Shown here piece by piece: positions 1-64,000 of a stretch of 64,000 nt of DNA. Origin of the DNA: Oculina patagonica (lineage: Eukaryota); contig NC_135760.1 of the NCBI RefSeq assembly GCF_052425735.1, positions 28,947,074 through 29,011,073 on the forward strand. Direction: 5' to 3'. The translations under genes were made by a program, and so were the position numbers. Numbering within the stretch: position 1 is the stretch's first letter; each line of letters opens with the position of its first letter. The notes under the pieces are model-generated. The model ran no database searches. It saw nothing but the letters and a program-made list of their open reading frames with translations, and had not been told where the DNA came from.

Positions 1-994
1 TTGTTTCTTCAAGAAGCAACTTAGTGAAACAATTTTTTTTTAGCAAGGACTGAGCCAGCATTTCAAAACAGAACACGCCCTTCTACAGAGACGACGAAAT
101 GCTCGATATATTTTCTCTTACATTACCTACTTAAACCCCAGTTACTAGTGTTGACAAAAACTTTTCTGAGACCTGAGAGCCATGCTCTCATACAAAGCTA
201 ACCTCAATTTATGGACACTTCTTATCTGCTACTGTATTTTTTAATTAGGGCTATTTTATGCCGTCTCCTTTGAAACAAATTGAGAAAACATTCATTTTAG
301 TGCAAGATATTTGTCAATGACTATTTGAATGAGAGTACAGTTTCTTCAAGTTAAGACATTAAACATCGGTCTGGACACTTTTGCATGCCCCTTTGGCATC
401 AAACTTAGCTGGGTTAACTGAAGCGATTGCCTTGTAGAGAATATTTTGACAAATTTCCATGCTTCCAACCTAACAATGAGCCATGTAGTGGTACAGCCTA
501 AAATTTAGCCTTCTTCTCTGTTCGCTTTCACGTGGCTTAAAGGTGAAAAACTACATTTGTATGAAAACGCTTGCTAGGGTGGCTATGTATCTGTATGATA
601 TACATTCATTGCAACAGTAATGAAATGTTAGTTGCCAAGTCACGAGCTTTACTTCACTCCGTAGATTTAGGTATTAAACTGTTTTTCTTTTGTCAGGCTG
701 ACCAAGTAACATTGTGATGTACATGTAATATTATGTACCGGTAACATAATTCAGTGAGGTAGAAGTTAGCTCCACATTCTCTTCCTCTTCATATTGAGTA
801 GTGAAGGTCATACCTCTAGATCTAGTTCCTTGCCTGACAACACAGCCTGTTCAAGGGCATTCTGTTTCTCACTCTACAAAGGAAAATAAATAAGTATTAT
901 ATTTTCAGCTAGTGCTAACTGTACATGTCGGTTCTTTAATAAAGGAGATGATTTATGGTTTGGACTCTAAAGAGCAAACAAATTTATAAACTAC

Positions 995-1640
995 TTGCAA
1001 AAATTATATAGGTTAAGCATCTTGGTGAAAAAAGTTGAAGATGTTGAGGAGTTTGCATACCTAGGAGCTATTGTAGATAAGGAGGGTGAAGGCAGTAAAG
1101 ATATTGTGAACAGATTGCAGAAGGCATGTGGTGCATCCCAGGGAGGTGTGGGCAGCCAGAGGAACTGGAAGGAGAACCAAGATATGCCTATTTATAAGTC
1201 TTACATTCAACTGGTCCTGCTATATGGCTCTGAAACATGAAGTATGACAAAGGCCAATGAATAGATACTGAAAATTAGATGTCAACAAAGAAGGACAAAC
1301 AAGAGAGTGGTTCAGATGGCAGAGATCAATGACATAAGCTGTGAGTTATGACAAAGAGGGTGAAGGATTAGGAGATGTACTCAGAAGAGAAGGTGTGAAT
1401 GACTGTTTACAGAATTGTAGTGAACACCAGATGGTCGAAGGGTGAGAGGAAGACCAAAGAACACTTGGAAAAGGACTGTCAAGTAAGAGAGAAACAAGGT
1501 GGGGTAGAAGACTTGGGATGTGGCCAAAGCGATGGCATAGAACAGAGAATGTTGGTCAGAGAATGTGATGGGCTTATGCACCTACTGGCACGACGGGAAT
1601 CGATGATGATGATGATTTCACTGTTTTATGCTTTGTAAAT
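995..1640 (+). mobile_element. Degraded non-LTR retrotransposon (LINE, CR1/RTE/L2-like) reverse-transcriptase C-terminal fragment
   Basis: ORF 995-1240 reads ...FAYLGAIVDKEGEGSKDIVNRLQKA...KSYIQLVLLYGSET, the typical RT tail motif (YLG...DI..R..KA...VLLYG.E.W). Downstream frames read GRPKNTWKRTV...W, the characteristic LINE ORF2 C-terminus. Stops and frameshifts are present. Confidence 0.5.
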
Positions 1641-2110
1641 TAAACTAAATTAAAAGAAAACCCTAATTCTTAGATAGAGCAGTTTTCACTTGAGTGACAT
1701 TATAAGACAGTAATTTACATTTGCTTTGTTTTTGCATTATTATACTTAGTGATTGGTTTCTCAGCCAATCAGAAGCAAAAGCATAAGCAAGCATGACTCA
1801 CTCGTGCATGTTATCCTGCTGTTTATGCCAACTACATGTGTTTTCCCTCATGTTTTGATTGTATCACTGATTCAGAATTGTTTGCGCTGTATGAGACTTG
1901 AGGAAAAAGACAAACCTGTATAACTGATTTGCTTTTCCGGGCACTTCTTCGGACTGCAAAATACTCAGACACCTCAGTCTGACGTGTCTGCTTTTCTTCC
2001 TTCTTTTTCCTATATTATCACATGAAGAAAAATAGCCATATAACAAAATTCTCGATTTTGATTGGTTCTGTGTGCGCTTATTTGTCACGTAATCGGCGCA
2101 AGATCACGTG

Positions 2111-2172
2111 GGTGTCCAATTACAGGTATCCAATTTGAGCAACTTCAAATTGGATACCTGTAATTGGACACC
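2111..2172. repeat. Perfect 27-bp-arm palindrome (hairpin) flanked by CACGTG on both sides
   Basis: ggtgtccaattacaggtatccaatttg / 8-nt spacer / exact reverse complement. CACGTG sits at about 2105 and about 2194. Confidence 0.7.
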
Positions 2173-2375
2173 TATGCCATTTGCGCGTCAATCACGTGCA
2201 TATAAATGGGTTCTTTCTTGCTGTTTTCCCACTGTTTGTACAACCAGTTGCATTTACCATTGACTTTTTCACACTAAAAAAGATTCTCAAAGACTATTAT
2301 TATAGATTATTATTATCATTATAAAGAAAAATAAGTACACCAACCGGAGGAATGGGAGAGGAACACTGACGGAGC

Positions 2376-2465
2376 GACACGAGATGATGTGACGAAAACG
2401 GCCGCAAAACAACAATTATTGTTGTTTTGCGGCACGTTTTTGTTTCGTGTCACATCATCTCGTGT
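2376..2465. repeat. Imperfect palindromic foldback element (MITE-like). A partial copy lies at about 2690-2760.
   Basis: Left arm gacacgagatgatgtgacgaaaacggccgcaaaacaacaat; the right arm is its near reverse complement. Confidence 0.5.
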
Positions 2466-5400
2466 CAAGTCATCCGTTTTCAGTGTTAAAAAAATCTCTC
2501 TGCGAAGCCTGAGAGCACAAACTATCAATGACCCATTCACTTAACTCCTGTGAAAGAAAAGAAAACATTCAAAAAGGGAAATAAAGTGAGATTGTGACTT
2601 TAACACTGATAGCAGGTACAAAATACATGCATTTTCGCTTGCCATGTGACATGATTTAATAAACGCTTCAGCTCACTGGAAAAACATGAGTTCCATAGCA
2701 CGTTTCTGTTTCGCGTATTGTCATCTCGTGTCATGTCATCCATTTTTCATCTTTTTGAGGCGAGCAGAAACACGACGTGCTCAGGTGCATCTTTCTCTCA
2801 AATTTCATCGGCTGCTCAAAAATAACATTTGTTGCTGCCAGGTACGTATACAATATATGTACTGACAGAAAAGTAATTGAAAAAATTCAGCGCATCCAAG
2901 ACAGTAAAAAACATATTCAAAGGTTACACTTTGTTTTGGTGGTGGTGAAAAAAATAGAATCTGCGCTACGAAGCCGGAGAGCACAAAGCATCAGTGACCC
3001 ATTGATGCAACTCACATGAAAGATAAGCATTTAAAGGCAAATAAAGTGAGACCGTTACATTATTAAACACTTATTTAAAAAAAATGAAAACGAAACCATA
3101 TTCCCTGTTTGAAATAGCTGCTTTTTTAATTACTTCCGTCTGCCACGACGGACTTGATTGCTATGTCAGTTATGTTTAATAAACCCATTTAGGGTCCTCC
3201 AAGGTGTCAACATTTTAGCTTCTTGATTCACGTTGCACTTTATAGAAGTTCCAAAATTGTGATTTGATGTTAATTTATTTATTACACCATGGATACAAGG
3301 GTTTCATTTCTTTTAACCTTTGTGTCTGAACTTCATGGAAGTTATGTTTGACGTTACTAAGGGGGGAGGGTAGCATGTACAATTACTACCGTTCTACAGC
3401 TTCTATCCACGTATTTTTTGTCCATGTGCAACTTCCGTCAACAGCTAATCCATTTTAATATCCTCATTCATTGCGTGCTTCGCAGCACGCCGCAGCACGC
3501 TGCATGAATGAGCATAAAAAGCGAAGGACGGCACTTCACCGAATTACCATGAGGTTGCTTGAAGAGCCTTTGATTTTCTTCTGGCCAATCTGGGCAAAAC
3601 AAGCGTTAGGGAAACTTCCTAAAATTCCACATAAGGCGGTTATGTTCCTACTCTACAATAAAGAAAGATTCGTCCAAAGAAAGTTTTAACTGGTCAAAAA
3701 AATTGCAAAATTAAATTGTAATAGAGCTTTTCAATAGTACAATACTGTAGTCATGCATTGTGAAAAGTTAACAGCAAAAATACATTGAAAGAAAGTATTT
3801 GAGACAACCATCCTTAAAACAAACAAATAAACAAACAAACAGCCCACCATAGGGATCCATTGACAGTTGCACAATGTTAAAATGTTGTTTGCTTTAAATG
3901 TTAAGGCATAAATATGATTTTTCTTCACCTAACGACTGCTTTAAAAAAGAGAACAAATTAAAACATTTACATGACCCTGAACAAACACAAAAAACAATAA
4001 CTTACAATGTCTAACAAAACAGTTACTGTGATCAGATTAGTGAAAAGGTACTTGTAAATAATATTACTCTGTACAATAGAACTTACACTTTTTTCTTTTT
4101 CCCTTTAGCTTGTGTTATTGGATTATTACTCCACTTTAATAACTGAGGACTGAATGGCTTTGAGATTGTGTCAACTTGTTTCTTATCTGATGTCTTGCTG
4201 TTTTCAGTTTCTGTGAGCTGTTTCTTTGTGTCTTTTGAACCATCAGACATGATTGCACCCTCAAGGTTGGTTGGTTGTTCCTCTGGTTTTATCAGGACCT
4301 GTTCTATATGTGTATTCTTGTTTAAAGTCTCTGTTGAACATGATTCCTTCTCCACACCATCAGAGCTTTGATCAGCATTAGGAGTAGAAGGTGGACCCTG
4401 TATCAGTTGCAGAGATACTGCCATTAAGTGTGTTTGTTATTCATTCAAAATATTTCTTCATTTCTAATTGGTTTACAATCCGCTGGCAAATTCCAGTTAA
4501 CCCGCTAGCTTCAACCAAAATTGGAAGACATCGCTATTATTGGAAGTTGATGAAATATTTTGAATGAATAATACTACACTTGGCCAGGGTCACTGTGTTG
4601 TGTTCTTGGGCAAGACACTTTACTCTCATCATGCCTCTCTCCACCCACGTGTATAAATGGGTACTGGCAACATAATATTGGGGGTGTACCCTGCGATGGA
4701 CTAGCATCCCATTCAGGGAAAACGAGAAATATTCCTAGCCGCTTAATGCTTCCATTGGTAACATATTGTGCTATTGACATTAGCAGACCCTTTTGCGTGA
4801 AAGTTGTATCACTGAAAAGTGCCACAGACTGCTGATGTCAATAGCATGAGGTGTTTCCAATGGAAACTGGCTCTGTCGCCCCTGACAACAGCAGAGTTTT
4901 AGGGGTAAAACTTGAGAGTGAAACTTCCCTCATTGCAGTTTGAGTTTAGCTGCTCAAGCAAAGTTTAAAAAAATCGTCTTAAGGAACTACTGATGAACAA
5001 TTTGGGTTTAGAACCTGAAGACTGAGGCATTAACGACTCCTTTAGGAGCCAGACCATTTACCAAAAACAATGATCGACAACAACAGGTTTCAATAATTGT
5101 TAAATGTTTATTTACTTAAGATTTTTAGTGCTTTTTCTGACCCAAAACTAGGCAATTTACATCCCCAAAAGCAATGATCTTGTAGATAAGCCACACCTAC
5201 GATTTTGAGTCCAAAATTTCAGTAAATAGGTGTGGCAATTAATTAAAAACAAATTCAATCATGAACATAACTGGACTGAAAAATGGGGATTTGGTTTGAG
5301 TGGCCTTACATTAACAGGATAAAATTATAAAGGATTATGCAGGTTGGGAATTCAGAATGTGGCCATTAGCCGTATTAACGGGGTGGCTGCATTAACAGGG

Positions 5401-6657
5401 TTTTATTATAATAAAATGTACAGGCATTTTGCCTGTAATTACAGGGTGGCCAGATTATGGCCATAAAGCAAGGTTCCACTGTATTAGATTCAAACTGTTT
5501 ACATTTGTAATGTACGATTACCTTACTATCTTGAGTGCCTACTGATTTATCTGTGGAATCCTTACAACATGTTTCTTTTTCTAAAATTAAAAAACACAGT
5601 GATTAATTAAGCCACCATATACTATGAAATTTTAAGTTAATTGTTAATTGTAAATACAAGGGGAATCTCCTTAGAAAAGCTTAAATAAGCTTGAAGAGAT
5701 CTCCTGCTACTGAATAATGCAACAGTTTAAAGCACATTGATAGATATGTGGAAAATAAATAAACTTGAACTTGAAACAGTGTTGTCATAATTAGGCTGAG
5801 CTCACTCGATGTTTTGGGTGAAGATGTCCATTAGTGCTGCATTACACTTCCATACAAAGCAAATGCTATGTACAGGTGATAATTTCAATGTACAACAGCT
5901 AAAACATAAAAACAGCCCTGTGCGATGTAGCTAATTAAGGGGCAAATTTCAAAAACATTTATTTTGGCTTTCTTTGATCCTATTGGGTGTGTTAGGTTTG
6001 CAAGTTACGGCAGATATTGTCTTAGCTTGTTGTCATGAAAACAGCCCCCTTACCATCGCATACAGCTTATCACGGTTTTGGAAGCCATTTTAAAATGAAT
6101 TCTAAACAATTTAAGAGTCATTAACTTTAAGTTAAGATACTAGGCAAAGGATTCCCATCTGTAATTTCTGATGGTGTTGCCTTCCTGTCTTACAGTGATA
6201 TTAATGGTCATCGCTTAAAGCCCGAGCCCAGTTGTTGAAAGGGTGAATGACGCTATTCACGGGATAAATTGCTGTTCTGCAGATCAGTTTTGACAAAACG
6301 AACTAGACTGGATAACGATGATTTACCGTTGGATAGCATTTTACAACTTTTGAAGAAACCAGGGCCTGGCCAAATGGAGATGCAAGTAGAGCAAAGTTTT
6401 TAACTTGCAGGCACTTCCATCACCATTTGGCCAGGACTTGCCTGCACTTGTGTTATAACTTTGGTTGAGATCAAATTTACTTGCAAGTCAACGCAATTTT
6501 TTCAACCCTTGGCCACCCAACGCTAGTCTCGCTGTTTACTTCAAGTTCTGAATAGACCATATTCATATTCTCTGTATTGGACTGGAAATAGCTTGTAGGA
6601 GGTAAATGGGGGTAATCTTTTCAAATGCAAATGACATAAAGCTCATTTTAATGATAT

Positions 6658-6701
<44 letters not shown>

Positions 6702-7735
6702 CAAGAATACGAATATGGTCTATTGCAGTGCGTGCATTAGCATTCAAATGACTATTTTGACAACTTGCGAGTGCGTTTGGCGCCTCTCCCGTTTGGCTAC
6801 CCAGTGCAAGTCTGTAGGCAAGTTCAACTTGCCTACAGACCTGCATGCACTTGCTTTAAAAAAGCCCTGCCCGGGCCAAACGGTAACGCAAGTAAACGCA
6901 AGAAATTGCAAGTAGTTGCAAGTTGAACTTGCATACAGATTTGCATTAGGTGGCCAAACAGACTCGCAAGTTTACTCACAAGTGCACGCAAGAATACCCC
7001 GCCACTATTTTGCATGTCATTGAATAACAAAAGTGCCTATTGTGTTATTTCTCGTTCTTAAAGCGTTCCGACACATGTAAATGAAGTGGCGGGGTATGCT
7101 GCAATCGCTCCAAAAAGCCATTTCAATGTTACTGCACGCGCTGCAATTCAGTATTTTACAATAACTGAGCGAATTCTTGCGCGCTGATTGGCTAATTTTT
7201 ATTGTCAATAAGAGTACAGACGCATGAAACTCGTAGCTGACGCAATCAGCGAAGGTTTTGTCAAACTTTTCAGCACTGATTTAGCGCTGTATTCTTGATG
7301 AGGTGAGAATTATACCACAAAACTAGAAGTCTTCAATGAGGAAATCACCTAAAATTTATCGGTTAAAACTTAAGAAACCAGTGCGACCTGAGAGCGAAGA
7401 GATCTGGATGTTTATTGAGGATTCAGACCGAAAATCGGCGGTGAGCGAGAATGTGTGCTTTCAATGAAATTAGAAAGCTGAACCACGTTTTAGCGGATTA
7501 TTTTGTGAAAACTTTTCAGTGGATTAAAGGTTAGTTGCACAATTCAAATTTTCTTGTGTATTTCTGGCGGTATTCTTACCAAACTTTTAATTTACAAGCC
7601 TGTGAGTGTGATTTTCCAAATTACAGCGACAAAATTTAGATTCTGCGGCCGTACGGCAATTGCATCTTCCCCGTAGATTTCTTTCCTTCGTTTTAAAATC
7701 AGTTCTGGCTTTTTGTTATTGTAAAAAACAAATTG

Positions 7736-7904
7736 ACATCAGTTTTTATGCGTCTGTCCTGTTATTGATGATAAAATTTCGTCATAACATTGTCAAAGTT
7801 TGTTGTAGATCCGCTCGCCTAGCGGCTCGCGAATCTACAACACTTTGACAATGTTATGACGCCATTTATCATCAATAACAGGACAGACGCATAAAAACTG
7901 ATGT
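7736..7904. mobile_element. Foldback MITE with about 80-bp near-perfect arms
   Basis: acatcagtttttatgcgtctgtcctgttattgatgataaa...tagatccgctcgc / center gcctagcggc / reverse complement. Confidence 0.6.
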
Positions 7905-9152
7905 AAATTTGTTAACTAGAAGTAAACAGCAAGACTTGCGTTGACTTGCTTTGGGTGGCCAAATGGTGTAAAACTTGCCTTGACTTGCGTACAAATTAGA
8001 TCTCGGCCACAGTGAATGTAAGCCAACGCAACTTGCGTCTGCTTGCGTCTCCGTTTGGCCAGGCCTTTACAAGAGGTTCGACTGTATTTCAGTTGGAGAG
8101 GCGGCTGAGTATAATTTCGCAGGCTTAGTTGAATAAGGCTTAGTGTAAACACGGCTTTAGTTTGTGTCATTTTCATTTAAGCTTGTCTTTTTACAGTAAT
8201 AAAAGAAAGAAAGAATGTTAACTCGCATTTCCAACCACTGACTGCAGCGTGCAGAGAATAGATAATTTGATGAATCAAAATACGACGCGCTGTGGAGTAT
8301 TTTTTAGGAACTTCGAAGCGTAATTAAATGCGTCTGGAAATTTGATGAAGCACGTAACACAGGACCACAAGAATGGATGGTTTGTAATGACAATAAAGTA
8401 CACTAACCTTTGCGGGGCATTTCTTCTTAAAATAGATCGTTCAATGCATACATAACCGTGCAAGAGCAACACAAAATGGATTCCGCTACCGTATCCCGTG
8501 TTTGTATTTTGTATCACCAACGCTGATTGGCCCTTGTCTGTCCAATCAAAAAACTCTTTTGAAATCCTTTGAAAGGGTGGGTCACATTTTGTGTTACCAT
8601 ACATAGCGTACCTAATGAACTTTTAAAACAGTGTTCCAGGACCTTCCAGGCACTCGCAGGCAGTGTTTTGAGAAAAACATGCAGGGGCCCAAGCACACAA
8701 ACGGAGTGACTGTTGAGGTTTTAGAACTATAAAGGAAATAAATGGAAAAACAACGACTGGCTGCGTGATTTTGTAAATGCAAAACAAAAGCCTGTTAGGA
8801 AGTTCAGAATTATGAAACTAGCTAATGAGAAATAATTATACAGGTCCTTGTAAACCTGCGGGATATCAGCCGGGGATATCAAAACAAGCTTTTCATTTTT
8901 GGGAGCTGCAGACGAACTATAGCAAGGATTTGGACCGTCACGCGTCCGGCTGCAACGCTACAACGCAGGCTGTAATCGTTGAACGCGGAATGAATCGCGA
9001 AAGCGAAAGAACTGGACGCCAGGAGGCGCGAAGCCGCGCTCGCTTTTTTTTTTCTTTTTTTTTTTAGCTCTTCTCCCCCTCCCCCAGCACGGCCGCCACC
9101 ACCCCACCACCCCACCACCCCAAGTTTTTGAGGAAGTCCGAACTCTTGGGTT

Positions 9153-9171
9153 CGTGGCGTGTTTTCATTGG
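9153..9171 (-). promoter_or_regulatory. ERSE-I (CCAAT-N9-CCACG) in the XBP1 promoter, about 170 bp upstream of the ATG
   Basis: The minus strand reads CCAAT-gaaaacacg-CCACG, an exact match to the ER stress response element architecture known from the mammalian XBP1, BiP and GRP94 promoters. A CpG-rich block lies at 8930-9050 upstream. Confidence 0.5.
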
Positions 9172-9331
9172 CTAATTCTGATGTATTCATTCTATTTTGG
9201 GAAACATCTTTACCATATTTGGGAGTATGATGAAATTTTCGGAAAAATTACCTCGGTTTCTTGTATTTTACAAGACGTATTTCTGAAACCGAGATTTTAT
9301 ATTGTTTGGGGGACCGTTCATACGCGGTAAA

Positions 9332-11407
9332 ATGGAATCGAAAACCATAGACAGAGACGCCGTACTAAATTCACTCGCTTTAAACAACTCGACAACAGAT
9401 GGGCAACCCAGAAAAAGAAAAAGACTTGACAATTTATCTGCCGAAGAAAGAGCCCTTCGAAGGTAAGTTACAATATGGCCTTTTGACGATTCTCTCTCAG
9501 CATAGCTTATATGGCTTGTAACAACTGAATTTTTGGTATCGAATGTCTAACTTAAGTATTTCTCTGAATAATCTGCTTACTGAATGAATGATAAAGCGTT
9601 GTTTGTGATTTTGTTTTGTTCAGAAAACTAAAGAATCGTGTGGCTGCTCAAACTGCTCGCGACAGGAAGAAGGCACGAATGACGGAACTCGAGGAGATCG
9701 TCGCACAGTTAGAACAAGAGGTGACATTAATCATATTGTCCAGTGTCTTTCCTCAACCGCTCTTTAACAGTGATCGTGAACTTATACCAGTATTCTCTAA
9801 TAATTTTGAACGGACGTTTTTGTTCCGATATGTAGATGACGAAGGATCGAGAACAAAGAAAGCTTTATAGCTCAGGCTAATCTTAAATTTAAAAAAAAAA
9901 TACAGAGCAAAATGCTTAAATGTCTTTCGTTTTCTGTGATTACATTTCTTTCAAACCCTCTAATGGAGCAACTTTTTCCCTTCGACTGGAGCTGGAATAT
10001 TTAATGGAATATAAATGGAGGAACAGTTTGCCTGTACCCGATAGCCATGTCAAGTTTACCTAAGCGCAGATTTCACAACCAGTTTTTTTAAGGAAGCAAA
10101 TTTATTTAGGCCCTAATATTGCTAGGTATTAATCAAAGGTCTTCTCTTGTGTGTATGCCATTCAAGCCAAATGTCTTTATTTATTTCAGAATAAAGCTCT
10201 TCGCACAGACAATGAAAGTCTAAGAAAACATTCAGAGGCAATGACAATTGAAAATTCCGAGTTGAGAGTTCGTCTTGGCCTCACACCTCCAGTATCGCCA
10301 GAGCCAGTCACCAAGCACACATACCCACCAAGTCCAGAAACAAGTTCAGTTGTGATCAAGAAAGAAGCAGAATGTAACGAGTATGCATCACTCTTAGTTT
10401 CTCAGCAGCAGGAACGCCTGATTCTGTTTCTTTCTCTGATCACGACTTGGATGACGATCAACAGCAGGTAATAATGAATCATTTGTAATAGAATTTCTTA
10501 TTTGAAATTTTGTAGCAAAGCCAAACTCTCAAATTTAGACAAGGTGGCTTGATCATGCTTTGAAACAAGCTGGAACTTATTGCTACAAGGTGCACAAAGC
10601 AGCTGGTGAAAATTTTACTTCCCACTTGCTCTACTGTTTAAATTTATTGCGACCTGAAAGTGATCAACCAAGCTGGGATGTGTTTTGCACCTAATAAGTG
10701 GTTTCCAGGTTACACATGTCTTACAATGGAATTTAATCACTATTGCGACAACAAAAAAATGATAGTCCAGCTGATGTGATGCTTGTGGGAGGATAAATTT
10801 GCATGGTAGTGTGTCAGCTGTGTAAACTGCATTTCATTGTGCTTTCATTTAACTTTTGCAAGTGTTCTATACACTAGTTATGTATGTAAGGTTCTCCTTA
10901 TTTGAAATTCCATGAACTTTTTTTGGTTTAATTGTTGTATGAATGTTGTTAAGAGAATTCATTACAGAATATGATTAGGGTTTTTTACAGTTTTGAAGAA
11001 ACAAAGACACAGTAGTGACATTATGATGAAAGTGTTGTGTTTGTTTCACTTCCCAGCCTGACATGGATTTTGGCTTTCTTGAATTTGATGAAGAAAGAGA
11101 ACCACAAGCCCTTATTCAGCCCAAGCAGGAAGCCAAGTCAGGCTCAACCTGCTGTCAGCATAGCACCTTCTCAGCCACAAAGGATGAAGACGACAACACA
11201 GTCCCAGAATCGAGCAGCAGTGACATAACAGTAGCAGATTTGGTTGGAATGGACTGTGAGGCTTTTAATTCGTTGGATGATATCTTGAATCTCAAAGATT
11301 TCTCTGAGGAGTTCAAAGAACTTGATGTTGAACCTGGAATGTTAGGTTGTGAAATGTGGGAGGAAACCTTCACAGAAGTATTGTTCCCATCCCTTCTGGC
11401 CGTCTAA
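9332..11407 (+). CDS. XBP1: X-box binding protein 1 (XBP1) ortholog, bZIP UPR transcription factor. Spliced-form CDS is join(9332..9462,9624..9720,10190..10405,10465..10467,11057..11407). The unspliced XBP1u frame stops at 11228.
   Basis: Exons 1-3 encode ...[80 protein letters not shown]. Human XBP1 reads [42 protein letters not shown]...ENQELRQRLG. GT-AG introns lie at 9463-9623, 9721-10189 and 10468-11056. The exon 4 +1 frame ends ...WEETFTEVLFPSLLAV*, matching the human XBP1s C-terminus ...WEDTFANELFPQLISV. The exon 4 unspliced frame gives a hydrophobic SLTWILAFLNLM followed by a basic tail, which is XBP1u HR2-like. Confidence 0.9.
10406..10464 (+). other. XBP1: Predicted IRE1-dependent unconventional (non-spliceosomal) intron of XBP1 mRNA, 59 nt, between twin CAGCAGC loops
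   Basis: The 5' site is the hairpin uuuCU[CAG|CAGC]AGgaa at 10398-10414, a 7-nt loop with the conserved C(-3), G(-1) and G(+3). The 3' site is the CAG|CAG loop at 10462-10467, whose 7th nt and 3' stem come from exon 4 after conventional splicing. It is the only G|C junction that lands in the conserved XBP1s frame. Length is 2 mod 3, as required for the u-to-s frame switch. The exact 5' cut could be 3 nt further 3' because of the CAG triplet repeat. Confidence 0.4.
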
Positions 11408-12627
11408 ATTTATAGATTAAAAAGTCTGTTTGTAAGTCTTACAAAGGTATAATAAGGCACATATTTTATCCTTAGAACAAGACTGACAAATCAACTGTAT
11501 AGTCTGTATACACAGGGGGTTTTAGTGGCCCCACTGGACTCTGGATGGAGTGCTCCAGGTAAGAGCCCTGGCTGCCTGAACAAGTGTTCTGGTGCAAGCC
11601 ACATTTACTCTCCCAGTGGCTCTTTCCACCCAGGTGTTTAAATGTGCAGTAGCAAATGTACTGCTAAAGGTAAACCCTGCAATAGACCTGGCATCCTGAT
11701 CCAGGGACAGTAGTTAAGTGCTGGTCTGGTAAGCCACCAAGGCTTGAAGAGAGACTTAAACTTGGCCTTTTTATGGTCTTGTTCTGTACTTAAGCGTCCT
11801 GCCAAGCATCATGTAACACCATAAAGGAGTAGAAATTGGCAGTTAATCACATTCTCATTTCAGATTTAAAGGGGTTTCAAATAATAATAATAGTAATAAT
11901 GCAACAGTATTAAAGAAGAAAATATTAGATGTAAAGTATTTTACACAAGATGCATGCATGTGCGAAAACAGTGAAACTGGGATAATCATTAACCAGAAAA
12001 CCAATGTAAAAAGTATATTATGTTAAATATACACTCGAATAGCTCTTAACAATGTCTCTTAATGATAATTTTTTGTATATTTCTTGTAATTTAGGGGCTC
12101 TGGCCCTCCTTTTTTTTTTTTTAAACAAGAAATTGTCCCAACTGTTCCCCCTTCCCTGCCATTTGGGTAATTTATTGTAACTCAGGGAACTTGACTTCTG
12201 TGATGGTTTCCTATTATTAATGACTGTTAAATAGCAGTGGTCTCACATTGATCAATAAAAATATTCATGGGTTACTTTGGTTGCATTCTGTTTGATTTGA
12301 CGTAACGAACACTAGTCACTGGCAATACAACAATAATTATTGACTACAAGCTCAAAGTTTTCTCTAAGTTAATAGTCATTGCAGTGAACCCAAGTTGACT
12401 GTTGCTCATAGAAAACAATGGGTGAGTAGTCTTATTGTGAGTAGTAGGCAAAAACATACAATTATTTTATGCATTTTTAAGCTAAATTTATAAATATTTT
12501 CCATGCACTCATGATCTATCAATGAAGAGACAACAATGGGAGTGCCAATTACTGTAGAACATGTTTATGTCTGCAAAATAAGACAGCCACTTTTTCTTGA
12601 CACGTCCTGCAATCACTCTGCTGCTGT

Positions 12628-12785
12628 GGCAGACTCGTTCCCAGTCCCTACTTATTTGTTCCTAAGACGATAAAAGACTGGGGCAGAATGAGGCGAGGGT
12701 TATGGGGCAGGCTGGGAAGACCGTCCCTTGATGCAATGCGTTCTAGTCAAAACTGCCTCGGAGCGACTGGGAACGAGTCTGCTGC
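12628..12785. repeat. Short inverted-repeat (hairpin) element in the XBP1 3' flank
   Basis: ggcagactcgttcccagtc ... gactgggaacgagtctgc, about 19-bp arms about 120 bp apart. Confidence 0.45.
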
Positions 12786-13978
12786 TGGGGTAAACATGAA
12801 CTCGCTTGTACTTCCAAACTTACTCGTGTTATCATCAGGATCTGCAAACATACATTATCTTTGACTACTTTTAAAAACGTTGATAGTAAGCTACAGATCT
12901 TTGGCACACGAGTTAAAACACCACAGGAAAAGCATGCAGTCCTCAGAACATCAAAATTTTTTTTTGCAACTTGAGGAAATTATTGTGGGAATTGAAGAAA
13001 TCCTGAAAATATCTGGATCAGGCTTGAATGGGTTACAAACCCATGACCTCAGTGACACTGGTGTAGTGGATGTTTGCTCTACTGCTCTCAAGGGGGTTTT
13101 GGTGTGGAGAGAAATGTTCATTCTCTCACAGACAAGGATTAATTTTTGTCTGATTTCCCAGTTAACATTCGGGTCACATCATTTATGGTCTTTTAACGTC
13201 CCTTCAATCAATAAATAACTCAAGTGCAGATGATTGCAGAAACATTGACCCACATAAAAACAAAATGTCTATTATTTTTCACATGGCTCGTTTTTCTTTG
13301 TTCTTCCAGACTGAATATATTGAATAAACCCCGCTAATTAGTAACTCTGAGAAGATGGGGGGCGGCTTTGATTATAAACGGGAGAGCGGGGCTGATATTA
13401 TATCTCCCTTCGGAATATTAGAGCTGATAATCCCCTAGGGTAATATTACAGTAATATTCCCCTCTCGCAACATAATAATAATATAATAATTTAATACTTA
13501 TTCGGCGCAAATTAGCATGTGAATATGATCAAATGCGCAACACACCCATACGGATTGCATCTCACAAACAAAACCATACTTTGATAACGTTACATTTATT
13601 TTGCCTAGACTGGTGTTACATAAATACTACTGAGCAGTTGTTCCTTGCCTCGACGTTTGCTTTCTCAGAATATCCAATTCCCTCTATAATGCACGCCTGC
13701 AGGGAATCACGGTAGTTGTGTTCGTCGTTGCTAAGTCGCGCGTGCAACTACCGTGATTCCCTGTAGGCACGCGCTATGCAGTGTACCGTATTTACTCGAA
13801 TAAGCGCCGCCCCGAATAAGCGCGATGCGGCGCATATTTGAGGAATTCCGTTTGACTAAAAACAGCACTACAAAGCAACTCTAAAATAAACTTGGACATT
13901 TCTTTCCATCAAAAGCGATGTTTTGCAGCTCAAAGTGATTGTTTTACCGCTCGCCCATAGTTTTTCTAGACATTCTTA

Positions 13979-16871
13979 TGCATCAGTCAATTGAAACCCC
14001 GGCCCCCCAACCCCCGGGACTTAGCGGGGATTTAACGCGTCCAAAGCCGGGATTTAACGCACTTTTAACGGCGAGTTGGCCCCGGTGGGCGGTGGTTTTA
14101 ACAAAATGTCAGTAGACCGGGGCCGTGGAGCGGTAATTTAACAGCACGCAATCACCTGAAGCGGGGACGACAGCCGGGATTTAACATAAAGGACTAAATG
14201 CTTTCCTCAAAATGTTCGTTTTGAGGAATCCGTTCTAAAAAGTCTCCACTCTTCTTCCTTGATAAAGCTTTTCGCGATGCCTGGGTTTGTATTTCATGCG
14301 TTCGCATGATAAAAATAGACTCATTGTACTTGTAATCTACCACCTTAGTACATTATCGTCTCCAAGAAAGTAGTTTCTGTTTCTGAGATTTCAGCCGTGA
14401 ATTATATGAGGATCAGTTAGGGTAAATTCCGACAAGCGACACGGCGTTTAAACAGCGACATGGAAGAAATAAAATGGCGAGGAACGACGAGACTTTTATT
14501 AAAATAGCGACAACGAAGGAAAGAATTAAATAAGAGTACTACGGCGAATCTGTCAGTTTCTTGCCATCCTCGGAGACCCAGGGGCAGTTAGTGGGGCGAG
14601 GGAAACGCGAAAATGCAAGACAGCTATGGCGAGCGAACTGGCTTTGTGTACATATTTCGTATGAGAACGCACCAAAAGGACTGTAGTCAGGCTGGTCGCC
14701 GATTGGGCAGAATAATACAAAGATAATACAAAAGATTTTTCTGCCCAATCAGGAGGCAGTATTCAGAGAGCTTTTTGAACTGGCCTGGTAAGACTCTTTC
14801 CCTAGGGGCACTTTCAGTCAATACAACTTTTATATGCCGATTTTTTCCCTCGCAGTTTCGCGCTATTTTCTACCCGCATTTTCGCGTTTCCCTCGCCCTA
14901 CTAACTGCCCCTGGGTCTCCGAGGATGGTTTCTTACATGTTCGACGGCGAATCTGATGTAGTCACAAGTCCCCTACGTCATCAGCATGTTGGAATGCTTT
15001 TAAATATATATTTAGGTCCCACAGATTTAACAAAAAAAGCTATCAAGTCGAAAAGTGGATAAGTACAAACATTCAAAAACTTGCTTTGCTTGACCTACTC
15101 ACTAGTGAGTATTTCGCTATAAATGATACAAGGTGACAGATCCTTACTTCTTATGGATGTGGCTGATCAAGACGTTATATATTCAATAAACAAAAGTTAA
15201 AAAGAAACAAACTAAACTAATAAGGGTTTGCATTAGAGCGGGAGAGCGGGGATGTTGCTGTTATGATTAGCTAGCAACCAGCCAAAGTACTACATCCTGA
15301 TAGAGCATAGCAAAGTACAAGGAATTACGACAAATAAGCACAGATGTCTTTCAGCCTAGCGAGATCAACCCACCTTTGAAAAGTTGACAGTGAACGCTTG
15401 AAACAGCGGACAGCAGCAGTGCAAAAATAATAATCGCCCGTCGAGGTCGAGAAATCGGTAAAGTAATTTTTAGCGGCATTTTTGATCAGTTGAGAACATG
15501 CCATTTTTTTATTAATCTGTCAAAGAATTAAATTAGATTAATTTTAACGGATCCCTAAAAATGCACGAAAAACTTCTGCTCTGTGTACTTTTTAATAGTT
15601 CAGAGTGACGTCGTATTTTTTTATTTGGTCAAAAAATTTAGAACACCGTTTGTTACTGCGATATTAAAGTGCCCGAAAAACTTTGCTCGTTTTTTAATTG
15701 ATCGAAAAATTTTACACACTGTGTTTAATGCGAAATTAAAGTTCTCGAGAAACTCCTGCTCTGTGCACGTACTGAGCAGTTCAGAGTCATCACGTCGTTT
15801 TTTAATTGGTCGAAAACTATAAAATACCGTTTTGCTGCGAAATTTAAGGTTCCCGAGAAACTTCTGCTTTGTGAACCTAATTTAGTCACGTCGTTTTTAA
15901 TTGGTCGGGACATTAAAAACGTTAACTTCCTTTTTAAAATACCGGAGAAAGTTCTGCTCCGTGTAGCTAGGTTACTCACGTCTATTGTGTTCTAAAGGTA
16001 GACACGTCGTGTTTTTATCTGTCAAATAATTAAATTAATCTTAACATGCCGAGAAACTCCTGCTTCGTTTACTAAGTTCAGAGTCACGTCATTTTTTAAT
16101 TGGTCGAAATATTCAAAACACCGATTTGAAAGAAACTCCCGCTCGTTTTTAATTGGTCGAGACATTAATAAAATAACTGCTTTTTTAAAATACCAGCGAA
16201 ACTCCTGCTCTGTGTACCTAAGTTACTCAAGTCTTATTGAATTGGTCAAAATATGTGAGAAACTTCTGCTCTGTTACTCGCGTCAGTTTTTAGACAAAAT
16301 GACGAAATTCCGATAGCGACATTCGGACCATTTTTAGTTGCGACATGACGAGCTTTGAAATTGAGACGGGAGACTAGTATACCTACCCTAACAGGGCCTC
16401 TTATATCGTAGGGTGAAAGATGTTTACCTATAGAAGAAATTCTTCTATTTTGTCTCTTCTTGTGTCCCACATCAGTTTAAAAGACGTCAATAAATCGTTT
16501 CCAAAGGATAGGCTTATTGTATTTTGTTTTCTATTTTGGCCGTGAAGATGACAGCAGAAACTGCGGCGATTGTCATGCCCATGGCTGTTTGATGTGCTTA
16601 TTAAAAGATAGTCATTGAATTGGAACAAGCTTTCTTGAAAGATCACACTGAGCATCTCTCTTAAAAACCTGTTAGGCACTGCAACGAAATCAAGATTTTT
16701 GTCCGTTTTTTATCCTGAAAGTCGATTCGGATGCCCCCGCTATGCGGGGCTTTTAACAGACGTCTAGGCCCCTAGGGCGGGGAAATAAGCCGGGTTTTAA
16801 CACTTGGTAAATGTTAAATTCCCCGGTAAGTCCCGGGGGTCGGGGGGCCGGGGTTTCAATTGACTGATGCA
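13979..16871. mobile_element. Non-autonomous PIF/Harbinger-like TIR DNA transposon (about 2.9 kb) with 3-bp TTA target-site duplication, subterminal GGGATTTAAC repeats and an internal tandem array
   Basis: The TIR is tgcatcagtcaattgaaaccccggcccccc.acccccgggactta, seen at 13979-14025 and reverse-complemented at 16825-16871. TTA flanks both ends (13976-78 and 16872-74). Internal inverted segments lie at 14560-14940. A tandem array of about 60-130-bp units (...gagaaacttctgctctgtg...cacgtcgtttttaattggtcgaaaa) lies at about 15560-16300. Confidence 0.6.
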
Positions 16872-18881
16872 TTACGATATGTAGTATTGTCAATGTTGTC
16901 AAGGCCGAGGAATTTGCCAAGACAGCTAGCGCCACTTATTTCTTCAGCAAGAGACAATCTTTGTGGAGCGCCGCCCTCAAATAATTATTCGAGTAAATAC
17001 GGTATTCCGTTCGGTTACCTACTCATTCCAAACATTCAAACACCAAAAGGTTACCTTTTCAGTGTTCAGTTTGATCCTTTTAATACTATTCCTGGCCAGG
17101 GGCTCTTTGTCATCTACGACGATAATGTCGTTTGGTATCAGGTTGTTTCGCCCGTTCGCCGGCTGAGACGTTTCGCCCGATCCCCGATCTCAGAGTCGAT
17201 TCCACCGAAGAAAAAGTCGATTCGCCCGGATCAACATCTTGGTTAAACAAAATGTTTTGGTGGCTTAGCTTCAACAAACATACAGCAATAATGCCAGTTG
17301 ATCGTTGAGTTTCTTGTAAACAAACGCTGCTCATTTTGTCAATGTTTGCGGTTTTATATTCTTGTTTCAATCCCTTTTCCGGGTTGAGTGGCTCATAGCA
17401 GCTTTGTTGGGGATTTTGCAAGCCAGTGCGTTTTACATAAATTTTATGAGCAAACTGTCGCAGAATTTTCAATATATACATAATTTGTCTGGATTTATTA
17501 AAACCAGGTCAAAGAAAAGTGACCGAAATCTTCTTGCTCATGTGCGTTAGAGTGCGCCAAGAAAAAAGGAAAAACAACGCTGAAAGAGACACGAGAGAGA
17601 ACTGAGGAGAGAAAGACCGACATTCCCTTTAGTTTTCATATCGCGTTTACACGTTTACAGCGCTTTGCGCTTAAAACGGTGAAATTTTCATTAACCTGGT
17701 TTTGATAAATCCAGAAATTTACATACTTATATTAAAATCAAGTCAGACAGAAGTACAGTTGAATAACGATAACTCAAACCTTCAAGGGAAATCGAAAAGG
17801 GTTCGAATTATCGGGGGTTCGAGTTAGCGAGTATAAAATTTATTAGAAGGAAGGGGAATCGAAAAAGGTTCGAGTTAGCGGGAGGTTCGAGTTATTGAGG
17901 GTTCTAGTTATCGGAATTCAACTGTACAATGTCTGCAGAGTTCAAGGCAAGCTAAACCCTATTTGGCAGTTTATATGTCTTCGGCTGCAAAAAGTCTGAC
18001 TCTGTCAATTTTGAATGATCCTCGCAGTGTATAAGCAAACTACAACGGCTACAACTCCCAATTTTTTTTTGCCAATTTCAAGACTACAACTACCAATTTT
18101 GTTGAAAAAATAGCTAGTCTTGCTATATTAACAAGTCGAAATACGAATGGCGCGTGAAAAGATACAGCAACAAAATATTTAATGAGAGCTTTATTATTCC
18201 AAGGTTCACCTTTACTGTATAATGCCAAGGTTTTCTTACCTAAAATCTAAACTATGCACTGTGTTATCTGTGTTGCACACAGTTGAGAGAATTAAGCAGG
18301 GACTACAACTTATAAGTATTTTAAGTGTACTACTGGCTCCAGCAGATGTAATAAGCAATAGTCTATCAAAGTGTTGGTTTATCTGTTTCAGTTGGTTTGC
18401 AACTGTTGTTTGTGTCAAAAGGGTTAGATAAAACATGCAGCTACAATCAGTGCGAGAACTCGATGCCACAATGTCCAAATTTCCTGTTTTGAATAGCACT
18501 GATTGCTTCATTATTCATTAAACCGCACAACACTACATGTATAACCAGGTACGGTGATTGTGACGTCTTAATTTCTGCTATATGCATAATAATGTTGCAA
18601 CTAAGAATTCTCAGACACATTACCTTTGCTTTTGTTGGTGATATGAAACGTTTTCAACAAAAATGTATTCATACTGAACAGTAAGAACAATTAATTTAGT
18701 GTGCGTTGAAAGCACAGGTGTCACTCAAATGAGCTTATTAACATGGCTTACAATACTTGCGATCTTGCCGTCTTTGGCTTTCTATCAAAGTTACAATAGC
18801 CTTGACAGTGAATGAATACAAAAAACCTGCAAAGCATTAGCCTGTTCCAGGCTTTCAGTTAGTGAGGGACGGTGCTTAAAG

Positions 18882-18975
18882 AAAAACGGCGAGCGAAAAA
18901 ATAGGAAGGGGGCTGGGGTGTGGAGAGGGAAATTTCCTCTCTCCTCCCCTCCTTATTTTTTCGCGCGCCGTTTTC
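18882..18975. mobile_element. Palindromic MITE whose termini (aaaacggcgagcgaaaaaatagg.agggg) match the TIRs of the 29101-30640 element
   Basis: aaaaacggcgagcgaaaaaataggaaggggg...cccctccttattttttcgcgcgccgtttt. Confidence 0.5.
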
Positions 18976-18996
18976 CTCTTTCACCGCTGTTCTTTT

Positions 18997-19104
18997 AGCC
19001 TGCGAGAGCAGACGCATTTCCGGCCGTCGCTTCTCTCCGCCGAAAAATAGCTATTTTTCGGCGGAGAGAAGCGACGGCCGGAAATGCGTCTGCTCTCGCA
19101 GGCT
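18997..19104. repeat. Near-perfect 53-bp-arm palindrome downstream of the MVP 3' end
   Basis: agcctgcgagagcagacgcatttccggccgtcgcttctctccgccgaaaaatagc|tatttttcggcggagagaagcgacggccggaaatgcgtctgctctcgcaggct. Confidence 0.7.
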
Positions 19105-19570
19105 ACTGTTCTTTGGGCCGTATGACATCAGAATACTGTCAGAGGTGGTCAAACCCTATTATTGACCTTCACAGAGATGTTATTTTGTTTGTTTGTAAAA
19201 TCTCTATAGCCTGCGTTGCAGCCGGACGTGTCACAGAATCCTCGAGATAGTCCGGCGGTTTAGACAGTCTGCGACGCTGGCTAAATCAGTACAGCCATAA
19301 CTGAAAAGTTATTTGTCAACATAACTGCAGTAGCTGTGATAAAATTACAAAGACAGGAAACCCTGATAAGTATTCTAAGTTGCAACCTAAGAAGTATTCA
19401 TTTCTGCTACTGGTGACTGCAGATTGAAGACAATTCTTATACAAAGTCCCCTAAATAATAAAAGTCCATACTGGCCTAATTCTAATATTAATTTAATATT
19501 TGCTAAACGTTAAACGTAACAAGGATAATTGACTTGACCTAACCATACAATTTAGGTGTTACTGTATTAT

Positions 19571-19576
19571 TTTATT
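19571..19576 (-). promoter_or_regulatory. MVP: AATAAA polyadenylation signal of MVP, 13 nt after the stop codon
   Basis: The minus strand reads ...gactactgaacatgtctggctAATAAAataatac. Confidence 0.5.
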
Positions 19577-19588
19577 AGCCAGACATGT

Positions 19589-19720
19589 TCAGTAGTCTGC
19601 GGAGGAGCCTGGTTGTTGAAGAGCACCAATCAGACCTTGAGCTGTGCTAAACAAGTTGATAGGAGAGCTCCCATCTGTTATCAGGGTAGACTTTAGACCC
19701 AAAGACTGCAGCAGCTTCAC
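19589..19720 (-). CDS. MVP: MVP exon 16 (last; stop TGA at 19589-19591)
   Basis: [43 protein letters not shown]; acceptor cgtgttgcag. Confidence 0.8.
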
Positions 19721-22700
19721 CTGCAACACGATCAACAGTTCATCTTATCAACTGGAGATGGAGCGGTTTTTCAATTGAGTGTAAAAAAGGAAAGAAACTT
19801 AGGTGATCATTCTGGCCAATCACAATGGGCACAAACAATCCATTGATCCAGTCAAAATGTTAGACTGCAAAACAGTCGTTTTTTTCCTCTAACTTCGTTA
19901 ACAATCGCTTAACAAGGGCACGATCGTCTCGTGGACTCACACGTGCAGTCCGTTTTGAAATTGCATTCAGACCTCTTGTTCAAAGACCGAGCGTGTTTGC
20001 ACAAATTGACTGTTTCATAGTCCAGTCAAAATTAAAAGCAAATACATGCAGCCTGTGCGAAGTGTGGGAATCCGTGCGAGCAAGTCACGATTGGTTTTGG
20101 TTTTTTTTTTTTGGATTAAAAAGTGGCGAAAGACTTTTCAAACCAATCACTAAGCGAAGCAGTGCAAAACCAAAGCAAATGCGAGTTAATTCCGATACTC
20201 AGGTGAAAAACCGCTAACATGCTTGTAAAGCAGTGAGATCACAAACAAAAGTCAGTGTGTCTCGGGAAAAAAAAACAAGACAAAAAACAAGACAATGTTT
20301 GTAGATTATCAGTAGTAAGGTACAAACCTGCATCTCTGGTCCAGCGGTGGCTATTGCCTGAATAGTATCAGAACCAATAGATGACACCATGTTCTTAAAT
20401 TTCTCTGTCTCAATGCCTGCCATCTCTTTGGCCTTGGTTACATCCAAGGTGTTCTGTTCATGCTGGTACTTCAACTCCGCCTCCCTTGTTTTACTGAGAC
20501 GCTGCAGTTCAGATTCCTTTTAAAAAGAAATAGAACAACTCAAAAAATTAAGTTTGTTCACACTGAACTCTCATGTTGCAGTTCATAAAAAAATCACAGA
20601 GCAGGAACGATCCAACGAAACAAATCATCTCCACCTCCCACCTTCTTGGAATTAATGATCGAATTTGATCTGTTCGCTGTTTATAGAACATATCAAGAAC
20701 AAGAAATTATTGTGCCATGTGTCCATTTTTTCATAAATTAGACAGTTCTAAGAATCAAACTTCAATTGTGATCTACGTTGAGCAAATTAGGGTGCAAAGT
20801 TGCATCCAAAAGAACATCCATTGATAAGCCAAGAGCTTATTTTTGTGTTAAACGGCTTTTCAAATGGGAATTTGCGTTTCAAAAAACTTTGGGTTTTTTA
20901 TTTGGATGGAAGACCCTCTAAACATAACGAAACAAATATAACAACTGACTGAGCGTTCTCTTACTGAATGTAAAATACAAAAATAGCCCTGATGGGAGAG
21001 AAATGTATTAGTTCAACAATCATTGATTATCATGTGCCGTTTGACCTGAGTTTATCTTTGTACACCATTGTACACCCATTGTGTTATTTATATCAACAGA
21101 ATATGACTCTTTATATCGAAACAAAAACTCTAATGCATAAAGTGTACATTTCGATTTCGTTTGTAATGAGGTTTCTACTTTTTCCGTTTGACAAGAATGT
21201 TGCCTGATAAACTGGCAGAGCAAAATGATCATTTGTTTATCATATAGTTTAACTGCATCTAAAAAACAAACCAGACATTAGTAATAACAGTTCCTTGACA
21301 AGATTCAGCACATAACCATGTTATTCACTTTTTCCTGTATATGAATTAATATTCTGCATTTATTAATATGAATGTGAACATGTTTTGTCCAAGTTATAAC
21401 ACAAATAACAAGTTATCATAGTAAACTCAGAGACTCAAAGGACAGTGCAGAATGCAATATGGCCAACAATTGACAGCATGATAATAATTTTCCAGGGTAA
21501 TTTCGCTTGAGAATAAGTCAAATGAGATCACCTTTCAGTCTGAAACGCTGTTTCATCTGTACTTGTAAGATGTGGAAAGACCAAACGTGACAACTAAATC
21601 ACGCGACACCTTCATCCAGGAAAAGATTTCCCTTTTTGAAAAGTCACACACGCGGCCGACCAGTTGACACAATTAAGAGTCGATTTTTTAGTAAAGGAAG
21701 TTTTCAATCATTTGAACCGTTGTGTTTTACGTAAACTTTCGTTGATTTGAGAGTTTTTAAGCAGCAAACGCGATACTTTTACTTTTCGTGCAAACTTTTG
21801 TAACATGAGTCTAATTTAAGTCTAATTTAATTAACGCCACGGATTCTACAAGAATCATACCGCATTGAAAAGCACACCACGTTGGACTTTGATACAAACT
21901 TTCTAAACACGTCTCTGTTATTTTAATTTTCGTTAGTTTGAATTCAGTTTGATATTGAAACAGCAAACGTGATATTTGTGCTTTGCGTGCAAAGTTTTGT
22001 AACATGATACCTTTGTTTTTCTCTTAGACTGCTATGATGCCTTAAAGTCTAATTAAATTAACGCCACGGATTCTACAAGAATTCTACCGCATTGAAAAGC
22101 ACATCACGTTAGACTTTGATACAAAATTTCTAAACGCGTCTCTGTTATTTTAATTTTCGTTAGTTTTTATTCAGTTTGACATTGAAACAGCAAACGTGAT
22201 ATTTGTGCTTTTCGTGCAAAGGTTTGTAACATGATACAAGTCTAATTAAATTAACTCTACGGATTCTACAAGAATCCTACCGCATTGAAAAGCACACCAC
22301 GTTAGGCTTTGATACAAAATTTCTAAACACGTCCCTGCTGTTTTAATTTTTGTTAGTTTGAATTTCAGTTTGAAATTGAAACAGCAAACGAGATAATTTC
22401 CTTTTCCTTGAAAACGAATGTAACATGATACCGTTGTTTTTGTCGAAAACGGATGTAACGTGATGACATGGTAACGTGATTTATTTTCTGCAAAGAGGGC
22501 GACATCGATTATAACACAGATATTATCGATTAATTTAAGAATTTGGTTTTTCTGAATTATGAGATGCTACAACAGAGCATCTACATGTATTCAAAGAAAA
22601 CAGCATTGCCATAACAAGAATTATTTCACATGAACTGCTATGACGCCTTAATGTCTAATTCAATTAATTTGCAGTTTTAACTTGGCGCCACGTAGTCTAC

Positions 22701-25700
22701 ATGTACAGGAATCCTTCCGCAGGAAGAATTACGCGATGTTCATGACGTCTATTAATCTGCGCATGCGTTTAGCACAAAGTAGTTTCTTCCAGAAAGAGTA
22801 GTACCACAAGGAGAGGATAGTACTTTCTGAAACAAATATATACCTTTCTTCAATTGTATCGTAAATATACTTCCCATTCTACCAAGGGCACACGGTCTGT
22901 TGCTCCCTTCCCCCTAACAGAAATAATTAATTAATTGATATTAATTAATTAATTGGTGATTAAAAGTTTACACCGCGTTAGCGGTTTAGTGGGTTAGTGG
23001 TTTAGGGGTTTAGCAGACGACAACCCACCAAACCATCACAATAGTGCATTCTGCACTAAAAAGGATGAAGACTTACAGCCTCAATCTTAGCTGCTTCTGC
23101 CTTTAACTTTGCCTGCTGTACTGCTGCCTCCCCCTCAATTCGAGCTGCCTCAGCTTGGGACTGTGCCTCAGCCTTAGCTTGCCCTGTCGACTCCACTGCA
23201 GCACTCTGAGCCTGCAGTTCTAACAACTCCTTTCTAGCACGTTCTGCCTCAGCCTCGTCTGATATCTTCTGCCTTTCCAGTCGACCCTTGGCTTCTTGCT
23301 CAAGCCGCTCTGCTTCATGTCTAAAATGTACACACCATAAAGTAAGTGCAATCTATGTTTTATTGTTTTCATAAGGAAACTCTCAAAATATTGACCATAT
23401 CAATCATTAGTCTTTGTAATGTAGACGTTAGGATATCTAGAAATTAAAGAAAATCGTAAATATGTTTTACCTGATGGTCGAAACATACATATAAAAGGAA
23501 ATTATAATAATGGTTGCCAGTAGCTCATCATTTAATGATCTACGTAGCATATTTACCGTGAGCCAATTTACCTTGCTGTAGCTTCCTGAGAATTAGTTGT
23601 AATCTCAATGGCTAACTGGACTGACTTTTGTAGTGCATCTCTGGTACGCTGATCCACTGGCTCCACAGATTGGATATCAATGCTTGTTATGTTAAGGCTG
23701 TTTGCTGGGAAAGTAAACTTGTTTCGAATCTTGTGATTGTCATCAATGCCAAACACTGAAGTACGGATGATCTTTGCTGAATTCTGCAAAATGGAGACTG
23801 TTTTTAGTCAGTGATTACTCTTTGGAAGTTAAAGATGTTAAATGGCATCTATAGCACTACTATAACACCTAAAAACTTAACATAACTGTGATTGCGGACA
23901 ATCACAGAAATACAGGTCATAAAATCCACGAATCACACGGCAATGATTCATTCAGATAATAGAATCATGTTTAATTTTCTGTGTTTATTTAATTGCATAG
24001 TTTGTAATTGTCGTGATCAGGTGGGAAAATGGGTATCTTATGGGAATGTTTGACTAAATAACTAAGCTAGGAATGGAACAGTTTTAAAAAGAAGTGGCGA
24101 CACCAGGCCCAGACGGTTTCACCAGCAGGGCATTTTATAAGAATCTTCTTAGAAACAAAACATCACTTGCGAAAACATTTTAAAGAATGTTCAAGGATTT
24201 TCAAAGATCTGGAGGTTCCTTTAAAACTGCAAAGAACTATGTTTTCTAAGATCTTTTATCATTTTATTTTATGATCTTTCTACCCTTAAGCGATCCTTTA
24301 TGTGTACAGTCATTTCATTTTGGCTGCTGTCATACTGATGGCAAAGCCCAGCACAAATTTAGTAAAATATAATTTCACCTTATGAAAGTCGTCAAACTGG
24401 ACCCCAGCTACTGCACCGCGTATCCTTGAAGCAATTGCTTTACACGCATCTCCTACAAAGTCTGGAACAGAAAACAATTTGGCAGCATCCTTTGCACTCT
24501 TGTCACCAACTTCAAAGTGCCTGTTAACAAAAAACAAACAGGTTGCACTAAGTAAACAGACTGAAAAATACTGATCAAAAATTGTTTGTCAGATGTCCAA
24601 GGTAAAAAAGCATTGCCAATTCAGCAAAAATAATCTCATATCAACTAGCGCAAGTGAAAATATTATTATATAAGTGCTTTATTTCAAATGAAATATTTAG
24701 ATTATTACTTCGGACTACATGTTATATACTTGAACTGAATGATTATAATTGGGATTATTCCAATCTTTAGTAAAATTACCAGAAAAAATACCCAAAAACA
24801 TTTTACTTTTATGCAGGCATTTAAGCTTGGAATTTAGTGTCCTGCAATGCCTGATCAGGATGACTGGTAATGCCATATACATGCATACTGAGAACTTCAC
24901 TGAAAACTAGTAAAAGACTGCTAACAAAGCTCTAGCCATGTGCAAACAGCCTGTGTATTTCTGCTTCATAAACATGCATTTATTTATTTATTTATTTAGA
25001 AACAAACATTTATTTTACATCACATTTCACATAAAATAATAATAAATAAATACCTTATTGTTATTTATTTTCACGGGTACTTTTGCGAAAATGGAACAGG
25101 AATATTTCGCGAGACTTAATTTTCGCGATTTGGCCAAAAATACGTAATTGGCATAAAAAATTATAATAGAAATCGTTTAAAATTAATTTTTGCGGGTCTT
25201 AAATTTCGCAATTTTCAAAAAATCGCGAAAATAAAGTCCCGCGAAAATAAGTAACAATAAGGTAGTAATAATTAATACCAGTTGTAAGATAGCTGAAGCT
25301 GCAGTCTAGCATGGTCAGACGTCTCTACAGTGACAATGTCAGTACAGAAGTCTGGGCCAAGAAGCAGACACAGTGCTTTGATTACGTTGGGTTTCTTTGG
25401 CTTTCCTCCTGACAGACTGAGCTGTGTAAACTGTTCATCAGGACACAACATGACCAGCTCAGGTCCAAAAACAACTCTGTAAAGGAACAAAATAAAAAAT
25501 GTATACAGTCAACTCTCTCTAAGACGGACACCGTCGGGACCGGCCCCAACTGTCCGCCTTATAGAGAGTCGAGGTAACGTGACACCAGAAATTTTGAGAC
25601 GATAAAGCTAAACGGCTATGCACAACGAATACACGTCTGTTTTAGTCGCTTACGTTAGCAAAACCTATAAAGTGGAACAAAAATAATATCAGAGATTCGA

Positions 25701-28700
25701 CTTGTTTGTTAATAACAAACTGTGATACTGTAAGTAGAAAACTAAATCTACAAGTTTAAGCAGAGAAGTAATGTGTTTTAGCGGATTGTTTTTGGTAAAT
25801 TTGGTATTCTAAAGGCGCTGACCTGCTTTGCTATATGTCGATAACAAGTTTTGATGTATTATTCACGAAAAAATAACTTTTAGTGCCTGTCCGTTGGCGG
25901 TTTCAAAGTGTCCGTTGTCCATCTTAGAGAGGTGTCCGTCTTACAGAGAGTTTTCTTACAGTAAAATGACTGAAAAACGGCAGGGACCATACCCAGGTGT
26001 CCGTCTTATGGAGGTGTCCGTCTTATAGAGGTGTCCGTTAAGAGAGAGTTGACTGTAAACTTATTCAGATTTGTTAGTCTTCCTTTTTGGGTATCCGTAA
26101 CACAAATTGATTGGAAGGGTGGTTGAACACAATTTACAGACAAAAGGAAAAGACTGAACTTGATGTACACCAAATTGTGGCTTGTTTCTATACAGCATGT
26201 TTGTCCCGAAAGGATCTTGAGGTAATGCAAGGGCAGGACAGGGACAGCTTAATCTCTTATTTAATGCACTGTAGATGCTACCCTAAACTTCCAATCACCC
26301 TTTGTTTTGCATTTCATCATAGTTAGCCCAGTGCTTTTGACAAAGATTGTAGAAACATCTATCATTGAACAAGATGTTTGTCACGAGACAAACTAAAGTG
26401 TCAGTCGTTAAAGCACACTACTGGACGGGCGCAACTGAAATTAAGGAAAATATGAAAAAAAACATCTAAAAAAGTGGATGGACTAAACATAACACAGCAA
26501 ATACAAAAGAAGGTGTGGGTGCACAAAATCAGAAGATTAAAATGGAATGTGATGTGGGTTTTTAAAAAACTGTAAGTCTGAACAGTTTTCAAAGTTAATG
26601 TTTGATTGTTAATTTGTTACCTTTTGTCACAACATTTCTAATGAAGCTATGGTTTTGTCATTTGGATCTTTAGAAGACATTTCTCTGCTGCGACATTAAG
26701 TTTCACAATTGGCTAATATTTGGCAAACAGCCGTGCTTCATTGACGCTACCAAAGACAGTATTTTATAACATCCAAGCACACACCATGAATTGGGTAAAA
26801 AAAAAGCACTGTAAAAAATCTGATGCTGATAATGCCTTTTGTCAGTTTAATTTTTAAATATGTACCTGGCAGTCTTCTCTTTGTAGTCATATATCTGCAC
26901 TGCTGCATTATGAGGCACTCTGAACGTAACAACTCTGGTTTTGTTCCTCCCAAATTCACTTCTGGGTTCTCTTTGTACTGCAAAGTATTAATACATCAGT
27001 GTACCCCAAATAAAACTTGCATCGTGATGAAAATTGTTTTCATCCAATGCAAATGATAAAAGCAAGAAAAAAAAAAGCATTTTAAATTTTCAGGGACTTA
27101 AAAACTGGAGAGCTAGGCTGGCATGCCTTCATGAAAACAAAACAAAACAATCAAATCAATCTACTTATGATTAATATATATATATATATGCACACAAGGC
27201 AAAAAATATGATAAAAATTAACCTACGCTTTGTAATCAGCAACAGCAGTGTTGATCGAGTTACTTAATAGTTCTTAATTATGCCTAATAAAAAGTAATAA
27301 TATATCGAACTCAATACAATATTTGGAAAATGTTGATTAACAAGTTAGCAATACAAAGTTAGATAATAATAATTAGTGATTAACTTCTTGTTCTGCAATC
27401 TTTCACTTGAAGTACTAAGTGTCTTTATATATAATTATTCAAAGGCTCAATTAAACCTGCAATTACTCTGCCTTGGGTATCATTGAAAATAACTATTCTT
27501 CCTGCAGAACTTTATAAGTGACATCTTTTTGTTTAAGGAAAATAATGTCCTCAGAAATAAAACAAAGGCCCACACTAGCCACAAGTGTTAGTTTTTTAGT
27601 GTTAGGTTGTTTCAGGTATAAGGGGGTAAAAACAATGTGCATTATAAGGGGTGGTGAATGGTCCTTCAAAAATGGCGTGTCTCGCAAAATTTTAGCTAAA
27701 TTTCAAGGGTCTCGTCGTCTCGAATTTTTCTTTGATGCCTTCTCGGAGTCTTGATTTCTTTTGCAGGGCTAAAAAGCTCTCAAAGGATCTCGGGCTCGCA
27801 GAAAAGATATCAGTCTCGCCGTCTCGCAAAGTCTCGCATTTACCATTCGACACCCCTATTATAGAAAGTAATGGGAGAAAGAGTAGGGATAATGTGCACT
27901 GAATCTTTTTTGCCTATCCAATATCTTTTTGTGGTTGGGCCGATCTTTCAACGATGTGCAATTTTCCCCCCAAAATCAACAAATATATCTAAAATTAATC
28001 ATTCACCTTTTAAAGGGCCTTTCATACGTCTCGGTGAACTAGACTGCTGTGTATTGGAAAATTCATCCCATTGGTTGGACATTGCCTGCATGGCTGGGAA
28101 ACCTTGAAAAAATTTAAAGATATAATTCACCTTGAAAAACATTGATGTAAGCTGGCCAGAGATATGAGAGAGAGGTAAGTAAGTCAGTGACCCAAGCTAC
28201 TTGGAATTTCTTTATCCAAATTCACCTAAACATAAAATTCAAACGTACAACCTTCCATGCACTGGTTTGATGCTCTACCACTGAATTACAGGCAAATGCT
28301 GGGAGAGGGGCATTCTACCTACAATAGAGGACACACTTGTTGGGATAGATAACGTCCCCAGTATCCTCCCGACATTGGTGTGCTAGTTATCATTAACATA
28401 ATTAAATGCAATAAACAAAAGAAGAAACGGAAAGGAGGGTGTATGGAGTGTCAACAACAATAATTGTGGCAGGTGCATTGTATGTTTATAATAAATGTGA
28501 CAAACTCCGTCTAACATGGCCTAATTAATGCACACGGGACTCCTAGGCCTGTTGCTTGGTTTCTATTTATTGCCTTAGGTTACATGAGATACACTGACGA
28601 AGGACCAACTTTAACCAAGGAAGTGATAGCATTTCCAGAAATTGGAGTGACCTTGTAAGTATCTCCTGTTTTTCTCCTGGACACTGCCAATTATTTTGCT

Positions 28701-31700
28701 TCTCACAATTTAAGGCCTGCTTGACTGCTTTTCCAAGTTTTTTTTCTGATGTAATGTATAAAAACAGTTTAACTCTAAGGGTTCAACTTTTAAGCTTCTT
28801 GTTATTCCCATTATTACCCCAATCACAAGTGTTATCACCCTGTCACAAGTGTTATCACCCTGTCACAAGTGTTATCACCCAGTCACAAGTGTTATCACCC
28901 AGTCACAAGTGTTATCACCCAGTCACAAGTGTTATCACCCTGTCACAAGTGTTATCACCCAGTCACAAGTGTTATCACCCTGTCACAAGTGTTATCACCC
29001 AGTCACAAGTGTTATCACCCTGTCACAAGTGTTATCACCCTGTCACAAGTGTTATCACCCTGTCACAAGTGTCATCACCCAGTCACAAGTGTCATCACCC
29101 AAAAAACGGCGAGCGAAAAAAATAAGGGGAGGGGGGCGGGGAGGAGGGCGAGCGAGAGAACGCCTGTGAGCATTCATAACAAAAAGGTCTTTCCGCCCAC
29201 TTCTAGACCTCCGACAGGGCCCGGGTAACATGAGCGCAGACATTGAAGCTTGTGGTTTTCAGTTGTCAGTTTCAATCAGATTTCTGACAGATTTCCCGGT
29301 AAATATTATTTCTTAAGTTCTTCCACGTTGGGAAATGCATTTTATCGTCTGCGTTTAAATGTCTGCACTCGGAGTCTTCTGCAAGCGAATTCGCCGAATT
29401 GTCAGTCCGCCCTTCAACGTGTTGCAGGTTTTGTCAAAAAATGTTAAGTGCCAGGGGAACAAGGTACCGAGAGTTTCTTTATTTAATTCGGTTTCAAGCA
29501 AAGATTTAGTTTGGTTTTCTGGAGCCGAGAGTCTGGTGTTGGCCGACCTCGCACGTTCTTTTGGACATGAACTGAATCCCAACCCACGTTTTCCTGAAAT
29601 TTGCTGTTTAACCTGCGCAAGAACACTTGCAAGAACTCATGCCAGCGTTCAAAAAGTATTCTCGAGGATTGTCGAAAGAGAAACGTCTTAAAAGCGGCAA
29701 GTGAATGCAAGATCGCCGACGGGAGAAACTCCCTCCGCGAAGCGTTCACACACTTCAGAAAATGAATCTACAAGTACATCAACCACACAAAGTAGATCGC
29801 GGCGCTGCTTGGCTCTGGGTGAAAGCTATTTTGGACCAGATTGATTCAGCAATGAATATTGACGTGGAACAAACTGTTATCAAGATGAGTTTTACCGCTA
29901 CTGTTTACAAATATTTTCGAGGCCGTTTGAATTCGCCCGGAATTTTCTCGTTGCTGTTTTACGCTTTTCAGTTTCAGAATGTTTTAGCTTATGTTGTTTT
30001 GATTGTCTGCTGGCTAAAGCCTGTTTGAATTCCTGGCTGAGAGTTTCGAGGAATAAATAGCAATTTGTCAATAATACAAGCATTTACAAATTTATCTTTT
30101 TGACGGACCGCATTCGACTTCACTTGTAACGTGTTGTTTTAATATTTATTTTAAGACTAGAAAGTGCTTTATCGCATGTATATTTATTTTAGCGAAGCTT
30201 TGGTTATTGTATTTACTGAAAAGCAATTATCGTTGAAACTGTGTCAGTTTGATTTAGCGTCGACATAACACGCGGAAACAGTTGAAATATCAGACTCTTT
30301 CCAAAACCGGTTGGAAGTATACTGAAAAACTTCTCCTTCATAGACCAAATTAAACAGTCTTCCTGTTCTTTGCGAAGACTTTCAACCAGAAAATCCTTCA
30401 GTGCGTTGTTTACTGCTGAGTTGAACTCTGCGTGACCGTCACTCGCCGCAGCCATATCTCATTTCACTTCAAGATGAAGGACGCTTGAGTGTTGACAAAA
30501 GGTGTCAAAATTGACCAATCAAAGGGTATACCAGAATCTGGTATACCGGAACTAGCTTTTGTTAAAAATGCTCACAGGCGTTCTCTCGCCCCCTCGCCTT
30601 AGTCCCCTCCCCATTTTTTCGCTCGCCGCTCCTCGCGCCGCTTCCCAACTAACCGAATGCCTGGAACAGGCTACCCAGTCACAAGTGTCATCACCCTGTC
30701 ACAAGTGTTATCACCCTGTCACAAGTGTTATCACCCTGTCACAAGTGTTATCACCCAGTCACAAGTGTTATCACCCTGTCACAAGTTTTATCACTCTGTC
30801 ACAAGTGTTATCACCCTGTCACAAGTGTTATCACCCAGTCACAAGTGTTATCACCCTGTCACAAGTGTTATCACCCAGTCACAAATGTTATCACCCAGTC
30901 ACAAGTGTGATCACCCAGTCACAAGTGTTATCACCCTGTCACAAGTGTTATCACCCTGTCACAATTGTTATCACCCAGTCACAAGTGTTATCACCCTGTC
31001 ACAAGTGTTATCACCCAGTCACAAGTGTTATCACCCAGTCACAAGTGTTAACACCCTGTCACAAGTGTTATCACCCAGTCACAAGTGTTATCACCCAGTC
31101 ACAAGTGTTATCACCCAGTCACAAGTGTTATAACTCAGTCAAAGTTTATCATCCTGTCACAAGTGTTATCACCCAGTCACAAGTGTCATCACCCTGTCAC
31201 AAGTGTCATCACCCTGTCACAAGTGTTATCACTCAGTCACAAGTGTTATCATCCTGTCACAAGTGTTATCACCCAGTCACAAGTGTCATCACCCTGTCAC
31301 AAGTGTCATCACCCTGTCACAAGTGTTATCACCCAGTCACAAGTGTTATCACCCAGTCACAAGTGTTATCACCCAGTCACAAGTGTTATCAACCAGTCAC
31401 AAGTGTTATCAACCAGTCACAAGTGTTATCACCCTGTCACAAGTGTTATCACCCTGTCACGAGTGTTATCACCCTGTCACGAGTGTTAACACCCTGTAAC
31501 AAGTGTTATCACCCAGTCACAAGTGTTATCACCCTGTCACGAGTGTTATCACCCTGTCACAAGTGTTAACACCCAGTCACAAGTGTTATCACCCTGTCAC
31601 GAGTGTTAACACCCAGTCACAAGTGTTATCACCCAGCCACAAGTGTTACCACCCTGTCACAAGTGTTATCACCCTGTCACAAGTGTTATCACCCTGTCAA

Positions 31701-34700
31701 AAACCTTACTAGATATCTCTGGTACAACAACATTCCTTGTGCCACGGTCAGCCAGGGGATCCTTTCCTCCTGCAAGAAGTTGTTCAACAGTTGGAGGTAG
31801 TTCCTTTTCCCAGAGTTCTTCATCATGGGTCAACATATATGTCTGACCACAGACAGCTCTCACTCTTCCAGTCTTAATGTCCCGAATATAAATTCCTTCA
31901 TTCTCATCCAGGGGAATGGCTTTCCTTCGTGCAACAACCTCAACTTCAACAGGAGGAACATATTCACTGGGGCCACGGATCATCCAACGATCACCAGGAC
32001 GTCTTGGTACCTCTTTCTGCACAAAGAGTTACTTAACATTCAATAATGATAAGGTCCTACTGAAACTAGCTGCCTCTACAGATAACTCCACTGCCGAGGG
32101 GAAGACTAGTCAGGAATGAATAAAAGAGAGATGAACAAGAAAGACTCACTACCAAATGAGTGTCCCTGGTTTGTTCGAGATAGGATAATATGCGAGCCAG
32201 AAATCCCAAATCACAATAACAGGCTAACCACAAGCTACCTAAACTAACTGTAGGCTAACCAGATCTAGATTGAGTACTATTTAGGCTATCCAGAGTGCTA
32301 TGTAGGCTAACCCAGGGCTTTGCTCTAAGGGTGCCCAGGTGCCTCAGGCGACTAACTTTTGTCTTTAGGTGACCAGATAATCTTATTTCTTTCATATATT
32401 ATAAGCTTTATGCTGGGCACCCTGGATCTCAAAGGTTAGAACTTTTGGGCTCCTTGTAATTTTTCTAAGAGCACAGCCTTGCTAACCAATGTGCTATTTA
32501 GGCTAACCTCAGTTCACAAGACTTGCATGACTCGCGAACCATGCAAACCATGTGAGCCAGAAATCCCTAATCCCAACAAAAGGCTATCCGCAAGCTACCT
32601 AAGCCAACCATAGGCTAACCAGAGTGCTATTTCGGCTAACCAATGTGCTATTTAGGCTAAACGAAATGGCTCGCATGGCTAACTGGCTCGCATTCTGGAC
32701 CCATTTGTTCCTTGAGTGGGACAGGATAGGGAGAGTTTAGAAAACCTTTAAGAGTACACAATTGAAAAGTGGCACATCATAGTTAAAGTGCACCTAACCC
32801 CTATTTAATTTTTTTAATTTTTTAATTTGAAAATACTTGTTTTCTAGAGTACGTCACTGAAAAATTTTTTTGATTTGGTTAAATCCTTGATTTTCTACAA
32901 CCCACTGAATGTGGGGGTGGTTTGGCCCAGTACCAAGCAAACAGGGGTCTGGAACAAGCTGGAACGTGTTTGGAGTTGTGACATAGTTTCAGGAACTGCA
33001 ATCAATCCTTATGCTTTCTGATACACTTTCTCACATTTGCTTATACCGGAATAGCTAAATTACATCCATTCTGTCAATGCTAAAACTTCTATATTTTACA
33101 ATGTCATCCTCTGAAGATTCGGATGGAATCCACAGGAACTTCGAATGCGAGAAAGAACTAGAAAGTGACGCCATCCATAAGCCATGACGCTGAGACATTT
33201 GTGTCACCGAAATACGGTATAACATGAAGAGAAATTTTTCTCTTCACGTCCTTGACATTGCCACAGGTTGCGGCTAGGCACCGGGCAGGCATGGATAGAT
33301 ATCTCGCTCGATTCGCACTCGTCTAAGAGAAAATCAGTCGATACACACAAGATGCCGCGAATGCGGGTTTCTAAAACGTCACGTTAGGTCAAAGCACGTG
33401 ACTAGACCCATGCCTCTTGGTACTCAGTAGTGGGCTAAGCAAAGCTCTGTTTTGGTGGGGTCTTTTAAAATTTCAATAGGACAGAGAATCAAAGGCTCTT
33501 CGAGCAACCTCATGGTAATTTGATGAATGAAAAGCCGACCTCCGCATTTTTTTCTAAATAAGTGTCCAATAAAGTAAAGCAATCTCACTCTGATTTATTC
33601 TTTCGGCGTGAGTTGCGTCATTGATGACTCGTGCTCTCAGGCGTCGTAGCGCTATTCAGTTTTCACAACCAAAATATTTACCGGTTAGTGTATTACCTTT
33701 GATCCTTTTAAGCATTAAGTAAATTTATTTTGTGAATATTTTTACTTTTCTGTCAGCACGTATAGCGTTATTTTTAAGCAGCGGATAAAATTTGAGAGAA
33801 AAGATACGCCCAAGCACTTCGTATATCTACTCGACTCAAAAAGATGAAAAACGGATGACGTGACATGAGGTGACGTGATGCGAAATAAAAACGTGCCGTG
33901 GATGTGGTGTTAACTAAAACACGTCACATGGCGAGCGTAATAATTTTGTATAACAATTTAAGCGTAACTATATGTAGTTCATAGCTGCTATCAGTAATGT
34001 CACAATCTCACTTAATTTGTCTTTGAATGTTTTCATGAGGTGACGTGATGCGAAATAAAAACGTGCCGTGGATGTGGTGTTAACTAAAACACGTCACATG
34101 GCGAGCGTAATAATTTTGTATAACAATTTAAGCGTAACTATATGTAGTTCATAGCTGCTATCAGTAATGTCACAATCTCACTTAATTTGTCTTTGAATGT
34201 TTTCTTGTGTGAATTGGTCGATGATAGTTTTTTTCTTCAAATAAGCGTTCAATAATGTAACACAATCCCTGTGAATGTTTTATTTTTCCATGGGAATTGC
34301 GTCATTGATGGTTCGTGCTCTCAGGCTTCGTAGCGCAGATTCTATTTAATCACAAAAATACTTAAGTGTAACCTTTGATCCTTTTTAGTATTAAAAAAAA
34401 TTGTTTTGTGAATATGTTTACTTTTCTGCCAGCACGTATAGCGTTATTTTGAGCAGCGAATAAAATTTGAGAGAAAGAAGCGCGTTTCTGCACGACTCAA
34501 AAAGATGAAGAACGGATGACGTGACACGAAGATGATGTGACGCGAAACAGAAACGTGCATGAATGTTGTGTTTACTAAAACGCGTCACATGGCAAGCGTA
34601 AATGTTTTCTTACGTGAATGAGTCATTGATAGCCTATGCTCTGAGGCTTCGTAGAGCGAATTATTCTCTTTTATCACCAGAGGATAAGTGTAACTGATCC

Positions 34701-45244: not shown

Positions 45245-45360
45245 GTTCAATTTTATCCTTGGTTCAAATTTTTTATTTTCCTTTGTTTTTGGGTAACAAT
45301 GGTAATGTAATGTATGATAATGAGTAAGAAAAATACAATTTGAACCAAGGGTAAAATTGA
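45245..45360. mobile_element. Foldback MITE in the EEFSEC intron (same family as 40316-40497)
   Basis: ggttcaattttatccttggttcaaatttttt...gaaaaatacaatttgaaccaagggtaaaattgaac. Confidence 0.55.
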
Positions 45361-45873
45361 ACATGATGAACATGATGGACATCAGATGGAAGTCAGATAC
45401 TGAATAGATCACAGCATGAGCAAAAAAAAGCTTACACTGTTACCTTTTGTGAGCCAAAGCGGATGACAGCCCAGTTAATCATGTACAGAAATTTGAACAA
45501 AAAGATCTCACTCCATAGAAAACTGGATATTCGCATACATGATAAATATTATAACAATGCCTACCCCATCAACTAGCCTGATCTTGTACCATTCTGAATT
45601 TGTAGATGAATCAATTTTTATGCAGAAAGGTAATAGACCTTTAATTTTAAGCTTTGTATGTATTAAAATTGCCCATTTCAGATCATGTGATGATCTCAAG
45701 CTATGATCATCCACTCTCAGTGCATGAACAATAGTAATCTCAAACACAATTAGGAATCTTACCCAAAATTATAAAATTGAAATTTTTATTTTGTTGCCTT
45801 CCTTAATGGTGGGTAGGTAGCATCAGTAGTCTGTATGTCTAACAATTTTTTTATTTGTTATTTAATTTTTCAG

Positions 45874-47169
45874 ATGACCAAAAAGCTGGCTAAGACATTA
45901 GAAAACACTAAATTTTCAGGTTGCCCAATCTTACCAGTGGCAGCAAAGCCAGGAGGCCCTGATTCTCAAGAATTTAAACCTGTTGGTACACAGAAGCTGG
46001 TTGATTTACTTTCATCACTGGCATACCTTCCGAACAGAGATCCATCAGGGCCACTGTTATTTGCTGTTGACCACTGCTTCTGCATACGAGGCCAAGGCAC
46101 TGTGATGACAGGCACAATCCTCAGTGGCAGTCTCAAGGTCAATGATACAATTGAGATTCCCTCCATGAAGATCACTAAAAAGGTCAAATCCATGCAGATG
46201 TTCAAGGCATCTATAGTGGAAGCATCTCAGGGGGACAGGGTGGGGGTATGTGTTACACAATTTGATCCAAAGCTGTTGGAGAGAGGTCTGGTTTGCAGCC
46301 CTGGTTCAATACTAACAATGTTGGCAGCCGTCATCTCAGTTAAGCATATACCCTATTACAAAGGAGCTATCACGTCAAAGTCAAAGTTCCACATTACCAT
46401 TGGCCATGAAACAGTGATGGGTAAGCTCCAAGTGTTTGGCCTTCCTCCTGAGCAGTCAGTGAATCCTTCACAAGAGAGCAACATCTTTGATATTAGCAAG
46501 GAGTATGTTTTTCAAGAAGAGGTGGTGGATCAGTCCAAGCATTTTGGAAGCACAGCTGAAGATGAAAATGCAGATTCTGAAATCAAGCCATTTTCAAATC
46601 AACAGTGGCTTTTTATTGAGTTTGAAAAACCAGTGACATGCCCTGAACATTGTTTGGTAATTGGCTCACGTCTTGATACTGACATACATCTTAACCTTTG
46701 TAGAATAGCATTTCATGGAAGATTATTAGTTCCTGTCACGGACAAAAACTTTAAGGAAACATTTTTACCACAACTGAAGATTTACAAGACCAAGACAAGG
46801 GAAGGCACTGTTGAAAGGATGGCTGATAATTATTCTGTCATTGCACATTCTCTTTTTAAGAAAGAAACAAACCTGCAAAGTTTTGTTGGTATGAAGGTGC
46901 AACTCTCAACAGGTGAACAAGGGAGTATTGAGGGCAGTTTTGGTCAAAGTGGTAAAGTGAAGATTAGAATTGCTACTGGCCTGTTTCCTGATACTGTCTT
47001 GAAACTTTCTTCTAGTGAAAGGAAAAAAGGAGGGAAGAATAAAGCAGCCACCTCAGCAACTCCAGAAGAGGCAGGAAATTCTGTTGAGCAGCCTGCAAAG
47101 CCTATTAAAGTAATACTGGAGTTTAAGCGATACAATTATGATCCTAACAAGAAAATGGTACAGTTTTGA
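45874..47169 (+). CDS. EEFSEC: EEFSEC exon 2 (to the stop at 47167-47169). The full protein is about 580 aa.
   Basis: MTKKLAKTLENTKFSGCPILPVAAKPGGP...DPSGPLLFAVDHCFCIRGQGTVMTGTILSGS...KVKSMQMF...CVTQFDPKLLERGLVC...KFHITIGHETVMGKL...LVIGSRLDTDIHLNLCRIAFHGRLL...SVIAHSLFKKETNLQSFVGMKVQLSTGEQGSIEGSFGQSGKVKI...FKRYNYDPNKKMVQF is collinear with human eEFSec domains II-IV. Acceptor ttaatttttcag. Confidence 0.93.
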   Translation: MTKKLAKTLENTKFSGCPILPVAAKPGGPDSQEFKPVGTQKLVDLLSSLAYLPNRDPSGPLLFAVDHCFCIRGQGTVMTGTILSGSLKVNDTIEIPSMKITKKVKSMQMFKASIVEASQGDRVGVCVTQFDPKLLERGLVCSPGSILTMLAAVISVKHIPYYKGAITSKSKFHITIGHETVMGKLQVFGLPPEQSVNPSQESNIFDISKEYVFQEEVVDQSKHFGSTAEDENADSEIKPFSNQQWLFIEFEKPVTCPEHCLVIGSRLDTDIHLNLCRIAFHGRLLVPVTDKNFKETFLPQLKIYKTKTREGTVERMADNYSVIAHSLFKKETNLQSFVGMKVQLSTGEQGSIEGSFGQSGKVKIRIATGLFPDTVLKLSSSERKKGGKNKAATSATPEEAGNSVEQPAKPIKVILEFKRYNYDPNKKMVQF

Positions 47170-49802
47170 GCCAGAAGTGATGTTGGTAAAAATTATAACA
47201 TGTGTTTAAAAATCAACCATTAATATCTGATAAAGTTTAATTTTAGCAAAATTTTCTAATATTGCAAATTATTAGTTGCTTCTTAAGAGTAGAAAAACTA
47301 AAGATCCAACAATATTATCTAAACATAGTGGTTCCTGGTGTAGTCCATGAGTTTTTTTTGGTAAAAGACTCAACAACTAGTAACTGTAGTTTTCTCATGC
47401 AAAACTTCTTGGCTTTCAAGCTAAGTTCTTACAAATTTTCAGATCTTGTCATAATGAGTATCTTTTCAGTCCAGTCTCTTATCACAGTGACATGTAATGT
47501 GAACATTGATCAATTCTTTTCGATTTGACCTTGACTTGAGCAAAAACTTGAACTTGCATTTCTGAGAGCTATTTTTGAGCTTCAGCTATAAATTATAATT
47601 TAAAAAATGCACATCTCTAAACAACAACCAACAAACAATCAACTGAAAAATGGCCGAGATGAACAAGATAACTGCTTGAAATGTCACTAAACACATTTAT
47701 AAATTCTAAGGTGAAGTCTGTGGAATCGGCCTGTTGTCACCTTCAAAAACACCAACTAGGAAGTGACAGGTTTTTATCTCCAACAATATTTCTGAGCACC
47801 TTATGATTACGAAGTCCTAAAACAAGCATTTTCAACTTGCAATATCTATGCGGTGTAATATCCAATAAATTGACCTTAATCAGGAGTCTAGTGTGCTAAC
47901 AATTAGGACACTATGCCTCTCACATGCCTCAACTGTTTGTTGGTTTGTTGGTTTCTGTCTTGTTTCTGTTATTCACCTTGCAAAAAGTATCACTAACTGC
48001 TTATTGCCAGGAGGCTACAATCGATTATGGCTCTAAATGAGGAAAGGGAAACCCTCTGTAGGACCTTTGTTACATGAAATATGTTTGAAAATAGCATTAT
48101 TACAGAATTATTACAATCTAAATATTAGAAAAATTTTGACCACCATTTTAGGTGCCACAGTTGAAAAAATGGTGAAAGAAAAAAAGTGAGGGTCAAAAAG
48201 TTAGGGATAAAAAATTTAAAAAAAAAGGGTAAGCACTTTCTTCATCTTGTATTAATTGTTAATACTGATATCAAAATAATAAAAAAAACGATTAGTACAT
48301 GACTTTGTTTATTCTGTCGTTTTTGAATCCTATAAACCAGAATTCATTGCATTAGCTGAATGATTCTATCTAAGTCAAATACCAGCCATTTCACACTAAG
48401 TGATCCGCAGTTACATTCATTTAGTCAGTGGACCCCTTTAATAAACTTACCCCCACAAATGTTTGAATGCTTGAATGAAATGCGTGCTATCTTCTGTTCG
48501 TAAGGCAATATAAACAACATGATGGAGAAAAAATTGCTATGTGAAAATTGACACAGCCAGTTTGTATCCAAAAAATTATAAACTCAAACTTTTGTTACAA
48601 ACGTGTATTGCCAGCAAAGGTGGGGCAATCAACCAACACATAGCATAATAACAACCATATAGCAAGAAAGAGCCGGAATGGGGTGGAGGAGGGTTGGTGA
48701 AAAATGATTGTGCGTCAATGAGATCAAGAGCGTGACATCTATTATACGAATTCTTAAATATGATATTAGTTGAAGATGACATCTTCATCAATTCAACATT
48801 TAAATCAGTACCCTTTCCATGTTCCAGCCTCTCTGAAAATAACTGGCTAAATCACGCATAAAATTTTATTTGCAGGCAAAACAGAAATTTTACTGATGTA
48901 AAATAGAGTGGTAAACACAGGAGTAAATATAGCTATTTGTGAAGAAATTTGAATACAGTAATTATCTTGACAAGCTGTGACCACACAAACATCAGATGGT
49001 AGGCCTAGCTGCCTGTGCATATAGTTTTAAGTTGGCTTAATATAGTAATCTGCAAGTCATTGCAATTATATTTGCATGTGAGCTTCTGTTTTTTTCTAAT
49101 ATTTTTCATATGACACTTGCTATATGTCTACAATCAAGTATCTGTACCTTTTATCTATCTGAGGAAGACTCCTTAGTACCTTAATCTCGTTGCTATGGCA
49201 ACTAGCGACAGAGTTAATAAGCCTGTTTTGTGATACAAGTTTACTTTAAGATGGTTTTTCTAGCTTTCTAGACAGGGATTTTTCCCTCTTTTTGGTATAA
49301 CAAAGTAAACATCTAAAGAGTGTTTGGTTTTCGCAATTTTTTTTGCGCGCACTGCATCAATGTAAGTATAAAATTTGATGATTTTTTCATGGGTGAAAAA
49401 CAGAAAAATCCTACCCAGTGTACCAATTTTCAAAAAGGTTCACTGTTTGGAACGCGCGCAATATGTTTCTTTAGATGGCCCCAAACGCTTAGTTTTCGTG
49501 ACATCAACAAAATAGAATTTTTTCAAGTTACGGTGTTGCACATGCTTGCGTGCGCAGATTCCGACAAGCTTGCACTCCTATGTCCAGTTCCAGAAAATAT
49601 CCATACCCACCCCATGGAAGTTAATTAGAAATTCTGAAGTGGGGGGTCTCAAAGCCAAAATTTTCAATGATTAGTATGGGGCTTAACTGGAATTTCCAGA
49701 GGGGTGGGGGGGGGGGGGGGGTTCAAACCAAAAACCCCTCCGTGGGATAATTCCAGGAACAACACAAAAACAAAGAATTCAAAGAATTTTGGGCTATTTT
49801 AT

Positions 49803-50247
49803 GCCCGGGGGGGTACTCCCATATGTGGCCTATATAGGTATGTGCCGCCCGATAGGGTATGGTTTTTGAGGTTCTCGGTCCTTAAATAGGGTATCATTTT
49901 TGCTCCTTTTGGCAATGTGTTCCTGGTGCGATCCTTAGATAGGGTACCTAAATTCTATTAGCTAAAATAAACGCCCAGCTAAACGAAAAAAAGGTTTCTT
50001 AAAACAGAATTTTCTTTTCAGGTATTAGTAAAGCGATTTTATAAAGATTTGTGTCTTGCCGTGCGCGGTTAGCCGTCACGGAACGCTTCTCCTTCCCTTG
50101 AATAGGGTGTCTTTTTTCGGTTTTGGGCCTTAAAAAGGGTATCAATTTTCGCTTTCTTTATCCTTAAATAGGGTCAGGGTTTAAGAACCTTGGCGGCACA
50201 CCCCTATCCGAAATTTATGGGAGTACCCCCCCCCCCCCCCGGGATTT
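49803..50247. mobile_element. MITE of about 445 bp with poly-G/C-containing TIRs and subterminal TAGGGTAT repeats
   Basis: cccgggggggtactcccatat ... atgggagtaccccccccccccccggg. Internal motifs: aaatagggtatca, agatagggtacc, gaatagggtgtc, aaaaagggtatcaa, aaatagggtcagg. Confidence 0.55.
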
Positions 50248-50379
50248 TATGTGTATTGACATATGATGACCACATTTTTGATTAGGAAATAGCATTCTGC
50301 TTAGTTGAAGTATCGTATACCCCTTCCAACTTCAATAGTTCTTCGGCCTTTTTGCGTCGGTTTTTACCTGACAAAATAC

Positions 50380-50645
50380 GCAGAATTGGCAGATATTTCG
50401 TGATTTATAGTCGGAACATCCGATCGCGCGCCGAGTCCTCCTCGGATAAGTACACCTGAAACCACGTGACTATTTGGCGCGAATCTTTGCGTACGTGATC
50501 GATTGCCGAGATTTTGCTTGTAGCTCGCTGCACTGTCGTTCGACATATTATGACCGTTTTGGCCTAGGTTTGAGCAGTTTAAAGCTGTTACATCAAATTT
50601 TGTGTCCATCCTTGCAGATAAGATATGAACCCTGTTTTATCAGCG
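50380..50645 (+). promoter_or_regulatory. CpG-rich promoter-like block plus a short putative first coding exon (ATG 50625..50645, MNPVLSA, donor gtaagt). It may be HELLS exon 1.
   Basis: cgatcgcgcgccgag, cacgtgac and ggcgcg motifs, then ataagatATGaaccctgttttatcagcg|gtaagt. It is phase-compatible (0) with the candidate HELLS exon 53710-53841. Confidence 0.3.
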
Positions 50646-51061
50646 GTAAGTTTTTATTCGCAGGGCCTTGCTTAAGTGTAAGCTTTAAATCTTAGTATTG
50701 TGCCATGTGGTTGTGCATGCTGCCCATTTTAAAGCTTAGTTTCAGCTTAAGTTCTTATATTTTGTCTTTGAACTTTTAAATTTCAGTTAAGCTTACTTGA
50801 ATTTAATGGGTGTTTCCTTCGTATAATTACCTTCTTCTTATTCAAGTTAATATTACAAGAACGTTTATTATGTAATACATGTACAGTCGTCAAACATGCA
50901 TAATGGTCCATAATTAACCCGGGACCAACTAACAACCGTTGAGAGATTTTCGGTGTAATCAAATTCCAGCTGGTTTACTCAAACAAGCATTATCATTTAT
51001 TATCATTTGTTTTTAATTTAATGTATTTTGTGTTATCTGTGATGTATTTTGATCGAAATTT

Positions 51062-51410
51062 TGTCACACACTGGGCAGTTCATAGCTGGTATGATATTAA
51101 TATTGAGCGGTTTTCACTTGAGTGTCGAAAGTAATTTGCGTTTGCTTTGGTTTTGCATTACTACGATCAGTGATTGGTTTAAAAATCTCGCGCCACTTTC
51201 TCAGCCAATCAGAACTAAAACCAAAACCAATTGTGACTCGCTCACGTACGTTTTCCCGCGCTTCACGTCAGCTACATGTATTTGCTTTGAGTTTTGATTG
51301 GTTCCCTGGATTGTCTGTGTCCTTTGCGATTGGCCAGAGTAATTACTTTGGTTTTGGTTTTACGACACTTACTTGAAAACTGCTCTATCATACCAGCCAT
51401 GAACTGCCCA
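51062..51410. mobile_element. TIR MITE (about 350 bp) carrying four CCAAT/ATTGG boxes
   Basis: TIR ctgggcagttcatagctggtatgat ... atcataccagccatgaactgcccag. Internal gtgattggttt...ctcagccaatcagaac, a 15-mer also seen at 1751-1780 and 42905-42990. Confidence 0.6.
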
Positions 51411-52544
51411 GTATGCAGACAGTTCAGAAACTGTGAAGTATGGTGCTGGTGCTTTGCAGGAGGCCACTGCTAAATTGAGGATTAGTTTTCTTTAGGTTAT
51501 TGCATACTTTCAAGGGGGTGTCCAGACGTCTGTGACTGTCATTAAGTGCTGTAACCTGTATCACCTGTTATGGCTGAATTCACTCAAGGTTATGGGTGAA
51601 GATGTTGATTGGTATTATGTTACTCTTGCATACAGAGTGAAATGTTAGAGGTGATAACTTCAATGCCATGGCTGCTTAAAAACTTAATGACAGCCCTGTG
51701 AAATAATTATGCATGTGGATTATAATTATCCAACCCTCCAAGTTAAGATCATTTAGGTCGCCATGGGGATTAACATTTTAGAGCTGGTGACTACATTGGA
51801 ACCGAAGTCGCCAGCCTGGCAGCTAAAATTGAAAAGAATAGCAACAAAATTTTTCATTTTTCATTGAGCAGTCAGTGGCCAAATGATCACTAAGAAAAAA
51901 AAAACTTGAAGGGTTGTCATCACAGATACAATAACCCTATATAAAATTAAACACCATGGAATTGGCTTGAAGAACATACTAATAAGGCTGCACCTCATTG
52001 GCTTTTCGCTCATATAAAACTCAGGCTTGTAGTCTAATTGTTAATTATTATATGACTGTATTTTATTTTAAGCCCATGCAGGACCCTTGTTCATTCTTCT
52101 TTTTGTATGGGAGTTTTTAATTAGCTCCAGTCATGGTATAATGGAGTACACCAAGTGTATGCTCTTATGAATCTAAGCTGGAAATGCTATATAGGTGGGA
52201 CCTGAGTAACTGACTTTTCATCAGAAGAAGATCATTTAAAATGGTGTCACTCATTTGATACCTGATATACATGTAACAAACCATGTCCCTGGTGTTGAAT
52301 GAGGTTTGGCTATAGTTAGTATCAAGGTACTTGCCTCATAAACCAAAACTTGAAGTTGTTTACTTAAAGTAACTGTAGTTGTAGATTTTCAACAGGTAGA
52401 TCAGGCAGTTAGCATGTGGGAATTCTACAATGGTAGGTATGTGCAAAATATTAAATCATTATCCATTAGTCTTTTTCTAAAGCCTCATGTGTTAACATGC
52501 CAATTTTCACATGAAACTAAACATTCTTTTAGTTAATAGACCGA

Positions 52545-52705
52545 AGCAATGGCTGCCAATTAAAATTCTTTTGTATGCATTTAATTAGCCTGACTAACCT
52601 CGCTCTAGAGCAAAAATTCTTCGAATTATCAACTCAAAAACGAGGTTAGTCAGGCTTATTTAAATGCATACAAAAGAATTTTAAATTGGCAGCCATTTAT
52701 GCATT
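52545..52705. mobile_element. Foldback MITE with about 70-bp arms
   Basis: tagaccgaagcaatggctgccaattaaaattcttttgtatgcatttaattagcctgactaacctcg ... reverse complement. Confidence 0.6.
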
Positions 52706-53709
52706 CGGTCTATTAGGTGAACTTCTATCAACTATATCTTTTGTTCTCCATCTCCTGAGATGCTATGTAACCAGGCTGGCAATTTGCACGTAAACATGGC
52801 AGATTTCTCAACTGTTTCTGATCACAAATTCAGGACTGTTTTGAATTTATTTGGGCTTTCAACTCCCCAGGAGGCCAAAAAATAAAGCCAACCGCAAGCA
52901 AACCAGAGTTGAACTACTCACGGCAAGCAAACGAAGTGGAGTGCTTCCTTTAATTTGTATACCTAGGCAAACCAACTTTGTGTGACTAAATATAATAACG
53001 CAGCCACATTTAATTCATAAAAAAAAGGGATCTCTCAGCAAGATTCTGGATCTAGCCAATCAAAATTGACTCAGTATGGGTACACAAGTGTAACAAGTGT
53101 GTCATTATCCAACATTGCAGTTTGTAAACTATTGGAAGGGTAACAGTGCTCCTTGCCCTGCAGTTGATCAAGTGAATTCAAATGAAGAACAGAAATTAAT
53201 GGAAGCAGGACTTGAGAAGAGTCCAGAAGTAAGAATAGCTTATCTTTTTTAAAGAACCTTTATTGACTTAATTATATTTAATTAGCTCATAAACAATGAC
53301 AGAGAGAAGACAAAAAGAGAAAAAACAATATATAATATTATTATTTTATTATAAACGGAAGAAACGAATGTGCGCCGTTCCCAAGGGTTTACGCATCGCT
53401 AGTTGCTCCCCAGGGGGGCAACAAACAATAATGTCAGTGAAACTTATTTAAATTCTGCGAACCTTGCAAAATCCATCATTCTCTGAAGAAGACCGCAGAG
53501 GGCGATCGAAAATTTAGAGTATCCTTTTATATTTTTAGATCTGTTTAAACCATTTTTATACTTTAAGCTATGACCACAGATCGCTCCAGCAGTTTTATAA
53601 TAAAATATATTTTAAATACTTCTTTCGAATTAAAGTACATAGAGTGAATGGCATGATGACAGGTTAATAGTATTAAAAATTATGACTATGAGCAACTTAT
53701 GTTTTCCAG

Positions 53710-53841
53710 GACTCTGAAAGTGCCAGCACAATTGACACAAGGGCTCTCAGTGACAGCCATTTTTCATCACAGTCTATGGGTCAGACAACTTTAGACCTCA
53801 ACAACAATGAAAACACAGATTCCACTCAAGAAATAAACAAG
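53710..53841 (+). CDS. HELLS: Candidate HELLS 5' coding exon. It is Ser/Asn-rich, phase 0 to 0, and has a GC donor AAG|gcaagt.
   Basis: DSESASTIDTRALSDSHFSSQSMGQTTLDLNNNENTDSTQEINK. It is frame-compatible with the exon starting at 54395. It is low-complexity, so homology cannot confirm it. Confidence 0.3.
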
Positions 53842-54394
53842 GCAAGTTAGCATTCTGCTGTATAGAATAATGGTTCACAAGCCCAATAGCGTTGGACCAC
53901 AAGGCCATTTAAATTGACACTGATTCAACTTGCTACTAGCATGCAGTGATCTCGAGGTCACAATAATATCCTGAGTACTGGCCAAGTTTATATTTCCATT
54001 GATTGTAAGTTTTCTACGATAGAAATTTGTTTATATTTGTTTAATAGAAAGAAGGTGATTGCTAGACTCAGAAAAAAAGAAAAAAATTATAGGTCCTGGT
54101 ACTCATTTGCAAGAAAACAATAATTTATCTCTCTTGCGAGCCAAGTCGAATAGAAAAATCCACCATTTTCTTAATGTGCTTGCATTTATCTTGCATAAAA
54201 TTATGCGCAGTAAGAGATGCGCAATGCAACGAATGAAACATTTGCACTTGAGAGGATATTCCTGATATTTATAGCGTTTATAGGGTTCAATTTAATATTG
54301 ACTGAGAAATGAATTGAAAATCTTAAATGGCACATTCCTTAGAAACATTGTTCAAAAGTTATTTCTGTGAATCATTTCTTCATGATCTCTACAG

Positions 54395-54532
54395 ATGAAT
54401 AGTGAGGCCAGCCACTCATCAGATACATTATCTGAGGAAACAAGGATGAATAAAATTACTCAAGCCATGGAGGAAGAAGAAAGAGTTATTCATGAAGAGA
54501 CTTGTAAAGAACAACAGCAAATGATGGATAAG
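54395..54532 (+). CDS. HELLS: HELLS N-terminal exon (may contain the initiator ATG at 54395)
   Basis: MNSEASHSSDTLSEETRMNKITQAMEEEERVIHEETCKEQQQMMDK matches human HELLS ITPAMLEEEEQLEAAGLERERKMLEK. Acceptor ctctacag, donor AAG|gtagat. Confidence 0.7.
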
Positions 54533-54549
54533 GTAGATAGCAAGTTTCC

Positions 54550-56410
54550 ACTTAAGGTGGCTCAACTGGATTTTCAAGGGGTAACACCGCTCAAGTTTGA
54601 AAATAAACTACGTCGCCAATAACAATGTTATCGAAAAACGATTACCACAGTTGTATGAGATAAAGATGAAATTTTTTTATGACCAGTGTTATAATGACAT
54701 CGGAGTTGCCATAGCGACAAAATGACGTCATTACGTTTTTTACTTTCGCTCGTATTACTTGGCACCAGGAGATTTTTTCGAAAATCGCTCAAACGAGCTT
54801 GTACCACACATAACTGCATCGATGTTGGCAAAGTTTGAACAAATTATATGAGAGCGTTTTCGAAATATTTGGGGATGAAGTTTTCGGGCCTATAAATACA
54901 GTCAAAAACATACTAACGAGAAAATGGGGTAATATCTAAAGAAAATGACGCGCCGGTGAATTGAAATTTCATCTTATAGTAGTTTGATTCCATTTAAAAT
55001 CGTGTATGAAACAGTGGTGGGGATTGCTTTGGTCGATTGCGAGAAAAAAGAATTTTATGAGCGTGCGTTCAGGTGCTCTTGTTGCCATTTTTGTTTATAA
55101 TTTGGTCTATACCTACAAAAGTGATAATACATTAAAAACCACTCGATGAATTTTTTTAAAAATTTAACAAACTTAAGGTTTGTCATCAATTGATATAGCT
55201 TACAAGTTTCAAGCTCATTGAAAACATTTAAGGCAATAAAATTGGGCCTCCAATGTACTGATTTTTTCTCGCAGATCTTGTGTTTACAAGCGAGTGTCCT
55301 CATTATTCACGGGTATTGTTTTTAAGTTTCATATCCACGTGCACGACTTCACAAAAAAAATTCATGTGCATTAAATAGGACGCTCGACTGCTTTCCGAAC
55401 AATTTTCCGAAACATGCTTATATTGCTTAAAAAATTGTAACAGCATTTGTAGGGATATTGATATCAAGAGCCTCTGTCCAGAAAACGAAAGCTATTATTC
55501 TGCATATATTGTCATTGCTATTCTCACCCCAAGGCAGATTAGCATGCTTCGGAAAAATTTTCGGAAAGCAATCGAGCGTCCTGTTTAATGCAAATGAATC
55601 TTTTTCCTGGAGTGGTGCACGTAGATATGACACTTGAAAACAATACCTGTGAATAATGAGGACACTCGCTTGTAAACACGAAATCTTCGAGAAAAAATCA
55701 GTACATTGGAGGCCCAATTTTACTGCCTTAAATGTTTTCAATGAGCTTGAAACTTGCAAGCTATATCAGATGATGACAAACCTCTTGTTTGTCAAATTTT
55801 AAAAAAAATTCATCGAGCGGTTTTTAATTTATTGTCTTTTTTGTAGGCATAGACCAAATTATAAACAAAAATGGCAACAAGAGCACCTGAACGCACGCTC
55901 ATCAAATTCTTTTTTCTCGCAATCGACCAAAGCAATTTCCACCACTGTTTTACACACGATTTTAAATGGAATCAAACTACTATAAGATGAAATTTCAATT
56001 CACAGGCGCGTCATTTTCTTTAGATATTATCCCATTTTCTCGTTAGTATGTTTTTGACTGTATTTATAGGCCCGAAAACTTCATCCCCAAATATTTCGAA
56101 AACGCTCTCATAGAATTTGTTCAAACTTTGCCAACATCGAGGCAGCTATGTGTGGTACAAGCTCCTTTGAGCGATTTTCGAAAAAATCTCCTGGTGCCGA
56201 GCAATACGATCGAAAGTAAAAAACGTAATGACGTCATTTCGTCGCTATGGCAACTCCGATGTCAATATAACACTGGTCATAAAAAAATTTCATCTTTATC
56301 TAATACAACTGTGGTGATCGGTTTTCGATAGCATTGTTATTGGCGACGTCGTCAATTCTCAAACTTGAGCGGTGTTACCACTAAAAAATCCAGTTGAGCC
56401 ACCTTAAGGC
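54550..56410. repeat. Giant near-perfect palindrome (about 1.86 kb; arms of about 900 bp at about 90-95% identity), starting 18 bp after a HELLS exon donor
   Basis: The outer ends are ccacttaaggtggctcaactggatttt and aaaatccagttgagccaccttaagg. The mirrored ORFs 54628..54831(-) and 56128..56331(+) encode near-identical peptides. The arms match through ...tgtttttgactgtatttataggcccgaaaacttcatcccc.... The center is at about 55440-55500. Confidence 0.8.
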
Positions 56411-57091
56411 CCACTGTGTGTTCATCAAATTTCCATAGAAATTTTCACACAGCTCTTTGTACCACCTCTCAGAATGTGTTTTGTACTACAGTGCAACCTT
56501 GATATTACAAAAAGGGCAAAGGACTGGAATCAGCCTTTTGGCATGAACTGCTGTGATTTCTTAAAAACTAATTTAATTCATTTTTAATTAACTTTGCGCC
56601 ACAAAGTCCACAGGAATCCTACCTCAGGACGAGAGATCCAGTAAATAGCGTAGACCAGTCTTTGTACACGTTCAGTGCAAAGTGTTCTAGAAAGAAGAGT
56701 ACCACAAGAAGAGCATAGCATTTTCTGAAACAAATATATACCTTTGAGATCTTGATATAAAAGCAATGTAGATATACTCCACGTCTTACATGGGGTGCAT
56801 GGTCAGTTGCTCCCCACCCCCTGCTCCCTTCTCAAGTACAGTTAATTAATAGACTACCAAAATTTCCACCTTAGTGTGTTAATGGTTTAGTGCCAAACAA
56901 AGCATTACAAACAAAGCATTACAAAAGTGCATTCTGCACTTAAAATCAAACTGGTTTGAAAAATTTTAAACCAAAGATAAATTTAAACCACAACACAATA
57001 TACTTGCCTTTGTTGTCTTGTTGGGTTGTAAATGCCTGCCATTTCTCTATTCTCTTCACTGTAAATTTCTTTTGTTTGCATTTTAACCTAG

Positions 57092-57289
57092 GCTGAAAAA
57101 GAGTGGAAGAAGATGGAGGACAAACAAAGATACCTTCGGCTACAGCTGTTATTAGAGAAGTCAAACATTTACTGTCAGTTTCTTCTTGAAAAAATGGAAA
57201 GACAGAAATTGGAAGCAAGAAAGCAGCAGGAAAGGATGGCACATCAACAAGAGAAGAAGCAGAACAAGGAAAAGGAAGCTATGCAAATG
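57092..57289 (+). CDS. HELLS: HELLS exon (N-terminal coiled-coil region)
   Basis: [51 protein letters not shown]... matches human [39 protein letters not shown]. Anchored by ORF 57113..57445. Confidence 0.85.
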
Positions 57290-57612
57290 GTAATGCTTGT
57301 TTGCATGTGTAAAATAAATTTTGCCATTTTACTGTATGATCCATCGTCAGCATTAAGTATTGGGAAGAAGATCATATTTTCTCATTTTATTTTCTTGTTC
57401 ATGATCAATAGCCTTTGCCATTTCCAGATTCCCTTGCACCACTGAAACCTCTCCATATTCAGGCAATTTTTCTTTAAAAAACTGAAAAATGGCCTTGCTA
57501 GAATCTTGTTTAAGCTCCTGCATGATGTAAAGCAAAAGAGAGATGACCTCACTAGAGATATGAAATAGACATTCCTCCAAGTTGAAAATGGCTGCTTTTT
57601 TGTATTTTGCAG

Positions 57613-57780
57613 GTTCCTCAGGCAGAAGGCAGGGTAACTAGAAGGACACAGAAGAAACTGAATGGATCTGTAGAAAGTGGTCAGAGTGAGAGAGCAGTCT
57701 CTAACAAAAGAAAATCTGGTACAAAAAGGAAGATGGAAGATTCTTCATCCTACATGATATCTGAGTATCTTGACAGAGAG
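57613..57780 (+). CDS. HELLS: HELLS exon
   Basis: VPQAEGRVTRRTQKKLNGSVESGQSERAVSNKRKSGTKRKMEDSSSYMISEYLDRE (basic linker; human [37 protein letters not shown]). ORF 57607..57834. Confidence 0.75.
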
Positions 57781-58154
57781 GTAACTATTACTGACAAACA
57801 AATGTCCTTTGAAACCGACAATCTTGGATGCTAAATGATTAATGGAAAAATGTCTGTTAATATCTTGGATGCTGCAGTTTAAAAACTAATGAGCTCCGGG
57901 TTCGTTGACTCCACCATGCTGCCCTGTGTACAATGTAGGTCAGTTTGAAATGGGTTACAGGGAGTGAAGAGGGGGGGGGGATGAGCTGTGGGCTTGACTG
58001 CTGTGGGTTACCTGTATAGGTGAGTGGGGTAATTCAGTCATACAATAACTTTGCACTATCTGAGATTGTCAGAGTAGTTTGGTTTCAAACACCTCCCACT
58101 AAATGGCTAGTCAGGTACCAAAAAATATTTTTGTTATTGCTACCATTGTTGCAG

Positions 58155-58277
58155 TCATTAAGCAAGAGACACAAAGCAGCCGAGGAAAGAAATGAAGAAA
58201 CTGAACATCTTGCCAAGGAGTCTACTACTCTTCAGTGTGTACCAGAAATGAATGACAAGCAATTGGAGGAAAACAAG
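58155..58277 (+). CDS. HELLS: HELLS exon
   Basis: SLSKRHKAAEERNEETEHLAKESTTLQCVPEMNDKQLEENK; frame of ORF 58020..58289; GT-AG. Confidence 0.7.
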
Positions 58278-58685
58278 GTTATATTTTGAACTATTCATCT
58301 GAATTAACTTAAGTTACCCAAGTGATATTTTTGTCAACATCAATATTGTTTAGACTCAAGGCAAATTGACATTGCTTGACCCTTTCTAAAGAGACATTAC
58401 CCATCCAGTTAGCAACAACAGACATGGTTAAAAATAAGCAGTTTTAAGAGGAGACTACAGAGAGAGCAGCCTTTAATTGAAAAACTGACAGTGTTTGCTT
58501 CACTGTATTGCCTGCCTTTGCACCACCACAGACATTACACATGTTTTGGATGCATTTTTCCATCAGATGTCAAGTAGACCTTGGAATTTGCCTGGCATTT
58601 GGCCTTAAATTGTATTAGAAATTTAACCTTCTTAATTAGACGAGAGATCTTTTCTTGATGTAATAACATAGATATATATGGGTTA

Positions 58686-58741
58686 TTGGCCAAGCGTGAG
58701 GTCAAGATGGCAGGATATTGGCCAAGTTCTTTTTTTGCGTG

Positions 58742-58774
<33 letters not shown>

Positions 58775-58816
58775 CACGCAAAAAAAAGAACGAGGCCAAT
58801 ATCCTGCCATCTTGAC
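58686..58816. mobile_element. Perfect 55-bp-arm hairpin MITE in a HELLS intron. Related GTCAAGATGG motifs lie at 59690-59780.
   Basis: aggtcaagatggcaggatattggccaagttctttttttgcgtgtttatggacc / gagacgaagtcgag / ggtccataaacacgcaaaaaaaagaacgaggccaatatcctgccatcttgacc. Confidence 0.7.
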
Positions 58817-59918
58817 CGAACAAGCTTGGTCAATAAAGGATTTATTATATGACTTTTTTTCGAGTACTGAAAAGGAAGCCAGTTGCATGCACAATCAATG
58901 GCGCACGCTAAAATCATTTCATTGGTTTAAAAGTTTAACGAGTGACTGTCAAATTCTTGAATGAATCGAGACGAAGTAAAACGATGCGACAACAGCGAAA
59001 TTCGCCTCTTTTTAACCTGTTTTAACCCTCAAATGGATATTGAAATGGCTAAAATTGCGAATCAACATTAAGTTTGAAGCCTTAAACAAGAATGTCCATT
59101 CCATCTGGCCGCCAGCCTTTGATTATGGGACGTTTGCAGAGTATTTGCTCGCTTCTGACGCTTTAGTGGTGCAAACCTGCCGTCACGGTGACACGAGCTG
59201 AATATTGAAATTGTGATTGTTGGGCTTATAAATTCACGGGAAAAGCTTGAACTTTCCTATATCATTGATTTAAATGTTCGACGAAAAGATGTTTTCCTGG
59301 TTCACCGTGCCGTCCACTTTCTCCATCAAGATTTACACAAATGACAAGTTTGCCGAATTCTTTATTCTTCAGGTATGTCACTGACTTCTCTTCCTTTTCC
59401 GCCGAACAAAACCGATATCATGTCGTCAAGTAGCTTTGCGTTTTAATTTTTGTATTTATAGCTGGTTGTTGTGGCAAATAAAATTCACGAAACTCGTTAA
59501 CATTTGTCGTTTAATTAGTTTGTTCTTGTTCGCTTCAAGACCTATTACTTTGTTATCGGACTCTCTTTCGCTAGAAACAGGCAGAAAATATTTGTGTTGT
59601 TTAGGAAAATGGTTTCACAGCTCAAGTTTACGACGGAAAAGCTTTTTGTATGTAGTAGCGTCGACGGAACTGAAGAGATTTTCGCTTGCGGGAACACAGC
59701 CGGAGATCCCGAGCGGTCAAGATGGCTCCATCTTGACCGCTCGGGTAGCCAATCAGAGCACGGGATTCGTTTCATCTTGACCGCTCACGGAGCTAGTCAT
59801 ATAATAAGAACAATTACTTGTGCATGGTTGCTGCTTTGGACTTTATACTAAACATGGTACAATGTAATTAAGGTAAAAACATATTTTGATTAAATTGAAC
59901 TTTTTTTTGGCACATCAG

Positions 59919-60020
59919 GCTGGTTCTAGTTGCAATGATGATCAATCAACGATTCAACCAACATTTATTTCTGGAGGGTCACTCAGGCCCTACCAACTAC
60001 AAGGCCTTGCTTGGCTGAAG
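59919..60020 (+). CDS. HELLS: HELLS exon (may be shifted by 1 nt; line-derived)
   Basis: AGSSCNDDQSTIQPTFISGGSLRPYQLQGLAWLK matches human [23 protein letters not shown]. Acceptor cacatcag, donor AAG|gtacac. Confidence 0.8.
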
Positions 60021-60585
60021 GTACACTATTGCATATATTATTTTTTTACAAAAATATTATAGTACTGTTTTTTATAATGTCCTTATAAAATGACATGGTC
60101 TTGTTAAATGACAAGAAAACAAGAGTACTATTAGCAAGCATGACACTAAACACAAGAAAGTTAATTTTAAAGTGAGTTGTCTTGTTGTTTCAGTTACATA
60201 CAATGCCATCTTTATTTTCCAATACTCAACAGTCTTAATTAAGATCCTTTGTTAATCTATTTAGAAGACTTGCTGTTCCAAATTCACATGTTGCGACATA
60301 TTCGTGTTAAGGTAGAAACTAATTTTGCTTTGGATTATTATTTTTTTCTTACAGTAAAGTTCAACACATGAAAACAGGGATCCATATTCGTTTTTTCTCC
60401 AAGTCATCAGCCGGGCAAGTATTCAAGATGGCATACTTACCCGGCATGGCATCCAGTGGACGAGTTTTCATAATGTTTTGGTCATCTCGGACGACTGCAT
60501 GTATGGATCCCTGATGAAAATGAATGCACTTTCTGTTGATTGGTACTTATGCCAGAAACAATCTTAATTTGTCTTTTATGAACAG

Positions 60586-60768
60586 GTGCTTTATGAAAAT
60601 GGCATGAATGGTATCTTAGCAGATGAGATGGGTCTTGGGAAAACGTTGCAGTGCATATCACTACTGGCACACCTGGTTGAAATGGGAGTCCAAGGACCAT
60701 TTCTTGTTGCTGCTCCTCTCTCCACCCTTCCTAATTGGGTGAAAGAATTTAACAAATTTGCTCCAAAG
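60586..60768 (+). CDS. HELLS: HELLS exon with SNF2 motif I
   Basis: [61 protein letters not shown] matches human [62 protein letters not shown] 60586..60807. Confidence 0.92.
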
Positions 60769-61809
60769 GTATACTATAACAAGCATGTACATGTTAACCT
60801 CCAATAAACCCTTACACTCCAATCCTCATTTTTTTTAGTGAATAGTCAATGAGGTGCAGTTAAGTTGACTATCCCTCTTAGAAAAATAGAGTGAGTAGTC
60901 TTAAGTCTTTTAGTAGACACACCAGGAGGTGGGGGTACACTTATAGATAAGCTATACGGGTATGTGCTGCTGGGTATGGTTTCAAGCGGTTTAGTCAGGG
61001 ATAAGGTATAGTAATCAGAGAGTTTTGTTCTAAAATAGAGTTTCATGTGTCAGGAAACTGATCAGTGGTATGAAGAATTAAGGAATAGGAATAGAAACTC
61101 ACAAAAGAAAGAGGCTTTCCTAAACTAAACTAAAATCATTGCAGGACCATTGTTGACAAATGGTTTTTCCATAAAAACACTTATACATGTAATTATACAG
61201 TTCTAAAAATAGCAAGTTTGGGATATGGAGGGATTTTTTTTTTGGGAAAACCAATCAACCAATCAGTTTAATGGTAGGGTAATTGACATCTGAGAAAGTC
61301 ATATGTGACAAGGTTGGCTCTGGTTTTACTTAGGTATTCCATTTTTACTGGGACTGCGTATATGAATAATGTTGTCTTGGACAACTATTAATGCATAAAG
61401 TTCTATGTTAACATAATATATATTATGATAGTGGACCATTGTAAAAAAGCGGCTGTAGTGTATTTTGAAAAGTTGGTATTTCAAGCATTAGACCATCACA
61501 GAGCAAAGTGGAGCATTGAGGGCTCTGTGTGGTTATATACTAGAAAACCATTGTCAACATGGCACCATCTTGTGTGCATTTAAAGAAAGCTGTAATGACT
61601 TCCTAGAAAATAGCTACCTTTATGTTACTTGGTGCATTTTTTACTGCTTATATATAATGGCATAAGGAACCTCAGAACAAACCAGAGGGAAAAGAAAGTA
61701 TTATAAAGAAAAATTCTAAAGCATAATGTTTTTGTTGTGTGTATAATTTACCGGTTGTCTTTTTGTACTGTCACCATGGTGATTTTGTTTGATGATCCTT
61801 ATTCTTTAG

Positions 61810-62033
61810 ATTCCTGCAATACTCTATCATGGTTCACAAGAGGATCGCCTTCGTCTGAGGTCCCAGATGGAAAAGCTGATATCAGTGCAAGGCAATATCT
61901 CTGCTTTTCCAGTGGTAATCACCTCCTATGAGATTTGTATGAGAGATCAGAAAAGCCTTCATGCTTTGGACTGGAAGTACATTATTGTTGATGAAGGTCA
62001 TCGTATTAAAAACCTCAACTGTAGACTTATAAG
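61810..62033 (+). CDS. HELLS: HELLS exon (motif Ia-II, DEGH box)
   Basis: [74 protein letters not shown] matches human DIPTMLYHGTQEERQKLVRNI...[42 protein letters not shown]. Confidence 0.9.
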
Positions 62034-62322
62034 GTGAGAAGGAAACATGAAAAATAATCTAAACTGTGGAAGTTTTGTCAAGTCAACAGAACTGGTCAAA
62101 AGACAGTTGATAGTCAAAATGAAGACAAAATGTTCGATTCCATAGTTAGTTGAAGGTCTCTAAACTAGATGGTAAAGAAGGCGGCACTCTTTAAGTCCTG
62201 TCCACAATGAAATACCCCACTTATAAGACACAAGTGACATTTAACTGTGATGATCACTTAGTTGAAAACATTCTGATTTTTTTCTTAATTTATATTCTTT
62301 TAGCCTAGAATTTCTCTATTAA

Positions 62323-62556
<234 letters not shown>

Positions 62557-62974
62557 TGAGCTTAGTTCAACCTTATTGTTAATCTTCATGTGTGTGTTCA
62601 TGTGTAGTATCTCTGAGAAATAAGGTTACTACAATCCTAGACAAAAGTCTTGGGACACTAATCTGTTTCAATGAAAAGCTGGCATTGTCTTAGCTTCCCC
62701 ATCCCCACCCCGGGATCCCCACCACCAATGCATTGATAATTTCTATCCATCAATAATTGTGCAGTGTAACACAAACTCTGGAATTGTTAGGACAGCTCTA
62801 TGACTTTGCTGTAGATGCATGTTCTGTAAGCACCTTGCTCAGAAGAGTACCCCCTAATTAGTAAGTCATTGTAAACCACTGGTTACTGGTACAACTGTGC
62901 ACATAGGTTTTTCCTGTATTCCCTTGATTTTATTTAAAAATTCACCCGACCTTATCTGTGTTTAGTTTTCAGAG

Positions 62975-63068
62975 GTGGTTTGATTTTAGTGCTATCAATG
63001 AAGATGGTGGAAATGAGAGGATCATTGAACGAGAGAGAGAGGATCAAGTTTTGCAGAGACTTCATGCT
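62975..63068 (+). CDS. HELLS: HELLS exon, the last one in the window. The gene continues beyond 64000.
   Basis: (R)WFDFSAINEDGGNERIIEREREDQVLQRLHA matches human [33 protein letters not shown]. Donor GCT|gtaagt. ORF 62958..63140. Confidence 0.88.
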
Positions 63069-64000
63069 GTAAGTTACATAATGCACTACATAAGGTTTAA
63101 AAACTTTAAAACTGGTCCCTGTTTACTGCTGTTGGCTTAAAAACAAGTCAAGTAATTTTGGCATTAAAATGGATTCTTGAATGGGATACGTTTCCTTTCT
63201 GAAAGTGTGACTGAAAACAGACAAAGATACAAATAGTTTTGTATCATCTCACAGAATTCTTCTTAAATCGAAAATGATAACCAAAGACTTCTACATCTTT
63301 ATGATAAAAATAAAATCATTGAAGGTAACATCTAGCCACCCATAGAAAGCATGTGTTAATAAATCCATATTGTCCTCCTCCATTTGCATATCTATACAAC
63401 TGAGGGAAGGCACATCTCAACACTAATTCCACGCTCCCCTTTCACAAACTTAGTGTGACAGTGTCACTTAGCTTGTTTTTTAACAGAATTTCTAAATAAT
63501 TTTAGGAATAGTTTTCTTGTACTGTCGTTTTATTTTTATCCGTGACCTGTTACGTAATGTTGCAGACGTGAGCAGATCAGTTTACTCTCACCGTCTAGAA
63601 AGTTGTTGCGTTATTGTTTAGAGTACTTTGGAGGTCAGATCATGTAATTGTAGGATTTAACTCGCTTAGATATTGTGTAGTTTTTTGTTACTTTTACTGT
63701 AGGAGTGGTTAAGTGGGTAAACACCCAGTTCCTTTAGGTAAATCCTGTGTGTGGGTTTACTAGTCATGTTTCTGTTTTCTATTGTCAACACTTTTAGTTA
63801 TCAGTTAGACTTTGGTCAAGGGCGTTGATTAATCCCCTTGTACGTAATTGTGATGTAATTGTCTTCCAGTTCCGGTCACATAGACAAATGTGTACTGTAG
63901 ATTTGGGTATAAATACAAGTAGTTTTGTGCATTTTATTTGAGTTAGCTGTGGAGCTTAGCTCCCCAGAGGGGCTTGCTAGTCCTCTGGTAGATTGCTGTT

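Follow-up and report, generated by a model that had tools for sequence, protein, structure and literature searches.

A non-coding copy of a multi-copy transposon family with TTA/TAA target-site duplications, enlarged by nested insertions, in the stony coral Oculina patagonica

Introduction

Transposons of the PIF/Harbinger superfamily generate 3-bp TWA duplications and need two proteins for their movement, and the Myb-like protein of Harbinger3_DR binds to a subterminal motif 9 bp in length (PMC9710019, PMC2836001, bioRxiv 10.64898/2026.05.26.728016). Characterised members have an extended target preference, of 9 bp in plants and 15 bp in vertebrates (PMC2836001), which is typical of the members that have been studied but not strictly defining. 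Their terminal inverted repeats (TIRs) are called typically about 15 bp long (PMC9710019), with TIR length elsewhere described as highly variable. The Zator superfamily includes amphioxus Zator-1, which has 33-bp TIRs and 3-bp duplications of TAA and TTA (PMC12905397). Zator transposases are without a Pfam model (PMC5751038), so that Pfam scans are blind to them. Repbase admits an element to a family on its first 11 terminal nucleotides, with at most one mismatch (PMC4455052).

The locus described here lies in a 64-kb stretch of DNA, termed the window. It is an unremarkable, non-coding member of a cut-and-paste DNA transposon family that occurs in many copies in stony-coral DNA, and represents routine repeat biology.

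Termini, flanks and extent of the element

The outer element occupies positions 13979-16871 (2,893 bp), with TTA on either side and no transposase within. Its termini are TGCATCAG...CTGATGCA, and the two TIR arms match at 44 of 45 positions from the tip and at 94.9% over 59 nt, which gives a TIR length of 45-59 nt. The 26-mer TGCATCAGTCAATTGAAACCCCGGCC has two exact occurrences in the 64-kb window, at 13979 (+) and 16871 (-), where none is expected. The local flanks read TTTCTAGACATTC-TTA on the left and TTA-CGATATGTAGT on the right, and the TTA on both sides of the TIRs, as originally predicted, is thereby confirmed. The host element has the following parts:

13976-13978, unstranded: left TTA flank, read directly and from the family flank statistics
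13979-14037, plus strand: left TIR (TGCATCAGTCAATTGAAACCCCGGCCCCCC...), which takes in the first GGGGATTTAAC motif; from comparison of the arms, the first 19 nt being invariant across family copies
13979-14407, plus strand: left 429 bp of the host family copy, aligning with 788-1215 of the related copy L002
16407-16871, plus strand: right 465 bp of the host family copy, from alignments to L002 and L001
16813-16871, minus strand: right TIR, an inverted-repeat match to the left arm
16872-16874, unstranded: right TTA flank, read directly

On the right-hand side, window positions 16401-16675 align with L002 1210-1488 and positions 16726-16871 with L001 1408-1553. Judged from these alignments, the host element proper is about 0.9 kb in length (894 bp: 13979-14407 joined to 16407-16871).

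A 20-nt perfect inverted repeat (13784-13803/16985-17004) is also found around the insertion. An outer element of about 325 bp, bounded by this repeat, was considered; a duplication was looked for and none was visible.

Nested insertions within the host copy

The interior of the locus is made up of the following features:

14408-16400, unstranded: foreign nested non-autonomous TIR element of 1,993 bp with its own termini, GAGGATCAGTTAGGGTA / TACCCTAACAGGGCCTC; from an inverted-repeat search and comparison with L002
14402-14407, unstranded: left TTATAT, the 6-bp duplication of the nested element, from comparison with L002
16401-16406, unstranded: right TTATAT, the 6-bp duplication of the nested element, read directly and compared with L002
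14564-14928, unstranded: second-order nested inverted-repeat element of 365 bp, with 53-nt arms and flanks TTTCTTG / TTTCTTA
15545-16300, unstranded: irregular degenerate repeat array with a core AGAAACTCCTGCTC and a TTTTTAATTGGTCGAAA-type unit, part of the nested 1,993-bp element

The original prediction described one 2.9-kb element, with a tandem core and inverted segments of its own. All 2,893 bp do indeed lie within the outer TIRs and the TTA duplication, but L002 represents the uninterrupted site, as it follows window positions 13979-14407 and then goes straight to 16401 onward. The junction in L002 consists of one TTTTAT; its counterpart in the window is TTATAT, 1,993 bp and a second TTATAT. 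The block is considered to be nested because L002 runs uninterrupted over the junction and because the block has its own inverted termini; furthermore, the interior (14408-16400) is present in no other family copy. The single-element anatomy is contradicted by these observations and very improbable, and the locus is better described as a family copy of about 0.9 kb plus a 1,993-bp nested insertion.

The inverted segments that had been placed at 14560-14940 are real, with arms at 14564-14616 and 14876-14928 that are 98% complementary over 53 nt, but they belong to the foreign 1,993-bp element. These arms also match L001 6147-6222. Similarly, the tandem core assigned to 15560-16300 exists, albeit in a degenerate and irregular form, and sits in the nested element rather than being the host's own. 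The units of the array at 15545-16300 are 14-61 nt long, 60-93% alike and spaced 53-294 bp apart; within the array, Tandem Repeats Finder reports just 15617-15754 (period 73, 1.9 copies). Two unrelated small transposons, inserted later, account for the large and complex look of the locus.

A multi-copy family with a 3-bp target-site duplication

The peptide encoded by the TIR (MHQSIETPAP...) was used as a query and led, by way of four related ORFs, to loci L001-L005, whilst the terminal 19-mer was matched by 73 metagenome contigs, about 15 of whose loci are chance matches that have the 19-mer alone in common. The 19-mer has no match in viral contigs and five in bacterial and archaeal genomes, all of the 19-mer only and with the family features absent. 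No match to the TIR sequence was found in the literature searched. Family copies are typically 0.5-0.9 kb long and have only their termini in common, which amount to about 220 bp on the left and about 146 bp on the right. The first 19 nt do not vary in any family copy, and over the extended TIR conservation is about 90%.

Non-recurring TIRs and flanks other than TTA or of variable length had been named as the observations that would count against the original prediction, which withstood this check. The same termini were recovered at 48 different sites in contigs of coral-type assemblies and metagenomes, and the flanking trinucleotide at these 48 distinct-flank ends is TTA in 24, TAA in 19 and another sequence in 5 (TTA/TAA in 43/48). 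By position, T is found at -3 in 47/48 ends, A or T at -2 in 45/48 and A at -1 in 46/48. Positions -4 to -10 are near-random on single-base frequencies in this small sample (C15, A14, G10 and T9 at position -4), and no extended target preference around the TWA is visible on that measure at the 48 flanks. Complete copies, with an end of the left type and an end of the right type, number ten including that in the window. The trinucleotide on the two sides is the same in 8/10 of them and its middle base in 9/10 (binomial P about 0.01), as a direct duplication would predict and an extended inverted repeat would not. Together these copies form a genuine non-autonomous TIR family, present in many copies and duplicating a 3-bp TWA target site on insertion.

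The subterminal motif array

Two groups of short motifs lie next to the termini:

14023-14187, plus strand: left array of GGGATTTAAC-type motifs in a single orientation, exact at 14027, 14049 and 14176 and degenerate near 14066, 14094 and 14127
16745-16824, unstranded: right subterminal motifs, with GGGGCTTTTAAC and CCGGGTTTTAAC on the plus strand and GGGGAATTTAAC on the minus strand beside the TIR

With at most one mismatch, GGGATTTAAC has 8 matches in the window against 4.6 expected across the whole 64 kb, and five of the eight fall within the element's ends (14027, 14049, 14176, 16792 and 16813). When degenerate TTTTAAC/AATTTAAC copies are counted the motif total is about six on the left and about three on the right; about six repeats had been proposed. 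The left ends of family copies contain on average 4.4 TTTAAC compared to 0.03 in shuffles, always in the same orientation, and column conservation in the subterminal region is 0.875-0.93 for the motif against 0.77 for other columns. The array is thus kept across family copies. The GGGATTTAAC/TTTAAC sites are putative binding sites of a DNA-binding partner protein.

Coding capacity and the search for an autonomous partner

The element had been predicted to be without a transposase ORF, and this is the case: its longest ORF is of 95 aa and the ten longest have no Pfam family, with zero Rfam family matches within the element. No DDE_Tnp_4 or Myb/MADF ORF was found between or beside the family termini in about 66 family loci (about 50 distinct sites), on contigs mostly of 1-8 kb, a length that makes the negative a weak one.

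One locus, L032, in which a 1,176-codon ORF adjoins a right-type TIR, was considered as an autonomous copy and rejected as an independent nested element. Its family homology ends 183 bp in, whilst the family sequence goes on in the sister locus L059. The ORF has no Pfam family, and it is homologous to DUF6589 or 'CXC domain' proteins found in corals, molluscs and other animals. Relatives of the ORF without family TIRs are found in L084 (95% identical) and in L085 from Porites lobata (77% identical). The 1.8-kb copy at L052/L074 gave no Pfam match in one translated frame, the other five frames being judged by eye. ORFs of 134-168 aa that are conserved among the approximately 0.9-kb copies L011, L061 and L064 appear to be non-coding.

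Which transposase moves the family?

PIF/Harbinger is the most likely mobiliser superfamily, with a probability that we place at roughly 0.7; it is only the most likely because an autonomous partner was not found in the loci examined. The original description of a Harbinger/PIF-like non-autonomous element therefore holds as regards a TIR transposon with 3-bp TTA/TAA duplications, with PIF/Harbinger itself a best guess and not demonstrated. To call TTA the hallmark of PIF/Harbinger was an overstatement, as Zator-1 too makes TAA/TTA duplications (PMC12905397), and the duplication is not decisive because Zator elements share it. The TIRs of the coral family, at 45-59 nt, also exceed the figure of about 15 bp given for PIF/Harbinger (PMC9710019).

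The same anatomy could be the work of a Zator-superfamily transposase, whose target signature in amphioxus is that of the coral family and which would escape a Pfam scan. No Zator-like ORF linked to the family termini was found, however, and subterminal binding-motif repeats are documented for a Harbinger element, whereas none that we are aware of has been described for Zator. As general background, PIF/Harbinger families probably outnumber those of Zator by far in the genomes of cnidarians. A Zator mobiliser is possible but unlikely.

Other superfamilies with roughly 3-bp duplications, such as CACTA/EnSpm and Academ, or an undescribed one, come into question since the superfamily of a non-autonomous element is not fixable without its autonomous partner, and to our knowledge no consensus terminus matches TGCATCAG. 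Against this, the family termini are not CACTA/CACTG, a difference that counts against CACTA/EnSpm, strict TWA specificity is not a feature known to us of either CACTA or Academ, and the only large ORF adjoining a family end (L032) is the independent nested element. This explanation appears improbable. Tc1/mariner (Stowaway-like MITEs) was rejected as it duplicates TA, whereas TTA or TAA is repeated directly at the flanks here, and piggyBac/Kolobok as they duplicate TTAA, whereas position -4 is random. Taken together, a transposase of Zator type, or one not yet described, in place of PIF/Harbinger is a tentative possibility, a little stronger than Zator alone.

The history of the locus is best explained as follows. 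A non-autonomous transposon of about 0.9 kb inserted at a TTA site with duplication of 3 bp. Having no coding capacity, the element must be moved in trans, presumably by a transposase for which the 45-59-nt TIRs are the recognition sites and a DNA-binding partner directed to the GGGATTTAAC/TTTAAC repeats of the subterminal regions, the likeliest pair being a PIF/Harbinger DDE transposase and its Myb/SANT/MADF-like protein. Afterwards, the unrelated 1,993-bp non-autonomous TIR element, with its 6-bp duplication, its own degenerate array and the 365-bp inverted-repeat element, hit the window copy, which thereby grew to 2,893 bp. The data establish the family with its termini and TWA duplication, the conservation of the motifs, the nesting and the absence of coding capacity; the superfamily and the protein-binding role of the motifs are inferences.

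Significance

The practical worth of the locus is in annotation, as it defines a repeat family with clean boundaries, the terminus TGCATCAGTCAATTGAAAC, a TWA duplication and common ends of about 220 and 146 bp. These boundaries can be used for masking and for tracing insertions in Oculina and other stony-coral genomes. Two cautions follow, namely that a large "composite" non-autonomous element may in fact be several insertions nested in one another, and that a TTA/TAA duplication by itself is no proof of PIF/Harbinger. If an autonomous partner is found, the motif array provides a ready binding-site hypothesis for its DNA-binding protein. Were the mobiliser Zator-type or undescribed, the strict TWA duplications and GGGATTTAAC-like arrays would be the signature of a second transposition system, active in stony corals and as yet poorly characterised.

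Comparison with known systems

Non-autonomous CACTA/EnSpm elements combine a 3-bp duplication with subterminal repeats, as does the coral family. They differ in that the coral termini are not CACTA/CACTG and the coral target is sequence-specific (TWA). Zator-1 of amphioxus (Branchiostoma), by its published description, resembles the coral family in having TIRs a few tens of bp long and in duplicating 3 bp, TAA or TTA (PMC12905397), although subterminal motif arrays are unreported for Zator-1 and a Zator transposase was not found at the coral family loci.

Relative to PIF/Harbinger elements, the coral family has no linked autonomous partner in the loci examined, no preference beyond TWA in 48 flanks, a relatively long TIR (45-59 nt) starting TGCATCAG and a scleractinian coral as its host. 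The closest resemblance is to the non-autonomous members of this superfamily, such as Tourist-like MITEs (for example rice mPing), zebrafish Harbinger3N_DR and Harbinger-1M_cIno of Caenorhabditis inopinata, which share the TIRs, the 3-bp TTA/TAA and the lack of coding capacity. Non-autonomous PIF/Harbinger elements likewise give rise to many short derivatives with termini alone in common, and the 9-bp Myb-like binding motif of Harbinger3_DR is comparable to the short subterminal repeats of the coral family.

The window copy and its surroundings

Within the 64 kb, the sequence TGCATCAGTCAATTGAAACCCCGGCC is present exactly twice, at 13979 and, inverted, at 16871, whereas no occurrence would be expected by chance. 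These sites mark terminal inverted repeats (TIRs) whose arms are identical over the first 30 nt, agree at 44 of their first 45 bases and are 94.9% identical over 59 nt. Both arms are directly bordered on the outside by TTA, as the original prediction had stated for an element at 13976-16874. The predicted subterminal motif repeats and the lack of a transposase ORF were also confirmed: five of the window's eight matches to GGGATTTAAC (up to one mismatch; 4.6 expected by chance over the whole window) lie within approximately 370 bp of the two element ends, the longest ORF in the element is 95 aa, and none of the ten longest belongs to a Pfam family. An Rfam search of the element likewise matched no family.

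The window is eukaryotic, repeat-rich and approximately 38% GC, and the element has a bZIP exon on one side and the shoulder-domain exon of the major vault protein on the other. The genes are:

9595-11404, + strand: bZIP exon, at 9.6 kb; it looks XBP1-like by eye
20217-24588, - strand: major vault protein exons, with the shoulder-domain exon at 24.3-24.6 kb
44606-47169: selenocysteine elongation factor gene; its 444-codon exon (45835-47169) matches an Oculina patagonica protein at 99% identity, followed among named matches by other stony corals at 75-77%

At 13784-13803 and 16985-17004, some 175 bp and 110 bp outside the element, TACCGTATTTACTCGAATAA forms a perfect inverted repeat of 20 nt. 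It has no visible duplication around it, and could represent the ends of an older element of about 325 bp that received the family copy. Elsewhere, a 20-bp minisatellite forms two large arrays (28677-29236 and 30553-31700) that yield long artificial ORFs, and the GC skew falls to -0.23 at 30-32 kb. A large foldback is formed by an 878-nt inverted repeat (54551-55428 and 55531-56408; 93% complementary, 102 nt between the arms). The region 18879-19105 contains a perfect 110-nt palindrome (18996-19105) beside a hairpin (18879-18978) whose miRNA-precursor matches, on both strands, all fall below threshold; the two are probably small foldback repeats. An exact 170-bp tandem duplication occupies 33864-34203, in a region that has several repeats in common, inverted, with 2.7-3.6 kb.

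Nested insertions

The proposal of a single 2.9-kb element did not survive alignment with L002, a related family copy that spans the uninterrupted site. L002 aligns to window 13979-14407 and then passes straight to 16401 onward, with the junction GAATTTTAT|CGTAAGG. At the same junction the window reads GAATTATAT, a 1,993-bp block that starts GAGGATCAGTTAGGGTA and ends TACCCTAACAGGGCCTC, TTATAT and then CGTAGGG. Because L002 runs across the junction and the window holds the block between copies of TTATAT, 14408-16400 can be recognised from the alignment as a TIR element in its own right, which made a 6-bp duplication (TTATAT) on entering an 894-bp family copy. The predicted tandem core and nested inverted segments do exist, but as parts of this foreign block rather than of the element itself:

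15545-16300: irregular repeat array
14564-14928: 365-bp inverted-repeat element lying between TTTCTTG and TTTCTTA; its 53-nt arms are 98% complementary and are found again in L001, another family contig

The interior 14408-16400 is absent from all other family copies compared. The window copy has intact termini and a size tripled by secondary insertions.

A multi-copy family

The family was sought by two indirect routes, a protein search with a TIR-encoded peptide and a scan of a metagenome collection with the terminal 19-mer. Read inward, one frame of the TIR encodes MHQSIETPAP..., its ATG being formed by the TTA flank and TG. This peptide retrieved four spurious ORFs, whose contigs (L001-L005) all contain the TIR. 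The 19-mer scan gave 73 contigs, of which approximately 58 have extended TIR and subterminal sequence, the remainder matching the 19-mer only. Since the family contigs encode a GPCR, a chondroitin GalNAc-transferase, a sulfotransferase and LINE reverse transcriptase and hold, in one contig, a nested transposon with its closest proteins in Porites lobata and Oculina patagonica, they resemble host DNA and a coral origin is inferred.

Copies have approximately 220 bp at the left and 146 bp at the right in common, with left and right ends distinguishable beyond about 58 nt, and differ in their interiors. Typical complete copies are 0.5-0.9 kb, with L001 at 1.26 kb and L052 and L074 at 1.8 kb. L014 has a ~210-bp insertion (409-618) that interrupts the TIR some 30 nt from its tip, and internal deletions in L053 and L065 fuse TIR position ~39 to position ~102. 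In a right-type-end subfamily (L026, L021, L029, L030, L034, L044, L045, L047, L054, L063, L066 and L067), the ends lie ~292 bp within a longer repeat, 3 kb or more in size, with copies 82-93% identical; nine of these loci have the identical 10-nt flank TGCTCAATTA. A family fragment was apparently carried and amplified within another repeat. The interior shared by L002 (1027-1290, - strand) and the window (14194-14343 and 16407-16470) contains an ORF remnant (…FDVRTHYQPTETFQYTNFYSCHPPG…) that has no Pfam match and by eye looks similar to what follows the reverse-transcriptase domains of Penelope-like or other retroelements.

The left consensus has six TTTAAC-centred motifs in a single orientation, the fullest form being (C/G)GGGATTTAAC, and the right end has one motif adjoining the TIR and two further in, in the opposite orientation. 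TTTAAC is present at 4.4 copies per left end versus 0.03 in shuffled sequence. Column conservation is 0.875 (left) and 0.93 (right) for the motifs, 0.77 for other subterminal positions and 0.90-0.93 for the TIR, a pattern that fits putative protein-binding sites.

Target-site duplication

Among 48 family ends with distinct 10-nt flanks, the preceding trinucleotide is TTA in 24, TAA in 19 and another in 5. T stands at position -3 in 47 of the 48 ends, A or T at -2 in 45 and A at -1 in 46, and from -4 to -10 no base is preferred. The original prediction, which depended on recurring TIRs and constant TTA flanks, withstood this comparison, as the TIRs recur with TTA or TAA (TWA) before 43 of the 48 ends. 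Ten complete copies, the window's included, have one left- and one right-type end; in eight the two flanking trinucleotides are identical, one has TTA/TTG (a third-base substitution) and one TTA/TAA. The flanks fit a direct duplication rather than an extension of the inverted repeat, because the middle base agrees in nine of the ten (binomial P ~0.01, by our own arithmetic).

Mobilisation and superfamily

The family is a stretch of DNA that has no coding capacity, keeps conserved termini and recurs at many sites, each bracketed by duplicated TWA. This suggests that a transposase supplied in trans would excise the element at its TIRs and integrate it at TWA by a cut with a 3-nt stagger. A DNA-binding protein specific for the repeated subterminal motifs may mediate recruitment.

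Cnidarians generally contain far more PIF/Harbinger than Zator families. PIF/Harbinger elements duplicate a 3-bp TWA target and require a DDE transposase together with a Myb/MADF-like protein, which in Harbinger3_DR binds a 9-bp subterminal motif (PMC9710019, PMC2836001, bioRxiv 10.64898/2026.05.26.728016). The family fits this picture, but TTA cannot serve as the hallmark that the prediction took it to be: amphioxus Zator-1, with 33-bp TIRs, is also reported to make 3-bp TAA and TTA duplications (2026 paper; PMC12905397), so that a TWA duplication alone is not diagnostic. Pfam scans, which cannot show Zator, found no transposase between or beside the termini at any of the family loci, mostly on contigs of 1-8 kb; Zator transposases have no Pfam model (PMC5751038) and would therefore be invisible here. 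Mobilisation by Zator is unlikely given its relative rarity in cnidarians and the subterminal motifs, which weigh towards PIF/Harbinger, and affiliation with anything else is less likely still. On cnidarian abundance and the motif parallel, PIF/Harbinger is favoured with a probability of about 0.7.

A 1,176-codon ORF beside a right-type TIR in the family contig L032 was rejected as an autonomous partner and belongs to an independent nested transposon. Family homology is lost after 183 bp, a point beyond which the sister locus L059 still has family sequence; the homologues are DUF6589 or CXC-domain proteins; and copies in L084 (95% identical) and in Porites lobata (L085) sit without family TIRs. 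This DUF6589/CXC transposon-like element, ~4.7 kb or longer, is found at:

L032, about 505-5206, starting with CACTGTACACTGGG at the breakpoint
L084, 10450-15184
L085, 9121-14232

It encodes a ~1,200-aa protein whose C-terminal half by eye looks like a PIN/FEN-type nuclease; the L032 copy has no Pfam match. Homologues annotated as DUF6589 or 'Tesmin/TSO1-like CXC domain' occur widely among corals, molluscs, sea spiders, echinoderms and fish. L084 also holds a 4.2-kb segment (16352-20564) between 26-nt inverted repeats (CCTTTGCATAAATGGCGCCTAAATTT, 96%), without clear duplication at its ends, within which a Harbinger-type (DDE_Tnp_4) ORF fragment lies at 17224-17664; the termini of the segment are unrelated to those of the window family.

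The TIR sequence was not found in the literature searched, and the family can best be regarded as a new, or at any rate unplaced, representative of a recognised element type, and as ordinary repeat biology. The extended target preference of studied PIF/Harbinger members is not visible in the single-base frequencies of the 48 flanks, and the 3-bp TAA/TTA duplication is shared with Zator-1. With PIF/Harbinger the family has the TWA duplication in common, and its subterminal motif array parallels the 9-bp motif of Harbinger3_DR.

Follow-up and report, generated by a model that had tools for sequence, protein, structure and literature searches.

Within a 64,000-nt stretch of the Oculina patagonica genome (hereafter the window), intron 9 of the MVP gene holds a 20-bp tandem array that nearly touches a splice donor and is split by an inserted element with a piece of a RecQ-like helicase inside it. 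The question raised by this locus is whether the array, the element and the helicase piece belong together or came to lie side by side by separate routes. Our analysis indicates that the intron very probably records two unrelated and ordinary mutational events stacked on one another, an array that grew in place and then the insertion of a defective AcademH-type transposon. The features on which this reading is built are collected in Table 1.

Table 1. Positions of the array, the inserted element and the neighboring MVP exons in the window.
Feature	Position	Strand	Details	Basis
MVP coding exon 10	26866..26977	-		BLAST to orthologous locus L008; acceptor and reading frame; tblastn
MVP coding exon 9	31710..32019	-	Vault / Vault_4 repeat; donor GT at 31709-31708	Pfam, translation, exon map
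Minisatellite, distal part	28823..29100	.	13.9 copies of a 20-bp unit, ACWGGGTGATAACACTTGTG on the sense strand	TRF and pattern matches
Minisatellite, proximal part	30674..31699	.	About 51 units; start is sense-strand intron position +11	TRF and pattern matches
Non-autonomous AcademH-type DNA transposon	29101..30673	-	1,573 bp; strand is that of the helicase ORF	Full-length L002 copy, right-end L001 copy, family termini and TSDs
Remnant of left 9-bp TSD CCCAGTCAC	29098..29100	.	CCC	Inferred from right TSD and in-phase reconstruction
Left TIR, inner part only	29101..29184	.	First bases AAAAAACGGCGAGCG	Inverted-repeat searches; comparison with L002 terminus
Probable start of second inward-reading gene	29420..29691	+	Decayed, frameshifted; CCRFC...LFN... 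motif	ORF list, zinc-finger-like N-terminus
N-terminal exon of transposon RecQ-like SF2 helicase	30213..30455	-	80-aa ORF; motif 0 and motif I	ORF list, homologues, alignments
Right TIR, complete	30557..30673	.	Ends ...GCCTGGAACAGGCTA	Inverted-repeat searches, copy comparison, family termini
Right 9-bp TSD CCCAGTCAC	30674..30682	.	Satellite sequence	Position of conserved terminus, TSDs of other copies, reconstruction
Another relic from this TIR family	18838..19114	.	Starts with TAGCCTGTTCCAGGC at 18838	Inverted-repeat and sequence comparison
Nested 110-bp hairpin element in this relic	18996-19105		TAGCCTGCGAG...CTCGCAGGCTA; perfect 9-bp TSD CTGTTCTTT	

A minisatellite beside the exon 9 donor

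The exon next to the array was matched by the Pfam families Vault_4 (E=2.8e-23) and Vault, and the closest named MVP match was a Nematostella vectensis fragment with 86% identity; the window's exon 9 ORF itself had no database record. Its number, 9, is a count of coding exons made by tblastn with an MVP probe. The donor sequence is GTAAGG, and the phase 1 intron that follows (26978-31709) measures 4.7 kb, compared with about 1.2 kb at the orthologous locus L008. Scanning the intron against Rfam and for tRNAs returned nothing, and no repeat in its remainder beyond the array (26978-28822) recurred in other parts of the window or among the fetched loci.

Tandem Repeats Finder (TRF) resolved the array into two period-20 blocks, 28823-29100 (13.9 copies, 96% matches) and 30673-31699 (51.5 copies, 92% matches), which run head-to-tail and together make 65.4 copies. 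A search with the pattern CACAAGTGTTATCACCCWGT allowing up to 3 mismatches yielded 64 matches against a chance expectation of 0.01; all of them were at the MVP intron 9 locus, with none in other parts of the window. The array is therefore a minisatellite in the usual sense, with head-to-tail units in the 10-100-bp range at a single locus. Its last full unit ends at 31697, 12 bp from exon 9, which places the array edge 10-12 bp from the donor. The sequence-only reading, made from the letters of this DNA before the present analysis, had described an array of about 65 units in just this position, and the TRF counts confirm it. Variants of the unit are grouped in local runs. On the MVP sense strand each unit has one GGG run, a CAG/G and a G/GTGAT, and 51 units contain TTATCA, which is TGATAA on that strand.

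The long open reading frames that run through the array are artefacts of translation, as had been proposed: no candidate homologue of the periodic peptide was found among 5.8 billion proteins. A two-unit DNA pattern gave 0 matches to metagenome contigs, a weak negative because short-read assemblies seldom retain such arrays.

Orthologous introns of three related species indicate where the array came from. No tandem repeat was detected in the intron of L015 (91.6% nucleotide identity in the exon), of L009-L014 (92.6%; six independent assemblies, with TRF run on L010 as their representative) or of L008 (85.7%). Moreover, L015 reads GTAAGGCATTTT-ACGGGGTGATAACATTAATATG-ACTAGGGTAAAAACAGGAATAACTGGAAGCTT, a single unit between matches to both flanks of the window array, and this proto-unit already contains TGATAA. 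The closest relatives are represented by short-read contigs, so collapse of an array in them is conceivable, yet these contigs are unbroken across the site and carry a diverged unit sequence. Because the array is missing from all three species and one of them has a lone proto-unit, it appears to have grown in place at this intron. A 20-bp stretch starting 11 nt past the exon 9 donor would have been amplified to about 65 copies, likely by replication slippage or unequal exchange, and the amplification would be confined to the lineage of this genome. The array thus resembles other intronic minisatellites (VNTRs) in its local tandem amplification, 20-bp unit, copy number, unit variants and single-copy progenitor in a relative, but it differs from them generally in beginning so unusually near a splice donor (+11).

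An inserted element and its family

Between its two blocks the array is interrupted by a 1,573-bp insert (29101-30673), and the boundaries at 29100/30674 are as first drawn. Subtraction of the insert and one copy of the target-site duplication (TSD) restores a perfect 20-bp phase, and the rare unit variant GTGTCATC stands on both sides of the break, in agreement with the proposal that the array was once continuous. The insert had also been credited with 75-bp inverted termini (29101-29175 and 30566-30640). Inverted termini are indeed present (one search gave 43 nt at 86% along with shorter arms, another gave 78 nt at 78%, E=5e-11), but their limits were drawn too short, with the right terminal inverted repeat (TIR) reaching 30673. 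Set against the L002 terminus, the left TIR of the window copy is short by its outer ~37 bp, and most of the TSD on that side appears to be gone as well; what survives of the duplication is the complete right copy and 3 nt of its partner.

Members of the element's family share the termini TAGCCTGTTCCAGGC...GGCTA (right end GCCTGGAACAGGCTA), TIRs of about 120 bp (76-130 bp) and TSDs of 9 bp. Its nearest relatives are a full-length copy, L002, with 83-93% identity to the window element, and a right-end copy, L001, with 98.4%; both lie in unrelated flanks containing no satellite. Perfect 9-bp duplications flank the copies in L003 (TACAGAAAT), L004 (TGCATAAGT), L007 (CTCTTGTGT) and L005 (TCAGTTGTT), and 7 of 9 positions match in L002. 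All TSDs observed for the family are 9 bp long and of mutually unrelated sequence. Since the satellite was absent at six other element copies, it was, in line with the sequence-only reading, the target of the insertion and not a component of the element.

Two other interpretations of the insertion site were considered and rejected. A 4-bp duplication of ACCC (29097-29100 and 30673-30676), of the kind expected for AcademX, Sola or Ginger, fails because other copies show the A at 30673 to be the last base of the element and the left end to be truncated. A TA target of the Tc1/mariner type, proposed from the TA before every terminus, fails because the perfect 9-bp duplications put this TA inside the element.

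The helicase gene and the probable AcademH assignment

The 80-aa helicase ORF stops just short of motif Ia, and no further helicase sequence was found in the window by tblastn. Homologues of it numbered 42; full-length relatives measure 560-620 aa and combine a DEAD domain with a Helicase_C domain. A profile of the family (A2) matched only RecQ-family chains in the PDB (RecQ, BLM, WRN, RECQ1, RECQ4 and RECQ5), which bears out the earlier description of the motif as RecQ-type. The fragment includes the gene start with its ATG, shows 41-76% amino-acid identity among copies, and starts about 220 bp inward from one particular terminus in all copies, across at least five assemblies. L006 has this terminus too, with helicase residues 1-164 and 158-414 behind it. 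The initial view of an isolated fragment derived from a donor gene is therefore not upheld: the start lies at a fixed distance from the terminus, in L006 it leads on into a longer gene for a helicase, and curated AcademH elements share the layout, with the ATG of AcademH-6_ADi about 165 bp inside its TAGCCTG terminus. Judging from this constant position, the long gene and the curated layout, the fragment is evidently the first exon of a helicase gene that belongs to the transposon itself.

AcademH elements are characterized by 9-10-bp TSDs, 5'-pyrimidine/3'-purine termini and TIRs sometimes longer than 100 bp; they encode a RecQ-related helicase and a transposase in opposite directions, and non-autonomous families occur in cnidarians (Kojima 2020, Mobile DNA 11:15, PMC7165386). 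The present family corresponds to this description on several counts. Duplications of 9 bp were found in L003, L004, L005 and L007, and CTGTTCTTT lies on both sides of the element nested in the window relic. The copies have TIRs and a common terminus, 5' pyrimidine and 3' purine, and the curated termini of AcademH-6_ADi (TAGCCTGTGTAC...), N12_ADi (TAGCCTGCGAGC...), N2_ExPa and N1_OrFa (TAGCCTGCGTAGC...) all open with TAGCCTG. The helicase is represented by its 80-aa start in the window and by the longer gene in L006, and its first exon is also retained in the non-autonomous N3_OrFa, N11_ADi and N2_ExPa. The match of the helicase to AcademH-6_ADi itself (E=4e-40, about 30-36% identity) is no higher than to cellular RecQ and so does not discriminate.

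No significant tblastn match to Academ transposase cores (Academ-3_ADi and Academ-2_CGi) was obtained in the fetched loci including L006, the complete copies all being non-autonomous and L006 incomplete within 20 kb; nor did Pfam detect a transposase domain among the L006 ORFs. No DNA similarity to curated non-autonomous families extends past the first 7-11 terminal bases, and when five consensus sequences of curated non-autonomous AcademH elements were compared at the DNA level and by tblastx, only chance-level matches came up. On the basis of TSD length, termini and helicase layout, the family is probably best placed in AcademH, the lineage of the Academ superfamily that encodes a helicase. 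It would share with the anthozoan families N12_ADi, N2_ExPa, N1_OrFa, N3_OrFa and N11_ADi, and with the parent-type AcademH-6_ADi, the 9-bp duplications, T...A termini opening with TAGCCTG, TIRs of ~100 bp or more, a helicase start directed inward 165-220 bp inside one terminus, and short derivatives (0.7-1.6 kb) that keep the first exon. It differs from the published families in its terminal sequence past base 8 (TAGCCTGTTCCAGGC) and in an interior without DNA similarity to them, and the window copy differs from the references in having no left terminus.

Elements of the window copy's size would be internal-deletion derivatives that retain both ends of a parent, and with them the 5' ends of the two genes that read inward from there. 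The second of these genes, presumably the transposase, probably begins with the ORF marked by CCRFC...CLTCAR. Pfam found nothing above its cut-offs among the interior ORFs of the element, the 29420-29691 frame giving a weak zf-AD match below cut-off (E=0.045). The CCRFC...LFN... layout of this frame recurs in L003, L004 and L007, and the CRFC...CLTCAR N-terminus resembles the ORF starts of AcademH-4_ADi and AcademH-7_ADi, qualitatively only.

Order of events, rival explanations and significance

The events most plausibly occurred in the order array, insertion, deletion. Following amplification, a non-autonomous transposon of ~1.6 kb would have entered the array by cut-and-paste, duplicating the 9-bp target CCCAGTCAC. 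A later deletion of ~43 bp may then have trimmed the left TIR by its outer ~37 bp and taken most of the left TSD with it, leaving a copy that could no longer be mobilized. The helicase ORF of this copy is cut short as well.

Several other explanations of the locus were weighed. A TIR element that had captured a piece of a host RecQ helicase, for instance a transduplicator resembling Pack-MULEs, would account for a mere fragment in a short element without an observed transposase, and Mutator-like elements also typically have long TIRs and 9-bp duplications. Captured pieces should be host-derived and vary between copies, whereas here a gene start with its ATG occupies the same offset in all of them, its position conserved across species; the L006 terminus precedes a much longer helicase gene and curated AcademH elements are arranged identically, so that capture of a host exon is distinctly improbable. 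The unobserved transposase also leaves room for another superfamily with 9-bp duplications (Mutator or Merlin) or for KolobokH, which likewise encodes a helicase (Kojima, PMC7165386). We nevertheless regard such an assignment as unlikely, given that the TAGCCTG terminus is common to several curated AcademH families. Kolobok elements duplicate TTAA, and the family's unrelated 9-bp duplications do not conform to this.

An array made or carried by the transposon would explain why satellite abuts both ends of the insert, but this origin is scarcely credible: six other copies lie in unrelated flanks, the window contains no units outside this locus, and in L015 both array flanks are contiguous around one unit. 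That the array is a functional module, either a group of binding sites for GATA factors or a regulator of splicing beside the exon 9 donor in the intron, has in its favor the 20-bp phasing of so many hexamers from 11 nt off the donor. The sequence-only reading had put these at about 65 phased GATA-like sites; 51 TGATAA were counted, and they would be copies of one ancestral hexamer carried along with the unit. The motif was there before the array, in the single-copy ancestor, the conservation in relatives expected of a GATA cluster is absent (L015, L009-L014 and L008 have no array), unit variants accumulate freely (92-96% matches) and a transposon insertion was tolerated mid-array. Such a module is consequently very improbable, and the array and insertion, stacked as two independent events, are ordinary genome wear with no sign of function. 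It is likewise very doubtful that the lineage-specific array alters MVP expression or exon 9-10 splicing, with its length as a tunable allele, or that short AcademH derivatives keep the helicase first exon to serve a need in cis or for the peptide.

The significance of the locus beyond annotation is slight. In annotating this genome, one should treat the RecQ-like fragment as transposon sequence to be masked, not as a helicase pseudogene or captured gene, and should make no gene calls on the periodic ORFs of the array. A widely distributed terminus type (TAGCCTGTTCCAGGC, 9-bp TSD) is added to the sparsely described AcademH lineage, and an autonomous copy, if found, would be useful for the catalogue of the Academ superfamily. 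The locus also offers what seems a clean case of a single 20-bp unit in an intron giving rise to a minisatellite. As a minor observation, the sense strand of this minisatellite presents, near a constitutive donor, about 65 G-triplets, 51 TGATAA and as many splice-like CAG/G and G/GTGAT motifs.

An interrupted minisatellite in MVP intron 9

The locus is a lineage-specific intronic minisatellite that holds a dead, truncated, non-autonomous transposon of the AcademH type, the helicase-carrying lineage of the Academ superfamily. Both components belong to kinds already known. The sequence-only reading of this DNA described the array, its break and its exon context correctly, while its interpretation held only in part.

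The MVP gene was mapped by tblastn using a human MVP sequence, which served as a probe only. Sixteen coding segments were placed from 43173 down to 19625, the array-adjoining exon being the ninth. The exon 9 donor is GTAAGG (GT at 31709-31708) and exon 10 is preceded by the acceptor TTTGCAG, so that intron 9 spans 26978-31709 (phase 1). Read on the sense strand, the array starts at intron position +11; TRF, Pfam and the tblastn exon map confirm its earlier placement beside the exon 9 donor. A pattern search of the window for the unit CACAAGTGTTATCACCCWGT gave 64 matches at ≤3 mismatches, all at the array locus, with 0.01 expected by chance. The periodic ORFs through the array (up to 336 aa) are artefacts of a unit lacking plus-strand stop codons, as had been proposed, and a protein search with the periodic peptide found no homologue. 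A database protein (P0265) deposited as a 'colicin uptake protein' of Alteromonas sp. ZYF713 is an MVP fragment sharing 70% identity with the exon 9 peptide, and is probably eukaryotic contamination of a bacterial assembly.

Features of the locus, copies of the transposon family at other loci (L001-L007) and orthologous MVP loci in relatives (L008-L015)
Feature	Position	Strand	Details
MVP coding exon 9	31710-32019	minus	Pfam Vault_4, E=2.8e-23; translation reads ...PEIS
MVP coding exon 10	26977-26866	minus	
20-bp array, distal block	28823-29100		13.9 copies, 96% matches (TRF)
20-bp array, proximal block	30673-31699		51.5 copies, 92% matches (TRF)
80-aa helicase ORF	30213-30455	minus	window element
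Frameshifted ORF	29420-29691	plus	opposite end of window element; CCRFC...LFN... pattern
L001			Logan contig; right 826 bp of element, 98.4% identity
L002			NCBI GCA_044670265.1; full copy, 83-93% identity
L003, L004, L005, L007			ENA assemblies; more distant copies, 1.2-1.75 kb
L006 (ENA ERZ25067546 ctg58771)	9778-13400		family terminus, then much longer RecQ-like helicase gene
L015			exon 9 nucleotide identity 91.6%
L009-L014			six independent assemblies; exon 9 nucleotide identity 92.6%
L008			exon 9 nucleotide identity 85.7%; next three exons align too

Origin of the array and its possible function

A search with the exon 9 peptide yielded orthologous loci from related genomes, and TRF found no tandem repeat in the orthologous intron 9 of the three loci analyzed (L015, L010 and L008). 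The L009-L014 loci share an identical alignment to the window, all ending at one point just past the donor. In L015 the intron starts with GTAAGGCATTTT ACGGGGTGATAACATTAATATG ACTAGGGTAAAAACAGGAATAACTGGAAGCTT; the window counterpart reads GTAAGGTTTTTG, followed by about 65 copies of ACAGGGTGATAACACTTGTG and then by ATTGGGGTAATAATGGGAATAACAAGAAGCTT. In L015 both array flanks join directly around a single unit, an arrangement characteristic of in-place amplification. The distal flank (GGGGTAATAA, TGGGAATAAC) resembles a set of older, degenerate units, which might have seeded slippage. The closest relatives are represented by short-read contigs, in which an array could have collapsed, but this is unlikely since the contigs run unbroken across the site and hold diverged unit sequence. 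Intron 9 is fourfold longer in the window (4.7 kb) than in L008 (∼1.2 kb, 10280-11469), with array and transposon making up 2.9 kb of the difference. The ∼1.8 kb at 26978-28822 had no match among the fetched loci or in the rest of the window.

Could the array instead be a GATA cluster or splicing element? The GATA core reported for each of about 65 units is real, but TTATCA (sense TGATAA) is present in only 51 of them, and TGATAA was already there in the single-copy ancestor of the unit. The array is absent from relatives, its units drift, a 1.6-kb insertion has been tolerated within it, and Rfam and tRNA scans of intron 9 found nothing; these observations lend no support to such a role, which is highly improbable.

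Boundaries and classification of the insert

As first noted, the array is interrupted at 29100/30674; the insert is 1,573 bp long. Its inverted termini comprise 43 nt at 86% plus shorter arms, or 78 nt at 78% (E=5e-11) in a second comparison. End alignment of the copies placed the true family termini at TAGCCTGTTCCAGGC... and ...GCCTGGAACAGGCTA, with TIRs of 76-130 bp. L002, L003, L004, L005, L007 and the window element have nearly the same sequence over their outermost 15 bp. Perfect 9-bp TSDs flank four copies (TACAGAAAT in L003, TGCATAAGT in L004, CTCTTGTGT in L007 and TCAGTTGTT in L005), and 7 of 9 positions match in L002. The window copy has an intact right end (GGCTA ends at 30673), and its left end begins AAAAAACGGCGAGCG, ∼37 bp inside the TIR. 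Of the 75-bp-TIR element with a RecQ-like fragment originally described, the RecQ type stands and the terminus limits do not. Immediately past the right end come the 9 bp CCCAGTCAC, and the last bases of the left flank are ...CATCACCC; taking out the insert plus one CCCAGTCAC leaves exact 20-bp array spacing across the junction. An uncommon unit variant, GTGTCATC, is present on both sides of the break. In the simplest history, the array would already have existed when the transposon entered it and created a 9-bp TSD, and a later ∼43-bp deletion would have taken away the outer left TIR together with 5-6 bp of the left TSD. That the satellite was the insertion target and not an element component, as suggested earlier, is borne out by the flanks of the L001-L005 and L007 copies, in which no satellite was seen. 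A 4-bp repeat, ACCC, at both insert junctions was set aside as a by-product of the left truncation.

AcademH elements are defined by 9-10-bp TSDs, termini with a 5' pyrimidine and a 3' purine, TIRs sometimes >100 bp, and a DDE transposase and RecQ-related SF2 helicase in opposite directions; corals and sea anemones carry non-autonomous families (Kojima 2020, PMC7165386). Three of these four features (TSD, termini, long TIRs) are found in the window family, the fourth being the transposase part of the gene pair; queries with the Academ-3_ADi and Academ-2_CGi cores gave no Academ transposase match in any fetched locus. The first heptamer of the family also begins several AcademH families (supplementary sequences, PMC7165386): the 7.1-kb AcademH-6_ADi (TAGCCTGTGTACAGCC...CACAGGCTA), AcademH-N12_ADi (TAGCCTGCGAGC...), AcademH-N2_ExPa and AcademH-N1_OrFa (TAGCCTGCGTAGC...), and AcademH-N8_ADi (TAGCCTCGGAGC, 9-bp TSDs). 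Beyond the termini, no DNA similarity to published AcademH families was found. Translation of the 1.9-kb end of AcademH-6_ADi revealed a helicase whose start lies ∼165 bp in from the terminus; this helicase (...GKNVYASLSTGDGKSLIFFAAPVL...ILVISPL...) matches P0105, a protein found in our database searches, at E=4e-40. The short families N3_OrFa, N11_ADi and N2_ExPa keep the helicase first exon, as does the window element. On these sequence comparisons, the element quite probably represents a new non-autonomous family of the AcademH type. KolobokH is excluded as its lineage because Kolobok elements make TTAA target duplications, versus 9 bp in this family; a Mutator-like assignment is unlikely.

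The helicase fragment and related repeats

Querying the protein collection with the 80-aa ORF returned 42 short ORFs, whose encoding contigs yielded the further element copies. In alignment, these ORFs correspond to the N-terminal part of a RecQ-type helicase (consensus ...STIIVVSPLVSVMRDQVEQLK). Among solved structures their profile matched RecQ, RECQ1, RECQ4, RECQ5, BLM and WRN only (best E 1.7e-13), and in a 1.84-billion-protein library it retrieved 560-620-aa proteins with DEAD and Helicase_C domains that match BLM, WRN and RecQ at ∼1e-43. All copies have the ATG ∼220 bp in from the same terminus, with the gene running towards the element's interior. L006 continues from this terminus into helicase residues 1-164, then a reverse-transcriptase insertion (RVT_1, ∼10500-12630) and then residues 158-414; neither a matching right TIR nor an Academ transposase was found in this 20-kb locus, which may be a decayed autonomous copy. 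The window ORF stops just short of motif Ia, and tblastn found no further helicase sequence in the window. Given the fixed ATG offset, the longer L006 gene and this early stop, the fragment is, judging from the alignments, the first exon of a helicase that belongs to the transposon itself, kept in an internal-deletion derivative and now decayed, and not a piece of a host donor gene as initially thought. The exon is kept in all short derivatives (1.2-1.75 kb; L002-L005, L007 and the window; at least five assemblies), and these shared gene starts likely reflect repeated formation of internal-deletion derivatives.

At the opposite end, the CCRFC...LFN... pattern recurs in L003, L004 and L007. A CR[FL]C zinc-finger-like start is present in four of the six copies examined and is not visible in L002 and L005. 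The window ORF, with a below-cut-off zf-AD Pfam match (E=0.045), is probably the start of a second inward-reading gene.

Another relic belonging to the window element's TIR family is found at 18838-19114, ∼500 bp past the final mapped coding exon of MVP (19726-19625); it begins TAGCCTGTTCCAGGC at 18838 and its right end is diverged or truncated. Nested in it is a 110-bp perfect-hairpin element (18996-19105) with an exact 9-bp TSD, CTGTTCTTT, and termini (TAGCCTGCGAG) like those of AcademH-N12_ADi. Elsewhere in MVP, a 227-bp unit (1.9 copies, 93% identity) lies between coding exons 14 and 15 (21818-22237), and intron 8 contains a 170-bp unit exactly twice at 100% identity (33864-34204, TRF score 682), apparently a tandem duplication of very recent date.
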